From the NCBI GenBank assembly GCA_963662275.1, contig OY759316.1:3392001-3456000 (forward strand): DNA of 64,000 nucleotides, read 5' to 3'. Positions 1 to 64,000 of this stretch are shown in pieces; within the stretch, counting starts at the first letter, position 1, and each line of letters begins with the position of its first letter. This DNA comes from Candidatus Cloacimonadales bacterium. GTDB taxonomy: Bacteria; Cloacimonadota; Cloacimonadia; Cloacimonadales; DAONDQ01. Below the pieces are notes generated by a model. The model was given only the letters and a program-made list of their open reading frames with translations. It searched no databases and was not told the DNA's origin. The position numbers were made by a program, and so were the translations under genes.

Positions 1-373
1 ACTCATGTTTCAATATATCTTCCCTGGTAATTGTCAGCAGTGCTATTTCCGGGGATTGCTTTTCCAGAGCCCACATCATCCTGGTGAATATGGAGTAGGC
101 ACTCATGGGAATTTTATGAGGGTCATGCTTCAATCCGCGATACATGAGGGTATAGGTTGCCAGGTCAGATTTGTATTCCGGGGACAGCGATTCATAGAGA
201 TGATGCAGATTTGAGCTGATAGCTCCGAAATTACGATTTTCAGGGTAGATTTTTCGTTTGGGTAAATGCTTGGCAATGGTCAATTCGCCATCATTGTACT
301 GACAATAGACAAGATCTTCCGAGCGATCAATGCCCTTGAAAGTCTTGACGTTGTGTTTGAATTTAGGTATCAT
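1..373 (-). CDS. Hypothetical protein, 3' end outside window (MIPKFKHNVKTFKGIDRSEDLVYCQYNDG...)
   Basis: My own translation: open frame from ATG at 373 to the window edge, with GAGGAG RBS upstream; resembles a hypothetical family common in Cloacimonadota. Confidence 0.75.
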   Translation of the reverse strand, partial: MIPKFKHNVKTFKGIDRSEDLVYCQYNDGELTIAKHLPKRKIYPENRNFGAISSNLHHLYESLSPEYKSDLATYTLMYRGLKHDPHKIPMSAYSIFTRMMWALEKQSPEIALLTITREDILKHE

Positions 374-404
374 TTTAACTCCTCTATCATTTCACTTTTA
401 AAAG

Positions 405-855
405 AACCAGAGCATCACCGCAACACCACCGCAGGATTACCGCAGCAGAACCGCTCCTTCCTGCGGTTGTGTTTTGGTTCTGATGAGATTGTGATCTTCT
501 GCTCCATTCCTTATATTCTTTGTTGGTATTAAGGGACGTAAATGTGCACCATATTTGCATTCTTTCCACTATTCTCATAAATCTTCACTCCTAACTCTTC
601 AATCTTAAATTCTGCTCTGAACCTGTTACCTGTTACCTGTCCGCTGTAAACTTCCTTACATATATATATAGGGGGGAGCATTTTACCCAAAACGAGGGAG
701 TATTTGGATTTATTTTTGAAATTTAAAAAATAAACTAATATTCCCCCTTGATGAGGGGGAATACAAGGAGGTCAACTGCTGATCTACGACTGCTCTTCTA
801 CTTCGAACTTCGCACTTCGTCCTTCGAACTTCGAAAGGGGGAGTATTTGAAAATA
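405..855 (-). repeat. Dispersed upstream element (11-bp phased GCGGT motifs, TATATATATATG, AAAT(A/G)CTCCC boxes, heptamer repeats)
   Basis: Blocks similar to 16025-16245, 33330-33745 and 50975-51160. Confidence 0.7.
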
Positions 856-1007
856 GTTGGGAAAAAACGAAAAAAGTTACATTAATAAATGAAAGTCTCA
901 GAGAAATGAAACCTAAGCTCTGGAGTTCAAATGCCCAAAATCTTCGGAAGCGAAGGGGCGAAAGGAATTCGCCCCGCACGCCGATAACAAATCGGCGTTC
1001 CTAACAA

Positions 1008-1373
1008 TTATCTGGTGCAACCTTCTTCATGCGTATGATTGCAGGGAGTAAATTGGGATACTAACTTGTCATTCAGCCAAAGGTTCACAACTTCGGTAAT
1101 AGGCAGTTCCGGAACACCGGCGATCAGCGTAATGCCATTGGCAGCTACGAAATCAATTGCTTTCTGACCAATACCGCCGGCAATCATGAGAGTCACACCC
1201 AATGATTTCAGCCATGGTGGTACTGCTTCATGTCCACCCATGGATGGTGCGATTAGTTCTATCGTATTAACTTCTTTGGTTTCCTGGTATAGATCGATGA
1301 TTGCAAAGAAAGGGGCATGTCCAAAGTGAGGACAAAGTGTCTTGTTTTCATTTGCTGGTATTGCTATTTTCAT
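1008..1373 (-). CDS. NifB/NifX family (FeMo-cofactor-binding domain) protein
   Basis: MKIAIP...LCPHFGHAPFF...GGIGQKA motif; start moved to ATG 1373, which has an AGGAG RBS. Confidence 0.85.
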   Translation of the reverse strand: MKIAIPANENKTLCPHFGHAPFFAIIDLYQETKEVNTIELIAPSMGGHEAVPPWLKSLGVTLMIAGGIGQKAIDFVAANGITLIAGVPELPITEVVNLWLNDKLVSQFTPCNHTHEEGCTR

Positions 1374-1824
1374 TTTTTCTCCTTTTATGACATTTATTGC
1401 ATTGATTACAGTGATTGTAGTAACATTCATTGATTGGCGATATAAGGTTTGACAGGCATTTTGGGCAGGAAGTGATATCTTCGCTTGAAGAGTCGGAGTG
1501 GTAATTACATTTGGGACAATGATACCTCTGTTGCTGAAGCTGGACATTCCCACCTTCGATCACAAGAGAACAGCCTTCCACCAAAGCCGTTGCGAATTTG
1601 ATCCGCGCTTTTTCATAAATACGAGTGAGAGTAGGTCTGGATATCTGCATACGTTGGGAAGCTTCATCCTGTCCGAGATGAAGATAATCCAACAGGCGAA
1701 TGACTTCAAATTCGTCCAATGATAAGGATATCTGCTGCTTGTTATCCGCGCACATCCCAAAAGGATGAAAGCCTTTGATCATAGGCACGAATTCAACGAG
1801 TCTGTTGATACAGTTTCTACCCAT
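1348..1824 (-). CDS. DUF134 HTH protein with C-terminal Cys-rich (CxxC) metal-binding region
   Basis: LSLDEFEVIRLLDY...QDEASQRMQISRPT...KARIKFATALVEG; CPKC twice. Confidence 0.85.
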   Translation of the reverse strand: MGRNCINRLVEFVPMIKGFHPFGMCADNKQQISLSLDEFEVIRLLDYLHLGQDEASQRMQISRPTLTRIYEKARIKFATALVEGCSLVIEGGNVQLQQQRYHCPKCNYHSDSSSEDITSCPKCLSNLISPINECYYNHCNQCNKCHKRRKNENSNTSK

Positions 1825-1837
1825 ATACACTCCCTTA

Positions 1838-1857
1838 TTATGAACATATGTTCATAA
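1838..1857. promoter_or_regulatory. Perfect 20-bp palindrome, candidate operator
   Basis: TTATGAACATATGTTCATAA between the RBS and a TTGACA -35 of the DUF134 gene. Confidence 0.6.
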
Positions 1858-1998
1858 AATAGAATACTTGGCAGATGTCAATTTGTTTTTCATATGATGT
1901 TGGAAGCATACTCTTAAAAACAATCCTTGACACAAATAAAAAACCCATAAGTTTAAGCAATTCATTTAAAATGTTTTCATTCATGGAAGGAGAGCTAA

Positions 1999-3102
1999 AT
2001 GGCAAAAGTGCTTGTGCAGAACCTCAATAAGAAGTATGATAACGGTTTTCATGCAGTTAAAGATGTCAATTTCATTGCAGAAGACAAAGAATTTGTGGTA
2101 CTTGTAGGACCCTCAGGCTGTGGAAAAACGACAACTCTCAGACTCATCGCTGGCTTAGAAGATATCACAACCGGTGACATCTTTATCGGTGATAGGAAAG
2201 TCAATGATGTACCGCCAAAAGATCGTGATATTGCTATGGTCTTCCAGAATTATGCTCTTTATCCTCACATGACTGTTTATAATAATATGGCTTTTGCCTT
2301 GAAATTACGTAAGATGCCCAAAAAAGAGATAGATGAAAAAGTTCAATATGCAGCCAAAATGCTCGGTATTGAATCCATGCTGGATCGTAAGCCGAAACAG
2401 CTTTCCGGTGGACAGAGACAGCGTGTTGCCCTGGGACGTGCCATTGTGCGTAATCCCAAGGTTTTCCTTTTTGATGAACCTCTTTCCAATCTTGATGCCA
2501 AGCTCAGAGTCGCCATGCGTGCTGAGATCGTCAAACTCCATCATCAGCTTGATACAACCATGATTTATGTGACCCATGACCAGGTGGAAGCGATGACCAT
2601 GGCAGACCGTATTGTTGTCATGAAAGATGGTATCCTGCACCAGAACGATACGCCTCTCAATGTTTACAATAATCCGGTAAACCTATTTGTTGCCGGTTTT
2701 ATCGGAAGCCCATCCATCAATACATTCAATGGTAAATTGATTAAAAAAGAAGATGGTATTTATTTTGATGAAGACAGTTTCCAAGTGAAGCTGACACCTG
2801 AACAGACTGTCAAAATAGACAAGTATGTTGGTAAGCCTGTTGTCATGGGTATTCGTCCTGAAGATATTTATGATGCGACCTATTCATCCATGGCTGAGGC
2901 ACCGCAGAATATTACAGCTCTTTGTGATCTTGTTGAACCTATGGGAAATGAATTTATTGTTTTCCTAACGACCCCGAAATCAAAAATCACAGCCCGTTTC
3001 GATCCAAAGAAATTACCTAAAATAAATACAAATCTCGAGATTACTTTCGATATGAAGAAAGCGCATTTCTTTGATTCAGAAACTGAGGTTTGCGTTTTAT
3101 AA
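1999..3102 (+). CDS. Sugar ABC transporter ATP-binding protein (MalK/MsmX/UgpC family)
   Basis: [41 protein letters not shown]-like C-terminus. Confidence 0.95.
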
Positions 3103-3157
3103 AAGTAAATAGTTAAAAGTACTTTGGGAGGGTATCATTCACAGATTATGGGTCTGT

Positions 3158-3910
3158 TTGCTTGCTGTTGTATCGACGTTGGGAGCAATTGATCTCAACT
3201 TGCCTTCCGATGCTTCAGCTCTTTCTGCAGCTAATATTACCATTATGAATGATAACCCTTCCACTTTTTTTTCTCTACCTTCTGAAGGTACAACAGGATA
3301 CGAATCTGCTATCACCTATCTCTATTCTGATGCTGATTTACCTCTTTATTCTTTATTTTTTGGACATCCTCTTATGGGAGGAATTGCAGAAGTTGGGAGC
3401 CAGGTACTGGCTCATCCTCTTTACAATGAGAGTCATATTCTAATCAATTATCACATGAATTGGAATGTATTTAATTTTGGCATAAATGAACGGTTTCTTG
3501 ACGCTTCTGTAAAAAACGGTACTCATTCCTCCTCTTTTATAACAGATTGCGGATTGGGATTAAAAGTATCTGATTTTCAAACTTCCATGAGTATACATAA
3601 TATATTTCAAGCTGATTACCAGGATATCCCATTATCTCAACTTTATGTAACTGAAATGATGTATCGTCCTATGGAAAGTACTTCCATTGCACTGGGATGC
3701 GAGAAACAGCAAGGTTATGGTGCAAGCTTTCAACTATCTACTAAATACAAAGTTTCTCCTGCTTTCCAGTTCATTGCAGGTTATCAGTACAATCCGGACA
3801 GATTCAGCGGAGGTCTTGAATTCACTGTGAGACACTGGCAACTGTGCTATGCATTACAAACACATCCTGATTTGGATTTGACCCATGGGATTTCACTTAT
3901 GTATAAATAA
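3158..3910 (+). CDS. Hypothetical outer-membrane beta-barrel-like protein
   Basis: 250-aa ORF with alternating beta pattern and C-terminal HPDLDLTHGISL; start uncertain. Confidence 0.6.
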   Translation: MLAVVSTLGAIDLNLPSDASALSAANITIMNDNPSTFFSLPSEGTTGYESAITYLYSDADLPLYSLFFGHPLMGGIAEVGSQVLAHPLYNESHILINYHMNWNVFNFGINERFLDASVKNGTHSSSFITDCGLGLKVSDFQTSMSIHNIFQADYQDIPLSQLYVTEMMYRPMESTSIALGCEKQQGYGASFQLSTKYKVSPAFQFIAGYQYNPDRFSGGLEFTVRHWQLCYALQTHPDLDLTHGISLMYK

Positions 3911-6083
3911 CGTAAAGCAAGACGCCGTTCTTGCTGAAAACGTGACTACATGCGTAAAGCAAGACGCCGTTCTTGCTGAAAACGTGACTACATGCGTAAA
4001 GCAAGACGCTGTTCTTGCTGAAAACGAGACAACATGCGTAAAGCAAGACGCCGTTATTGCTGAAAACGAGACAACATGCGTAAAGCAAGACACCGTTCTT
4101 GCTGAAAATGAGACAACATGCGTAAAGCAAGACACCGTTCTTGCTGAAAACGAGACTACATGCGTAAAGCAAGACGCTGTTCTTGCTGAAAACGAGACTA
4201 CATGCGTAAAGCAAGACGCCGTTCTTGCTGAAAACGAGACAACATGCGTAAAGCAAGACGCCGTTCTTGCTGAAAACGAGACAACATGCGTAAAGCAAGA
4301 CACCGTTCTTGCTGAAAACGAGACAACATGCGTAAAGCAAGACGCCGTTCTTGCTGAAAACGAGACTACATGCGTAAAGCAAGACGCCGTTCTTGCTGAA
4401 AACGAGACTCTATGTGTGGAGCAGGATTCCAATCCTGCTGGACAAGAGACTACAGTTTCAGTAGGATTGGAATCCTACTCCACACAGATAGCAAGAACGG
4501 CGTCTTGCTTTACAATTCTGATCGGTTTTATTTTTCTCTTCATTTTTACCATGAATTTATCCGCCCAAGACATTGATCTGCCTCCCATCATTTCAGAAAC
4601 AGATACACTCGATCTATCCTACTGGACACAACAGCAGGAAATGGAGGTCTCCTGGGTATCCTGGCTGAATAATGGACGAGATAGATCAATTAAGCCCTCG
4701 ATTCATAATAGAACATCTGCAGGTTGGGCAGAAGAAAAGAGAGATGTTACCTTCTCACAAATCACTACTATGAGTTATGATCATTTGAACACTGGATTAA
4801 ATACGAACATACCCTATGAAAGAAAACTTGAGGAGAATAGCTGGTCTTTTTTTTGTCAAATGAAGAATACGGGATATTGTCGTGACCTGGTTATAGGAGA
4901 TTACCGGATTCGCTGGGGACAAGGTCTGCTTGTCGGGCAGCAGAACCAAAATAGTAATCTTTTCCTTGTTCCACGTAATCAGCTCACAAGGGGAAGTTTC
5001 ATACGGGGAACAGCACTTCAAGCACAAGTTAATATCATGAATTTTCTGGTTATGATGGGCAATAATCCGATGTATGCTAATTTTGAAGACAACCATTTGA
5101 AAAGAATATACAGTACTTCCATAAATCCTGGTTGTAGGTATATATCATCTGGAAATAAAATAAATGGATTTGCACTTCATCTTGGGTCTGCTCACGCTTC
5201 TATGGGCTTTTTGTTAATGAACCTGGCTTTCCAGGATAATTTTACTGATTCTTTATATCAAAGGAAGAACCAGCTAGGCAGTGCAACGTATTCAATTCAA
5301 ACTGGCAGTCTTTCCTTCCAAGGTGAGTATGCTTCCTCCAATCAGTTGGATGCTATGATTCAATCGATCCAATGGGGCAGCAAAGGCTTTCGGCAACAAA
5401 TCGAATATTATCAATCTGATGCATATTTCCCTTCATGGTTACAGGGAAATAGTCTCCATATGCCGAATACATACTGTTCAAATGTAATTCAGTATCAAGT
5501 TTCCAATAACTTAAGTGCAAACTTAGATATGAATGCATCCTTTTTCTATGAAAAGAGAGATGTATTCGGGACAAATAATATCTCAAAGCAAAACTTGAAG
5601 CTTCGCTATCATAATGAAATAAATAATTTACTCATCTCCATTCAAAATCGCTTGCAGCCTTCTTCACAAGCAAACGATTCCACTCTTGTTCATGACACAT
5701 TACCCTTGGATATCATTCAGCTGCAATGGGAACGAAAACTAAATCCTCAATGGTCAATAGGTTTCACGATCCAGGATAAGTACTATCAGACCAATTCCGG
5801 TATCCGAAAACATGGTTTCTATCTCGTGAACAGCTTTGGATGGAATCCAAATTATGTAAAAATACAATTCCAGGTCACAATGCTGCAAACGAAATCATCT
5901 GTCTTTATTCCTGATGATGATGTTGGCATTAATGCCGAACAACAATGGCAGATGGGAGATGATCTATCCTATAGACTTTATATGCAATTCCTGAAACGAA
6001 TACCCTTAAAACTCATTTATAAAGGCTCATTCTGGAAAGGAGGAATGGAACAGGTGTTTGCGGAAATGGAAATAACTTTTTGA
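3885..6083 (+). CDS. Putative outer-membrane protein whose N-terminus is interrupted in frame by a REP array
   Basis: Body has IGDYRIRWGQGL motif; hydrophobic signal-like segment at 4515-4566; true start uncertain (3885 or 4551). Confidence 0.6.
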   Translation: MGFHLCINNVKQDAVLAENVTTCVKQDAVLAENVTTCVKQDAVLAENETTCVKQDAVIAENETTCVKQDTVLAENETTCVKQDTVLAENETTCVKQDAVLAENETTCVKQDAVLAENETTCVKQDAVLAENETTCVKQDTVLAENETTCVKQDAVLAENETTCVKQDAVLAENETLCVEQDSNPAGQETTVSVGLESYSTQIARTASCFTILIGFIFLFIFTMNLSAQDIDLPPIISETDTLDLSYWTQQQEMEVSWVSWLNNGRDRSIKPSIHNRTSAGWAEEKRDVTFSQITTMSYDHLNTGLNTNIPYERKLEENSWSFFCQMKNTGYCRDLVIGDYRIRWGQGLLVGQQNQNSNLFLVPRNQLTRGSFIRGTALQAQVNIMNFLVMMGNNPMYANFEDNHLKRIYSTSINPGCRYISSGNKINGFALHLGSAHASMGFLLMNLAFQDNFTDSLYQRKNQLGSATYSIQTGSLSFQGEYASSNQLDAMIQSIQWGSKGFRQQIEYYQSDAYFPSWLQGNSLHMPNTYCSNVIQYQVSNNLSANLDMNASFFYEKRDVFGTNNISKQNLKLRYHNEINNLLISIQNRLQPSSQANDSTLVHDTLPLDIIQLQWERKLNPQWSIGFTIQDKYYQTNSGIRKHGFYLVNSFGWNPNYVKIQFQVTMLQTKSSVFIPDDDVGINAEQQWQMGDDLSYRLYMQFLKRIPLKLIYKGSFWKGGMEQVFAEMEITF
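3911..4513. repeat. REP-like tandem array: 12 x 42-bp units, then a variant REP and two inverted REPs (A12-B-B'-A')
   Basis: Unit CGTAAAGCAAGACGCCGTTCTTGCTGAAAACGAGACTACATG starts at 3911, 3953 ... 4373; inverted AGCAAGAACGGCGTCTTGCTTTAC at 4490-4513. Confidence 0.95.
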
Positions 6084-6124
6084 CCCCCCTACCCCCCTTG
6101 GGAAGGGGGGTAAGGGGGTCTAAT
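6084..6124. repeat. C/G-run palindromic repeat (CCCCCTACCCCCCTTGGGAAGGGGGGTAAGGGGG)
   Basis: Related copies at 40791-40826 and 40913-40942; weaker ones near 742-772 and 52743-52780. Confidence 0.7.
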
Positions 6125-6196
6125 CATCTTCCAAGTTGACATGAAACATGATTATCCTAATTTCGTAATCTCGTTAAATTAGCAATAGAGGTGTGT

Positions 6197-7003
6197 ATGA
6201 ATAAATCTGTAAAACAGCTCCAAATGGAGTCAAAGATCCTTAAAAGATTAAGTGGGAAACCGAAACAAGTGGCGGAACTAATCTTTGGGAATGAAGAACT
6301 GCAATTGATGCAGGAATATGCCAATGTGGTTTCTATCAAAAGATTGGGATATAATGATCATGGTCCTGTGCACATGCGCAAAGCGACCTATAATAGCATC
6401 AAAATGTTTGAATTACTCCGGGACGCAGGTGTAAAATTCAATTTGGAAGTAGAAGAAAGCGGTTCTGTAGATGACAGTATGGTATGCGTCATTATGGGTT
6501 CGATGCTGCATGACATTGGCATGTCGATTACTCGTGAAAGTCATGAACTATTAAGTATTCAACTAGCTGAACCGTATATCAATGCTATCATGGAACAAAT
6601 CTATACAAAGGAAGAATTACAAACGAAGATCGCTGTACGTTCTACTGTTTTGGAAAGCATCTTTGGTCATATGGCAACTCATGCAATTCATTCTTTAGAA
6701 GCAGGTCTTGTGCTTATTGGTGATGGCTCTGACATGGAAAGAGGAAGAGCAAGAATACCTTCCCTGTTAAATCTAACTCCAAAGGTTGGAGATATTCATC
6801 GGTATTCATCTTCTGCCATCCTGAAAGTGAAGATATCCAAAGGGGATGAAAAGCCCATCCGTATTGAAGTCGTCATGAGTGCATCAGTAGGCTTCTTCCA
6901 GATTGAAGAAGTATTCTTTCCAAAGATCAAATCCAGTCCTGTCAGACCCTACATCGAATTATACGCTGGTGTGGAAGATCGGGAAGTCCTTCGTTATTTA
7001 TAA
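6197..7003 (+). CDS. HD-superfamily metal-dependent phosphohydrolase
   Basis: YNDHGPVH, MLHDIG, GHM and DGSDM motifs. Confidence 0.85.
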   Translation: MNKSVKQLQMESKILKRLSGKPKQVAELIFGNEELQLMQEYANVVSIKRLGYNDHGPVHMRKATYNSIKMFELLRDAGVKFNLEVEESGSVDDSMVCVIMGSMLHDIGMSITRESHELLSIQLAEPYINAIMEQIYTKEELQTKIAVRSTVLESIFGHMATHAIHSLEAGLVLIGDGSDMERGRARIPSLLNLTPKVGDIHRYSSSAILKVKISKGDEKPIRIEVVMSASVGFFQIEEVFFPKIKSSPVRPYIELYAGVEDREVLRYL

Positions 7004-7008
7004 ATGAT

Positions 7009-8241
7009 ATGTTGAAAGAAAAAGCAAAGAAACTGGTCAATTTCCTTGGTTTGAAGCAAAGCTTAGTTGCTTTGCTAACAATGGTCATTTTTGTGGGACT
7101 TGGGGAGCGGATGGCAGAACGATTTCTGCCAATCTACATCCTAGCTCTCGTAGGAATGTCCGCAAAGGGTGATTGGATCATTGGTTTGCTAAATGGAACC
7201 ACTAATTTACTGAATGCACTTTATTCTTTTCCGGGTGGTTATTTATCTGATAAATTAGGTTACAAAAAAGCTTTGCTAGTCTTTAATCTCATTGCCATGT
7301 TTGGATATCTGATTGTTATTATATTTCCCTATTGGCAAGCTGTCATTATCGGGTCTGTATTCTTTCTCTCCTGGACTGCTATTTCCCTGCCTGCATCCAT
7401 GAGTCTGGTTTCCTCAAGCCTACCTAAAAATAAAAGAACGATGGGTGTCTCTATGCACTCTTTTGTTCGGAAGATTCCGATGGCAGTAGGTCCGATTATT
7501 GGTGGTGTCTTAATTCATTATTATGGAGAAAAGACAGGTGTAAGATTAGCCTTTTGTGTAGCTTTTATTATGGGGTTCGTATCAATCTTTGTTCAGCAGT
7601 ATTTTATCAAGGAAGATCCCGTTAAAAAGGCAGCAGAAAAGAATCCTTTTGCTTTATTCAAATATATGGATAAGAATCTGAAGAATCTCTTAATCTCTGA
7701 TATCCTGATTCGTTTTTGTGAACAGATACCTTATGCGTTCGTTGTGGTGTGGGTGATGAAGCTTCATAACATAACATCCGTTCAGTTTGGTGTGCTTACC
7801 GCAGTAGAAATGGTGACTTCCATGGCTATTTATATTCCTGTAGCTTATCTTGCTGATAAAAGTTCAAAAAAGCCGTATGTAGTAATTACATTCATAATTT
7901 TTACCTTATTCCCCCTCTTTTTAATTTATTGTAAAACATTCGTCTTTCTGATCTTTGCCTTTATTCTCAGGGGTCTGAAAGAATTTGGAGAACCCACACG
8001 AAAAGCCTTGATTATGGACTTAGCTCCTGAAGACAAGAAAGCCGGCATGTTTGGATTGTATTATCTGATTCGTGATATATTGGTGTCAGTTGCTGCCTTT
8101 GGTGGTGCCTGGTTTTGGATTATCAAACCCGAATTGAATTTCATTATCGCATTCCTTTTCGGAGTTGCCGGTACACTCTATTTCCAGATATTTGGTAAGG
8201 ACTTGACGTCTTTCAGACATTATGAAAATGAAATAACATAA
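7009..8241 (+). CDS. MFS transporter
   Basis: About 12 hydrophobic segments; GYLSDKLGYKK motif A. Confidence 0.9.
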   Translation: MLKEKAKKLVNFLGLKQSLVALLTMVIFVGLGERMAERFLPIYILALVGMSAKGDWIIGLLNGTTNLLNALYSFPGGYLSDKLGYKKALLVFNLIAMFGYLIVIIFPYWQAVIIGSVFFLSWTAISLPASMSLVSSSLPKNKRTMGVSMHSFVRKIPMAVGPIIGGVLIHYYGEKTGVRLAFCVAFIMGFVSIFVQQYFIKEDPVKKAAEKNPFALFKYMDKNLKNLLISDILIRFCEQIPYAFVVVWVMKLHNITSVQFGVLTAVEMVTSMAIYIPVAYLADKSSKKPYVVITFIIFTLFPLFLIYCKTFVFLIFAFILRGLKEFGEPTRKALIMDLAPEDKKAGMFGLYYLIRDILVSVAAFGGAWFWIIKPELNFIIAFLFGVAGTLYFQIFGKDLTSFRHYENEIT

Positions 8242-8269
8242 TAAATCAGAAAATTGAGGAGGTTTCCAA

Positions 8270-9160
8270 ATGAAAACAGCCAAACTGATTATAGTCGCTC
8301 TAATGATGTTGCTTTGCCTGGTATCTATTCTGCAAGCGAAAGTGAACGTTAATGTAACTCCTAGTAAACTGGATTTGAATAATCCTGATCAGTATCTTGA
8401 TGCTTTCATGAAAACCAGGGGTTCTCTTGACGGTACACCTGTCGTGTATCATTGGACGGGTGAAGTATATAGCTTCATACCAGGTCAGGCAAAGAAGAGC
8501 CTGTTTCGTTTTGAAGGTTTCAATATTGCTAAAACGAATAAAGTTGAAGGCGGTTATGAGCTTCTAACACGTGAAGCTGCTTTCTATGAAGATTTGAAAA
8601 CAGGAGAGATTATCGAAACCTGGAATAATCCTTTCACTCAAAAAGACGTGAATGTGGTACAGATATGGAATGATCCAGTAAACCAGGATATCTCATTCCC
8701 TCCGGAATACAAATCATATATGAAGAAAATACTGCCATCAGAAGATCTTGGTGATATGATGGTCTTCTATATGGATATTTTTCCCTTCTATGATTCACCA
8801 TTACCGCGAGCTAAGTATCCTCAATATTCACAAAATGACAAATATCAAGCAGCAGAGCTATTCCAGTTCTTTGTTAATAAATCTGATGTTCTTGACCTGA
8901 AGACAGCTTCTGCACCCGCATATATCAGTTGGACGAGGTTCAGTCCCTGGATGCCTTTCATGGAAATGGGTGATGCCCCAGGTAATCTTATGTTTGTATG
9001 CAGGGGTAAGAAATTAGAGAATGGATTTAATGATATGCCATTCAAAATAAAAGAATATGTGAAGGCAAAGCATCCGGAATATATGAATCCACCGGATACT
9101 TTTACAGAACCGAATGAGACAAGTTGGACATATTTTAAAAAGTTAATTGATCAAAAGTAA
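8270..9160 (+). CDS. Secreted DUF1838-family protein
   Basis: Signal peptide; YHWTGEVY, LFRFEGFN, NDPVN, WTRFSPWMPFM. Confidence 0.75.
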   Translation: MKTAKLIIVALMMLLCLVSILQAKVNVNVTPSKLDLNNPDQYLDAFMKTRGSLDGTPVVYHWTGEVYSFIPGQAKKSLFRFEGFNIAKTNKVEGGYELLTREAAFYEDLKTGEIIETWNNPFTQKDVNVVQIWNDPVNQDISFPPEYKSYMKKILPSEDLGDMMVFYMDIFPFYDSPLPRAKYPQYSQNDKYQAAELFQFFVNKSDVLDLKTASAPAYISWTRFSPWMPFMEMGDAPGNLMFVCRGKKLENGFNDMPFKIKEYVKAKHPEYMNPPDTFTEPNETSWTYFKKLIDQK

Positions 9161-9184
9161 ACATAGATATCTTTTCAGATATAC

Positions 9185-9211
9185 AAAACCCCGAGTCATC
9201 TCGGGGTTTTT
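9185..9211. terminator. Bidirectional rho-independent terminator
   Basis: AAAACCCCGAG-TCAT-CTCGGGGTTTTT between convergent genes. Confidence 0.85.
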
Positions 9212-9246
9212 CAATATCCAAGGAATTGCTTTGAAAGCAATATAAA

Positions 9247-10899
9247 TTACACGGATTTGTCTTTGCTGATAACCTTCCTGCAGGTATTGATCAATTCATC
9301 AAGAGTAAAGGGTTTTGCAAGGAATGTAAAAGCCCGATTATCAAGGTTGAATATTTTTGTCCTTTCTTCAGAATATCCACTACATAGAATAATTGGGATA
9401 TTATAACCTTTTGCCTGTAATTCCTGGAGAAAATCATCTCCTGTACCATCAGGCAGGATAAAGTCACTAAGAACAAGATCGAAACCTGCTGGCTCACTCT
9501 TCAGTAAAGCACGTGCCTGTTGAAGATTGGAAGCACGAAAAACTTTATATTGATAATGAGTAAGAACTTCTGTTGCAAATTCGCCCACTTGCTCATCATC
9601 CTCGACGAACAAAATTCTTTCACCTTGACTTACATTTTCAGCAGAATCAGCATATTTACATTTTTCTTCATGAATTTCTTCCAATTGTGCCGGATAATAT
9701 ACATGGAAGGTACTTCCTTTGCCTAATTGGGTTTCTAACTTAATGAACCCCTCATTAGCACGTATCACTGAATACACAGTAGCTAATCCCAAACCAGTGC
9801 CTTCTCCCTTTTCCTTGGTAGTGAAGAACGGTTCAAATATACGGTTTTTAATCTCATCAGAAATACCGGTACCAGTATCAGATACTGAAATGCGGATAAA
9901 ATTACCCGGATAAGAATCCACTACTTGAGGAAAATCACCTTCCTGCACAATCACATTTGATGTTGAAATCCTGATCTTACCACCTTTAGGCATAGCATCC
10001 CTGGCATTAATTACCAGGTTCATAATCATTTGTTCTATTTGCGTCTCATCCGCTTTAATAGCCCAAGCCTTTTCTGCAAGTTGAAGTTCAAGCGCAATAT
10101 CTTCTCCTATCAGTCGTGATAGCATTTTATTCATATTTTCCACAATATTATTAATACTCGTAGGTTTAGTTTCAATTTCTTGCTTACGACTAAATAATAG
10201 AAGTTGCCGAGTGAGAGCAGATGCTCTTTTACCTGATGAGAGTATAATATTTAAACTTCGTTTGAGTGCATCATTTTGTTCATGAAATTGCAGCAATATC
10301 TCAGTGTGACCATTAATCACCTGGAGAATGTTATTAAAATCATGAGCTATCCCTGAAGCCAACTGCCCAATGATTTCCATCTTACGAGATTGATCGACAT
10401 GCAAACGCAATTTCTGAATTTCACTCACATCTTGCCATATTTCAAGAATATAACGACTTCCTCCAGCCTGGTTCAAGACCGGAATGGCATAGACTTGGAA
10501 ATGCTGAAGTTCTGTTCCAGATTGACTTTGATAGAAACTACTATGAATTTTATGATCAAGAACAGCAGCTACAGAGGGAGAATTTTCAAATTTATTACTA
10601 CTACTATCAATTTGGCTTAATTTCATGGAAAGGGACTGCTGACCTTTTTTTAAATATGGAAACCATGTGATCATGTTTGAATTCCAAGAAATTATCTTCA
10701 ATTCTGTGCTGATCTTAATGACGCCAATTCCTAATCCATCCAGAAGCTGATTTCTTAACATCTCCTGGATATCAAGATCTGCACTCATCTTCACATTACG
10801 TCGATAGAGAATAAAACATGCTAAAAGGAGCAGCAAGAAAACGCAAATACCCAGTAGTTGTATTAATAGTTCTCTAGTATCCATATTGAGGAATTGCAT
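9247..10899 (-). CDS. Hybrid sensor histidine kinase/response regulator (CckA-like: PAS, HisKA, HATPase, REC)
   Basis: GIAHDFNN, NLVINARDAM, DTGTG, GTGLGL, ILFVEDD. Confidence 0.92.
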   Translation of the reverse strand: MQFLNMDTRELLIQLLGICVFLLLLLACFILYRRNVKMSADLDIQEMLRNQLLDGLGIGVIKISTELKIISWNSNMITWFPYLKKGQQSLSMKLSQIDSSSNKFENSPSVAAVLDHKIHSSFYQSQSGTELQHFQVYAIPVLNQAGGSRYILEIWQDVSEIQKLRLHVDQSRKMEIIGQLASGIAHDFNNILQVINGHTEILLQFHEQNDALKRSLNIILSSGKRASALTRQLLLFSRKQEIETKPTSINNIVENMNKMLSRLIGEDIALELQLAEKAWAIKADETQIEQMIMNLVINARDAMPKGGKIRISTSNVIVQEGDFPQVVDSYPGNFIRISVSDTGTGISDEIKNRIFEPFFTTKEKGEGTGLGLATVYSVIRANEGFIKLETQLGKGSTFHVYYPAQLEEIHEEKCKYADSAENVSQGERILFVEDDEQVGEFATEVLTHYQYKVFRASNLQQARALLKSEPAGFDLVLSDFILPDGTGDDFLQELQAKGYNIPIILCSGYSEERTKIFNLDNRAFTFLAKPFTLDELINTCRKVISKDKSV

Positions 10900-11246
10900 G
10901 ACAATGCTCCTTATACAAATCTTTTGTTTGTATATATGAAAGTTACATAATCTTGTCAAAAGAATTTTTCCTTGCTATGATATCTTGTACAAAATCGAAT
11001 AAGACTAAGGTAAAATCTCCTCCTGCTGAGGCTACTGCTTTTAGTATAATCAGCATCTTTGCATTCTACTGATTAGTCTTAGATTTAGCCCCAGAAATAT
11101 GGGTCTTCTCTGCTTTGTATATTAATCCTTGACCATATTCTTATCGATGGAAATTTTCTTTTTATCTCGTTATAGATGTATGAATTCAATATCGATGGGA
11201 AGATTTCACATCCGAATTGATTCAATATTAATTTACAGGAGTCCAC

Positions 11247-12035
11247 ATGCGTAATAAGAATACTTTCCTGCTCCTGCTGATCATTCTTGTATTTGGATGT
11301 ACTAAAGAGGATAATCGCAAAGCAGATCATATAGTATCACAACCTGCGAAACAACCTGTTTATTTCATGGCAGGAAAGATAGAAGCCAGGAATAAAGTAG
11401 ATGTAACTTCGTCCTTTTCGGCAACTATTCTTCATCTAAATGCAAGGATTGGTGATCATGTTAAGAAAGGAGAGACACTGCTTTCTCTCGATCGGAAAGA
11501 AATCCAGGCTCAATTGATGAGTCTTCAGAAGTCCTATGATAATGCAAAACTGAATTTTGATAGAACAAGTAATCTCATGGAGAAAGGCTATGTTTCAGGA
11601 CAGCAGCAGGAAACATTGGAGTCACAGGTAAAACAAACAAAGGCTGCCTTAGAAGTTGCCACAATCCAAATGGAAAAAGGAACGATAGACTCTCCCATTG
11701 ATGGTATTGTCAGTGCAGTCAATGTAAATGAAGGAGAAACGCCTTCAAATAATACTGTTTTGCTTTCCATTGTCAATTCAAGTCACATCTACGTGAAAGC
11801 GTATATACCGGAAAGCTTGCTCTCCAGGATAGTGAAAGGTTTGAAAGTAGAACTCCTGATTTCTGAGAATTCAGATCATCTCTATCATGGAGTGATCTCT
11901 ATGATTGACCCTGTCATTGATTCAAAAAGCAAAACCGCGTTGGTGGAAATTGAAGCTATAGATTTTGATCAATACGTTAAACTGGGTATGATGGTACTTG
12001 TCGGTACTGTAAGCAATAGGAGTAAGGATCAATGA
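11247..12035 (+). CDS. Efflux periplasmic adaptor (membrane fusion protein), lipoprotein
   Basis: VFGC lipobox, GDHVKKGETL and IDSPIDGIV lipoyl halves. Confidence 0.85.
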   Translation: MRNKNTFLLLLIILVFGCTKEDNRKADHIVSQPAKQPVYFMAGKIEARNKVDVTSSFSATILHLNARIGDHVKKGETLLSLDRKEIQAQLMSLQKSYDNAKLNFDRTSNLMEKGYVSGQQQETLESQVKQTKAALEVATIQMEKGTIDSPIDGIVSAVNVNEGETPSNNTVLLSIVNSSHIYVKAYIPESLLSRIVKGLKVELLISENSDHLYHGVISMIDPVIDSKSKTALVEIEAIDFDQYVKLGMMVLVGTVSNRSKDQ

Positions 12036-12685
12036 AGGAAAATCGTAAACAGGTAATCTTTGTCATTCTTGTTGTCATGCTGGTGGCAATTATTGGTGTC
12101 GTGATATACTACTGGTACAATAATTCTTATTATATTTCCACTGATGATGCGAAAGTCGCAGGTACATTGGTCAAGATCAGTCCCAGTGCAACAGGTAAGA
12201 TAGTCGATCTTTTCTTTGAGGAAGGTGATTATGTGGAACAGAATCAGATATTGGGAAGATTGGATGTCTTGAACCTGCAAGATCAAAATATCGAACAATC
12301 ACTCGTCAGGTCGCCGATTAGTGGGGTTATCCTTAAGAAAAGCTGTACGGTGGGTGAGATCATCTCAACAGGGCAAATCCTGGCTTATATGACTGATCCG
12401 AAGAAGTTTTATGTGTTAGCGAATATCGAAGAGACAAAGCTAAAAAAACTTCATACAGGTCAGTATGTGAATATCAGGATTGATCAATACAAGGGCAAGA
12501 AACTGACAGGTTACGTGAATAGTGTCGGAGATGCTGCAAACTCTGTTTTTTCTCTCTTACCATCCTCTTCAGGTGCCAGTTTTACGAAGACAGTTCAGAA
12601 GATACCGGTGCATATCAATATTGATCCAAATCAGCTTGAATTGGTCAATGGAACGAATGCTTACGTAAAAATTCATATCCGCTAA
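12032..12685 (+). CDS. HlyD/EmrA-family secretion protein
   Basis: N-terminal TM; STDDAKV, FSLLP...FTKTVQKIPV. Confidence 0.85.
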   Translation: MKENRKQVIFVILVVMLVAIIGVVIYYWYNNSYYISTDDAKVAGTLVKISPSATGKIVDLFFEEGDYVEQNQILGRLDVLNLQDQNIEQSLVRSPISGVILKKSCTVGEIISTGQILAYMTDPKKFYVLANIEETKLKKLHTGQYVNIRIDQYKGKKLTGYVNSVGDAANSVFSLLPSSSGASFTKTVQKIPVHINIDPNQLELVNGTNAYVKIHIR

Positions 12686-12704
12686 CTGCATAACCGGATC
12701 CGGA

Positions 12705-14318
12705 ATGTTATCCAAAAAAGTTATCTCCGCAGCGAAAGGTGATTCCTTCTATATGTGGACTGCTATGTCCGTTGTCATCATCGGTACATTCATGGCGATA
12801 TTGGATAGCGCTATCGTGAACACCGCTATTCCGAAAATGATGGCTGTATTCGAAGTATCCGTAGATAAGGCTCGTTGGATCATCACCAGCTATACACTAA
12901 CATTAGGAGCCGTGATTCCTTTAACCGGTTACCTGGTAGACCGATTCAGCTCTAAAAAAGTATACATCTTTGCCCTGGCTGCTTTTACTTTAGGATCAAT
13001 GTTATGCGGTTTATCCTGGAGCAATTCCTCCATGATAGTATTCCGCATTATCCAAGGCTTGGGCGGTGGTATTATCATGCCGGTCAGCATGGTCATTCTT
13101 TATGAAGTAGTCCCAATGAATAAAAGAGGTATGGCACTTGGCTTATGGGGTATTGCAGCAATGGCAGCTCCAACGATCGGACCAACCTTAAGCGGTTACA
13201 TCATCGATTACCTGGATTGGCGGTTGATCTTTACAATCAACATTCCCATCGGTGTCCTGGGCGTAATCATGTCTTCTGTCCTGTTGAGAGAAAACCCGAA
13301 GAAAACAGGTAAACAATTCGATATTATCGGCTTTCTCAGTTCCACAGTCGGAATTGTCTTCTGTCTCTATCTACTCGGCGAAAGCTCTTCCCTGGATTGG
13401 AAGGATATCAAAAACATATTAATGCTAATTACCGGTGTTTTTAGTTTACTTATTTTTGTTGTGAATGAACTGTCTCATCCAAACCCATTACTTGACCTTC
13501 GGCTTTTAAAGATATTTCCTTTCACTTTGAGTATTGTGATCACAAGTGTCCTGAATATGGGCTTGTTTGGTGTGATCTTCATCATGCCCTTGTTTTTACA
13601 AAGCCTGATGGGTTGCACACCCATGCAGTCAGGAATGATCATGTTTCCCAGCGCTATCGTCATGGGGATATGTATGGCTGTTGGAGGAAGGCTGTTCGAC
13701 AAGATTGGAGCCAGACCGCTGGTCATTCCGGGAAGTATTTTACTGACTATAGCCACTTATGAATTGTCTAAACTGAGCTTGGATACCTCTGTAAGCGCTA
13801 TCGTCATTCTTCTTATGCTCAGGTCGTTTGCCCTCGGCTTTACCACTATGCCGATATCCACCTATGGACTAAACGCTGTTCCTCTCCCCTTAGTTGCCAG
13901 GGCTTCAGCTCTCTCAAACACAATACGGCAAGTCTCAAGTTCTTTGAGTGTTACTGTTCTCACTGCGATCATGCTGCATACACAGAATGCCAAATATGCT
14001 CTATATGCAGCGGATTCCACTACCTTTAATCCGGCAACGACTTCATATCTGACTTACTTTCAGAATATTTTCATGCAAAACGGCTTAACTCAGGGAAATG
14101 CTTCTGCAGCATCACAAACTATGCTTTTCAGTACGATACAGCGTCAGACTTTTATGGATAGCATCACTGCCACACTTGTTGCTTCCACCATCTTTGCATT
14201 GGTAGCAATTCCCATGGTATTCCTGATTAAAGGCAAGAAACAAGCGGATTTAGCACAGCCAAAACATGTGCCTATGGCAGCAAATCTGGAAAGTATTAAT
14301 ATGGAAGACAATGCATAG
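12705..14318 (+). CDS. DHA2 EmrB/QacA multidrug MFS transporter
   Basis: FMAILDSAIVNTA, APTIGPTLSG, WRLIFTINIPIG. Confidence 0.92.
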   Translation: MLSKKVISAAKGDSFYMWTAMSVVIIGTFMAILDSAIVNTAIPKMMAVFEVSVDKARWIITSYTLTLGAVIPLTGYLVDRFSSKKVYIFALAAFTLGSMLCGLSWSNSSMIVFRIIQGLGGGIIMPVSMVILYEVVPMNKRGMALGLWGIAAMAAPTIGPTLSGYIIDYLDWRLIFTINIPIGVLGVIMSSVLLRENPKKTGKQFDIIGFLSSTVGIVFCLYLLGESSSLDWKDIKNILMLITGVFSLLIFVVNELSHPNPLLDLRLLKIFPFTLSIVITSVLNMGLFGVIFIMPLFLQSLMGCTPMQSGMIMFPSAIVMGICMAVGGRLFDKIGARPLVIPGSILLTIATYELSKLSLDTSVSAIVILLMLRSFALGFTTMPISTYGLNAVPLPLVARASALSNTIRQVSSSLSVTVLTAIMLHTQNAKYALYAADSTTFNPATTSYLTYFQNIFMQNGLTQGNASAASQTMLFSTIQRQTFMDSITATLVASTIFALVAIPMVFLIKGKKQADLAQPKHVPMAANLESINMEDNA

Positions 14319-14326
14319 AGGGGAGA

Positions 14327-14392
14327 AGGTGCTAGGTGCTAGGGGTTAGGTGCTAGGTGTTAGGGGTTAGGTACTAGGTGCTAAGTGTTAGG
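14327..14392. repeat. Heptamer tandem repeat (AGGTGCT/AGGGGTT/AGGTGTT) x9
   Basis: Direct reading; same heptamer at 33611-33640 and 52692-52726. Confidence 0.85.
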
Positions 14393-14749
14393 TATTCCAC
14401 TTAATACAGATAAATCTCCTGTTTTCGATAATTGATACTGCACTTTTGCTTGGAAAGGAAAGGATACCCGAGTAATCCATCTATCTTCACGTGATAACCA
14501 TCTCGAAGATCTGATATATCCGAGAAGGCTGTTTTCATATCTGCAAAATCAAGTTTATTGATCTGCAAGGATTTCAAATTACCTACTGTAACTATAGTAA
14601 AACCCTTATTTGCACCGGCAAGTGTATCGACTGCTGTGCTATCCAGAAACTCTGACAGTTACTTCAGGAGGAATGCTCTTGCTTTTTGCCAGGCACATAC
14701 AAAAGACAAAAAGAAAACTAATTATGATGATAGTTTTTAGCGTTTTCAT
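14388..14749 (-). pseudogene. Retropepsin-like aspartyl protease remnant
   Basis: Signal peptide MKTLKTIII... stops after 36 codons; another frame ends ...KIDGLLGYPF; no D(T/S)G motif seen. Confidence 0.5.
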
Positions 14750-15399
14750 TTTTTCTCACTCAGTTTGAATTTGATCGGGATGTTGACTGTCATTGGATTA
14801 GATGCTTCAAATCGCCACTGCTTGATTGCCTCAACAGCGGCTAATGAAAACTTATCTGTTTTCATCTTTTCAGCATTTGCTTTCATGATTTGTTTACCAT
14901 TTTCCTGTTTATTCATTACCAGGTGCTTTGGAATAGCAGTTTTAACAGTTCCGTCCTGGTTGATTTTGACTTCCATCATAACAGATGCTTCCCAGCCTTC
15001 GATGCGATAACTCTCAGGATAGATTGGTGCTACTTGGTAAATAACTTTGGGGGACTTTGTCTGAATAAATTTATCCGACTTTTTGTTTTCATTGGTCTTC
15101 AATGGCAGAGCTTCTTTCAACTCCTTTTTTTCTCCAGGTGTCTGCTTTGCTGCACTATTCTGACAAAGCAAATCTTGAGGATTGTCAATATTTCGAAGTT
15201 CTCCATTTTGAAAAGTTAGTACTTTGATTCTACCTGGCTGGTTAATCAAACTATTCAAATTAGTATCTGATGCACTCATCTCTACCTTGGGAAGGATTAT
15301 AGAATCCGGTTGAAAGCTTTGGCTGTAAGCACTCATGATGAAAAGAGTAGTCAGAATAAAGACCATAGCAAGTTTTTGCCATAAACTAAGTCTGGGCAT
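14746..15399 (-). CDS. TonB C-terminal domain protein (remaining 3' part of a BlaR1/M56-TonB fusion)
   Basis: PIYPE, INQDGTV, AAVEAIKQWRF, VNIPIKFKL; upstream in-frame ...NHLKERV. Confidence 0.75.
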   Translation of the reverse strand: MPRLSLWQKLAMVFILTTLFIMSAYSQSFQPDSIILPKVEMSASDTNLNSLINQPGRIKVLTFQNGELRNIDNPQDLLCQNSAAKQTPGEKKELKEALPLKTNENKKSDKFIQTKSPKVIYQVAPIYPESYRIEGWEASVMMEVKINQDGTVKTAIPKHLVMNKQENGKQIMKANAEKMKTDKFSLAAVEAIKQWRFEASNPMTVNIPIKFKLSEKK

Positions 15400-15504
15400 G
15401 ATAATCTCCTTGAGTTTGAGTAATTGAAAAACACGTTCCTTCAGATGATTCTGTAATGATAAATGAGTTGATATTCCAAGTCAACCAGAGATGGCTTAAA
15501 TGTG

Positions 15505-15876
15505 TCAACATTGTTTTTCTTCCTGCTTTTTCAATAGCTTTTTAAGTTCCTGCACATCATCCAAAGTCAAATGCGAGGAATCGAAGAGAAAATTCACAAA
15601 TCCAGCAAAGGAACCTGAGAATGCATTCTGCACGATAGAACCGAGAGATTCTTTTATCATCTCCTCTTTTAAGACGGCAGCCCGATACAAATTGAGTGGT
15701 CCTATCTTTCTCTTTTCCAAAAGACCTTTAGCAGCCATCCGTTCCAAATATGTCTGTACTGTTGTAATTGCTTTAGAAGGAATCAAAACTGAATGAATAT
15801 CACGAGCTGTCATTTCCTCTTTCTGCCAGATGATTTCCATGATTTGCCATTCATTTTTACTCACATTACTTCTCAT
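15505..15876 (-). CDS. BlaI/MecI/CopY transcriptional repressor
   Basis: SKNEWQIMEIIW, TTVQTYLERMAAKG, FSGS. Confidence 0.92.
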   Translation of the reverse strand: MRSNVSKNEWQIMEIIWQKEEMTARDIHSVLIPSKAITTVQTYLERMAAKGLLEKRKIGPLNLYRAAVLKEEMIKESLGSIVQNAFSGSFAGFVNFLFDSSHLTLDDVQELKKLLKKQEEKQC

Positions 15877-15887
15877 ATAACCTCTCA

Positions 15888-15901
15888 ACTACATGTGTAG
15901 T
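15888..15901. promoter_or_regulatory. BlaI/CopY-type operator TACA-NN-TGTA
   Basis: ACTACATGTGTAGT just upstream of the blaI RBS; TTGACA -35 at 15924-15929 on the minus strand. Confidence 0.8.
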
Positions 15902-15957
15902 AAAGAAACGAGCGCTGTAGTTCTGTCAAGCTTTTTTTCCCTTTTTCTTTGAATACA

Positions 15958-16018
15958 GTAGAGACGCCCAACTAGGGCGTCTCCCCAACAAGGGCGTCTC
16001 CCCAACAAGGGCGTCTCT
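15958..16018 (+). repeat. GTAG-type REP with tandem duplication of its right arm
   Basis: GTAGAGACGCCC-AACTA-GGGCGTCTC followed by two more AGGGCGTCTC units. Confidence 0.65.
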
Positions 16019-16024
16019 TGATTG

Positions 16025-16245
16025 GATTTTGCCCCACTTATATCTTACTGAAGGTTACAGCGGACAGATTTCAGCTAACAGGTTCAGAAAAGTGCAGAAA
16101 TGCAGATGGAAGCCATATAGAATACACTTGGAACAAAAGAAAAAAAGAATAGGGAAACAACAAGAACAAAACAGAAACACAACCGCAGGAACGTGCGGTT
16201 CTACTGCGGTAGTCCTGCGGTGGTGCTGCGGTTCTGGTGGGGTGG
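16025..16245 (+). repeat. Copy of dispersed 11-bp-phased GCGGT element
   Basis: ACCGC 16182; GCGGT at 16195, 16206, 16217, 16228. Confidence 0.75.
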
Positions 16246-16651
16246 TTTTATTTGTGGAAATCATGACAGATAGTAAATTGAATCTGCTCTGCTTTTCGTG
16301 TGTTTAGTGTGTTTCGTGGTTTAAGTCTGCTCTTTCTTCCCCTGTTCGCTGTTCGCTGTCCGCTGTCCGCTGTTCGCTATTCGCTTCTGAAATGGGAGAG
16401 TTTGATTCCATGACAATGTAACATACATTGGCAATGTGTTGTAACCGGTAATGGTATTGCCGGATAATGCTTGAATCGGAGAATGGCAATCCCCACGTGC
16501 AACAGAGTGCCACTCTATGTTACGACCCGAGGTTGCAAACCATCGGGGAAAACATGATACAATCATATGTTACAATGCAAATCCTGCAGGGATGAAAGAT
16601 GATCAGCCCATAGCGTGAGCTATGGGAAACCGATTACCACCCACCTTCAGA

Positions 16652-18545
16652 GGAGGTGTCCCGTAACTAGCATTAATCTATTTGCTTATTTTGTAAAATA
16701 TATGATTGTTTTTAGATGTACACTAAATTACTCAATAGTTTCCGAAAAGCGATGCAAAGACAAGGAAAATGGAGTAATATTTACCTAATTCATGTTTGAA
16801 TTCTGGTAGGAAGAGTCTTCATTAGGCTTTTCCTTCAGTATTTTGTAAGTGTAGAAACATTTTCCCTATATTATGTCCTAAAAAGAGGAGGGATAACTGT
16901 TCCTTGCATTTTCTCAATGAACGGACAGTAAATCTCTCAAACTTCCTGTTCCACTTCATGAAAGCAAATACAGCCTCCGGTTCGATGCCTCTTTGCTTTC
17001 TCAGCTTGTCGCCTTTTTCAGAAAGCAGATTATTGACGGTCTGACGTTTTAGGGGAGCTATATGAGGATCGTAGGTCAGCAATTTATGAGTTTTATCCTT
17101 GTAGGGAATACACTTTTTATTGTGAGGACATTCTATGCAGTCATTACATATATAGGTTTTCACGATTCGTTTCGGACCGTTCTTCTCTGTCTCTTCTTCC
17201 TTGATTTTGACCAGTCTCCGATTAAATTGACAGCCCCACTCATCATGCTCCTCATCATAGCTAAAGCCTGTCAGAAGAGAGTCCCGATAATCTCTCTTAT
17301 AATCCTGGGTCTTGAGATAGCTTGTTATCTCTTTTTCAGCAGCATAATTCAAATTCAGCGCAGTGCCATAGGCAGCATCTCCAACAACGTCGGTAGGATA
17401 TTGTCCCAATTCATCATGCATTTGCTCCATGAGATTGGGAAATTCAACGGTTTCTTTAGGGATATTGAATAAGTGAATGCCTGTGACAAATTGCTCTGAA
17501 GTTCCGATACTGGCAACATAACCCGGTGCCAGCTGTCCATTTTTCAATCGCATAAATGTGGCATCATTATCAGTCTTGGATGTGCTGCTGCGTCCTTCTC
17601 CAATTATCTCAAGCTGTTGCTCATATTTCTCCAGCTTAGTTATATCATTGCTCTTTGATTTGGAGATTTCGCGCAAAAGAGATTTGATTTTCTTGATAGC
17701 CCGAGTATCTGACGGATGATTTTTCTGTAGTCGGGACATTGCTTCTTTCAGCTTGTTTTCTGCTGAGACCAGTCTATCTCTGATCTGTTCAGATGCGACT
17801 GTAGCAGTTTTCTCTGATTCAACCGCATGCAATTGCTCACCAAGCTCAAGAAGATCAGCGGTTCCATATTGCTGTTGCTCTTCCTGATTATATTCCTCGA
17901 TCTTTTTAAACAATCCCTCAACTCGTGTCTTGACCAGTTCCTGATAACGAAGCGCATTGCTTTTCCAGATGTAGGAATTCTTGCCGGCATTTGCGTGAAT
18001 CGTCGTCCCGTCAACAAAACAGGTGTCGAGATCAAGATATCCTAATGATGATGCTTTCAGTACTACCTGATAAAATACATCAATAAGAATATCAGAACAC
18101 TTAGTCCAGGCAAAGGTGTTGATCGTTCTGAAATCAGGTTCCTGTTCTCCTGCCAGCCAGATAAAATTGATGTTCTCCCGAACAGCCTTAGCTATCTTCC
18201 GACAGGTATAAATACCATTGATATAGGCGTATACAATGATCTTCAACATCATCTTGGGATGATAAGCAGGTGTACCTTCATCAGAGTATCTTGAGTATAG
18301 CTCAGTTAAGTCCAGTTGCTCAATGATATCGTTAACATAACGAACCATATGTTTGGGGGGTATTTTTTCGCTTATATTAAGCCCGAAAAGAGTACCCTGA
18401 TCCGGGTTGTGTTCTCTGAAATTCATAGTGTCTCTCTATACTTAGTTTTTAAAGGCAATAATACACCATAGAACAATATGTCAAGATATATAACTAATTA
18501 TTTAATAGTTGCTATTTTTCTATCATTTAGTTTCGGGACATCTCC
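16652..18545 (-). mobile_element. IS1182-family insertion sequence
   Basis: Terminal IRs GGAGGTGTCCCGTAACTA / TAGTTTCGGGACATCTCC; no clear TSD. Confidence 0.85.
16822..18426 (-). CDS. IS1182-family transposase
   Basis: YHPKMMLK, PDFRTI, VDGTTIHANA, SKTDNDATFMR, DAAYG, EPEAVF. Confidence 0.92.
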   Translation of the reverse strand: MNFREHNPDQGTLFGLNISEKIPPKHMVRYVNDIIEQLDLTELYSRYSDEGTPAYHPKMMLKIIVYAYINGIYTCRKIAKAVRENINFIWLAGEQEPDFRTINTFAWTKCSDILIDVFYQVVLKASSLGYLDLDTCFVDGTTIHANAGKNSYIWKSNALRYQELVKTRVEGLFKKIEEYNQEEQQQYGTADLLELGEQLHAVESEKTATVASEQIRDRLVSAENKLKEAMSRLQKNHPSDTRAIKKIKSLLREISKSKSNDITKLEKYEQQLEIIGEGRSSTSKTDNDATFMRLKNGQLAPGYVASIGTSEQFVTGIHLFNIPKETVEFPNLMEQMHDELGQYPTDVVGDAAYGTALNLNYAAEKEITSYLKTQDYKRDYRDSLLTGFSYDEEHDEWGCQFNRRLVKIKEEETEKNGPKRIVKTYICNDCIECPHNKKCIPYKDKTHKLLTYDPHIAPLKRQTVNNLLSEKGDKLRKQRGIEPEAVFAFMKWNRKFERFTVRSLRKCKEQLSLLFLGHNIGKMFLHLQNTEGKA

Positions 18546-18552
18546 GACACAG

Positions 18553-19056
18553 TTATGTTTGAAAAAACGTCGTTGGTATTTTTCTTCCATCCACGCTCTC
18601 TTCTATCTCATTCAAATGAGACGATCCTATTGATTTGGCCATTATCACTTCATCTGCAAGATTAGCAATTATTTCATTCCTGATTCGGGAACTAGCCTTA
18701 TCGGGACGTCTTACTTTATCTGAGAAATTGGAAATGATCAGCATTCTTCCTGAATTGAGAGCTTGTTTCCAGTTTGGGGGTATGCGCATATTTATGATAG
18801 AACGGGCAGGGAAAATGATGACTGGTGAATTTCCGCGTAGGAGTGTTAGTAAGCATTCTTTTTCAAGAGGTGATTGAAAACCACTGAGAATGGTGGCTTC
18901 GGCATCTCGTAATCTTACTATTTCATCTAATGTCTTAAGGATTACACTCGCCTGGCAGTGGTTGGAACAGAATATGGCTATTTTATGATTAGTTATTAAA
19001 TCAGGATTACCAACGTATTCGAATAAAAGCCCTTGAATTATGATTTGAGAAGGCAT
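18553..19056 (-). CDS. Short DprA/SMF-like SLOG-superfamily protein
   Basis: IAIFCS, ILSGFQSPLEK, RNEIIANLAD; lacks the SAM and wHTH domains of full DprA. Confidence 0.75.
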   Translation of the reverse strand: MPSQIIIQGLLFEYVGNPDLITNHKIAIFCSNHCQASVILKTLDEIVRLRDAEATILSGFQSPLEKECLLTLLRGNSPVIIFPARSIINMRIPPNWKQALNSGRMLIISNFSDKVRRPDKASSRIRNEIIANLADEVIMAKSIGSSHLNEIEESVDGRKIPTTFFQT

Positions 19057-19111
19057 GATTTATCCCTCCTATCCCAACTAACCAAATATGAGAACTCTTT
19101 AAAGAGAAGTC

Positions 19112-20026
19112 CTATTTCTTTTCAAAAGACTTGAGTGTAAATCTTGGTTTACCTTCTCCAACTACTTTTGATTCAACCACAATGTAAAGTTCTTTTTCTA
19201 AATAGTGATTGATTTCCATAGGGTCTACGATTTGTGAACCGACACGCCCTTTGATAACTTCTTGAGTAGGGGAGTGCACAAATTCAAATGTTCTTGATTT
19301 TGGAAGTACACCAATGAATTGACCTGCAAGTGTAATCTCAGTATCAGTGATATTATCAGTGTTAATACGGGCTGCACTTCTTTTCACTTGCTCTTCATCA
19401 TGGAATGTGAAATATTTATCATCTACTTCCAATGCACAGTAAGCATTATTTTCTACAAGTGTATGAAGGAATTCATGAAATTGTTTTACCGTTCGATCAT
19501 CAATCTCAGCCATAGCATCAGATAATTCTTCATCCGTTCCTAAAGAAGCTTCCAGTAATTTCTGTGCTTTTTCAATAGCTTTCTCCAAAATTGACGGGTT
19601 TTCATTTAGATTCACATGTGTTTGATCTATGTTCTCTTCCAATTCAAACCCAAATGAACCCAACGCAGTCCCTGTAATTATGAGCTGATAATTATCTGCA
19701 TTAGTAATCACACCACGATTTCCGGAGGTATTCCCTTCCAGGTTTGAAGCAATGGAAACTACTGCATCAGCGAATTTATTTACAGCTTTTGCTCCAAAGC
19801 CAGCTAAAATACCAAAACTCCCAACAACAGGTTTTCCCCTGAAAGTAATAATCGCATGGGCTGGTTCTCGCATAGAAGTCTTAACACTGTCTAGTTCTGA
19901 CTGTATTTCATCCAATCTGATTTCAAAATTAGCACGATTTATTACCTTATCAGAAGAAATGTGTTCTAATTGATTAAGCAGGTATATCTTCTCTGCTTCT
20001 AAATGCTTATATTCGCGTGCTCTCAT
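19112..20026 (-). CDS. Hypothetical protein (N-terminal helical hairpin, GTALGSFGFEL motif, C-terminal OB-like region)
   Basis: 304-aa ORF with AGGAG RBS, 11 bp after the upstream gene. Confidence 0.8.
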   Translation of the reverse strand: MRAREYKHLEAEKIYLLNQLEHISSDKVINRANFEIRLDEIQSELDSVKTSMREPAHAIITFRGKPVVGSFGILAGFGAKAVNKFADAVVSIASNLEGNTSGNRGVITNADNYQLIITGTALGSFGFELEENIDQTHVNLNENPSILEKAIEKAQKLLEASLGTDEELSDAMAEIDDRTVKQFHEFLHTLVENNAYCALEVDDKYFTFHDEEQVKRSAARINTDNITDTEITLAGQFIGVLPKSRTFEFVHSPTQEVIKGRVGSQIVDPMEINHYLEKELYIVVESKVVGEGKPRFTLKSFEKK

Positions 20027-20037
20027 GATTAAACTCC

Positions 20038-20649
20038 TTATAACAAATTAAGGTCATTCTCGAGCTTGTCAAGAAATTCCACTGCTTTTACATCATCGTT
20101 CGGAGTGAGTTCAATTTCGATAAAACCTTTCCAGATAAGAGTATCTCGTTGATGTGACCAAAGACTATACCAATATGCGGTTTGGTCGATCAACGACTTA
20201 ATAACTGCTTTATTGTCAATTTCGATGGGTTCATGATAAGCGTCAACCAGGTAAGTTTGTTTCAATTGATTATGAAAAACACGTTGGAATAAAAAGGGAT
20301 TGGAGTTTACAACATCCTGCTGTGTTTGATTTTTTTTGAGATAAAAAAAAGTAACAACATCAATATCATTGGGTGCTTCATCAGAGATTAATTCTTTTCG
20401 TGTTACAAAACTGCCATTCAGCCACTGAAAGCCATCATTAATTCCTATTTTGTGCAATTCGGCTCGATAGTTTATAAAACCTTTCAAAATTTGAATTCTC
20501 TCATGCAATTTTAAATTAAGTCCTATTTGTGTAAAGTACTGTATGAAATCCAATAAAGACATTTTATAAGGAGATCTGTCTCCACTCGGTGGGTTAATTA
20601 AATCAATTGGTGGTATTAATCCTGCTTGATTCCATTGTGCTAATGACAT
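20038..20649 (-). CDS. DUF6932-like Pol-beta superfamily nucleotidyltransferase
   Basis: WLNGSFVT..E...PNDIDVV (GS + DxD), later VDAY; C-terminal R...KGFIEI. Confidence 0.75.
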   Translation of the reverse strand: MSLAQWNQAGLIPPIDLINPPSGDRSPYKMSLLDFIQYFTQIGLNLKLHERIQILKGFINYRAELHKIGINDGFQWLNGSFVTRKELISDEAPNDIDVVTFFYLKKNQTQQDVVNSNPFLFQRVFHNQLKQTYLVDAYHEPIEIDNKAVIKSLIDQTAYWYSLWSHQRDTLIWKGFIEIELTPNDDVKAVEFLDKLENDLNLL

Positions 20650-20797
20650 ACTACCCCCCTATAATCAAACTTCCTTAGCATAAATACGTTGCTGATCATA
20701 ATAACTTTGCATCACTTACCCCCACAATATCATCTAATTTATCGTGAAAAGTTACGCTGTCAATATAAATCTACTCATGTAATCATTCTTTAACATA

Positions 20798-22658
20798 GAG
20801 ACTGTTCAAAATTAACCTCCATTTTACGCAGCCTTATTGGTAGTGACAGAGAAAAAGTGGTCTAAGTGCGACCAATCCACATTTTCTTGACATATGCGGG
20901 AGATATTTAAACTTGCTAAAAGTGATTCCTGACGCATGATTGGTTGACCTTTATCGACCAGTTCTTTGAACCAAAGCGAAAACACAAGGTTGCGGGTGGT
21001 TTCTTCAGATTTTAGTCCAAATCTACCGGATGTCACCTTCTTGATTTTGCGGTTCCAGCGTTCAGAGACATTGGAAGTCAAACCTTTGCTGAGGTGTCTC
21101 CAATCACTAATGATATTGCTTTTGATGTATTCGGCGGCGGTTGGGGGAGTAATAGCTGTCAGGCTTGCGATACCCTTTTTCCTTCCGCCCGCCGTTTCTC
21201 TTCGGAAAGCTTTCATAATCCTCTTCTTAAAGAACTTGTCCCTGTCTTCAGGGAGATGACATTGACTGATTCTTTTGAAGAGATTTCGTATCTTATGGAA
21301 CTTACAGAGTTGGTAATGGACTTTTGGAAACACTGTTTTTCTTGCAACTGCTAACGATTTACTGCCATCACTGACAATCAGGGTTGGATCTTTCCTGTAG
21401 AGCTGTCTGAAGGTTCTGAAACATGCTTCGAATGATTCTTTCTTTGTGTCAGGATACAACTCACAAAACAGAGGGATGTGAGTCACAAAATCAACAATAC
21501 TGATGACATAGTACGGAATACCTTTGATCTTCACATATTTCTCATCAATGCTGATCTTTCCGCTCCACTTACCGATTGAGTTCAGAATCAGGCTCTGCAG
21601 GTCAGCGATTTCATGCCAGAGATTTGAGACTGTAGCTTTACAGGTGTTGAGCAGCAAAGCTATCGTCTCGAAGTTCATACCGCTTCCAACCAGGTAATGT
21701 ACCAGCAGACACAGGTTCTTGCGTTCCAGACTATGGAACGGCTTTGCATCGGCGGTTCTATGGGATGTATTGCCTTTAGCAGTCTTCATTTGTTCCAGGA
21801 GTCTGTCACAGATAACAGGTGTATTCTGCTGACCGGCAAGCAGTTTCAGCAGATGTACAGCATCACCGCCTACTGTCTTTTTCAGAAGAAGCTTCTGAGC
21901 TTGCTTAACTACAGACAGAGAATTGACCTGAGAAGCATATTTGCAGAAAGTGGTATAGGACATTTTAAAATCATGATGGCTGATGAACTCCTGATACATG
22001 ACATTTAAAGGTAAAAGCAGGTTATTGATAACAAAATTCTCGATCTGAGGAATACACTCCAGCAGGTCAACTTTCCGGCTTAAATATGCCAGGATATCAT
22101 GACCATGCTGCTCAAACTCTTGCCAGAAATTATGTACATTCCTGCGGTCTGCGTAGTTAAACAGATCAGCTATTTGCTGAAGTGTAAGGAGGTTGTCTCC
22201 GCCTATTCCTACTAATAAGCGTAGAAACGCTATTAAGAACTTGTGGTTTGATGTTGTCTCAGGCAAAGTGAATGAAAATGGTACGTTAATACTTACATGG
22301 TATTGGTTACTTTCATGACTAACACTTACCGCTTCTTGAATTGGAGTGTTTTTTTGTCATAATATCCTCCCTTTTGTTACCAGGTAACAAATGCCATTGA
22401 AGCTATAGCAAAAAACTTGTAAAGAACTATTTTATATGATTTTAACTACACATTTAGTCAGAAACGGCTTCGAAACATTACTTATAATCGCGTGTTTTTC
22501 AATTTTAGTCAAAAAGCTTAACTTGTGATTTGGTGTCCTTAGCAGAGCTTATCTGTCAATTCTGGAAGGTATGTTAAATTATGACCGTTTCGACCACTTT
22601 TTTCAACTTGCTACTTTCTAACTTATTGAATATTATGAATAACTTCATGAACAGTCTC
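20798..22658 (-). mobile_element. 1861-bp IS (IS256/Mutator-like), copy 1
   Basis: TIR GAGACTGTTCA...TGAACAGTCTC; 8-bp TSD TTAACATA. Confidence 0.92.
20824..22266 (-). CDS. DDE transposase (true start probably ATG 22360 via +1 frameshift)
   Basis: SIDEKYVKIKG, IVSDG, YQLCKFH (Mutator/IS256-type CxxH), TSNVSERWN. Confidence 0.85.
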   Translation of the reverse strand: MPETTSNHKFLIAFLRLLVGIGGDNLLTLQQIADLFNYADRRNVHNFWQEFEQHGHDILAYLSRKVDLLECIPQIENFVINNLLLPLNVMYQEFISHHDFKMSYTTFCKYASQVNSLSVVKQAQKLLLKKTVGGDAVHLLKLLAGQQNTPVICDRLLEQMKTAKGNTSHRTADAKPFHSLERKNLCLLVHYLVGSGMNFETIALLLNTCKATVSNLWHEIADLQSLILNSIGKWSGKISIDEKYVKIKGIPYYVISIVDFVTHIPLFCELYPDTKKESFEACFRTFRQLYRKDPTLIVSDGSKSLAVARKTVFPKVHYQLCKFHKIRNLFKRISQCHLPEDRDKFFKKRIMKAFRRETAGGRKKGIASLTAITPPTAAEYIKSNIISDWRHLSKGLTSNVSERWNRKIKKVTSGRFGLKSEETTRNLVFSLWFKELVDKGQPIMRQESLLASLNISRICQENVDWSHLDHFFSVTTNKAA

Positions 22659-22691
22659 TTAACATACAATCACTGAAGACTGCTGTAGTTT

Positions 22692-22900
22692 TTACTTTTT
22701 CTTTAATCTACTTTTAATCGCATCTTCTGCCAGCTTCAACACATCCTTATACTCTACACCGAAAGGTTTGAGAAGATTAGCTGAACCATGTATTGCACTG
22801 CTAAATTCGCCAACAGCTTCACCCACGGTCTTATCAATACCTGCAGCTTCAATTTCTTCAGATGTATATTGATAATACAAAAGGACGATATCTTCTACCT
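22692..22900 (-). pseudogene. 3' fragment of an unknown gene abutting the terminal CRISPR repeat
   Basis: Open frame VEDIVLLYY...KSRLKKK whose 5' end runs into the repeat; no independent start or RBS. Confidence 0.45.
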
Positions 22901-23171
22901 TGGCACCAAAGCTCTTTGACTTAGTACGCACAGTCTAAAGATAAATCATATTACGTTGTTACAGCTTGACACCAAAGCTCTTTGACTTAGTACTGTTGGC
23001 TATTACAGGCTTTCGAGGTTTAGGTTACAGCTTGACACCAAAGCTCTTTGACTTAGTACAAAAGCGATGCAATCATTGATGGTGATCTGGTTACAGCTTG
23101 ACACCAAAGCTCTTTGACTTAGTACTATGCTATTGATCAGGCTGCTCTAATTGCGGTTACAGCTTGACACC
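22892..23171 (+). CRISPR. CRISPR array, cas-distal segment (1 degenerate + 3 full repeats + half repeat; 4 spacers)
   Basis: 36-bp repeat GTTACAGCTTGACACCAAAGCTCTTTGACTTAGTAC at 22958, 23024, 23090; 30-nt spacers. Confidence 0.95.
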
Positions 23172-23393
23172 TGCATATTCCGCTCAGAAAAGCCACCTTG
23201 TCCGATTAAGTTGAGCCAGTGCTCCACTATAATTGAGCCATACTATATTGTCTTTTTGAGCCACACTACGTATCTGATCGCCATATAACATAATATCTGC
23301 AGTGTTTGGCAAGATTCTGTTCCGGCTGCTGCGGAGAGAGGACGTAGTCCGAGCGAAGCAGCAGCCGGAACGTTGCGCCTAATGGGCAATAGG

Positions 23394-24149
23394 CTATTTT
23401 CTATTGATTTGTTTTATTCCCTTGCGTTCTCTCATTGACATCTTCCCATCGATAAATATATGGTGAGAGTTATGAACAAGCCGGTCAAGGATGGCATCAG
23501 CGAGAGTGGGTTGTCCAATCTTCTCGTGCCATCCTCCGGTTTTGAACTGAGAGCACAAGACCGTAGATGCTTTGGAATACCTCATCTCGACTATTTCAAA
23601 GAGATCTTTAGCTTCCTGTTCGTTTATCCTGGTTAACAGCCATTCATCAAGTATCAGCAGTTTAGCATTGGCATATCTGTCTATGACTCTTTGATGCCCG
23701 CCTTCACAACGACTAACAGCGAGGTCATCCAACAGTTCAGGCAGGCGGACGTATTTTACAGTGAAGTATTTCTTGCAGGCAGCTATGCCAAATGCGCAAG
23801 CCAGCCATGTTTTACCGCTTCCCGATGCTCCGGTGATGATGATATTCTCATTCTCTCCAATAAAAGAACATGACGCCAATTCAACGATTGCACTACGATC
23901 AAGTTTCCTGTCTTCATGGTAGTCAATATCTGCTATACTCGCATTACTGAACTTGAAGCCGGCACCGTGAATCAGACGTTTAAGCCTATTATTCTTGCGC
24001 TTATCCCATTCTATATCAACCAGCATGCCAAAGCGCTCGTCAAAGCTGTAGTTTTCCAGTGATTTATCGTTAACCTGATTTCGGTAGGCATCTGCCATGC
24101 CATTTAACAGCATCTCTCGAAGTTTAATGATAGTAGTATTATTAGTCAT
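23394..24149 (-). CDS. istB: IS21 helper ATPase IstB
   Basis: GASGSGKT, LLILDEW, DAILDRLVHNS; ATG overlaps the istA stop. Confidence 0.93.
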   Translation of the reverse strand: MTNNTTIIKLREMLLNGMADAYRNQVNDKSLENYSFDERFGMLVDIEWDKRKNNRLKRLIHGAGFKFSNASIADIDYHEDRKLDRSAIVELASCSFIGENENIIITGASGSGKTWLACAFGIAACKKYFTVKYVRLPELLDDLAVSRCEGGHQRVIDRYANAKLLILDEWLLTRINEQEAKDLFEIVEMRYSKASTVLCSQFKTGGWHEKIGQPTLADAILDRLVHNSHHIFIDGKMSMRERKGIKQINRK

Positions 24150-24496
24150 TTTCGTTTCTCCCGTAGTAACCTGATTCCCGGCTGATGGCATACTCTGAGC
24201 TTTGCACCGCTTCAGCATCATTATCGGTGCTTCTCTTCTGTTCATTTGAGTTTAGAATAGTCTTGATGATTCTGTAACTCGGATTTGGCGTATAGCTTAA
24301 TGCTCGTTGACAGGCACTTTCCAAATTTTGACAGCCATACTTTTTTGAAGCGCTTAGCACAGCCATGCAAGTGCGATAACCTTGCTGTTCAACCCTGCAT
24401 GATCCCAGGATTGACTTGATTACCAACTCAGTGCTTGTTCCAATAGTACAAGCCCAGTCAACAAAACTTTCTGCATCCCATTTACGGTATTCCTGA

Positions 24497-26357
24497 GAGA
24501 CTGTTCAAAATTAACCTCCATTTTATGCAGCCTTATTGGTACTGACAGAGAAAAAGTGGTCTAAGTGCGACCAGTCCACATTTTCTTGACATATCCGAGA
24601 GATATTTAAACTGGCTAAAAGCGATTCCTGACGCAGGATTGGTTGTCCTTTATCGACCAGTTCTTTGAACCAAAGCGAAAACACAAGGTTGCGAGTGGTT
24701 TCTTCAGATTTTAGACCAAATCTGCCGGATGTCACTTTCTTGATTTTGCGGTTCCAGCGTTCAGAGACATTGGAAGTCAAACCTTTGCTGAGGTGTCTCC
24801 AATCACTAATGATATTGCTTTTGATGTATTCGGCGGCGGTTGGGGGAGTAATAGCTGTCAGGCTTGAGATACCCTTTTTCCTTCCGCCCGCCGTTTCTCT
24901 TCGGAAAGCTTTCATAATCCTCTTCTTAAAGAACTTGTCTCCCTCTTCAGGGAGATGACATTGACTGATTCTTTTGAAGAGGTTTCGTATTTTATGGAAT
25001 TTGCAGAGCTGATAATGGACTTTGGGAAACACGGTTTTTCTGGCAGCCGCTAATGCTTTACTGCCATCACTGACAACCAGGATAGGATCTTTTCTATAGA
25101 GCTGTCTGAAGGTTCTGAAACATGCTTCGAATGATTCTTTCTTTGTGTCAGGATACAACTCACAAAATAGAGGGATGTGAGTCACAAAATCCACAATACT
25201 GATGACATAGTACGGAATACCTTTGATCTTCACATATTTCTCATCAATGCTGATCTTTCCGCTCCACTTACCGATTGAGTTCAGAATCAGGCTCTGCAAA
25301 TCACCGATTTCATGCCAGAGATTTGAGACTGTAGCTTTACAGGTGTTGAGCAGCAAAGCTATTGTCTCGAAGTTCATACCGCTTCCAACCAGGTAATGCA
25401 CAAGCAGACACAGGTTCTTGCGTTCCAGACTATGGAATGGCTTTGAATCGGCTATTCTATGCGATGCATTGCCTTTAGCAGTCTTCATTTGTTCCAGGAG
25501 TCTGTCACAGATAACAGGTGTATTTTGCTGACCGGCAAGCAGTTTCAGTAGATGTACAGCATCACTGCCTACTGTCTTTTTCAGAAGAAGCTTCTGAGCT
25601 TGCTTAACCACAGACAGGACATTGATCTGAGAAGCATATTTGCAGAAAGTGGCATACGACATTTGAAAATCATGATGGCTGATGAACTCCTGATACATTA
25701 CATTTAAAGGTAAAAGCAGGTTATCGATAACAAAACTCTCGATCTGAGGAATACACTCCAGCAGGTCAACTTTCCGGCTCAGATACGCCAGAATATCTTT
25801 GCCATGTTGCTCAAACTCCTGCCAGAAATTATGCACATTCCTGCGGTCTGCATAGTTAAACAGATTAGCTATTTGCTGAAATGTGAGAAGATTGCCTCCG
25901 TTTATTCCTGTTATTAAGCGGAGGAATACCATTAAAAACTTGTGGTTGGATGTCGTTTCAGGCAAACAAAATGAACATGGTACGTTAATACTTACATGGT
26001 ATTGGTTACTTTCATGACTGACACTTACAGCTTCTTGAATTGGAGTGTTTTTTTGTCATAATATCCTCCCTTTTGTTACCAGGTAACAAATGCCATTGAA
26101 GCTATAGCAATAAACTTGTAAAGAACTATTTTATATACTTTTAGATACACTTATAGTCAATAGTGGAGTCGAAAAATTACTTACTATCGCTTATCTTTTG
26201 CTTTTAATCAAAAAGCTTAGCTTGAGAGTTTGGGTTATAGGAGATGCCGATATGTCAATTCTGGAAGTGATATCAAATTATGATCGTTTCGACCACTTTT
26301 CGCAACTTGATACTTCCTAACTTATTGTATATTATGAATAAATGCCTGAACAGTCTC
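24497..26357 (-). mobile_element. 1861-bp IS, diverged copy 2, nested in istA
   Basis: Same TIRs; TSD ATTCCTGA. Confidence 0.92.
24523..25965 (-). CDS. DDE transposase (isoform of copies 1 and 3)
   Basis: 480 aa with scattered substitutions relative to copy 1. Confidence 0.85.
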   Translation of the reverse strand: MPETTSNHKFLMVFLRLITGINGGNLLTFQQIANLFNYADRRNVHNFWQEFEQHGKDILAYLSRKVDLLECIPQIESFVIDNLLLPLNVMYQEFISHHDFQMSYATFCKYASQINVLSVVKQAQKLLLKKTVGSDAVHLLKLLAGQQNTPVICDRLLEQMKTAKGNASHRIADSKPFHSLERKNLCLLVHYLVGSGMNFETIALLLNTCKATVSNLWHEIGDLQSLILNSIGKWSGKISIDEKYVKIKGIPYYVISIVDFVTHIPLFCELYPDTKKESFEACFRTFRQLYRKDPILVVSDGSKALAAARKTVFPKVHYQLCKFHKIRNLFKRISQCHLPEEGDKFFKKRIMKAFRRETAGGRKKGISSLTAITPPTAAEYIKSNIISDWRHLSKGLTSNVSERWNRKIKKVTSGRFGLKSEETTRNLVFSLWFKELVDKGQPILRQESLLASLNISRICQENVDWSHLDHFFSVSTNKAA

Positions 26358-27730
26358 ATTCCTGATGATCCCTGGGCATATGCTCGGCATTGGTCTGATA
26401 TCGCTCAGAGTTTCCCTCCAAGCCCCTGGGGGAGGCTATTCTGACTGAATTGTAAAAGACCTCCACCACCCTGGCGGTTAGGCGAATATCCACTTTGTGG
26501 TGGATATATTCATAAGGCACTGAATAATACTTCTTATCAACCATAATGTGATAGTTGTAACCAACCGTTGCTGTAGCCCATGTAGCCAGTTCATAAGCCG
26601 CCTCCGGCAAGGGAAGCAGCTGCTCTCGTTCTTCTTGCCAAAATACGCTTTCACGGGAGCCATCTTTGACCTGGAAAGGCTGAAAGGCTTACTGTTAAAT
26701 TCAGCCAACTTTTCCCTGATTGCCTTATTGAGTTCTCTAAGCGAGAAGAAACTCCTGTTGCGAAGAGCAGCCAGAATCCAGGTCGAGATAATACCTACTG
26801 TCCCTTCAGCACTTGCCTTATCCTTGGGATGCCTGACCCTGGCAGGGATGACCACTGTATTGTAGTAATTAGCCAGTTCATTATATGTCCTGTTGATTAC
26901 ACTGCCTCCACTGGATACCCGCTCCACACCAGTCTTGAGGTTGTCAGGTACCAGTATTTTTGCCACTCCGCTCATATATTGAAAACAGTTTACATGAGCC
27001 TGAATCCAGTTACACAGACTCATATTGGGAAGTGCTTCAACATAAGCATAGCCACTATAGGGCAAAACAGCGACAAAGACTGGAACTTTAAGCTGTGCCC
27101 CGGTAAGATTGTTTGTCAAATACGCAGATTGACCTGCCCAATCAACCTCAAGCTTCTCACCCGGCTTGTGATGAATGCGCATGGTTGCCTTGGTTTGATG
27201 AGCATATTCCGTGTAAAGCTCGCAGAATCGACTGTATTGATAGGGTATCGTCTGATTCTGACGGCATAACTCCGAATATTCATGCCATAACAACGACAAG
27301 GTTACACCGCTTTTACCCAATTCCTTGTGAATATGCTCAAAATCAGGCATCCTGCGACAACCTTCGATATTTACAATGGGAAATAGCATCTTCCCCAATT
27401 CCCTGTCACTAATTGTATCAGAAATTGGACAGAAAACAGCTTGTTGGGCTGCTGCCCTCAGCACCTTGGATACGGTATTGCGGGAGCACGGCAGGCTTTG
27501 AGCAATATTCCTTTCACTAATTCCTTGCGCCTGTAAACGCAAGATTTCTCGATAATTGGTCATTTTGTGACCTCCATTGTGTTATTTGCGCTCTTCAGCG
27601 CATTGCCACATGGTTAATCACACTCTGATTTATGCAAGGTGGCTCAAAGTAGAATATTCCCTGGCTCAATTATAGTGGAGCACTGGCTCAACTTGGGAAT
27701 ACTCATGGCTCAAATTCATAATATTATTCA

Positions 27731-28746
27731 ACACCAAAGCTCTTTGACTTAGTACGGCATGTGGGCAGTCCACTAGTGGATAGTAGTTACAGCTTGACAC
27801 CAAAGCTCTTTGACTTAGTACCACCAGTACCATATGGCCATAAACGAACTGGTTACAGCTTGACACCAAAGCTCTTTGACTTAGTATTGATGCCAGTAAT
27901 TCAGTGTTGGCTTTCATGTTACAGCTTGACACCAAAGCTCTTTGACTTAGTACTGCCGATTTGGAAGAGATCAGGCAGAAGGAGTTACAGCTTGACACCA
28001 AAGCTCTTTGACTTAGTACAATAAAACAGCTTACGTCCCTCGTGGTGCTGTTACAGCTTGACACCAAAGCTCTTTGACTTAGTACCTTCGTGTCACGCGA
28101 TAAGATTGCTGATACGTTACAGCTTGACACCAAAGCTCTTTGACTTAGTACTAACGCCGACATTTCAACGTGACCTGCGCAGTTACAGCTTGACACCAAA
28201 GCTCTTTGACTTAGTACATGTAGTTTTGAATTACCTAACCATCCCATGTTACAGCTTGACACCAAAGCTCTTTGACTTAGTACAAGCCGTTCTGGATACT
28301 TCACAAGGTGGCAGTTACAGCTTGACACCAAAGCTCTTTGACTTAGTACAATTCCCTTGTACTTGGAAATGTGACAACCGTTACAGCTTGACACCAAAGC
28401 TCTTTGACTTAGTACACGAATTGATTGTAATACCTTATCTTTACTGTTACAGCTTGACACCAAAGCTCTTTGACTTAGTACGGTTTTACCGTTTCCGGTA
28501 TCACCGTAAATGTTACAGCTTGACACCAAAGCTCTTTGACTTAGTACTTTGGTTTGTCTGTTTCCATGCAGCGATAGGTTACAGCTTGACACCAAAGCTC
28601 TTTGACTTAGTACCTCAGGTCACCACCCTTCATGATAAGTACCTGTTACAGCTTGACACCAAAGCTCTTTGACTTAGTACAAGACCGGCTATATCCATAC
28701 AGATCCATTGGTTACAGCTTGACACCAAAGCTCTTTGACTTAGTAC
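27731..28746 (+). CRISPR. CRISPR array, cas-proximal segment (half repeat + 15 full repeats; 15 spacers)
   Basis: 66-bp period (one 31-nt spacer at 28614-28644); orientation inferred from tracrRNA complementarity. Confidence 0.97.
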
Positions 28747-28752
28747 TAAGCC

Positions 28753-28785
28753 GTCCTAACCTATCAAAATATGATAGGTTAGGAC
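28753..28785. terminator. 14-bp perfect hairpin between array and cas2
   Basis: GTCCTAACCTATCA-AAATA-TGATAGGTTAGGAC. Confidence 0.65.
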
Positions 28786-28809
28786 ATTTTATCTGCAAGA
28801 AAAGTGGCG

Positions 28810-29145
28810 TTATGAGTCTTCAAAAAGCAGTAATTGTTCAGGATTTGTTTTTTCTCGGGTCTTCTTTTTGTTAAGAAGATGTACGATATCTCCAAATTGT
28901 TTGTCTGTAAATTCGATGATACTGACTTTCCCTTTTTCAGGAATATTAGTTTCAATTCGATTGTGTAAACTTTCGGTTCTTTCTCTTGTTCCACAGAATC
29001 TGGCATAGACAGAGAATTGACACATCTGAAACCCCTCCTTTTCCAGAAAGTGCCTGAATTTATTCGCTTTTTTCCTATCTGATGCAGATACAACAGGCAG
29101 ATCAAACATAACCATCATCCACATGAGTCTATATGCGCTTAACAT
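28810..29145 (-). CDS. cas2: CRISPR-associated Cas2 (type II)
   Basis: MWMMVMFDLPV, GFQMCQFSVYAR. Confidence 0.95.
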   Translation of the reverse strand: MLSAYRLMWMMVMFDLPVVSASDRKKANKFRHFLEKEGFQMCQFSVYARFCGTRERTESLHNRIETNIPEKGKVSIIEFTDKQFGDIVHLLNKKKTREKTNPEQLLLFEDS

Positions 29146-30016
29146 CGAAGATGGGATACGAGATCGATACCTTTTTTCTTTTTAGGGAATTTGCAAACAA
29201 CATGACTGTTTTATCAATGCAGAATCGTACATGGCTTTCTTCTTTTTGGTAAGGTATAATCTCATCCAGCACCTGGATCAGTTCTTTCTTTGTGGAAGGA
29301 TTTAGTATTGTAAATCCATTCTCCCAAATTTCGAATACTTTATTATCCATGAATGGTCTATAAGGTTCCATTAGATCGTCAGCAAGACAGAATGGATTCA
29401 TCATGTTTCGATGATGAATGCCTAGTTCGGGTATTAGACCTGTTGCACTTATTGCTCTGCAGAAGGTAGCCCTAATAATGGCATAACCATAGTTCAATAA
29501 AGAATTAATTCCATCCTCGTCAGGGTCTCTCTTGAAATCAGAACCAAATAGTCTTTGCCAATATTTTCTGGCACATGCTGCCTCCACATTGGTTGTATCT
29601 CCAGAAAGAACTTTCTTTTCCAAAGCGGGAAATTCCCTAAAGGGCTTGTTTCGATAGCGAAGAACGAAGCCTTGATTTGCAATTTTTGCTTTGATCACAG
29701 ACTGCCATAAGTTTTTCTGAAGGGGCAGACTCGCTGCAAGCTGAGATTGTAATCTATCTTTACGATATACATTTTCTGCAGTGGATAGTAGTATTCCAGT
29801 GGGTACAGCATTCTTTCCACAGATGATGAGAGGAATGTTCAATTCATTCAAACGAATCAAAACTTGATTTGTTAAGAAAGCCCCAAATGAGTTTAATACC
29901 AGACAGTCGATATTATCGAGAGGTATTTCCTTGATCTCCTCATTTTCCTTTATTTGCAGAAAACCACTTCTGATGGAAAGGACAATTCCTTGCTTATTGA
30001 TTTCCACAACTTGCAT
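29129..30016 (-). CDS. cas1: CRISPR-associated Cas1 (type II)
   Basis: EAACARKYW, NSLLNYGY, GIHH, LADDLMEPYRP. Confidence 0.95.
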   Translation of the reverse strand: MQVVEINKQGIVLSIRSGFLQIKENEEIKEIPLDNIDCLVLNSFGAFLTNQVLIRLNELNIPLIICGKNAVPTGILLSTAENVYRKDRLQSQLAASLPLQKNLWQSVIKAKIANQGFVLRYRNKPFREFPALEKKVLSGDTTNVEAACARKYWQRLFGSDFKRDPDEDGINSLLNYGYAIIRATFCRAISATGLIPELGIHHRNMMNPFCLADDLMEPYRPFMDNKVFEIWENGFTILNPSTKKELIQVLDEIIPYQKEESHVRFCIDKTVMLFANSLKRKKVSISYPIFDVKRI

Positions 30017-30018
30017 GG

Positions 30019-33000
30019 TTATTCCTTTTTTGGGTCAAAGACTCTGCCAAGAATATCTATTCCAGCTTTAGCAGCTTGCATTTGTAGTAATTGATTTGCA
30101 CTATATTTTTCCCCAATATCTTCTGAGCCCTTTTCCTTTTTTGCAGTGTTTAATTCTCTTAAGAATATCCTACCTTGGCTAAATTTCCTTACCCTCTTAA
30201 ATTCTCTTTTTCCTTTTTCGTTTGTAAACACGACGATATCGTTTTTATAAAGTCGCATAATTAATTTACCCATTGGGAATTCGTTTTTCCAGTCAGGAGT
30301 AAAATTACTCTTATGGGCTTTGAAACTGTTTACTACCAAATCCTTCCATTTTGATTTTGAATCAAACGGCTTTGGATTGTAAATATCGATAAACAGATTT
30401 TCATCTGAACAATAGTATTTGAATATATTGCCTTGCTTATCTTTTATAGGGATTAAGTTATTGGGATTGAGTTTACTCATGGTTTTCACTTTTTTCACGT
30501 TATGCTTCGTTGCCCAAGTTTTAACAGCCTGTTTGAATTCATCTTTCGATATATCTTTTCTGACAAAATCCATTAAAACATCTTGAATTGGCTGAGATAC
30601 TACTTCAAGTATTTGCTTTTCTGTTTCTAAGCTCATAATATCTACTTTGGAGGTGAAATATGCAAATTTCGAGTCATTAGTGTCAGTATGATGGAAAAAT
30701 AAAGCTGTTTCCTGCATCAAAGCACCTGCAGTCTGGTTTCTGGTAGCTAAAAGAGATGGATTCGGTTGGTCAGGTTTGAAAGAAACTTTGATTTGATCTA
30801 CTTTCTCTTTCACCATATCTAGATTAAATCCGTTCCAGGGGTATGGCATCTTTCCAATATATCTATCATCGCTAAAGCGCACAGCATCAGCATACTTCTT
30901 TACGATACTCCTCGAAGTGAAAGCAATTACCAAAGCATCAATTGCATGATGTCGATGGTCAGTTCTTTCTTTTTCGTTGGTTTCGCTTAAGATTGAATTC
31001 AATCCCCAATATCTTCTCAGTTTTGCTGTCAGTTGTCCAGCAGGACACCAGATATTATTACTACCGCATACATAACTGAGATAAGCTTTAGTTGAACGTG
31101 ACATATATCTTGTATCATTCAACATTCTTCCAAGAACAACTGCTTCATCTGCAAAACGTTCCATAGCATTAACCTGGAAACGCCATTTCTTATTATCAGG
31201 CAATTTATGTGCTCTCTCTAAGATCATCTCCCAAGAATAGCCATCATGGCTTTGCCCAAAGGCTTCATGTGGGCTTCTTTCTTTTTTATATTCGTTAGCT
31301 TGATGATAACAAAGAATCTTATTAGAGACGCTATCATCAAAAGTTCTGGATTTAGGAAGAATGTGATCAATCTGAACTTGTGGTTGATATAAGTTTGCTG
31401 CAGTTATTTGATTGCCTGAATAAACACAACATCTTTCTAAAGGATTTGAGGACATTTCTTCCCATAATTTGAACTTCAAACGGTTTTCACCATTGTTTTC
31501 AATATTCAGTTTTGCCAATTCTAAAGATATTCTCTCATTGGTTTTCGTATTCTTATTAATTTGCTTATTTATTTCTTTTTTCTGTTCTTCATTGAGTTTC
31601 AAATCACGCGCAAGCTCGATTACTATTTCTTTCGGTGCACCGTATTGAGAGCATAAAGCATTCAATATCTTACGTACCTGGTTCAAAGCAATGTGAACAG
31701 TCGGATTATTGATCTTACCGAATAGATCTGCATCTACATCATTTGAAATGCGTGCTAATGGCAATACACTACCTGGTAGTAACTCACCGTAATATGGTAA
31801 ATCACCTTTACAATAAGTAGGTTCGGTTGCGATGCCACTATGTTTGTATCCTGCTTCTATGCATGCCTCTGAGTAATTTAATCCTGCTTTCATATGAGAA
31901 ATTAGCTTTTGTAAGGCTTTCATACTCAAATTTCCATAGCTAAAGGGTAATTTGGCATTGAAAACTGAATTTGTTTCATCTGAAGTCAATCCCAAATTAT
32001 GCAATTTGATTTGTATTTCTTCATCGGAATCATCAGAAAGAAGTATATCTATGATGTTTATTTTCTTTTGTTCGCTCAACGAATCATATATGTTTTTAAG
32101 CTTCACTTTCAAAGCATGATAAGATTCATTTCCAAGTAACTTGGTTTTATTTTCACTTTCGAGATTAAATCTGTAGCAGTCAGTATCTTTTTTCCTAATT
32201 AAAGCTCGAACTTTTGGATAGTCTTTTTTATCACAAACATTCATTACATTGAATATTAGATTTCTCTCCTCCTGTGTAAGATCGATGACCTCACCTGTTG
32301 TTATATCAATTAACTCAAGGTTATTTATTTCCTGAAGAAGCCTGAATTCCTGGAAGAAGGGATGTGCTCTGTGAATTCTATCCTCTGTTGGTTCTAAATA
32401 ACATTTTCCTTTGATAGTTGGCTTTAAAGGTCTTTGAGTGAATATGACTTTATATATCTCATCTTTCAAAGAATCTGATAATTCTTTGTGATATTGTCTT
32501 TGAGTATTCCAAAGAGTATTAAATTCGTTTTCTATCATCTCACGAGTAGGAAATATCTTTTCATCAGCAATATCTGATTCGTATCTGAATTTGGTTGGTT
32601 TCTTATGATGTTGGTCATTGAGATTGACTTTACAATTTATGTTCCATAAATATTCGCCGATTGTGCGTACTTTTGTTTCAGTTAGTTTGTGTTGTAGATT
32701 TGATATAGCATCAGATATCTTTGTTCCTTTTTCTTGTGCATTCTCTTTTCTGTTACTCTTAAAGCCTCTTCTTTTTGCTAAATGTATGAAAGCTCGAGAA
32801 ATCTCATAAAGAGTAATTTCTTTATCTAAAGCTCTATGCCTTATTTCAAGAGGGTCTTGCATAAAGAGAGAAGTTCTCTCCTTTTCATTCTGTGGTAGAA
32901 GAGAATGAGCATCTAAGCAATTCAATAATTGTTCCCTGCGTAGAAGATAGCGATCAAGATTCTTTCGGATAGAACGATAGTTTCTTCTTTTTACACTCAA

Positions 33001-33162
33001 GGGTTCTTTAGTTTTGTCATCTCTGCCATCAGGGAATATACGTACACCCATTTTGATAATATCAATCGGATTATCATTTGAATCCAGTTTAAGCATGCAC
33101 CATCCGATAGAAGTAGAACCCATATCGATACCAAGTCTGTAATTTTCTTTAGTTACTTTCAT
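30019..33162 (-). CDS. cas9: Type II-C Cas9, 1047 aa
   Basis: RuvC-I LGIDMGSTSIGW, Arg-rich bridge helix, IELAR, HNH IDHILP, HHAIDA; no csn2 or cas4. Confidence 0.97.
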   Translation of the reverse strand: MKVTKENYRLGIDMGSTSIGWCMLKLDSNDNPIDIIKMGVRIFPDGRDDKTKEPLSVKRRNYRSIRKNLDRYLLRREQLLNCLDAHSLLPQNEKERTSLFMQDPLEIRHRALDKEITLYEISRAFIHLAKRRGFKSNRKENAQEKGTKISDAISNLQHKLTETKVRTIGEYLWNINCKVNLNDQHHKKPTKFRYESDIADEKIFPTREMIENEFNTLWNTQRQYHKELSDSLKDEIYKVIFTQRPLKPTIKGKCYLEPTEDRIHRAHPFFQEFRLLQEINNLELIDITTGEVIDLTQEERNLIFNVMNVCDKKDYPKVRALIRKKDTDCYRFNLESENKTKLLGNESYHALKVKLKNIYDSLSEQKKINIIDILLSDDSDEEIQIKLHNLGLTSDETNSVFNAKLPFSYGNLSMKALQKLISHMKAGLNYSEACIEAGYKHSGIATEPTYCKGDLPYYGELLPGSVLPLARISNDVDADLFGKINNPTVHIALNQVRKILNALCSQYGAPKEIVIELARDLKLNEEQKKEINKQINKNTKTNERISLELAKLNIENNGENRLKFKLWEEMSSNPLERCCVYSGNQITAANLYQPQVQIDHILPKSRTFDDSVSNKILCYHQANEYKKERSPHEAFGQSHDGYSWEMILERAHKLPDNKKWRFQVNAMERFADEAVVLGRMLNDTRYMSRSTKAYLSYVCGSNNIWCPAGQLTAKLRRYWGLNSILSETNEKERTDHRHHAIDALVIAFTSRSIVKKYADAVRFSDDRYIGKMPYPWNGFNLDMVKEKVDQIKVSFKPDQPNPSLLATRNQTAGALMQETALFFHHTDTNDSKFAYFTSKVDIMSLETEKQILEVVSQPIQDVLMDFVRKDISKDEFKQAVKTWATKHNVKKVKTMSKLNPNNLIPIKDKQGNIFKYYCSDENLFIDIYNPKPFDSKSKWKDLVVNSFKAHKSNFTPDWKNEFPMGKLIMRLYKNDIVVFTNEKGKREFKRVRKFSQGRIFLRELNTAKKEKGSEDIGEKYSANQLLQMQAAKAGIDILGRVFDPKKE

Positions 33163-33227
33163 TTTTTCCTTGACCTCCGCACAGAATTTGTGTATCTGTA
33201 AATATATAACCTTAATTAATTTGTTTG

Positions 33228-33304
33228 TAAAATGGTGTCAAGCTGTTAATAAGGTTTTTACCAACAAATGCCTTTCCAGATTCCGATCTGGTTAGGCTTT
33301 TTTT
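33228..33304 (+). ncRNA. tracrRNA (5' end uncertain)
   Basis: Anti-repeat TGGTGTCAAGCTGTTAAT (33233-33250), nexus AAGGTTTTTACC, hairpin GCCT..CCAGAT-TCCG-ATCTGG..AGGC then T7. Confidence 0.88.
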
Positions 33305-33329
33305 ATATTTATTTTCACTTTTTTTAATT

Positions 33330-33745
33330 TTTTTTCAAATGCTCCCTCTTTCGAAGTTCGAAGGACGAAGTGCGAAGTTCGAAAGAAGAGAATAACAGAC
33401 AGATTTATTTCCACAAATCCCTGCTCTGTAATTCTGAACTATAAATTTCTTTAAAATCTTCTCTGTATCTGCTTTTTAAAGTTTTCGTACTTCGCACTTC
33501 GAACTTCGAACTTAAGATTTATTTTTCATTTTTTAAAAATAAATCGAAATGCTCCCTCGATTTGGGCAAAAAGCTCCCTCCTATATATATATGAGAGGCG
33601 TTTTTGCAGAAGGTGTTAGGTTCCAGGTGCTAGGTGCTAGTTCAGAACAGAAAGAGCAGAGCAGAAGGAACCAGAACAGATGCAGAAGGACCTCCAGAAA
33701 TAAATGAAAAGAGGAAAAGAAAATGAAACCCAAATTCAATCACAG
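33330..33745 (+). repeat. Copy of the upstream element at 405-855, ending in a paralogous gene start (MKPKFNH)
   Basis: Shares TTCGAAGTTCGAAGGACGAAGTGCGAAGTTCGAA and CTCCCTC..TTTGGG.AAAA.GCTCCC.CCTATATATATATG with the reverse complement of 644-847. Confidence 0.8.
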
Positions 33746-34209
33746 ACAGCCAGAAAGAGCGAAGTCCGGAAATACACCCCGATGTCTTGAGAATCTTCGA
33801 AGTTGGAGAATAGCTCAGAGTCTTACTGAGACATGGACAGATGCCAATATTTGGGAAAACGTATGGATGGAATGATGGAACATCATCCTGGATTTCTTCT
33901 AATCGAGAAACCATAACCTGGCAATCAACTACCGCCAATGACGATAATACCATACCAGCAATTCAGAATCTCTGGTTATCTGCTTATCCGAATCCTTTCA
34001 GTAGCAACCTGAATGTCCAGGTCAACAGCAAATTAACAGCCCCTGTTTCTGTTCAACTATTTAATCTCAAAGGACAGCTTGTATACGCTGATAAAACAGA
34101 ACCAAATCACTCAATCACAATCAACAAAACGTTAAGCAACGGTATCTATTTTCTGAAGGCAAGACAGGGGAATGATACCTGTGCACGTAAAATCATCCAT
34201 ATCAAATAA
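33723..34209 (+). pseudogene. Chimeric/frameshifted remnant ending in a secretion (T9SS/FlgD-type) C-terminal domain
   Basis: SAYPNPF...FNLKGQLV...LSNGIYFLK; no signal peptide; upstream frame stops at 33875. Confidence 0.6.
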
Positions 34210-34580
34210 TACTCTTTTTTATTGTAGAAACGTGCAATTTGCGCGTCTCTATTGAAAAGGATGAACTTCCCTGAAAGCAGGTTTTCGCAACCGATGATGA
34301 AAGCTGAGTTCTCCGAGTGAACAGATTTATCTATTTGTATCGAGGAGACGACATTGCACAACCTTATAGGGTCACATTGGGTCATTTCGATACAATTTCT
34401 CCTTCGTCGAAATCACTCAATGAACCGGCTCTGAGCTTTCATGTACAGTGCGAAAGAAGAGAAGACAGGGCTGAAGATGAATTTGTATATATTGTTTTAT
34501 TACTAAGGCAGATATCTTTGAGGCGTTGCATCATATAAAATACAATCTATCCACCGATTGAAAATCAGCGTTGCATTGCA

Positions 34581-37500
34581 TTACACTGTCACATACTTGG
34601 CATCAACAGAATATCCCTGGTCTTTAACGATGGAAAGATCCTGGACGAGAGTGATATAATTATCAATTTGCTTTTTGTCTGGAGTATGTCCTGACTTGTA
34701 ATCAATTATGAGTATCAGTTTATTCTTTTCATCGATAAGAAGACGGTCGAGATGATATGCTTCCTGGTATTTACCGAAAATAGTGAATTCAGTAAACACT
34801 TTATTCCATTTTGTTTTATCAAAGAGTGAACTCTCTGCTTTTACAAAATCACGGACACTTGTCTTTACTTTTTCTAATTCAGCAGGATTGAGATAATGTC
34901 CATATAACTCAGTCGTTTTAGAGATAGCCATAGTGAATTCATTCTCTTCTCCATAGGACAGAAAAGACATCATGAAATGAGTGGCATTGCCTATCATATT
35001 GCTCTTATTAACAAGGTAGCTTTGTTTCAGATCAGATTTCAAATAATCCTGGAGATTCTTCTTTTCAATAGCATACTTGCTTCTGTCTGTTTCTATATAA
35101 TCGTTGAAATCAACATTCATCACATTCTTTTTCATTGCTTCAGATAATGCCTTGTCTTGTAACGTCCCATACAAGGCTTCTAATGTAAATTTCTGGATAT
35201 CCTGCACCCAGCCATTCCCGGAAACGGTGTGATAGAGAACTTGCAGCAGAAGTTTTGGAATCGAGATATCTTCCTTGGTTGTTGTGATTTTCTCTGTCGC
35301 GGCTGCAATTCCGTCCTTATTCTTATAAGCAACATACACAATCAAGTTTAAAGCAGCTCGAGTAAGAGCAACATAAATGGAATTCAGTTCTTCGATGGCT
35401 TGCTGTTTTGTATTATTTTCAGCCATTGTTGTTAGTTTAGTATTTGGAATAACGCCATCATAATTGCATGTATAAGCGTATTGTTCCAGCCTGGAGAACA
35501 TAGGTCTTTTCAATTCCATGTATATTTTCAAATCTGTGGATGTACCACCTCTTGCCCCTTCTGCTTTCGTATAAAAGAAAACATTATTGAATTGCAACCC
35601 TTTGGCACGATGAATTGATAGAAGAGTCAGTCCTTCTTTTGTCTGCATTCCAATTTGACCCATGGATTTATTCTTTTCCAATTCTTTGCAAAAAGTCATA
35701 AAACCATGCAAAGTCAATGGTTCATCAGCTTTCTGCTGCTCAAAATCAGCAACGATATCCAGGAAACGGTGCAGATTCTTGATATCATTATCATATTGCC
35801 AGATCTCTGTAAAATGGTAAGCTCTGATGATCTTAGAACAGTAATCCAGTAGATTCTCCTGTCTAAATGATTCCATAACCTCGAAAACCTTGGCTATTTC
35901 AGGAAAAGCCAACAATTTAGAAGTTAACTTCTCCTTTTCTGAATTCCTGATGATTACCAGGATACGTTTTAAAGTATCAGCATCAAGGAGTACGGCATCA
36001 GAGCGCAGGAATTTCAACAAATCAAGCCAACGTTTCCGAAGGGTAAAACGCAATAAATACATCAGCGGTTTTACTGATCGATGATGTAAAATGGAATAGG
36101 TGGATTCCCAAATATAATCGATGCCGTTTTCTGTCAGTACGGCTGCAATATTCTTCAGATCTATATTCCGCCGTGTTAAAATGACTGTCTCATTCATAGA
36201 TAATTGATTATTCCTGGGATCAATGAGAGGAATGACCATATCTTCCACAAATTCCCGAATGGCTGACTCGTCATTTGAGACTGTATTTTCTTTATCCTCT
36301 GTTAGATTCCTGAAACGAACCTTCACTCCGCCAATCATTTCCCGATGCTTTGGTTCGGGTTGAACAAGTTTATAATCCCAATCAATACCATGAGCAGCTA
36401 AATTTAATATCATATTCTCATGAAGAAAAACTGTGTTGATGAAATTCATCACAGGTTGATAAGAACGGAAGGAAATGTTCAAATATTCCTCATCACAGTG
36501 AGTAAGTACTTTCTTCATATTGATCAATAAGTCTCTTTCCCCTCCCCGCCAGCGATAAATGGATTGCTTTTCGTCCCCAACAACGATCACACCACCATAA
36601 GGTTTCGCAGTTTCACCACTGATCAGTTCCCTGATAATAGGCAGCAAAATCTGAAACTGAAGAATAGAGGTATCTTGGAATTCGTCGATCAGGAGAAACC
36701 GGATACGATTCGTGAGTAATTCGTAAAAACGATTATTCACATAGCCGTAATCCATATCCACAAGAGATAATTCAGGATCATAGAGATACTTATATGTATA
36801 ATAGGCAATATCGCTGTAGGTGAAAATACGTGTTTGGAATCTCAATTCATCATAATATTTGAAAAGCTTACGAGAAAACTGCTTAATTGCATATTGTTCG
36901 AGCAAAAATCTTTTATGAAAGAGATATTCTCCAAAAATACCTGCTGCATCTGCACAACGTTCTTCGAGTTCAGCGGCGAATGGTTCCTTCTTAGAATTGA
37001 ATTTCGTATTATTCCAGAAACTACTGCATCCTAGCCAGAGTGAATTCTTGCGTTCAACTCGTGTTGGCTCTTTGAAATAATCACGAATAAAAGCTGGGAT
37101 ATCGAAATTAGAGCCGTCTCTTCCATCCAACCATTGCTCACGATATTCTTTATTTAGCAGTTTTGAAATCAGTTCTCCCGGATATTTAGCATGGATAAAT
37201 CTCCACCATTCTGTAACAATCGCTATCATCCTTGTAGAATATTCAATCCATTTCGCTTCGGCAATCGTCTCCCAAGCCTTGAACATTTCTTGTGTATCCG
37301 TCTGCATTCCCGATTCCTGTTGCTCTACATAATGGAAGAACCAGCGTTGATCGATCAGTTTCACCAGGAAATCTCTATATGTCTCTATCGTTTTATTCCG
37401 GGATTGCTCAAAAAGAGTCCGGATAATGGATAGATTGTCTTTGCTCAACATGAATTCATAAAGTTTTGGCAGGATGTCATCCGTTGCATTATCATCAATA

Positions 37501-37904
37501 ACCGGTTCCGTTATTCCCAGGAAGGGAGCAACATGCGATTTGAAGATATTGAATAGCAGTGAGTCGATTGTACTGATCTGGAGTTGGTTTTTATGAAGAA
37601 GGATCTGTTGGCGTACACCTTTAAAAAAGGTAATATCTTCATCTGTTATTGAGTATCCGAATATCCCTGTGAATGTCGCAGATAGAGCTTTTCCTTTCTC
37701 GCTGCCAGAGACTAATTCCTCCAAATGCTCATAAATCCTGTTCCGTATTTCTGCCGTGGCTTTCCTCGTAAATGTCACGATACAGATTTCTCGGAAATTG
37801 ATCTCCTGTTTGCGACAACAAAGTAATATATTGATGAATTCTAAAGATAACCTGTACGTTTTACCTGTACCCGCACTGGCGCTGATCACTTTATTCAGTA
37901 ACAT
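34581..37904 (-). CDS. AddA/RecB-like UvrD helicase-nuclease
   Basis: ASAGTGKT, TFTRKA, IDEFQDTS, VGDEKQSIYRWRG, SIHRAKGLQF, YVALTRA, IIDYKSG. Confidence 0.9.
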   Translation of the reverse strand: MLLNKVISASAGTGKTYRLSLEFINILLCCRKQEINFREICIVTFTRKATAEIRNRIYEHLEELVSGSEKGKALSATFTGIFGYSITDEDITFFKGVRQQILLHKNQLQISTIDSLLFNIFKSHVAPFLGITEPVIDDNATDDILPKLYEFMLSKDNLSIIRTLFEQSRNKTIETYRDFLVKLIDQRWFFHYVEQQESGMQTDTQEMFKAWETIAEAKWIEYSTRMIAIVTEWWRFIHAKYPGELISKLLNKEYREQWLDGRDGSNFDIPAFIRDYFKEPTRVERKNSLWLGCSSFWNNTKFNSKKEPFAAELEERCADAAGIFGEYLFHKRFLLEQYAIKQFSRKLFKYYDELRFQTRIFTYSDIAYYTYKYLYDPELSLVDMDYGYVNNRFYELLTNRIRFLLIDEFQDTSILQFQILLPIIRELISGETAKPYGGVIVVGDEKQSIYRWRGGERDLLINMKKVLTHCDEEYLNISFRSYQPVMNFINTVFLHENMILNLAAHGIDWDYKLVQPEPKHREMIGGVKVRFRNLTEDKENTVSNDESAIREFVEDMVIPLIDPRNNQLSMNETVILTRRNIDLKNIAAVLTENGIDYIWESTYSILHHRSVKPLMYLLRFTLRKRWLDLLKFLRSDAVLLDADTLKRILVIIRNSEKEKLTSKLLAFPEIAKVFEVMESFRQENLLDYCSKIIRAYHFTEIWQYDNDIKNLHRFLDIVADFEQQKADEPLTLHGFMTFCKELEKNKSMGQIGMQTKEGLTLLSIHRAKGLQFNNVFFYTKAEGARGGTSTDLKIYMELKRPMFSRLEQYAYTCNYDGVIPNTKLTTMAENNTKQQAIEELNSIYVALTRAALNLIVYVAYKNKDGIAAATEKITTTKEDISIPKLLLQVLYHTVSGNGWVQDIQKFTLEALYGTLQDKALSEAMKKNVMNVDFNDYIETDRSKYAIEKKNLQDYLKSDLKQSYLVNKSNMIGNATHFMMSFLSYGEENEFTMAISKTTELYGHYLNPAELEKVKTSVRDFVKAESSLFDKTKWNKVFTEFTIFGKYQEAYHLDRLLIDEKNKLILIIDYKSGHTPDKKQIDNYITLVQDLSIVKDQGYSVDAKYVTV

Positions 37905-40749
37905 TCAGCCTCCCTTTCAACATACGTTGCAAATCGACACGGGTAATATCAGCAAAACGATCGCGCCCCTTACTTTTTGATGTAAGTGCAAATCCACGAT
38001 TCTGTAAATCTTCGAGAGTTTCGTCTAAACGTTCTGTGAATCTCTCATATAATTTATCTCTACTTTTTTTATTATCCAGGTCTTCCACTTTCTGCATAAA
38101 AATCATATAGAAAAGAGCTTTGACCAAATTGAATTCATCAGAATCCATCCAATCATAATAAAATAGAATATAAAACAGTAATTGGTCACGATCTAGGTTT
38201 GTATCGTTCTGGGTAGTCTTATAATCAATAATGATCGCTCTTTTATTTGCATCTTCCAAACGAAGGTCAGCTCTGCCTCGTATTTTTACCCCTATTCCAT
38301 GATCTTTTTCACCTGGTTCAAAAAGTACTTTATATTTTCGTTCCTCATCTGTCATTTTAACCTGTTCAGGGATTGGTCTGATCATCTGAAATCCATAGAT
38401 TTCGCTAATGCTCTTCACTAATGTATCAGTGCTTTCTATCAGTTGCTGCCATAGAATTTCACGAAAAAAGAGGTCACTATAATTATGAGGTAATTTATAA
38501 TATAGATCATTTACTTTATTCATAATCAGCGATAACCGAGCCTCCAGGAAATCAGGAGTCCAAATCTTTTCCAGGAGTTTAATATCAAAGAATTCACCGT
38601 TCGTATGTTGATTTAAGTAACTCCAGCAATGACGGTAGAAATCGTGTGAGATATTCCCTATCATCTTCTCCGTAAGACAATTCTCATCGGGGTCTTCGAT
38701 CTCTTCCAAACGTGTATGGTATTGCAGGTAAGAAGCAAAAGAATTTACTCTCAGAGCTGCATAGTGAGAATAATCAAGAAGATAATAATTTGCTTCCAGG
38801 TCTTCCTGAGGATCGAATGGTAGATGAAAGAACTCATCTCTAACTTCAGGGTTGGGAATATCTGCTGAAGGAACAGTATCTTTTTCAAAAAGAGTAGAAT
38901 AGGCTAGCTTATATCCATTATCATTCCAATCCTGTGTTTCAATAATACTAGATGGAAGAAAGAGTTTGATCTCTTCCACAAAAGAGCTGGCATCTTTATC
39001 TTCGTCTTCATTTGCCAGGTAATATATCCAGGCAGTTTCAGCAGATAACAGGAAACGGAAAAAATAATACTTCTCTCGTAACCGAATATCTTCATATGTT
39101 TTCAAACCTAGCATTTGACGTTGAGTTTCCGAAAATAACCAAGGTACTTGAGTTGTACCAGGTAAATCACCCTCATTCGCATTCAAAACAGCAATATGCT
39201 GATAACATAGGTTACGTGTATCAATCAGATTGGATATTTTCGTTCTCTTTTGCTCAAATGATGAATGATTATACCTAATCATCTTGGGTTTGAGAAATTC
39301 CAATACCAGGTGGACAATTCCCTGCGCCAAAGCAGTAGGTGATGCGGTAAAGAATGAAGACCAATTGGTTACAATTTTCAGTTCCTCTATCGCCTGGAGA
39401 TTACCCAGAGCTTCATAAAGTACTTCTTCCAGGTTGGAACTGTTCTTTTCAATATCAGACAGGATCAGTTGCACCGGTAATCCATTATCCCTGTTCACCA
39501 GGTTAATGAAATCCTTGATTGACCAAATACTTAGAAGCTGCTTCAAGTAAGTGCAAATCCTGTTCAAAAATTGAATGGTGACTTGATTAAGCTCTATTTG
39601 CTTTGCTACATCGAGGAATTGCAAATCGAGATCAATGTATTGATAATCGTTCTTCACCAGGTTATCAAATTCACTACGAATGATTTCACGTTCTACCGCT
39701 TGAGGTACAAAACAGGATAGTGCATCATCAGTAAAGATGAATTCCCCAAGAGAAATCAGAGGTAAAAGATATTTTTGAAAGCCCGGTTCAAGAAGAAGTG
39801 ATTGGAGCATTCTATCGCTGATCTCCCAAAACCTAAAAACTGTGGTTCGGCAAAAGGAATCATTGATAGGAATTGCAAATTTAGAAGCAGATAAGTATTT
39901 CGCATAAGGCTCTCGTGTAAACACAGGATCTAATATCAATTCAGGCTGTTCAGAAGATTTAGTTTCCATCATCTGGAAAAAAGCTGAGAGCATTCCAAAA
40001 TGATTAAAGCATTTTACAAGTCGAATCTTACCAATTCGATAATCAGCTATGCTGTCAAGTTGCCAGTCTTTCACCTCAAGTATGCTTTCAGGCATGTGAT
40101 AATAAACGACCACTTCTTTATGATTATCCTCAAGAAATGTGCTGATATGAGATTCTAATTTTGTATAATAGAACTGATTTACAAAAACGAAACGCTCATA
40201 TTTATCCAAGAGTTGCAATTGCAGATTTGCTGTTCGATTAGCAAAAATTGTATCTGTAAATCCTTTGCTATTCAATACTGCTGAATAGTTCTTCCGTAAT
40301 TGTAACAAGTTTGTGTAAGTATCAATCTGCCAATCTTGTAGATCAGCCTCTTGTTCTTCCAAAATGAGTAAGAGTTTTTCAGGATCAATCATTTCTTCAT
40401 TCAATTCCTCAAAGAACTGGAAGAATTTATTCGCTAAATCAATTGATTGAAAGTAGTTTTGTATGTAGAAAGTTGATTTGAGAGAATCATCAAGAGCCTG
40501 ATAAAGTAGAAGTGTTCGTTTTTCTTCCCGAATGACTGGTACTTTAGGCATGAATAGGCATGATTTCATTTCATCCATATTCAAAAACAGAACCTCTTCG
40601 AATTTCCAGCTTAATCGATGAATTCTGAGTGCTTCCTGTTTTGCTGCATCTGTAGGGAAAATAAGAACAGAACCGTCTTTCGCTTCTTCACTAACGACAA
40701 TACGTGTGAAGTCTTCTTTAAAGGATAAAAAACGGGGTTGGATAGGCAT
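37891..40749 (-). CDS. AddB-like protein with C-terminal PD-(D/E)XK nuclease
   Basis: GRADL...IIDYKT; overlaps the addA-like gene. Confidence 0.8.
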   Translation of the reverse strand: MPIQPRFLSFKEDFTRIVVSEEAKDGSVLIFPTDAAKQEALRIHRLSWKFEEVLFLNMDEMKSCLFMPKVPVIREEKRTLLLYQALDDSLKSTFYIQNYFQSIDLANKFFQFFEELNEEMIDPEKLLLILEEQEADLQDWQIDTYTNLLQLRKNYSAVLNSKGFTDTIFANRTANLQLQLLDKYERFVFVNQFYYTKLESHISTFLEDNHKEVVVYYHMPESILEVKDWQLDSIADYRIGKIRLVKCFNHFGMLSAFFQMMETKSSEQPELILDPVFTREPYAKYLSASKFAIPINDSFCRTTVFRFWEISDRMLQSLLLEPGFQKYLLPLISLGEFIFTDDALSCFVPQAVEREIIRSEFDNLVKNDYQYIDLDLQFLDVAKQIELNQVTIQFLNRICTYLKQLLSIWSIKDFINLVNRDNGLPVQLILSDIEKNSSNLEEVLYEALGNLQAIEELKIVTNWSSFFTASPTALAQGIVHLVLEFLKPKMIRYNHSSFEQKRTKISNLIDTRNLCYQHIAVLNANEGDLPGTTQVPWLFSETQRQMLGLKTYEDIRLREKYYFFRFLLSAETAWIYYLANEDEDKDASSFVEEIKLFLPSSIIETQDWNDNGYKLAYSTLFEKDTVPSADIPNPEVRDEFFHLPFDPQEDLEANYYLLDYSHYAALRVNSFASYLQYHTRLEEIEDPDENCLTEKMIGNISHDFYRHCWSYLNQHTNGEFFDIKLLEKIWTPDFLEARLSLIMNKVNDLYYKLPHNYSDLFFREILWQQLIESTDTLVKSISEIYGFQMIRPIPEQVKMTDEERKYKVLFEPGEKDHGIGVKIRGRADLRLEDANKRAIIIDYKTTQNDTNLDRDQLLFYILFYYDWMDSDEFNLVKALFYMIFMQKVEDLDNKKSRDKLYERFTERLDETLEDLQNRGFALTSKSKGRDRFADITRVDLQRMLKGRLNVTE

Positions 40750-40982
40750 GAATCCCCCAATGTTTAATACATAATACTGCTTTCATCGAATTAGACCCCC
40801 CTCCCCCCCTTCCCAAGGGGGGATTAGCTTTTCTTTCCCAAATGTGGAATAGCTGATCCTCTTCAAAGTTGCTTTTTTAAGTATATACACATTCCCAAAA
40901 CCTGGTTTAATATCCCCCCTTGGGAAGGGGGGGAGGGGGGTCATTTTCTGCAAGTAATCCCCCCATATGTTGTTTAAATTAT

Positions 40983-42074
40983 CTATACATCCATTAGTTT
41001 TTCGCGTATTTTAGCACTGACCATATCCATCACCCAGACAACGATGGCAATAAGCCACATAATAACACCTACATTGCGCCAAGCAAGCATCATCTGCTGC
41101 TGCTGGAGAGCAAGACCAATACCTCCACCACCAACAAAACCCACAATTGTTGCCATTCGAACATTGATATCCCAACGATAAATCGTAAATGCCAGGAAAG
41201 GCGCTAATATCTGGGGAACGACGGCATATCTCCAAACTTGAAGTGTTGAAGCACCGGTTGCTTTGATCGCTTCGACAGGTCCGTTATCTATGTTCTCAAT
41301 CTGTTCTGAATATAGTTTCACCAACGAAGCAATAGAATGAATCATAAGTGCCAGCATACCTGCAAAGGGACCAATTCCTACCCAAACCGAAAAGATGATT
41401 GCCCAGACAATAGCTTCTATGGAACGGAAAATCGTTGATGTCGTCCTGACTATATAATAAATGATACTGCTGAACCAGTGTTTTTTCATCAGATTCTGTG
41501 CTGCCAAAAAACTTAGTAAAAAAGCAAAGGGAATAGCTACAATCGTTGCCATTAGTGCCAACATGACAGATTCTGCCAAAGCAAACAGCATATCTGTCAG
41601 GATAGCCAGATTCGGATGAATCAGACCGGTTACGATTCCTTTTGCATTTCTAAAATGAGTAAAGAACTTCACCGGTTGTATTTCAACAATGACATAACCC
41701 ACAGCTAAAGTAAGCAGCATCAGGAATACAGATCCCCAGCCCCAAAGCCTGGTATACCATCTACCCGGCTTGGTTTTTTCAGGCAAAAACAATTTGATCC
41801 CTACAGAATCCTTGATGAATATCATTACGATTGAAAGCAATACTGGTAGTATAAAAATGGCTAATGTGAAAATATGAGTTATAATCCATGGATTCTGATT
41901 AGTTGGAATCCAAGAACTGCATAATTTGATAACAGAGGAATTATCCAGTTCAAACCACTTCATTCCAAGATAATACATACCACCGAGTATATATAGCCAC
42001 ATGAAGTAATCCAGGACAAATGCCCTGAACCAATCATACCGGATAGAATTAGCGGATTTCGATTTGCTTGGCAT
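40983..42074 (-). CDS. phnE: Phosphonate/phosphate ABC permease
   Basis: GPVEAIKATGA, YRWDINVRMATIVGFVGGGGIG; start at 42074 is my choice. Confidence 0.9.
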   Translation of the reverse strand: MPSKSKSANSIRYDWFRAFVLDYFMWLYILGGMYYLGMKWFELDNSSVIKLCSSWIPTNQNPWIITHIFTLAIFILPVLLSIVMIFIKDSVGIKLFLPEKTKPGRWYTRLWGWGSVFLMLLTLAVGYVIVEIQPVKFFTHFRNAKGIVTGLIHPNLAILTDMLFALAESVMLALMATIVAIPFAFLLSFLAAQNLMKKHWFSSIIYYIVRTTSTIFRSIEAIVWAIIFSVWVGIGPFAGMLALMIHSIASLVKLYSEQIENIDNGPVEAIKATGASTLQVWRYAVVPQILAPFLAFTIYRWDINVRMATIVGFVGGGGIGLALQQQQMMLAWRNVGVIMWLIAIVVWVMDMVSAKIREKLMDV

Positions 42075-42804
42075 CTTCACCGTAGATGGCTTGGAATCGC
42101 TCATCATCGATCTCCTGTGGACTACCTTCAAACACGATTTTTCCATCCTTTAAGGCAACAACACGTGTGCCATATTTCCGGGCTAAACTTAGAAAATGCA
42201 GTGAACATACAACTGTCATATTATCTTTTGTATTCAAATCCCCCAGGTGTTGCATCACTGAATCTGCTGTCGCAGGATCAAGACTTGCTACAGGCTCATC
42301 TGCCAGGATTAGTTTAGGTTCCTGCATCAATGCCCTGGCAATGGCAACTCGCTGTTGCTGTCCACCGCTCAGATTCTTGACCAGACGATCTGCATACTGG
42401 ATCATACCAACACGTTTCAAGTTCTGTGTTGCTGTATCCAATTCACTTTTCTTCCAACTGGAAAAAATACCGTGATGTCCCAATCTTCCGGTCAGAACAT
42501 TCGTCATAACACTTAGATTCTTAATTAAATTGAATTGCTGAAAAATCATACCGATATGACTACGGATTTCCCGAAGATGATCACCTTTTGCAGCACAAAC
42601 ATCATCTCCATTGAACCTGATTTCACCCTGGGTGGGTTCGATCAAACGGTTTATACATCTTAGGAGAGTTGATTTACCAGACCCCGAAAGCCCCAGGAGA
42701 ATGACGAATTCGCCTTCCTTCACAGTGAAATGGATATCATGCAATGCATGAGTTCCATTTGGATAAATTTTATGTAGATTTTTAATCTCTAAAAGAGAAC
42801 TCAT
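42049..42804 (-). CDS. phnC: Phosphonate ABC ATP-binding protein
   Basis: [28 protein letters not shown]. Confidence 0.92.
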
Positions 42805-43709
42805 TGAATCATTTTCTCAGGATCGAAGCCTAAACTCTTCAAAGTTGTACGGACAATATCATAATCTGCGTTTGTTGATGGAACAAGACCATCAATCTGA
42901 TACAAATCCTTCAATGTTATCTTCCCATCAGATGATGAGGCAAAATCAAGTAGTGAAGCCACAATCTTTTCCTTCATTTTTGGATCCATATCTTTTCTGA
43001 AAGTGACAGTATCGTTGGGAATCCAATCCGTAAAACCAATAATTTTTATCTTCTGAAAGACATCAGGATAGGTTTCCACTATTGTCTTCCGTGAATCCTG
43101 TGGAACATTATTAATATCCGGAGGTGACCAGAAGGATGCTGCGACATCTGCTTGTCCTTGGTATACAGAGAGAATAGCAGCAGGATGACTTCCTGCATAG
43201 TACGTTTTTCCAGGTTGAATGTTCTTCTGTTTCAATATCGCTGATGGATAGATATAACCGGAAGTAGAAGCTGCATCTGTATAAGCGATGGTTTTGCCCT
43301 GAATATCATCAATGGAATTCAATTTACTATCTTCTCTTGCTACAAATTGTCCCCGATACTGTTTCAATCCATTCCGAACAGTTGTCAGTGCGACTTCTGC
43401 TCCGTATTTCTGGTGCGCTAGTATATAGGCAAATGTGGCAAGCCAGGCAATATCAGCTTCATTTGTTCCTAAGGCTTCTATCACTGCGGCATAACTTGTG
43501 GGTACAGCCACCTTAAAATAATAGCCTGTCTTTGCATGCAAATAATTGGAGATTGCCTCTCCACTTGTAATAATCTTACCAGCTTCCATGGATGGAACAA
43601 AATACATCTTTATCGGATTCTGCTTTGTCCCGAGAGGTGTGTTCGGACTACAAGCTTCGACTATCAACATGAGAATGATAAGACAAAGCAAAATAATCAT
43701 TTTCTTCAT
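42801..43709 (-). CDS. phnD: Phosphate/phosphite/phosphonate ABC substrate-binding lipoprotein
   Basis: SYAAVIEAL, DAASTSGYIYP, GSH; operon context. Confidence 0.9.
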   Translation of the reverse strand: MKKMIILLCLIILMLIVEACSPNTPLGTKQNPIKMYFVPSMEAGKIITSGEAISNYLHAKTGYYFKVAVPTSYAAVIEALGTNEADIAWLATFAYILAHQKYGAEVALTTVRNGLKQYRGQFVAREDSKLNSIDDIQGKTIAYTDAASTSGYIYPSAILKQKNIQPGKTYYAGSHPAAILSVYQGQADVAASFWSPPDINNVPQDSRKTIVETYPDVFQKIKIIGFTDWIPNDTVTFRKDMDPKMKEKIVASLLDFASSSDGKITLKDLYQIDGLVPSTNADYDIVRTTLKSLGFDPEKMIQ

Positions 43710-43817
43710 CGCCTGCTCCTATTTTTCTATCGTTATGTAATAGGTTCGAACGAGTTATTAATACTTCTAATTCAATAACAAATGGTAAAAACCAGATTCC
43801 TTTAAATTATATATGTT

Positions 43818-44552
43818 CTACAATGTCAAAATATTTATGAGATCACTTAACTCAGAGATGATGAATGTTGGAGAAATCTCACTTTCTTCTTCTTGATTTT
43901 GGGGATTATACCAACATGCATCCAACCCGAAATTTAAAGCTCCAAAGATATCTGAATGCAGGTTATCGCCAATCACCAGGACTTCTCCGGGAACCGGATT
44001 TCCCAATTGAAAAAGGGTATGATGGAAAAAAGCAGGTTCAGGTTTGGAATAACCGATTTCTTCTGAGATAATTACTTTACAGAAGAATTTTTCAAAACCG
44101 GATTTGCTTATCCTTCTGTGCTGCACCCTGGCAATACCGTTTGTCACAAGACACATTTGATATCTGCCATGAAGTGTTTCTAAGAGTTCCCTTGCTCCTG
44201 GCAACAGTTGTATTTGCTCGGATAAATGATCAAGGTACTTTTCGCTGCATTCATTTGCATCCAGGTGATGCAATGAAGATATCTCCAGGAACAAATCCCG
44301 GAAACGGGCTTTCTTCAGATCATCTAGTTTGATCCTCTTTTCTTCAAAGGCTCGCCAGTAACCTGCATTGATCCTAGTGTAAACATGTTTTAACTTCGTC
44401 ATATCTTCAGTACATTGAAAATCCCTAAATGTTAAACAGAGAGCCATGTCTTCTGCCTGGTTGTAATTGAAAAGGGTATTGTCGAGATCAAATAGAAGAT
44501 ACTTGTAATTCTGATGAGTTTTGTCGGTATTAGTATTCTGATTTGGCATCAT
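43818..44552 (-). CDS. YjjG-family HAD nucleotidase
   Basis: FDLDNTL, VTNG, SKPEP, IGDNLHSDI. Confidence 0.9.
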   Translation of the reverse strand: MMPNQNTNTDKTHQNYKYLLFDLDNTLFNYNQAEDMALCLTFRDFQCTEDMTKLKHVYTRINAGYWRAFEEKRIKLDDLKKARFRDLFLEISSLHHLDANECSEKYLDHLSEQIQLLPGARELLETLHGRYQMCLVTNGIARVQHRRISKSGFEKFFCKVIISEEIGYSKPEPAFFHHTLFQLGNPVPGEVLVIGDNLHSDIFGALNFGLDACWYNPQNQEEESEISPTFIISELSDLINILTL

Positions 44553-44566
44553 TAGAATTCAATTGT

Positions 44567-45847
44567 TTAAATCAATTCCCAATCCTGGAAAAACTGATCG
44601 ACTACGAGGATGTCTCTTTGCCATACTTCCTTGATCTGCGATTGTTCTACATCATCGATTGTGAAACCTGAATTGTTGAATAAATTACTGCTGAAGATAG
44701 GCATTTCATCCGGCTGGAGTATTACTTGTTCATAGATATCCGTAAAAGATAGCAAACCGGATACGGTGACAGTTTCACCTAAGAATTTGTTGACAACGGA
44801 TACAACACGAATGCTGATCTTCCCAAGCTTTTTGTTCATTTCATCAGCTAGTTTCTGAATCATGGGATATGCTGAAGTACCAGTAATCATAACTAAATTA
44901 TGCTTCCACCGTTGAATATCTTTGATGAATTCACGCTTTGCATTTTTCCAGTTATCCAACAGTAAACGAGTCATGCCAATGCCGTTCTCTAATTGAGGAT
45001 AATCCCCATAGAATTCATCAGTAGGTATTTCTTCCCCGCAAAGATTATAGATTTCATCAGCACAATAGATTTTATTCGGTTGAAAAAGCTCACTTACCCT
45101 CCTGGTCATATCGAGGACTTCACATGCTTTTCCTGCATCAATTGGTCTAATCAGGGGAAGGTTTTTTCGATAACTGGTAAGTCCCACAGGAACAACACCA
45201 ATGGAAAGGACATTTAAATCTGATGAGCAAAGATCGAGTAGTGTCTTCTCCAATTCTGTACCATCATTCCATTCGGGGACAACTACGATTTGAACATGCA
45301 TTTCAATTCCGTTTTCTGATAAAGTCCGCATGATTTCCATGACGTTAATCGTTTGTCTATATCCCATCATCTTTTGTCTCAGAACACTATTCGTGGAATG
45401 CACAGAAATGTATAAGGGGGATAGTCGTTGAGTAATGATCTTCTTGATATCTCTTTCACTAATGTTCGTTAAAGTGATAAAATTACCAAAAACAAATGAA
45501 AACAAGTAATCATCGTCCTTTTCATAAAGAGTAGTACGTAATTCAGGACGCATCTGATCAACAAAACAAAAGACACAGCGATTGGTACACATTCTACAAT
45601 TATGAGGAATTGGTTCAATACCCAATGGATTTTGCCAGTTTTGTTCTATTTCAATTCGTTTTTTAAAACCATCTTGATCGATGTATTCGATATTTAATTC
45701 CCTGTCTGCACCATAAAACTGGAGATCGATAAAATCATAAATATTCTTATCATTCATAGAGATAATCGTGTCTCCTACCTTTAATCCATTTTTCTCCGCT
45801 AAGCTTTTAGGAATAATGGATTGAATTTTAAGAGACATAAACCTCAC
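44567..45847 (-). CDS. PDZ + radical SAM-like DUF512 Fe-S protein
   Basis: CTNRCVFCF, KDDDY, PQLENGIG. Confidence 0.88.
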   Translation of the reverse strand: MRFMSLKIQSIIPKSLAEKNGLKVGDTIISMNDKNIYDFIDLQFYGADRELNIEYIDQDGFKKRIEIEQNWQNPLGIEPIPHNCRMCTNRCVFCFVDQMRPELRTTLYEKDDDYLFSFVFGNFITLTNISERDIKKIITQRLSPLYISVHSTNSVLRQKMMGYRQTINVMEIMRTLSENGIEMHVQIVVVPEWNDGTELEKTLLDLCSSDLNVLSIGVVPVGLTSYRKNLPLIRPIDAGKACEVLDMTRRVSELFQPNKIYCADEIYNLCGEEIPTDEFYGDYPQLENGIGMTRLLLDNWKNAKREFIKDIQRWKHNLVMITGTSAYPMIQKLADEMNKKLGKISIRVVSVVNKFLGETVTVSGLLSFTDIYEQVILQPDEMPIFSSNLFNNSGFTIDDVEQSQIKEVWQRDILVVDQFFQDWELI

Positions 45848-46176
45848 CTTTCCTTCATGAAAATGATTTTTGCATGTACCAGGATGCTTATTTGGAAAAG
45901 AAAAAGATGTTTGTCAATGAGAAATAAAGAAGGTATATTTTCGCCTTTTCTATTAATTCTTATCTTTCTTATTATGAAATATACTCTTCACTCGTAGTTC
46001 GCTTTTCGATGTGTTTTGCTGAAATATCTCTAATTATCTGCCTGAGAAGAAGAAAGCTAAGCTGCCACTTTTTTTATTGAGATGATCTTCCCATTTATTT
46101 ATCTTGTCTATCTCAAGGTTTGGAAGAAAAGTTGCATAAGTACTACTAGCTTATAATATGCTTATAGGAGGAAATT

Positions 46177-49100
46177 GTGAGATTCAAGTATATAATTATC
46201 CTGATCCTTTTCGGATTAGGAATCCAGTTTTTACCCGCTCAACCCGCTATGTGGCCTAGTGCTGTTGCTATCCGTCAAGGATTAAACATTGAATGGTTTC
46301 GTACCGCTGCTGCAGGTCCAGATGGCTCTATGATTATCGTTTGGTCTGATACCAAATACGGTGGTAGAGATATGTGGGCACAAAAAGTCGACGCTAATGG
46401 TAATTTCCTGTGGGGAGCACAGCCTCTCCTCATTGATAACAAATTTGACCGACAGGAAGATCCTGTCATTATCGCTACAAATGATAATGGGTATGTGATT
46501 GCCTGGATCGATTTCTCTACAGATCTTGATGGTAATGTTTATGCTCAGAAAGTTAGCAACACCGGACAAATTCTTTGGCAACAAGGTGGAGTTCCCTTGT
46601 GTGTGACTGCTGGTAACCAGATTTCAATCAACGGTTGCGCAGATAATACTGGTGGTGCTTATTTGAATTGGGTCGATTCACGAAATCCCAGTAAAGATAT
46701 TTATGGAGCTCACGTTCTTTCTGATGGAACAATGCCCTGGGTACTGAATGGCATTCCTTTTGCTAACAGCACAGGTGATGAGGCTTCCAATACTATGTGG
46801 GAAGATGGTACCGGTGGTTTTATTATCGCTTATTCAAATAAAGTAGAACAACAAAGCGATATTTATATCAATCGTTTCCTGCCCAGTGGCTCTTCTGCTT
46901 GGGGAGGCACTCAGGTATTATCAAATGGACCAAATGACCAGGATATGGTGAAAATGGCTCCCGATGGTACAGGTTCTTTTATTCTTACCTGGAAGGACAT
47001 GCGTGCTACTGATCCTCAAATTTATGCACAACGGGTGAATCTGGATGGTCAATTCCTGTGGGCTAACCCTGTCAATGTGTATCCTGAACCTGATACAATT
47101 TTATCCAATCAAACCAATCCCCGAATTGTTCAATCAAGTGACAGCGGGGCTATTATTGTTTGGGAAGATAATAGAAATGATGATGTCTATACAGATTTGT
47201 ATGCGCAAAAACTGTCAATTTCCGGTTCCTTACTCTGGCCTGTAAGTGGTATTGCTGTTTCCATTGCTCCCTTCCATCAGAAGGATCCACGCCTAATTGA
47301 TGATTCAAATGGCGGTTGTTTTGTTGTTTGGGATGATACACGTGATGGAAATTACCCTAATGTTGATATCTATTCTCAGCACATTCTTACCGACGGAACG
47401 ATGGTTTGGGAAACGAATGGACGTCCAGTATGTAATGCTCCCGGTGAACAATCAGGTTCACTGATCAAGCGCTCTGGAAATGATTTGTTCGTATGTTGGG
47501 CTGATTCCCGTAATGGTTCTATCGGTCTATACTACCAGGTCGTTACGACTGCTGGTACAAATCTTCTGGAAGCCAACGGTAAACGTGTCATTTGGGGACT
47601 AAGTGGTGATGCTGTAAAAGATCAATCAGTTATGCTGAAACGTTCCAATGATGTCGTTGTAATTTGGCAGGATACTCGTTTTGCTAATTTTGGATACCAG
47701 ATATTCTTCCAGATTATTCGTCCTGATAGTACGGTGTTAATGCCAGTAAATGGCAAACCGATTACCGCTTTTTCTAATGGAAACCAGGAAAGTCCTTCCG
47801 CAGTTGTCACACCAGATGGACAAATCGCGATCACTTGGAAAGAACAACGTGGAGAATATCCAAAAGTATATGCTCAACTCTTAGATATTAATGGAAATTA
47901 TCTGTGGGGAGATATGGGTATGGAAGTTACCCTTTCAACACCTATTGAACAAAGATATCCAAAGATTTCTTATGAAGATGGGGCTTTTTATATAGGCTGG
48001 TCAAATTCTGATTCTTTAAACGCTGATAGTCGTTTATTCCGTATTTGGGGTCAGAAGATTGTTAATGGAGAACGTATGTGGGGAGCAAACGGAAAACTGA
48101 TTTCTGAAACTCCTGTAGGAGCAAATCCCACTGAATGCCTGATGCAAAGAATAGTTGGACGTTATTTCGTTTGGCTTACCCAAGATGTTTTATATGCAAA
48201 ACTTGTTGATGCAACCACCGGTAACAGTGCTCCTGGTTGGAATGTCAATGGTAATCGTTCTTCACGTTATGTAGGTGATGGGCTTCTACAGTTATCCCCG
48301 ATTGCTGCTGCTGCCGGAGATGGATTAGTAGTAGTGTGGGAAGATTTACGTAATCAATTTATTAAAAATCTCTATGCTCAAAAGTATAATGTTGATGGTT
48401 TACTTGCTTGGGATTCACTGGGTGTTCATCTCGGCGGTTTTGGTCATGAACAGGATCAATCTGCTTTATATATCGCTGATGGTGTTTACATTCCATGGCG
48501 TGAGAATGTGGATGGGGCAACCCAGGATATTCTAATGCAGAAATTATCAATGTCAGGCGAACCAATGTGGGATGAAGACGGTATTTACGTCATTCAAAGA
48601 CCATCGACCCAATCTGCTCCTTCGATTGCTCCCATTGATAACGACATCAATTTACTGGTTCCCTGGGAAGATACTTTTGATCTGGAAACTGATATCCTCA
48701 TGCGTCGTATCGGTTCCAACGGTGTTGGATATGACAATGCTTTAGGATATGTTGTTTCAGATGCCCCAAAATCTCAGTTCAACCCATCTGTTGTTTCCAT
48801 GGGTAATTATCAGGACTTCATTGTCTGGGAAGATGCACGTTCGAGCGGAAAGACTGAAATTGACGGACTTTACATCCAGTTTGTTGATTATCTCCATGTT
48901 GTCCCCAACAGCGATCTTGTTACTCCTGCCCCTGTTGCAGTTCTTTATAATAATTATCCGAATCCATTCAATCCAGAAACAACCATAAGTTTCAGTCTTC
49001 ACAAACAGGGAAAAGCAAAACTGGAGATCTTTAATATTAAAGGACAGAAAGTGCGTACACTCTTGGATGATACTGTAACTTCAGGATTGCATAACATCGT

Positions 49101-49209
49101 ATGGAATGGAAACAATGATGATCATAAATCTGTTGGATCAGGTGTTTACTTCTATAGACTTACAGCCGGACATCTTATCGGCACAAAGAAAATGATTCTA
49201 ATCAAATAG
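46177..49209 (+). CDS. Large secreted repeat protein with FlgD/T9SS-type C-terminal domain
   Basis: Signal peptide; repeated W.D.R...DIYAQ; NYPNPFNPETTI...SGVYFY. Confidence 0.85.
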   Translation: MRFKYIIILILFGLGIQFLPAQPAMWPSAVAIRQGLNIEWFRTAAAGPDGSMIIVWSDTKYGGRDMWAQKVDANGNFLWGAQPLLIDNKFDRQEDPVIIATNDNGYVIAWIDFSTDLDGNVYAQKVSNTGQILWQQGGVPLCVTAGNQISINGCADNTGGAYLNWVDSRNPSKDIYGAHVLSDGTMPWVLNGIPFANSTGDEASNTMWEDGTGGFIIAYSNKVEQQSDIYINRFLPSGSSAWGGTQVLSNGPNDQDMVKMAPDGTGSFILTWKDMRATDPQIYAQRVNLDGQFLWANPVNVYPEPDTILSNQTNPRIVQSSDSGAIIVWEDNRNDDVYTDLYAQKLSISGSLLWPVSGIAVSIAPFHQKDPRLIDDSNGGCFVVWDDTRDGNYPNVDIYSQHILTDGTMVWETNGRPVCNAPGEQSGSLIKRSGNDLFVCWADSRNGSIGLYYQVVTTAGTNLLEANGKRVIWGLSGDAVKDQSVMLKRSNDVVVIWQDTRFANFGYQIFFQIIRPDSTVLMPVNGKPITAFSNGNQESPSAVVTPDGQIAITWKEQRGEYPKVYAQLLDINGNYLWGDMGMEVTLSTPIEQRYPKISYEDGAFYIGWSNSDSLNADSRLFRIWGQKIVNGERMWGANGKLISETPVGANPTECLMQRIVGRYFVWLTQDVLYAKLVDATTGNSAPGWNVNGNRSSRYVGDGLLQLSPIAAAAGDGLVVVWEDLRNQFIKNLYAQKYNVDGLLAWDSLGVHLGGFGHEQDQSALYIADGVYIPWRENVDGATQDILMQKLSMSGEPMWDEDGIYVIQRPSTQSAPSIAPIDNDINLLVPWEDTFDLETDILMRRIGSNGVGYDNALGYVVSDAPKSQFNPSVVSMGNYQDFIVWEDARSSGKTEIDGLYIQFVDYLHVVPNSDLVTPAPVAVLYNNYPNPFNPETTISFSLHKQGKAKLEIFNIKGQKVRTLLDDTVTSGLHNIVWNGNNDDHKSVGSGVYFYRLTAGHLIGTKKMILIK

Positions 49210-49227
49210 TTCTATCTATGATAAATC

Positions 49228-49258
49228 AAAAGGGCAGTTTTATACTGCCCTTTTTTTT
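49228..49258 (+). terminator. Rho-independent terminator
   Basis: AAAAGGGCAGT-TTTAT-ACTGCCC followed by T8. Confidence 0.85.
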
Positions 49259-49375
49259 ATAGTTTCATTTTCCTGAAGTACGAAATTCCCTGTTTGAATA
49301 ATTAGGTCTTGATATTTTCGAAGGGAATGTTGGACTCCAGGTCGCTATTAAGACTTATTCCACAAAATCTTGTTC

Positions 49376-50776
49376 TTAATTCACTGGTATCCCAATACAA
49401 TTCATGATACCACCAGTTTCGGTTCCGCCAAACATCTTAGGAAGACCAGTGCCAAAGTACAAATTACCTCCATTTACCACGATAGAAGTACTGATGGAAT
49501 TCATTTTCTCACTTTTCCATACCGATTCACCGGTTTTTGTATTGTAGCCCCTGATGATTCCATCCGTTGAACCAACGAAATAGACATCCCCTGCGACAAA
49601 GCCTGACTGAGTCATCCAAGCGGGTTGAATCTCTTTCATTTTCCACAATACTTTACCAGTTCCAAGGTCAAACTTCGCAATATCCATCAAGTGCTTTTCC
49701 GCATCTGCATATTTGTATGCATTGTTTGCCCAGGCGCAAATACCATTTTTATCTATCGAAGACGAAGCAAGGAAACCACCACCGGTTGCTCCCAAACCAA
49801 GTTGAGCGCTCCAAACATCTTTACCAGTCGTTCTATCTAATACCCAAAGCGTCCCGTTCTTCTGACCGGCAGCTATGAGCTTCACTTCTTTACCAGCTAT
49901 CTTAGCTTCAAATAATTGGGGAGCTGCACCAAAATCATAGTCAGGTCCTTTTGGCTGAGCCATTGTCCAGACATCATTTTTCAGACATTGTTTCATCCAT
50001 TTCAACTTCCCCGTAAGTGCATCTACCGCCACAATTGCATCCGACATATCAGTTGCAGCTCCTGTATAATTATTGCCTGTATCGAAATAGAGAGTTTTCG
50101 ATTCTTCATCCAATGCAAATCCACTCCAGACAGCCACTCCGTTTTCTTTACCTGTGACCGTTTTAAATTCCCAGATATTCTTTCCGGTCTTAGCATCATA
50201 TGCCTCTACCCTACCCTGGAAATCAGTCACAAAGTCCTTTTGCTGATCCATCCCTTCATCCATTGAACAGACTGGAACATACACCATGCCATTGAAATAC
50301 AGCAATGCTCCTGTATTACCGGATACAGGCTGGTCAGTGAATTTTGCTTTCCATTTGACTTGCCCATCCGTCTTGGCAATTGCATAAAGCATACCTTCAG
50401 CACTTGCCTCAAAAAGCATGTCGTCTCCGAGTACACCTGTCCCAGAAAAACCATACCACGCCCCTTTCGAATCAACAGACTGGATTTTATTCTCCCATAA
50501 AATCTTTCCTGTAATAGCATCTGCAGCATAAACAGTTCCACCCCAATCAGCATAATAAACAATGCCTTGATCAACCAGAGGTTTATGAGTAATCAAATAT
50601 TTAGACTGCGCAGTCCATAATACTTTGGAATTACCAAAATTCCCACTATTGATTGTTGATAGAATGTCAGCATTCTGGTTTTTTAATTCGTTTGAACCGG
50701 CTGCGAATAGTGTTGTCATAAGGCTCATGGAAAATACTAAGAATACTAACAACGATAGATAACTTGATTTCTTCAT
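49376..50776 (-). CDS. PQQ-binding beta-propeller protein (PVA dehydrogenase-like)
   Basis: Repeated A.DA.TGK..W, GVAVWS, DYDFGAAP; signal peptide. Confidence 0.82.
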   Translation of the reverse strand: MKKSSYLSLLVFLVFSMSLMTTLFAAGSNELKNQNADILSTINSGNFGNSKVLWTAQSKYLITHKPLVDQGIVYYADWGGTVYAADAITGKILWENKIQSVDSKGAWYGFSGTGVLGDDMLFEASAEGMLYAIAKTDGQVKWKAKFTDQPVSGNTGALLYFNGMVYVPVCSMDEGMDQQKDFVTDFQGRVEAYDAKTGKNIWEFKTVTGKENGVAVWSGFALDEESKTLYFDTGNNYTGAATDMSDAIVAVDALTGKLKWMKQCLKNDVWTMAQPKGPDYDFGAAPQLFEAKIAGKEVKLIAAGQKNGTLWVLDRTTGKDVWSAQLGLGATGGGFLASSSIDKNGICAWANNAYKYADAEKHLMDIAKFDLGTGKVLWKMKEIQPAWMTQSGFVAGDVYFVGSTDGIIRGYNTKTGESVWKSEKMNSISTSIVVNGGNLYFGTGLPKMFGGTETGGIMNCIGIPVN

Positions 50777-50974
50777 TTTCTCTCCTCTATTATTTGGATT
50801 TATTTTAGCAAATATTAGAAAATATAGTAAAAATATGTTAATAAACAATGCTTTTATCAACTTGTTGGCAAGTAATAGATTTACGATGCGCTTTCGTTAA
50901 TCTTGACTAATAATCAACGATAGGATTAGCGATTGAACGTGAGAAAAGAAATTAATGATGCTCTTGTGAGCCTC

Positions 50975-51160
50975 TTATAAAACAACCGCAGCACTACCGC
51001 AGCACAATCGCTCCTATAAGCGGTTCTGCTTTGGTTGTGTTGCTGTTGCTGTTTGGTTGTGTTTGTTTTGTTTTCCAAGTGACGTATCACTGACTTCTGG
51101 CGGTAACTGTGTGGTAACTAAGACCTGACACCTGCCACCTTCTGCAGCCTTTCATATCAA
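50975..51160 (-). repeat. Copy of dispersed 11-bp-phased element
   Basis: ACCGC 50985, 50996, ATCGC 51007, inverted GCGGT 51020. Confidence 0.7.
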
Positions 51161-51333
51161 ACCATTCGACCTATCCACCGATGACTAATCGACGCTCCGG
51201 ACTGCTCTGCTCCCTCTATGCTGTACCCTGTACGCTGTACGCTGTACGCTTTACCCTATTCGCTTCTGCAAATTTTCCTTGCCAGATATTCCCCAAGAAC
51301 AAATTCTTAAATGCTGAAATCTATTATTATTGA

Positions 51334-51894
51334 GTGGAGAGAATGAGAAGAAAACGCACCCTGTTCTGCCCCAAGAACCGCAACTCCAGGTCACTGGCAG
51401 TGTCAACCTGCTGTATCTGTGAGAAGTTGGGTGACTGTAAAGTTTTCATGTCTTTCTACCGTGATCATAAGCTCGAATATAACAAATTTGTAAAAGAAAC
51501 ATTACTAAAATTCCCAGATAAATACCAAATGGAGGTAATCCTCATGGCTGAAAAGAAGCAATTCGTGCAGGTTGTGGATCATGCAACCGGACGGGTGGAA
51601 AGAGTCATCGAACTGGATAAGCTCGAACGCCTTTCCCCTGAAGACAAACTCTCTCTCTCAAAGGGCAAAGACCTCTTCCTGGTGACACATGTCATTGAAC
51701 CTGTCATCAAGATCGAGATGAAGAAGAGACTCATCGATACGGAAATGAACTTCCATCGTGAAGAGGAAGAAGTGAAGCCGGAAGTAAAACCGGAAGCGAA
51801 ACCGGTAGTAAAGCCTGAACCAACAGATTTATTTGCTGAAGAACCTAAGAAAACTGAACCAGCACCAACCCGTGGTCGTAAGAAAAAAGAGTAA
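51334..51894 (+). CDS. Hypothetical protein (Cys-rich N-terminus, basic C-terminal tail)
   Basis: 186-aa ORF; internal GGAGG-ATG at 51544. Confidence 0.65.
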   Translation: MERMRRKRTLFCPKNRNSRSLAVSTCCICEKLGDCKVFMSFYRDHKLEYNKFVKETLLKFPDKYQMEVILMAEKKQFVQVVDHATGRVERVIELDKLERLSPEDKLSLSKGKDLFLVTHVIEPVIKIEMKKRLIDTEMNFHREEEEVKPEVKPEAKPVVKPEPTDLFAEEPKKTEPAPTRGRKKKE

Positions 51895-52010
51895 AGTAAG
51901 ACGCCGTTCTTACTGCTGCGTGGAGTAGGATTCCGATCCTACTGAACACAAGACTGCCGGGGACGTCAGTCCCTACGACCAAAGACTGCCGGGGACGTCA
52001 GTCCCTACGA
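51891..52010. repeat. REP cluster (A and B types of the 3911 array plus two GTAG-type REPs)
   Basis: GTAAAGTAAGACGCCGTTCTTACT, GTGGAGTAGGATTCCGATCCTACT, GACTGCCGGGGACGTCAGTCCCTAC x2. Confidence 0.8.
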
Positions 52011-52676
52011 AATTCTTGCAACGCATTCCTCTCCTTCGTTTCGTACATTTGAAACGAAGGTCGAAACCGGATAGGCTTCCATTTCCCGATTGGCTAATGG
52101 AAGCAGAAGTTTGGAAAGCAGTACAGGATCCTGGTTCCAGTAGCTGAGCCATGCTTTTTCAGTATCTGGGGTAAGAATAACCGGCATACGTTCATGAATA
52201 GGTTTCATAGTTTCATTTGCAGCACAGGTAATAATGGCTAAGGTTTGAATTTCACTGCCATCTGCACCGAGCCAGCGATCCCAGATGCCCGCAAATGCAA
52301 AGTGACCACGCTCTGTGGGATGAATAAAGTAAGGCTGTTTCGAGGGCTTCTGCCATTCATAGAAACCGGAAGCAGGTATGATACATCGTCTGCGTGTTAT
52401 CGCAGACTTGAAGGTAGGCTTTTCCAATACACTTTCCGCTCGCACATTGATCATTTTATATTGCGTTTCAGCAGTCTTCGACCAGGATGGTATCAACCCC
52501 CACTGGAAATAAGTGAGCACATTTCCCTTCGTAGTTGAAATAAAAGACGGTATCACATTCGTTGGTGCTATATTGAAATGAATGGGTATCTGCTCATCCC
52601 GATTCTGAATATCATATTCATCCAACAATTTCTTCAACTGATCATACTTAAAGATTTGAGCGAAACGACCGCACAT
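52005..52676 (-). CDS. SOS response-associated peptidase (SRAP/YedK/HMCES)
   Basis: MCGRF N-terminus, WGLIP, GFYEW, IHERMP. Confidence 0.93.
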   Translation of the reverse strand: MCGRFAQIFKYDQLKKLLDEYDIQNRDEQIPIHFNIAPTNVIPSFISTTKGNVLTYFQWGLIPSWSKTAETQYKMINVRAESVLEKPTFKSAITRRRCIIPASGFYEWQKPSKQPYFIHPTERGHFAFAGIWDRWLGADGSEIQTLAIITCAANETMKPIHERMPVILTPDTEKAWLSYWNQDPVLLSKLLLPLANREMEAYPVSTFVSNVRNEGEECVARIS

Positions 52677-53086
52677 GTGTACCTCCGGTACAGGTTCTAG
52701 GTGTTAGGTGCTAGGTGTTAGGTTGCAGAGAAGAGCATCTGATCTCCCTCCCATTTGCAAAGGGAGGGATTAAGGGAGAGCTAGTTCTGGTCTGCTATTA
52801 TCAGCTACAAGCTTCTTCAAAGGGGGAGCAAGTTTTATCTGCAACTCCTCTGGAGTGATAGATGATAGCCCATAGCGTAAGCTATGGGTCAATAATGAAG
52901 AATGATATGAATCCCGAATGGATGCCACCTCCATCTCCACATTTCAATCGTTCCACCCCTGCAGGGTTTAGAATGTTTGGGGTTGATTCTTTACCCATAG
53001 CTTACGCTATCATCTTCCTCTCTCACAGGGGCGAAAGGAATTCGCCCTATCCGCCTTAAAGAATAAGGCGCTCCAGTCTGACAATC

Positions 53087-55693
53087 TTAAATCTTAAATG
53101 ATTTGATTATCTCCGCTACTTGTGCTATCGCTTCATCTATCTTCTCAACGCTTTTACCACCAGCCATAGCTTGGTCGGGTTTACCACCGCCTTTGCCGTC
53201 AACGAGTTCAGCGATCTTGCCGGCAAGCTTGCCAGCAGGATATTTACCCATGAGATCAGGGGTAGAAACAACCAGCAAAGAGACTTTGCCTTCTATTTCA
53301 GAGAAGAGAACACCGATACCGGATTTGAGCTTCACTTTGAAGACATCCGCCAGGTTGCTGAGTTCCTTCACATTCTTCACTTTGAAGCGGGAAGCTACGA
53401 CCTTCATGCCATCTATGTCCATGGCTTTGTTCAGCAACTCTTCCAATTCAATGGCAGCAGCTTTTTGAGTAAGAGTATCCACTTCAGCCAATAAATCTTT
53501 TATCTCAATCTGCATCCTGTCAATTTTGGGAAGTACCTGCAATTCTGGGACACCCAGGGCAGAAGCGATATCTGTCTGTTTCTGTTCAAGTAAACGAATA
53601 TAGAGTTCGACTTTATCGCCTGTGATGGCTTCAATACGGCGTACACCGGAAGCGATGGATGCTTCGGAAGTGATTTTCACAGAACCTATCTCACCTGAAT
53701 TATGCAGATGTGTTCCTCCACAGAGTTCCATGGAGAAGTCACCGACTTTCACCACACGGACATGATCACCATACTTCTCTCCAAACAGAGCCATGGCTCC
53801 CAGTTTCTTGGCATCATCAATACCCATTTCCTGAACTTCCACAGATTGGCAGGCACGTATCTGTTCATTCACGATAGACTCGACCTTCTGCAGTTCCTCA
53901 TCCTTCAAGGCATAGAAATGTGTGAAGTCAAAGCGCAGGGCATCGGCTGAAACCAGCGAACCCTTCTGCTGCACATGCTCTCCCAAGACTTGGCGTAAAG
54001 CCGCATGAATAAGATGCGTGGCAGTGTGATTACGGGCAATGCGCAAACGCTGGTAGGAATCCAGCACTGCTTCATATGGAAGTTCGCTGATTCCGCCTTT
54101 CAAGATTTCACAGTAATGGATGGTGAGATCATGTTCCTTCCTAACGTCCAAAATGCGTATCTCTGACTCGTTATTCTTCAGTACCCCGTTATCTCCAACC
54201 TGACCACCGGATTCAGCGTAGAATGGTGTTTTATCGAGCACAATGCGTAAAATGCCATCTTCACCGATGGTATAGCGTAAGATCTTTGCTTCGATCATTG
54301 AAAGATCATAGCCTACGAATTCTGTCTTAGTGTTATCTATGAGAATTGTCCAATTCAGTTCTTCCGTTGTAGAAGTGAATTTGGATGATTCGCGGGCACG
54401 GGTACGCTGCTTCTCCATTTCTTCCTTGAAATCAGCTTCATTGACAGTGAGATTCCTCTCTTCTGCGATTTGAACCGTCAGATCGAATGGAAAACCATAG
54501 GTATCATAAAGCATGAAGGCATCTGCACCTGATATCTCGTTACCGACTGTGTTTTTCACGATATCTTCAAAAATGACCAAACCCTTATCCAGTGTCTGGT
54601 TGAATCTATCTTCTTCAGCCTTGATCACCATCTTCAAAAATGGCGCTTTTACTTTTAGTTCAGTGAAATGATGTCCCATCATCTCGACCAGTGTATCGAC
54701 CAGTTGATACAGGAAAGGCTCGTGGAAATTGAGCTTCCTGCCATGACGTGCCGCTCTTCTTAAAATACGGCGCAGCACATATCCGCGTCCTTCATTGGAA
54801 GGCATGCCGCCATCGGCAATGGCAAAGGAAAGGCAACGAATGTGGTCAGCAATGATACGGTGGGAAACACCTGTCTCTTCTGTGTAGGGAACCTTGCTCA
54901 ATTCTGCTACTTTCTCTAAAATAGGCAGGAAGGCATCTGTCTGGTAATTGGTTGATTTCCCCTGTAAGACTTGCGTGATGCGTTCCAGTCCCATACCGGT
55001 ATCCACATATTTATGCTGAAGCGGGTGCAATTCCCTGTCTTCAGTGCGATTATACTGGATGAACACGAGATTCCACAATTCCATGTAACGTTGGCAATCT
55101 CCGTTCACCTTGCATTCATGACCCGGGACATGCTGTTTATCACAGAATTCAATGCCTCTGTCGATATTGATCTCGGAGCATGGTCCGCATGGTCCGGTCT
55201 CCCCCATTTCCCAGAAATTGTCCTTATCACCATGATACGTAATATGGGTAGGGTCGATATCTGTGAGGGATTTCCACAATTCATGGGCATCATGATCAGA
55301 AGTATGCACTGTGGCATGAAGCAGTTCCTTGGGAAGTTTCCATTCCTGGGTGAAGAGTTCCCACGCCCAAACGATAGCTTCCTTCTTGTAATAATCACCA
55401 AATGACCAGTTTCCCAGCATTTCGAAGAAAGTATGGTGATAGCCGTCACGTCCCACTTCTTCCAGATCGTTGTGCTTTCCGCCAGCACGGATGCATTTCT
55501 GGCTGTTCACAGCACGTTTATAAGTGATAGGCACCTGCCCGAGGAATATATTCTTAAACTGGTTCATCCCCGCATTAGTGAATAACAGGGTAGGGTCATC
55601 ATGCGGTACGACGGAAGAAGACGGTTTATAGTCATGTCCTCTTTCCTTAAAGAAATCTATAAATTGTTGTCTGATCTCATTACTTGATAGCAT
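53087..55693 (-). CDS. alaS: Alanine--tRNA ligase
   Basis: DPTLLFTNAGM, HHTFFEMLGN, ELCGGTH, GKGGGKP. Confidence 0.98.
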   Translation of the reverse strand: MLSSNEIRQQFIDFFKERGHDYKPSSSVVPHDDPTLLFTNAGMNQFKNIFLGQVPITYKRAVNSQKCIRAGGKHNDLEEVGRDGYHHTFFEMLGNWSFGDYYKKEAIVWAWELFTQEWKLPKELLHATVHTSDHDAHELWKSLTDIDPTHITYHGDKDNFWEMGETGPCGPCSEINIDRGIEFCDKQHVPGHECKVNGDCQRYMELWNLVFIQYNRTEDRELHPLQHKYVDTGMGLERITQVLQGKSTNYQTDAFLPILEKVAELSKVPYTEETGVSHRIIADHIRCLSFAIADGGMPSNEGRGYVLRRILRRAARHGRKLNFHEPFLYQLVDTLVEMMGHHFTELKVKAPFLKMVIKAEEDRFNQTLDKGLVIFEDIVKNTVGNEISGADAFMLYDTYGFPFDLTVQIAEERNLTVNEADFKEEMEKQRTRARESSKFTSTTEELNWTILIDNTKTEFVGYDLSMIEAKILRYTIGEDGILRIVLDKTPFYAESGGQVGDNGVLKNNESEIRILDVRKEHDLTIHYCEILKGGISELPYEAVLDSYQRLRIARNHTATHLIHAALRQVLGEHVQQKGSLVSADALRFDFTHFYALKDEELQKVESIVNEQIRACQSVEVQEMGIDDAKKLGAMALFGEKYGDHVRVVKVGDFSMELCGGTHLHNSGEIGSVKITSEASIASGVRRIEAITGDKVELYIRLLEQKQTDIASALGVPELQVLPKIDRMQIEIKDLLAEVDTLTQKAAAIELEELLNKAMDIDGMKVVASRFKVKNVKELSNLADVFKVKLKSGIGVLFSEIEGKVSLLVVSTPDLMGKYPAGKLAGKIAELVDGKGGGKPDQAMAGGKSVEKIDEAIAQVAEIIKSFKI

Positions 55694-55848
55694 CAGTTTC
55701 TCCTTATTCCCATTTAACACAGATAATTAGCGTACTTAAGAAAAGCCCTGAAAAGGGAAATGAGTGTCAAGAAGAAAAAAAGAGATATTATAAAAAAAAC
55801 CGTACGATCTCAAGTGAGATAGCACGGTTTACATTAAAGATTAACTGA

Positions 55849-58491
55849 TTACTTTAGTAAAACTACTTTTTGGGTTGCCTTATATTTACCGGCGGTCATT
55901 CTATAGAAATAGACCCCACTGCTGACTGTTCTACCTTGGTCATCCTTGCCATTCCATACCAGGTGATGTTTTCCTGCATTCCATTCTTTTGAAGTGAGAG
56001 TGAGAACTCTACCACCTTTAGCGTTATAAATCGTGATATTCACAAAGCTGTCCGTTTTCAAATCAAACGAAATATTCGTTTGTGGATTGAAAGGATTTGG
56101 ATATGCCGGATTGAGCATTGTTAATGTTGGAATTACAGGAGTTGTATTTGGATCACCTTGCTCAAGAACATGAACAGACACCGGTCCATGGAATTCGTTA
56201 GTTCCGTTGAATTCGACACTCTGAAGCCAGTAGAAATAAATTCCTTCCTGGGTGATTTCATCATCCTGGAATTCATAACTATGTTGGGTTGAACTGTTTG
56301 TTCCATATAGCAGCGGTGAAACCAATATAGCATCAGGAAGAACATCTGATTCAGATCTATAGATATTATAGCCCAAAATATCGGTTTCAGACTGTGTAAT
56401 CCATTGCAGACAGACTACACCTTGCGTATTGAGAACTGCAGAAAAAGAAGACAGTTCCACGGGTAATGCTCCTTCAAACTGCTGTCCATCAGATCTGCCG
56501 ATGGTGAAAACACCTTTTGCACTACTCAGATTCTCTATATAGACAGAAATTGAGCGTCCCCAACCAAATCCCATTAACGGGGTTGAGCCTTGATAGATAA
56601 CAGGAGAAACTGGATTGCTCCAATTATTCCAGTTAAAATTATTGTCATCCTCTGCAGTCCAGGTGAAGTTATAGTTCTTTCCACCGCTTTGAGTACCGTT
56701 TAGTGTCCAAGAACGTTTAATCCTGTTGGGAAAGAACGTACCCGTATTGGACGTGGACACAGAAAAATCTGTAATATTCACATCATTTTCTGTTATTGTT
56801 AGGTATTGTCCGCCTGCATTGTAATATCCATCCACAGTCATTATACAACCCGGAGCAAAGGAACCGTTGGTAAAGGTGATATTTCCCGTAACCGTGAGTT
56901 TGTGTCCATCAGTATTAAAAACGCCGTTCTCTAAATGCAGGAAATTGCAGGTCAGGTCTGCTGAAAGAGTCAGTCCTGCAGCATTGTTTATATCAACATA
57001 ATTGGCAGCTGAAAGTCCGTTTCCGGTATTCTGAGCAGAAGAACCGCAGTAAAAATAATTCGCTCCTGAATCATAAGATCGGCTACCGGTTACCAGTATA
57101 TGCCCTTCTGTTCCGCTGGTTGTGATTCCAGATGAACTGGTTATATATAAATTACCTAGCGAACTCAGCATAAAATTAGGTTCATATCCTTCATCATAAG
57201 TTCCGCTGGCATTTTTAATCTTGTACGTACCTGGTTTTAAATAACCTCCTCCATCCACAGTAAAATATAAATGAGCATAGTATATGGAAGCATTGGTCGT
57301 ACCTATTTCAACATCGCTCTTCAGATTTAGGGTTCTTCCATTATTGACAGAAATATTCCATTTGCTTTGATATCTGTCTAAACCTGTCTTTAGCTTTATG
57401 TCAGATGACCTATACAACCCCAAGTTATTTGAAAAATATATATTCACATATCCGGTTCCTGAAGTAGTGCCATTATATGCTACGAAATTATCAGCATCCG
57501 CTCCCACGTTGAGACTTCCTTCGAGCCAAAGAGTGGTTATACTATTTGTATTTGTTGAGGCGATAAATGAGCCGGTCACAACTTCAAAATCCTCACCAAC
57601 ACTGAATGTAACCCCGCCGGATTTGGTCAGTGTTAAAGTACCTCCATCTATCTTGACACCTTTCTTCACATTGATCGTTGCATCGTTTATTCCGTTTTTA
57701 AGAACCAGTTTCCCTCTATTGATGGTCAAGTTTCCTTTGATATCTAGAGTTGTGGTCTCTGTTCCCATCAGCCGATATTCTGAATACCCGGTGTCATTGA
57801 CCGTGAAATCACCCTGGACATTTGTAAAGGCACCGCCTCCATTAACATCATCAGTTCCCGTCCATAAATCTATTACCACATTTCCCCAGGTTATACCTGA
57901 AGTTAGACCACCTGTACCCTGCGCAACGATTTTCAAGGTACCGTTTCCGTTTCCTCCATTATTGGAATCAGCAAAATAGCGGTTTGTGCCTGGAACTGTT
58001 CCATCATCCATACTGTGAATATAGGTTCCGCCACCATAGATGTAGAAGTTCGTTACATCGAGTCCCAAACTCCACAAGTATAATTCTCCCCCATCAAAAA
58101 CTTTTAATGTAGTAACTCGAACATCTCCATCGCTGTAAAATTGCCCATAAACATTTAGATAGGAGAATTTAGTGCTGTCTTGGGCGAGTAGATCAGACTC
58201 GACATTCAAAATACCACCAGCTTCAATGATAACTCCTGAACCTGTCCCATATTCTCCCAATCCGGCAAGATCATTGAACATGGAATGTCCGGATTGTACC
58301 ACCCAAACATCGTTATTGCTGATGTTAGTCCAGGTGGGAGCTGTTCCGGTTCCGTCCCTGGATGATCTGAAATTGTGAGGATTTGTAAAAGTACCGTTTG
58401 TACGTGAATACCAAGTATAACCAAATAAACCAATGTACGAAAATGTAAAAGCAACCATCATAAGCAACAGCTTCTTTGTCATAAAAACCAT
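55849..58491 (-). CDS. Secreted beta-helix-like protein with FlgD/T9SS-type C-terminal domain
   Basis: Signal peptide; LPVELSSF; AYPNPFNP...SSGVYFY. Confidence 0.82.
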   Translation of the reverse strand: MVFMTKKLLLMMVAFTFSYIGLFGYTWYSRTNGTFTNPHNFRSSRDGTGTAPTWTNISNNDVWVVQSGHSMFNDLAGLGEYGTGSGVIIEAGGILNVESDLLAQDSTKFSYLNVYGQFYSDGDVRVTTLKVFDGGELYLWSLGLDVTNFYIYGGGTYIHSMDDGTVPGTNRYFADSNNGGNGNGTLKIVAQGTGGLTSGITWGNVVIDLWTGTDDVNGGGAFTNVQGDFTVNDTGYSEYRLMGTETTTLDIKGNLTINRGKLVLKNGINDATINVKKGVKIDGGTLTLTKSGGVTFSVGEDFEVVTGSFIASTNTNSITTLWLEGSLNVGADADNFVAYNGTTSGTGYVNIYFSNNLGLYRSSDIKLKTGLDRYQSKWNISVNNGRTLNLKSDVEIGTTNASIYYAHLYFTVDGGGYLKPGTYKIKNASGTYDEGYEPNFMLSSLGNLYITSSSGITTSGTEGHILVTGSRSYDSGANYFYCGSSAQNTGNGLSAANYVDINNAAGLTLSADLTCNFLHLENGVFNTDGHKLTVTGNITFTNGSFAPGCIMTVDGYYNAGGQYLTITENDVNITDFSVSTSNTGTFFPNRIKRSWTLNGTQSGGKNYNFTWTAEDDNNFNWNNWSNPVSPVIYQGSTPLMGFGWGRSISVYIENLSSAKGVFTIGRSDGQQFEGALPVELSSFSAVLNTQGVVCLQWITQSETDILGYNIYRSESDVLPDAILVSPLLYGTNSSTQHSYEFQDDEITQEGIYFYWLQSVEFNGTNEFHGPVSVHVLEQGDPNTTPVIPTLTMLNPAYPNPFNPQTNISFDLKTDSFVNITIYNAKGGRVLTLTSKEWNAGKHHLVWNGKDDQGRTVSSGVYFYRMTAGKYKATQKVVLLK

Positions 58492-58684
58492 CCTTTCATT
58501 TTCTTGTTACTTGTTTTATTACTTTTCAAAATATGCTTGGATTATTGCTTAGTGTGGCATTAGAATGAATAATTGTTCATAGTCACAAAGCAGTTCCATA
58601 GCAATGCTACAATATTTACAATGATTATATTTTATTTATTTTCGTGTCAAGTTTTTTGTTGTAATGTATATCGTATTTGAAAGC

Positions 58685-60545
58685 GAGACTGTTCAAAATT
58701 AACCTCCATTTTACGCAGCCTTATTGGTAGTGACAGAGAAAAAGTGGTCTAAGTGCGACCAATCCACATTTTCTTGACATATGCGGGAGATATTTAAACT
58801 TGCTAAAAGTGATTCCTGACGCATGATTGGTTGACCTTTATCGACCAGTTCTTTGAACCAAAGCGAAAACACAAGGTTGCGGGTGGTTTCTTCAGATTTT
58901 AGTCCAAATCTACCGGATGTCACCTTCTTGATTTTGCGGTTCCAGCGTTCAGAGACATTGGAAGTCAAACCTTTGCTGAGGTGTCTCCAATCACTAATGA
59001 TATTGCTTTTGATGTATTCGGCGGCGGTTGGGGGAGTAATAGCTGTCAGGCTTGCGATACCCTTTTTCCTTCCGCCCGCCGTTTCTCTTCGGAAAGCTTT
59101 CATAATCCTCTTCTTAAAGAACTTGTCCCTGTCTTCAGGGAGATGACATTGACTGATTCTTTTGAAGAGATTTCGTATCTTATGGAACTTACAGAGTTGG
59201 TAATGGACTTTTGGAAACACTGTTTTTCTTGCAACTGCTAACGATTTACTGCCATCACTGACAATCAGGGTTGGATCTTTCCTGTAGAGCTGTCTGAAGG
59301 TTCTGAAACATGCTTCGAATGATTCTTTCTTTGTGTCAGGATACAACTCACAAAACAGAGGGATGTGAGTCACAAAATCAACAATACTGATGACATAGTA
59401 CGGAATACCTTTGATCTTCACATATTTCTCATCAATGCTGATCTTTCCGCTCCACTTACCGATTGAGTTCAGAATCAGGCTCTGCAGGTCAGCGATTTCA
59501 TGCCAGAGATTTGAGACTGTAGCTTTACAGGTGTTGAGCAGCAAAGCTATCGTCTCGAAGTTCATACCGCTTCCAACCAGGTAATGTACCAGCAGACACA
59601 GGTTCTTGCGTTCCAGACTATGGAACGGCTTTGCATCGGCGGTTCTATGGGATGTATTGCCTTTAGCAGTCTTCATTTGTTCCAGGAGTCTGTCACAGAT
59701 AACAGGTGTATTCTGCTGACCGGCAAGCAGTTTCAGCAGATGTACAGCATCACCGCCTACTGTCTTTTTCAGAAGAAGCTTCTGAGCTTGCTTAACTACA
59801 GACAGAGAATTGACCTGAGAAGCATATTTGCAGAAAGTGGTATAGGACATTTTAAAATCATGATGGCTGATGAACTCCTGATACATGACATTTAAAGGTA
59901 AAAGCAGGTTATTGATAACAAAATTCTCGATCTGAGGAATACACTCCAGCAGGTCAACTTTCCGGCTTAAATATGCCAGGATATCATGACCATGCTGCTC
60001 AAACTCTTGCCAGAAATTATGTACATTCCTGCGGTCTGCGTAGTTAAACAGATCAGCTATTTGCTGAAGTGTAAGGAGGTTGTCTCCGCCTATTCCTACT
60101 AATAAGCGTAGAAACGCTATTAAGAACTTGTGGTTTGATGTTGTCTCAGGCAAAGTGAATGAAAATGGTACGTTAATACTTACATGGTATTGGTTACTTT
60201 CATGACTAACACTTACCGCTTCTTGAATTGGAGTGTTTTTTTGTCATAATATCCTCCCTTTTGTTACCAGGTAACAAATGCCATTGAAGCTATAGCAAAA
60301 AACTTGTAAAGAACTATTTTATATGATTTTAACTACACATTTAGTCAGAAACGGCTTCGAAACATTACTTATAATCGCGTGTTTTTCAATTTTAGTCAAA
60401 AAGCTTAACTTGTGATTTGGTGTCCTTAGCAGAGCTTATCTGTCAATTCTGGAAGGTATGTTAAATTATGACCGTTTCGACCACTTTTTTCAACTTGCTA
60501 CTTTCTAACTTATTGAATATTATGAATAACTTCATGAACAGTCTC
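58685..60545 (-). mobile_element. 1861-bp IS, copy 3 (apparently identical to copy 1)
   Basis: Same TIRs; TSD TTGAAAGC. Confidence 0.92.
58711..60153 (-). CDS. DDE transposase
   Basis: Translation identical to 20824-22266. Confidence 0.85.
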   Translation of the reverse strand: MPETTSNHKFLIAFLRLLVGIGGDNLLTLQQIADLFNYADRRNVHNFWQEFEQHGHDILAYLSRKVDLLECIPQIENFVINNLLLPLNVMYQEFISHHDFKMSYTTFCKYASQVNSLSVVKQAQKLLLKKTVGGDAVHLLKLLAGQQNTPVICDRLLEQMKTAKGNTSHRTADAKPFHSLERKNLCLLVHYLVGSGMNFETIALLLNTCKATVSNLWHEIADLQSLILNSIGKWSGKISIDEKYVKIKGIPYYVISIVDFVTHIPLFCELYPDTKKESFEACFRTFRQLYRKDPTLIVSDGSKSLAVARKTVFPKVHYQLCKFHKIRNLFKRISQCHLPEDRDKFFKKRIMKAFRRETAGGRKKGIASLTAITPPTAAEYIKSNIISDWRHLSKGLTSNVSERWNRKIKKVTSGRFGLKSEETTRNLVFSLWFKELVDKGQPIMRQESLLASLNISRICQENVDWSHLDHFFSVTTNKAA

Positions 60546-60629
60546 TTGAAAGCTCTGCCATTATTCAGATAGATAGACTTAGGTAAGACTGCCAGCAAAC
60601 CTTATGGTTAATTGTTAAGTTAGTTTTAC

Positions 60630-61433
60630 TTAATCCAGCGGTCGTTTATTTTTGTGTTCTGCGATCCATTTCTTGGCTCTTGCTTGGATTTGTGATTTCT
60701 GGGTCGAGGTTAAATCATTGGTTATGCGATCTTCAGCTTGCTTTGCTGCAACATATTCTTTAGCAGAAGAAAGTAAATACCAAAAATATGCTTCAGGCTT
60801 ATTCTGAATTGTACCTTCACCATTTTCATAACATGTTCCTACAAGGTATTGCGCTTCAGGCTTCCCTTGTTTTGCTGCTTTGAGATACCACTTTAAAGCC
60901 TCTTTTTTATCCTGGACAACCCCTTCGCCCTTACTATAAGCATTACCGAGATAAATTTGTCCTACAGAACCTCCGTCTTTTGCTGCCTTGCCGTACCACT
61001 TGACTGCCTCTGATTTATCCTGAACAACCCCTGCGCCTATATCATAACAATATCCAAGATTATACTGAGCGCATGAATACCCTTGCACGATAGCCCAGCG
61101 AAACTTTGTTGCTTGATAAAACAACTTTACTGCTTCTTCTTTATTCTGAACAGCCCCTTCTCCCCTGATGTAACAAACCCCAAGATTGTTTTGCGCAAAG
61201 GCATATCCTTGTTCAGCAGACAACCGATACCACTTCACTGCTTTCTCAAAATCCTGATCGACCCCTTTTCCAAAATTATAGCAGCAGCCAAGGTTATATT
61301 GAGCTTTGGCATTTCCTTTCTCAGCAGATTGCTGTAAACCATCATAGTAACCGAAGTCGTAATAGTAATACAAATTGGCATGAACCATACCGATGGAAAG
61401 CAAGATAAAGAAGACTAAATAAATTCTACGCAA
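60630..61433 (-). CDS. Secreted Sel1-like repeat protein
   Basis: Repeated AQYNLG..Y..G.GV.QD...A.KWY. Confidence 0.9.
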   Translation of the reverse strand: MRRIYLVFFILLSIGMVHANLYYYYDFGYYDGLQQSAEKGNAKAQYNLGCCYNFGKGVDQDFEKAVKWYRLSAEQGYAFAQNNLGVCYIRGEGAVQNKEEAVKLFYQATKFRWAIVQGYSCAQYNLGYCYDIGAGVVQDKSEAVKWYGKAAKDGGSVGQIYLGNAYSKGEGVVQDKKEALKWYLKAAKQGKPEAQYLVGTCYENGEGTIQNKPEAYFWYLLSSAKEYVAAKQAEDRITNDLTSTQKSQIQARAKKWIAEHKNKRPLD

Positions 61434-61505
61434 ATTACACCTCTGATTTGAAGTTAAAATTTCACTTTCCCGGAAAGGGATTGAGCAATCTCAGTATTTT
61501 AAAAT

Positions 61506-64000
61506 CTATAATACTTTTTCCACATCCACAACATCGCTGGTAAGATCAGTCTTAACAGTAAAACCGTGTTTCCTGAAGACGCTTATCATGCGGTGATTAT
61601 CGGTAGAAGTCTGGGCTACAACCTTTTCCAGGTGCCAATGGGAGGCAATATCCATACAGAAATCTGTCAGTTGGCTGCCTAGCTTTTTATTCTGCCATTT
61701 TTCAGGTACAAGAACGGCATATTCCACAGTTTCATGATCTGGATCAGCAACTATACGGCCAATACCGATCAGCTTCTTCTGCCCTTCGACAAGAGTTTCA
61801 GCGACAATGGCAATTTCACGGTCATAATCGATAAAGCAATAGCGGATTGCCACTTCATGGGAATTCCAATTGAAGAAGTAACGGAAACGCTGGTAGATCG
61901 CTTCCTTGGAAGTACTGCCCAGCATATCCAGCCATAATGTCTCATCCTCAGGTTTGATAGGACGAAGCATCACTTCTGTTCCATCTGTGAGGGTGATCTG
62001 TTTGATATATTCCTCAGGATACGGACGTAAAGCCAAATGAGCATACGTTTCCATACCTGCAATCTTAGGAGTAACCACAACACGCGCATCCAGGGCAATC
62101 ACTCCCTGTGGTGTCGCTAACAGAGGATTGATATCCAGCTCTGAAATCTCCTGGTAATCCGCTGCCAGGTAAGACATGCGGATGAGAACTTCTATCAGTT
62201 TATCCAAGGTTACAGGCGGTTTTCCGCGATATCCTGTGAGTAATGGATAGATTTTGAGCTTTTCCAGCATTCTTCTGGCAAGCTTTTCATTCAAAGGTGG
62301 TAATTCCAAAGTACGATCAAGAAACAATTCAGCATAGATGCCACCTGTTCCGATTAAAAGAACAGCTCCGAACACAGGGTCACGCTTGATGCCGAGAATC
62401 AGTTCCACACCGTTCTCCAGGTCAACCATCGGCTGGACGGTTACGCCTTCAATGGTGGCATCGGGACGAAGCGTACGGGCATTATTGGTGATCTGTTCAA
62501 AGGCTTTTATCACTTCTTCGGGAGTATTCAGATTGAGAATGACACCGCCTACATCCGTTTTATGCGTAATTTGCGGAGAAAGTATCTTTAACACAACAGG
62601 ATAGCCGATTTGCTCCGAAAAAGCAACCGCCTTCTCTGCTGAATCAGCTAACTGTGGAAGTGTGGTGGATATGCCAAAAGATTCGAGCAGGTATTTGGAA
62701 GAGGCTTCTGAAAGAACATTATTTTCTTTTTTGATGATCTTATCAAACTTCTTTCTGAAGGCAGTTCTATCCAAAGTAAATTCTACAGGGATATCTTTGG
62801 GAGTTTCATATAAGGCTTTCAAATTCTTTCCATAATCCACCAAAGTCATGAAAGCGCTGATTGCCTGTTCAGGAGTATTATAGGTTGGGATACCTGCTTC
62901 CATGAGGATATTATCTCCTTCCCGCATACTACCTCCACCAACCCAGGCAGCCAGGATCGGCTTTTTGCTCTTTTCTCCAAGCAAACTTATTCCTCGCGCA
63001 GTACCGCTGGGATTGGTCATTGCCTGTGGAGTTAGAATCACCAGGACTGCATCAACATTGGTGTCTTCAAGAACAATAGAAACTGCTTTGGCATAGCGTT
63101 TGGCACGTGCATCCCCGAGTACATCAATAGGATTTCCATGTGACCAGAAAGGAGGTAAATTATCATTCAACTGATCCATAGTTGCATCTGAGAGTTTTGC
63201 CAGTTCACCGCCATAAGTGATCAGTGCATCTGTAGCCATGACACCCGGTCCCCCGGCATTTGTAACAATAGCCAGGTGTGGTCCGGCAGGAACTTTCTTA
63301 TGCCCGATCAGTTCTGCAACATCGAATATCTGCCCAATATCATAGACACGTGATATACCTGCACGCTGGAAAGCTGCATCATAGACATTATCAGCAGCAG
63401 CCATTGCTCCTGTATGAGAAGCAGCTACAGCGGCGGATTCAGGAAAGCGTCCTGCTTTATAGGCAATGATGGGTTTGCTGCGCGCAAAAGCACGACTGGC
63501 AGTCATGAATTTACGGGCATCTTTGATAGATTCTATATAAAGGATGATACATTTGGTCTCTTCATCTTCACCGAGATAATCGATCAGGTCACCAAAATCA
63601 ACATCGATGGTATTTCCAATGGAAACGAGATAAGAAAAGCCTATCTTTTGCTCGATCGCCCAGTCCAAAACAGAAGTGCAAAGCGCTCCTGACTGAGAAA
63701 CAAAGGCGATGTTTCCCTTTCGAGGCATACCATTACCAAAACTGACATTCAGCTTATTGGCGGGTGAGATAAATCCAAGACAATTGGGTCCCATGATACG
63801 CATCCCGGGATAGCTTTTACGTAGCTCTTCAATCTGCCTTTCCAAAATGATTCCTTCTTCTCCGGCTTCTTTGAATCCTGCAGAAACGATGATAATACCC
63901 AATATTCCGGCATCTCCGCACTTCTTGATATACTCCGGCACTTCTTTTGGATCTGCGCAGATAACACCTAGTTCAGGTGTGTTGGGAAGGGATTTGATAT
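61506..64000 (-). CDS. Acyl-CoA synthetase (NDP-forming)/GNAT fusion, Pat/PatZ-type protein acetyltransferase; 5' end outside window
   Basis: GPNCLG, SQSGAL, SHTGA, HKTDVGGV, ELDINP, C-terminal GNAT (IDYDREIA). Confidence 0.92.
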   Translation of the reverse strand, partial: IKSLPNTPELGVICADPKEVPEYIKKCGDAGILGIIIVSAGFKEAGEEGIILERQIEELRKSYPGMRIMGPNCLGFISPANKLNVSFGNGMPRKGNIAFVSQSGALCTSVLDWAIEQKIGFSYLVSIGNTIDVDFGDLIDYLGEDEETKCIILYIESIKDARKFMTASRAFARSKPIIAYKAGRFPESAAVAASHTGAMAAADNVYDAAFQRAGISRVYDIGQIFDVAELIGHKKVPAGPHLAIVTNAGGPGVMATDALITYGGELAKLSDATMDQLNDNLPPFWSHGNPIDVLGDARAKRYAKAVSIVLEDTNVDAVLVILTPQAMTNPSGTARGISLLGEKSKKPILAAWVGGGSMREGDNILMEAGIPTYNTPEQAISAFMTLVDYGKNLKALYETPKDIPVEFTLDRTAFRKKFDKIIKKENNVLSEASSKYLLESFGISTTLPQLADSAEKAVAFSEQIGYPVVLKILSPQITHKTDVGGVILNLNTPEEVIKAFEQITNNARTLRPDATIEGVTVQPMVDLENGVELILGIKRDPVFGAVLLIGTGGIYAELFLDRTLELPPLNEKLARRMLEKLKIYPLLTGYRGKPPVTLDKLIEVLIRMSYLAADYQEISELDINPLLATPQGVIALDARVVVTPKIAGMETYAHLALRPYPEEYIKQITLTDGTEVMLRPIKPEDETLWLDMLGSTSKEAIYQRFRYFFNWNSHEVAIRYCFIDYDREIAIVAETLVEGQKKLIGIGRIVADPDHETVEYAVLVPEKWQNKKLGSQLTDFCMDIASHWHLEKVVAQTSTDNHRMISVFRKHGFTVKTDLTSDVVDVEKVL

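Follow-up and report, generated by a model that had tools for sequence, protein, structure and literature searches.

A conserved DUF6932 gene pair, probably an anti-phage module, and a separate small DprA-like gene near a type II CRISPR-Cas locus of a Cloacimonadales bacterium

Do three short co-oriented genes, lodged between an insertion sequence (IS) and a CRISPR-Cas9 locus, form one anti-phage operon? The question is posed by a 64,000-nucleotide stretch of a Candidatus Cloacimonadales genome (the window), whose first-pass annotation had read genes A, B and C (Table 1) as a single module of nucleotide modification or signalling, outside the named defence systems. Of that interpretation the domain calls and the defence context stand, the three-gene unit and the nucleotide signalling do not, and the novelty is partial. 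The best explanation, in which we place moderate confidence, is one of two separate units: A-B would be a horizontally mobile two-gene cassette and a toxin-antitoxin-like or abortive-infection-type anti-phage module, whose defence role and direction of toxicity we infer, with C standing apart.

The three reading frames are real and lie as described, on the minus strand and 11 and 55 bp apart, and a GGAG-type ribosome-binding site precedes each of them. Both flanks that had been named are likewise there, an IS1182-type transposase on one side and a type II CRISPR-Cas locus on the other; a Mutator-type IS, a four-repeat array fragment and an IS21 lie between A-B-C and the CRISPR-Cas locus, and a second copy of the Mutator-type IS runs from 24496 onward (direct repeat D1, 20797-21096 / 24496-24795, 96% identical). 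The promoter read as TTGACA-N16-TAAATT is present at 20763-20736, in native DNA and clear of the neighbouring IS, which ends near 20797; nine promoter-like sites in the region against 9.5 +/- 2.7 in shuffles put it at chance level. One terminator-like site (20874-20858) was called within 18300-21000, and none in the B-C spacer. In an empty-site comparison, a genome of the same genus showed a DNA identity of only 69%, with synteny ending at the transporter gene; it holds neither B nor a C-like gene.

Table 1. Coordinates of genes A, B and C and of neighbouring features, as positions in the window
Feature	Coordinates	Strand	Size or remark
Gene A, DUF6932 protein, minimal Pol-beta-type nucleotidyltransferase-like	20038..20649	-	203 aa
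Gene B, partner of A	19112..20026	-	304 aa
Gene C, small stand-alone DprA-like (SLOG) protein	18553..19056	-	167 aa
Promoter-like site TTGACA-N16-TAAATT upstream of A	20736..20763	-	10/12 consensus matches
B-C spacer	19057..19111	-	55 bp; palindrome 19084-19117 and ribosome-binding site of C
IS1182-type transposase directly downstream of C	16822..18426	-	Pfam DDE_Tnp_1_6 + DUF772
Mutator-type IS directly upstream of A promoter region	20797..22266	-	480-aa transposase; Pfam MULE + Transposase_mut
Type II CRISPR-Cas locus in flank	30019..33162 (Cas9)		also Cas1, Cas2

Gene A is a DUF6932 protein, as first proposed: Pfam PF22014 matches it at E 1.9e-29 with 103.3 bits (cut-off 27) over profile positions 2-142 of 142, its ESM Atlas clusters are DUF6932, and it further matches phrog_9194 (E 2.6e-26) and the PADLOC model PDC-M63A (E 4.7e-11, profile positions 34-150 of 152). 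The signature of minimal Pol-beta-type nucleotidyltransferases (NTases) runs hG[GS] ... [DE]x[DE] ... third carboxylate. A carries every element of it (G79-S80, D95-x-D97, D136); the GS..DxD motif that had been spotted is invariant in 32/32 aligned sequences, as is the third carboxylate, and further motifs are conserved in the N- and C-terminal parts (RSPY; YW..WSH.R..WKG). Both the Foldseek and the VIA search with the AlphaFold2 model of A (pLDDT 86.2) are headed by minimal NTases, MntA of HEPN-MNT among them, at scores below the reliable range: 2rff gave a Foldseek E of 0.015 (probability 0.87) and a VIA Z of 4.8 (rmsd 4.2 over 105 residues), and 1no5 a Z of 4.3. We thus read A as a small Pol-beta-type NTase with all catalytic residues intact and a predicted NTase activity. 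The suggested nucleotide signalling found no counterpart: no cyclic-nucleotide parts were found, neither A, B nor C matched CBASS, Pycsar or Thoeris (PADLOC, E <= 1), and CD-NTases appeared among the fold matches of A only at Z 3.1-3.3. Our literature search turned up no paper mentioning DUF6932.

For gene B the predicted helical N-terminus and OB-like C-terminus were borne out by agreement of the AlphaFold2 model (pLDDT 87.3) and VIA-align: a helical hairpin (residues 3-49) is followed by a central alpha/beta domain (57-225), which holds the invariant TGTALGSFGFELEE at residues 118-131, and by a C-terminal OB fold (226-304). The OB-fold matches lie overall at Z 8-9.9 (SilF/CusF, SSB, PriB, RecG), among them SilF at 9.4, the SSB Rim1 at 8.5, and PriB and RecG at 8.0; since the best are metal chaperones (SilF/CusF), tied with SSBs, nucleic-acid binding by B is putative. 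We take B for a soluble protein that partners A. B has no Pfam family and its ESM Atlas clusters are 'hypothetical' only, and it matches phrog_18731 over full length (E 1.1e-65); homologues number 380 at E <= 1e-3, and relatives at least 205 among species-representative genomes. The full-length model matched a phage protein annotated DUF6575 in Foldseek (E 9.2e-13, TM 0.38), and Pfam DUF6575 was absent from the matches of B at E <= 1. The top Foldseek match in the PDB, RF1/RF2 (E 1.4e-3), was rejected: with TM 0.17 and rmsd ~20 A, we take it for a 3Di artefact caused by the several domains of the model. Sequence profiles of A and of B against PDB sequences gave nothing usable, and tblastn of B against 50,697 GenBank phage records gave no match.

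These two genes are conserved as a pair and coupled in translation. In 78/80 genome loci, from many bacterial phyla and from archaea, B has an A-like match directly upstream; of 77 loci with sufficient upstream DNA, 69 carry A at essentially full length, and the stop of A overlaps the start of B by 4 nt in 36/47 scored loci; six full A-B loci and one partial were found on viral (IMG/VR) contigs. Sampling from the other side, a partner of ~300-335 aa was directly downstream of DUF6932 in 17/23 loci, made up of 11 in the cluster of the window's B, three in a cluster of 326-335 aa, L119 (316-aa partner), and L131 and L133, which were assigned to the B family by inspection of ORF tables. Where A is degraded or absent, B is kept full length (8/77 loci), in a sample selected by B and so not a fair one for the opposite pattern of decay. 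We found no description of the pair in the literature, including the accessible part of PMC12839542; it is a probable anti-phage pair, widespread and still uncharacterised.

The defence setting supposed in the first reading holds for A and B. Type I restriction-modification (RM) genes lie within three genes of A-B in 24/79 loci from unrelated phyla, and any defence-labelled neighbour in 42/79 (both raw counts, from neighbours of which half were scanned with Pfam alone and half with PADLOC alone); other neighbours are DarTG, Gabija, Hma, GmrSD, Abi_2, type III RM and ABC-3C. Time and again the pair lies inserted between hsdS and hsdR within a type I RM operon, and insertion inside such operons is typical of defence cargo. 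These neighbourhoods, together with the PDC-M63A match, are the grounds on which a defence role is ascribed to A-B. A and B most likely act as one complex. In it A might nucleotidylate B, much as the MNT antitoxin MntA modifies its HEPN toxin, or might act on a nucleic-acid end held by the OB fold of B, in the manner of MenT/AbiEii. Toxins of MenT/AbiEii type act on tRNA. In several loci it is A that has decayed and B that is intact; the harmful, active role therefore more likely falls to A, and a neutralising or targeting one would fall to B.

Gene C had been called a truncated SLOG domain; it is DprA/SLOG-like, and it is short against DprA yet full length for its own family, whose members (1354 homologues at E <= 1e-3) are mostly 140-260 aa. 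By profile it is not a canonical DprA: Pfam DNA_processg_A covers positions 33-163 of 212 below its cut-off (22.6 bits against 29.6, E 6.6e-5), and TIGR00732 gives 16 bits against 191. DprA-type matches of ~374-379 aa occur in relatives, against 167 aa for C. C is intact, retains the invariant residues of its stand-alone family, and the family profile matches DprA structures (E 1.3e-5). Elsewhere, genes like C almost invariably come coupled with a defence gene, and overlap with it is frequent; beside the 17 of the same order stand type IIG RM genes (11/17), PDC-S13 (two) and Schlafen-AlbA_2/HATPase_c_4 genes (two), and the neighbours in viral C loci were labelled by BLAST to already annotated proteins. 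In fused C-like proteins of 700-770 aa neither a further Pfam domain nor a relative in the PDB was seen.

Whether C belongs with A-B was decided by co-occurrence. Across 84 other A-B loci the C-family HMM found no match (E <= 1), and its positive control scored 17/17, so the SLOG gene never co-occurs there with the pair, and C was also missing from the viral A-B loci (six full, one partial). It is absent from the four genomes of the same order that hold the closest A-B relatives, and searches of the C-centred loci (17 + 20) gave nothing credible for A or B; among 200 other genomes of the order B is present in four and C-like genes in 17, never together. With C absent from other A-B loci and A and B absent from C-centred ones, there is no conserved three-gene system, and the earlier proposal of one falls: C is a separate passenger, not a defining member of the pair. 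Within this genome C is probably co-transcribed with A-B and may have a local functional link to them. One could still suppose a genuine system private to the lineage, in which the DprA-like C has been taken on as antitoxin, sensor or helper in DNA repair, as ShosA is for ShosT. C is an intact gene with its family's invariant residues on the same strand, 55 bp behind B and with its own ribosome-binding site, the spacer holds no called terminator-like or promoter-like site, G+C is similar across A-B-C (0.35-0.38) and under that of the flanking IS, and a place behind A-B would suit the family's habit of coupling to defence genes. We nonetheless think this system unlikely: beyond the missing co-occurrence, the gap is unlike the usual overlap of C-like genes with their partners, and since three kinds of IS have heavily rearranged the region, the adjacency of B and C may be accidental.

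For the pair itself two other accounts must be set against an anti-phage module with A as its harmful part. A-B may not be immune at all and serve plain toxin-antitoxin addiction, or be some other mobile-element accessory, found near restriction genes merely as a fellow rider on mobile islands; its spread is patchy, its settings include IS, prophage and island contexts, 37/79 loci have no recognised defence neighbour and many neighbours are housekeeping genes, and deletion of the candidate pair PDC-M63AB gave no phage phenotype in the accessible part of its source (PMC12409345). Insertion between hsdS and hsdR in unrelated phyla, and company such as DarTG, Gabija, Hma, GmrSD and Abi_2, make this account improbable in our view, quite apart from the blurred boundary between toxin-antitoxin and abortive-infection systems. 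Alternatively the roles could be reversed, with B the toxin and A the antitoxin, as in HEPN-MNT or in PD-T4-10, where a small first gene precedes a toxic second one of ~360 aa. Gene order and the 4-bp overlap are shared with PD-T4-10, whose first gene neutralises the toxic second according to the accessible part of PMC9519451; the Foldseek match of B (E 9.2e-13) and PD-T4-10B are both annotated DUF6575, and the fold matches of A include an antitoxin, the NTase MntA of the HEPN-MNT structures. This reversal is doubtful, since eight of 77 loci keep B at full length beside a degraded or missing A, which should not be tolerable for a toxin, and B has neither a HEPN match nor an invariant histidine; sequence kinship to PD-T4-10 is also lacking. 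The preferred reading keeps A as the likelier toxic component and B as its restraint or guide.

What the window adds is a compact pair of DUF6932 and partner, spread across many bacterial phyla and methanogenic archaea and recurring inside restriction operons, which its DxD enzyme motif and the prediction of a toxic gene make directly testable. The small DprA-like genes that recur by type IIG enzymes suggest that some restriction systems have a DNA-repair or control helper of their own, an idea of which our literature search found no mention. Both halves can be stretched into a bolder scheme, to which we give little credence as yet: a family of NTase defences, in which a toxic DUF6932 effector would nucleotidylate nucleic acid presented by an exchangeable OB-fold partner of ~300 aa that would also hold the effector in check, together with a family of small DprA-like proteins that would be added behind various unrelated defence genes with DNA as their target (type IIG enzymes, PDC-S13, Schlafen-type ATPases, here an NTase pair) as a portable module of self-damage repair or antitoxin, in the manner reported for ShosA.

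Among known systems the nearest is PDC-M63, a computational candidate of PADLOC, so that the first-pass statement that the locus is no named system stands in part: A matches PDC-M63A, B barely matches PDC-M63B, and that pair is unvalidated. PDC-M63 and A-B share the A family (DUF6932) and a layout in which the two genes point the same way and overlap, the second coding for ~300 aa. The PDC-M63B match of the window's B is weak (E 2.8e-3, profile positions 35-202 of 309), the PDC-M63B models found 0/4 other B orthologues (L001, L045, L064, L108), and hhalign gave the B family a probability of 0.2% against a PDC-M63B-like partner; the same phylum has a genome in which a closer PDC-M63-type pair (E 1.5e-19 for A', 1.2e-6 for B') adjoins hsdR. 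A search for the PDC-M63B family came up empty in 14 control genomes as well as in that of the window, and is thus uninformative. By its profile matches A-B would be a variant of this candidate with a B family that the PDC-M63B models barely see. The sole published experiment on the candidate, a deletion in E. coli NILS69, found no defence, as far as the accessible part of PMC12409345 goes.

PD-T4-10 of E. coli is a validated toxin-antitoxin/abortive-infection pair (Vassallo et al. 2022; PMC9519451, accessible part), lies in a defence hotspot, carried by a mobile element, and resembles A-B in layout, with a small first gene, a 4-bp overlap and a second gene of 363 aa. Its B family is DUF6575 (PD-T4-10B was assigned through the published primer), like the annotation of the phage protein that the B model resembles. 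PD-T4-10A has no GS...DxD motif and is not an NTase by motif, unlike A, and hhalign gave probabilities of 0.9% over 10 columns for the gene A alignment against PD-T4-10A and 0.1% for that of gene B against PD-T4-10B; A is thus not related to PD-T4-10A by this test.

HEPN-MNT (HepT-MntA) is, like A-B, a two-gene operon with the NTase first, and MntA and HI0073 are among the best fold matches of the minimal Pol-beta NTase core of A. It is defined by a HEPN partner with an Rx4-6H motif. B, with its hairpin, alpha/beta and OB domains, is not such a partner, as no HEPN family matched at E <= 1 (Pfam) and no histidine is invariant across 34 sequences, and the extra conserved motifs of A are a further difference. 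ShosTA and PsyrTA resemble the locus through C: ShosA is a DNA-binding antitoxin according to the accessible part of PMC11961720, C matches the PsyrA model (E 9.3e-11) over its core (122-249 of 398), and some C relatives also match ShosA, for which C itself gave no match at E <= 1 (PADLOC). No ShosT/PsyrT toxin lies by C, since neither A nor B matched one (PADLOC, E <= 1), no Pfam phosphoribosyltransferase was seen and the downstream gene is a transposase; unlike ShosA and PsyrA, which go with ShosT and PsyrT, C-like genes are neighbours of type IIG RM, PDC-S13 and Schlafen-type genes.

The three genes that the first-pass annotation had proposed as one defence or toxin–antitoxin operon, namely A (DUF6932 nucleotidyltransferase-like), B (its partner) and C (DprA-like), were all recovered where it had placed them, with gaps of 11 bp between A and B and 55 bp between B and C, and with a GGAG-type ribosome-binding site ahead of each. 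The TTGACA-N16-TAAATT sequence that it read as their promoter is present at 20763-20736, but the region holds 9 promoter-like sites against 9.5 ± 2.7 in shuffles, so the site alone is no evidence. The block does lie, as described, between an IS1182-type transposase and a CRISPR-Cas9 locus; past the Mutator-type IS on the latter side come a 4-repeat CRISPR fragment, an interrupted IS21, the main CRISPR array, cas2, cas1 and cas9.

Features of the A-B-C block (window positions) and of the B model (residues)
Feature	Position	Strand	Remarks
Gene A	20038-20649	minus	ORF, 203 aa
Gene B	19112-20026	minus	ORF, 304 aa
Gene C	18553-19056	minus	ORF, 167 aa
IS1182-type transposase	16822-18426		one flank of the block
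Mutator-type IS	end near 20797		other flank of the block
B helical hairpin	residues 3-49		model
B central alpha/beta domain	residues 57-225		model; holds invariant TGTALGSFGFELEE
B C-terminal OB fold	residues 226-304		model

The CRISPR array is split (22892-23126 and 27666-28874), with 4 repeats at 66-bp spacing lying ~4.5 kb off the main array. Its parts are separated by the IS21 (istB at 23394-24245, istA fragments up to 27563), itself broken by a second Mutator-type IS copy that starts near 24496. Three 480-aa ORFs occur in the window, two of them near-identical Mutator-type transposases (20824-22266 and 24523-25965) and the third (58711-60153) alike in length.

Gene A is a clear DUF6932 protein (Pfam PF22014, scoring 103.3 bits where the cut-off is 27) that also matches the PADLOC candidate component PDC-M63A (E 4.7e-11) and phrog_9194. 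When A was aligned with 31 orthologues from related loci, the GS..DxD nucleotidyltransferase (NTase) motif noted earlier (G79-S80, D95-x-D97) proved invariant, as did D136 and two further motifs, RSPY near the N-terminus and YW..WSH.R..WKG near the C-terminus. Minimal NTases headed both fold searches with the AlphaFold2 model (pLDDT 86.2, pTM 0.85), although weakly (Foldseek and VIA-align; E 0.015 and Z 4.8), the matches including 2rff, HI0073 and MntA of HEPN-MNT; the sequence profile of A had no match in the PDB. The putative NTase assignment comes mainly from the invariant motif; the fold searches agree with it without settling it.

Gene B belongs to no family in Pfam or NCBIfam; phrog_18731 matches it along its full length (E 1.1e-65), and every one of its 380 homologues at E <= 1e-3 is annotated as hypothetical. 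The three-part model (pLDDT 87.3) bears out the helical N-terminus and OB-like C-terminus first described for this protein. OB folds matched by the latter include SilF (Z 9.4), the SSB Rim1 (8.5), PriB (8.0) and the RecG wedge (8.0). Among predicted viral structures, the whole model matched three phage proteins, one of them annotated DUF6575 (E 9.2e-13 over 292 columns, TM 0.38).

Scanning species-representative genomes with the B alignment gave 205 relatives, from which 80 loci were kept, spread over many bacterial phyla plus Methanothrix and Methanoculleus; 78 of these loci had an A-like tblastn match immediately upstream. Of the 77 loci with sufficient upstream DNA, 69 carried a practically complete A, judged by residues covered; in the other eight (L014, L030, L039, L041, L052, L065, L067 and L077) it was degraded or absent beside a full-length B. 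Where the junction was scored, 36 of 47 loci had a 4-nt overlap between the A stop and the B start. Viral contigs from IMG/VR contributed six full A-B loci and one partial, and the pair was absent from the 50,697 GenBank phage records searched. At L052 (6001-6867), where no trace of A accompanies B, hsdS lies directly before, and a DarT-DarG pair and hsdR after.

Within the window's phylum, DUF6932 itself occurred in 6 of 232 genomes, five times with the B family and once with a different, overlapping 316-aa partner; this latter pair (A'-B') is nearer to the PADLOC PDC-M63 models (E 1.5e-19 for A' and 1.2e-6 for B'). It was also present in 18 of 401 genomes of one gammaproteobacterial order, and these loci together with five fetched earlier formed a DUF6932-centred sample of 23. 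Clustering found a 301-335-aa partner downstream in 15 of them: 11 in the cluster of window B, three in a second cluster (326-335 aa), and that of L119. At L131 a B-family ORF of 355 aa comes after an A of 133 aa, and two loci have no downstream ORF. At L133, L137, L139, L140 and L147 the DUF6932 gene is followed not by a ~300-aa protein but by another family, a further partner type, comprising four ORFs of 129-156 aa and, clustering with them, a 477-aa ORF cut by the end of L133. DUF6932 thus recurs with differing partners, so the enzyme is constant and the ~300-aa partner exchangeable. In L121 (G121:C71:27401-27817), the closest relative and from the same region as L001 and L104, the DUF6932 gene has two in-frame TGA codons inside the family match, with only residues 48-196 alignable; either decay to a pseudogene or a start further downstream could account for this.

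The flanks of A-B (three ORFs per side, 400 in all) fell into 338 clusters, the three biggest being HsdS (14 loci), HsdM (11) and HsdR (11), with HsdS mostly directly upstream of the pair and HsdR downstream. Neighbour labels are our own, drawn from Pfam on 147 representatives and PADLOC on 95, each half of the flanking set being scanned with one library and position-3 singletons being left out. In raw counts without background control, a type I RM subunit lay at most three genes away in 24 of 79 loci, and any defence-labelled neighbour in 42 (among them DarTG, Gabija, HmaA, GmrSD, Abi_2, type III RM, an ABC-3C system, SoFic and dGTPase). The Pfam or PADLOC scan found nothing recognisable as defence in the other 37, and many neighbours are housekeeping genes. 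Nesting inside defence operons recurs among these A-B loci.

Gene C matches PADLOC PsyrA (E 9.3e-11) across profile positions 122-249 of 398; against Pfam DNA_processg_A it stays below cut-off. A search with the profile of its family picks up solved DprA structures (E 1.3e-5). Among 1.84 billion representatives, 1354 homologues have E <= 1e-3; most are stand-alone proteins of 140-260 aa, and a few form the C-terminal part of 700-770-aa proteins without other recognised domain. What had been called a truncated SLOG domain does have a DprA-like core, but by the standard of its own family, in length and in the invariant residues retained, C is full. A profile of 129 homologues, run on six-frame ORFs with 17 of 17 positive controls recovered, gave no match at E <= 1 in 84 other A-B loci. 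Conversely, 37 C-centred loci (17 same-order, 20 IMG/VR) lacked A and any credible B; two B-profile matches there (E 0.0022) were taken as noise. Among 200 other genomes of the same order, 17 had C-like genes and 4 had B, with none carrying both; a same-genus genome had neither. The first-pass annotation had tied its three-gene unit to co-occurrence of C with the pair; since C was never found with it elsewhere, that interpretation fails, and C is a separate DprA-like passenger gene. In the window it is probably on the same transcript as A-B. The B-C spacer holds a 23-nt imperfect palindrome (19084-19117, 83% complementary, centre CTCTTTAAAGAG) that could be an operator or processing site.

Elsewhere C-like genes keep other company, in a sample that is small and largely from one order. 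Of the 17 same-order genes, usually overlapping their upstream gene, six closely follow the C-terminal part of a type IIG restriction-methylase (one with a small gene between), five closely precede the N-terminal part of such an enzyme, two come after a PDC-S13/Bro-N protein and two after a Schlafen-AlbA_2/HATPase_c_4 protein; two have no recognised defence neighbour. In six of the 20 IMG/VR loci, an ORF of ~1,085-1,100 aa that resembles these type IIG enzymes lies upstream; one of the six is identical in sequence to a genome locus and so not independent. Adjoining small stand-alone DprA-like and type IIG genes, in either order and often overlapping, are seen at L089-L095, L100, L101, L151-L154, L157 and L169; we found no description of this arrangement in the literature searched.

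Because its catalytic residues are invariant, A is predicted to be an active NTase, and the tight coupling of the genes predicts a complex with B, whose OB fold suggests that it may bind nucleic acid or present substrate. We favour a reading in which A is the active partner and does the harm, while B restrains or targets it, because B is intact at the loci where A has decayed. The reverse arrangement is a live rival with precedents in HEPN-MNT and in PD-T4-10, a validated pair whose toxic second gene is neutralised by the first (PMC9519451). A putative role for C as a DprA-like helper limiting self-inflicted DNA damage would fit its neighbours elsewhere.

PD-T4-10, located in E. coli via a published primer, lies in a prophage hotspot and comprises genes for a 171-aa hypothetical protein and a 363-aa DUF6575 protein, with a 4-bp overlap. 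Its genes have no sequence kinship to A or B, and PD-T4-10A, unlike A, has no NTase motif; the sole link is that B resembles, in fold, a phage protein annotated DUF6575. Directly after PD-T4-10 in the hotspot (L123, 5258-7009) comes a gene of the AIPR family, of abortive-infection type, so defence genes are stacked there. HEPN-MNT shares the putative enzyme fold of A but has a different partner, and ShosTA/PsyrTA shares a DprA-like component with C, beside which PADLOC found no cognate toxin; ShosA is reported to be an antitoxin that binds DNA (PMC11961720). PDC-M63 is a computational candidate, and in the one test found, its deletion in E. coli NILS69, no defence was seen (PMC12409345). Window A falls within the PDC-M63A family, whereas window B barely registers against PDC-M63B (E 2.8e-3), which none of four other B orthologues match (one matches PDC-M32A weakly); aligned by hhalign, the PDC-M63B-like partner and the B family reached a probability of 0.2%. 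As a whole the original observation was sound: A-B is a real, widespread pair of putative NTase and OB-fold protein, and a variant of a candidate already in PADLOC.
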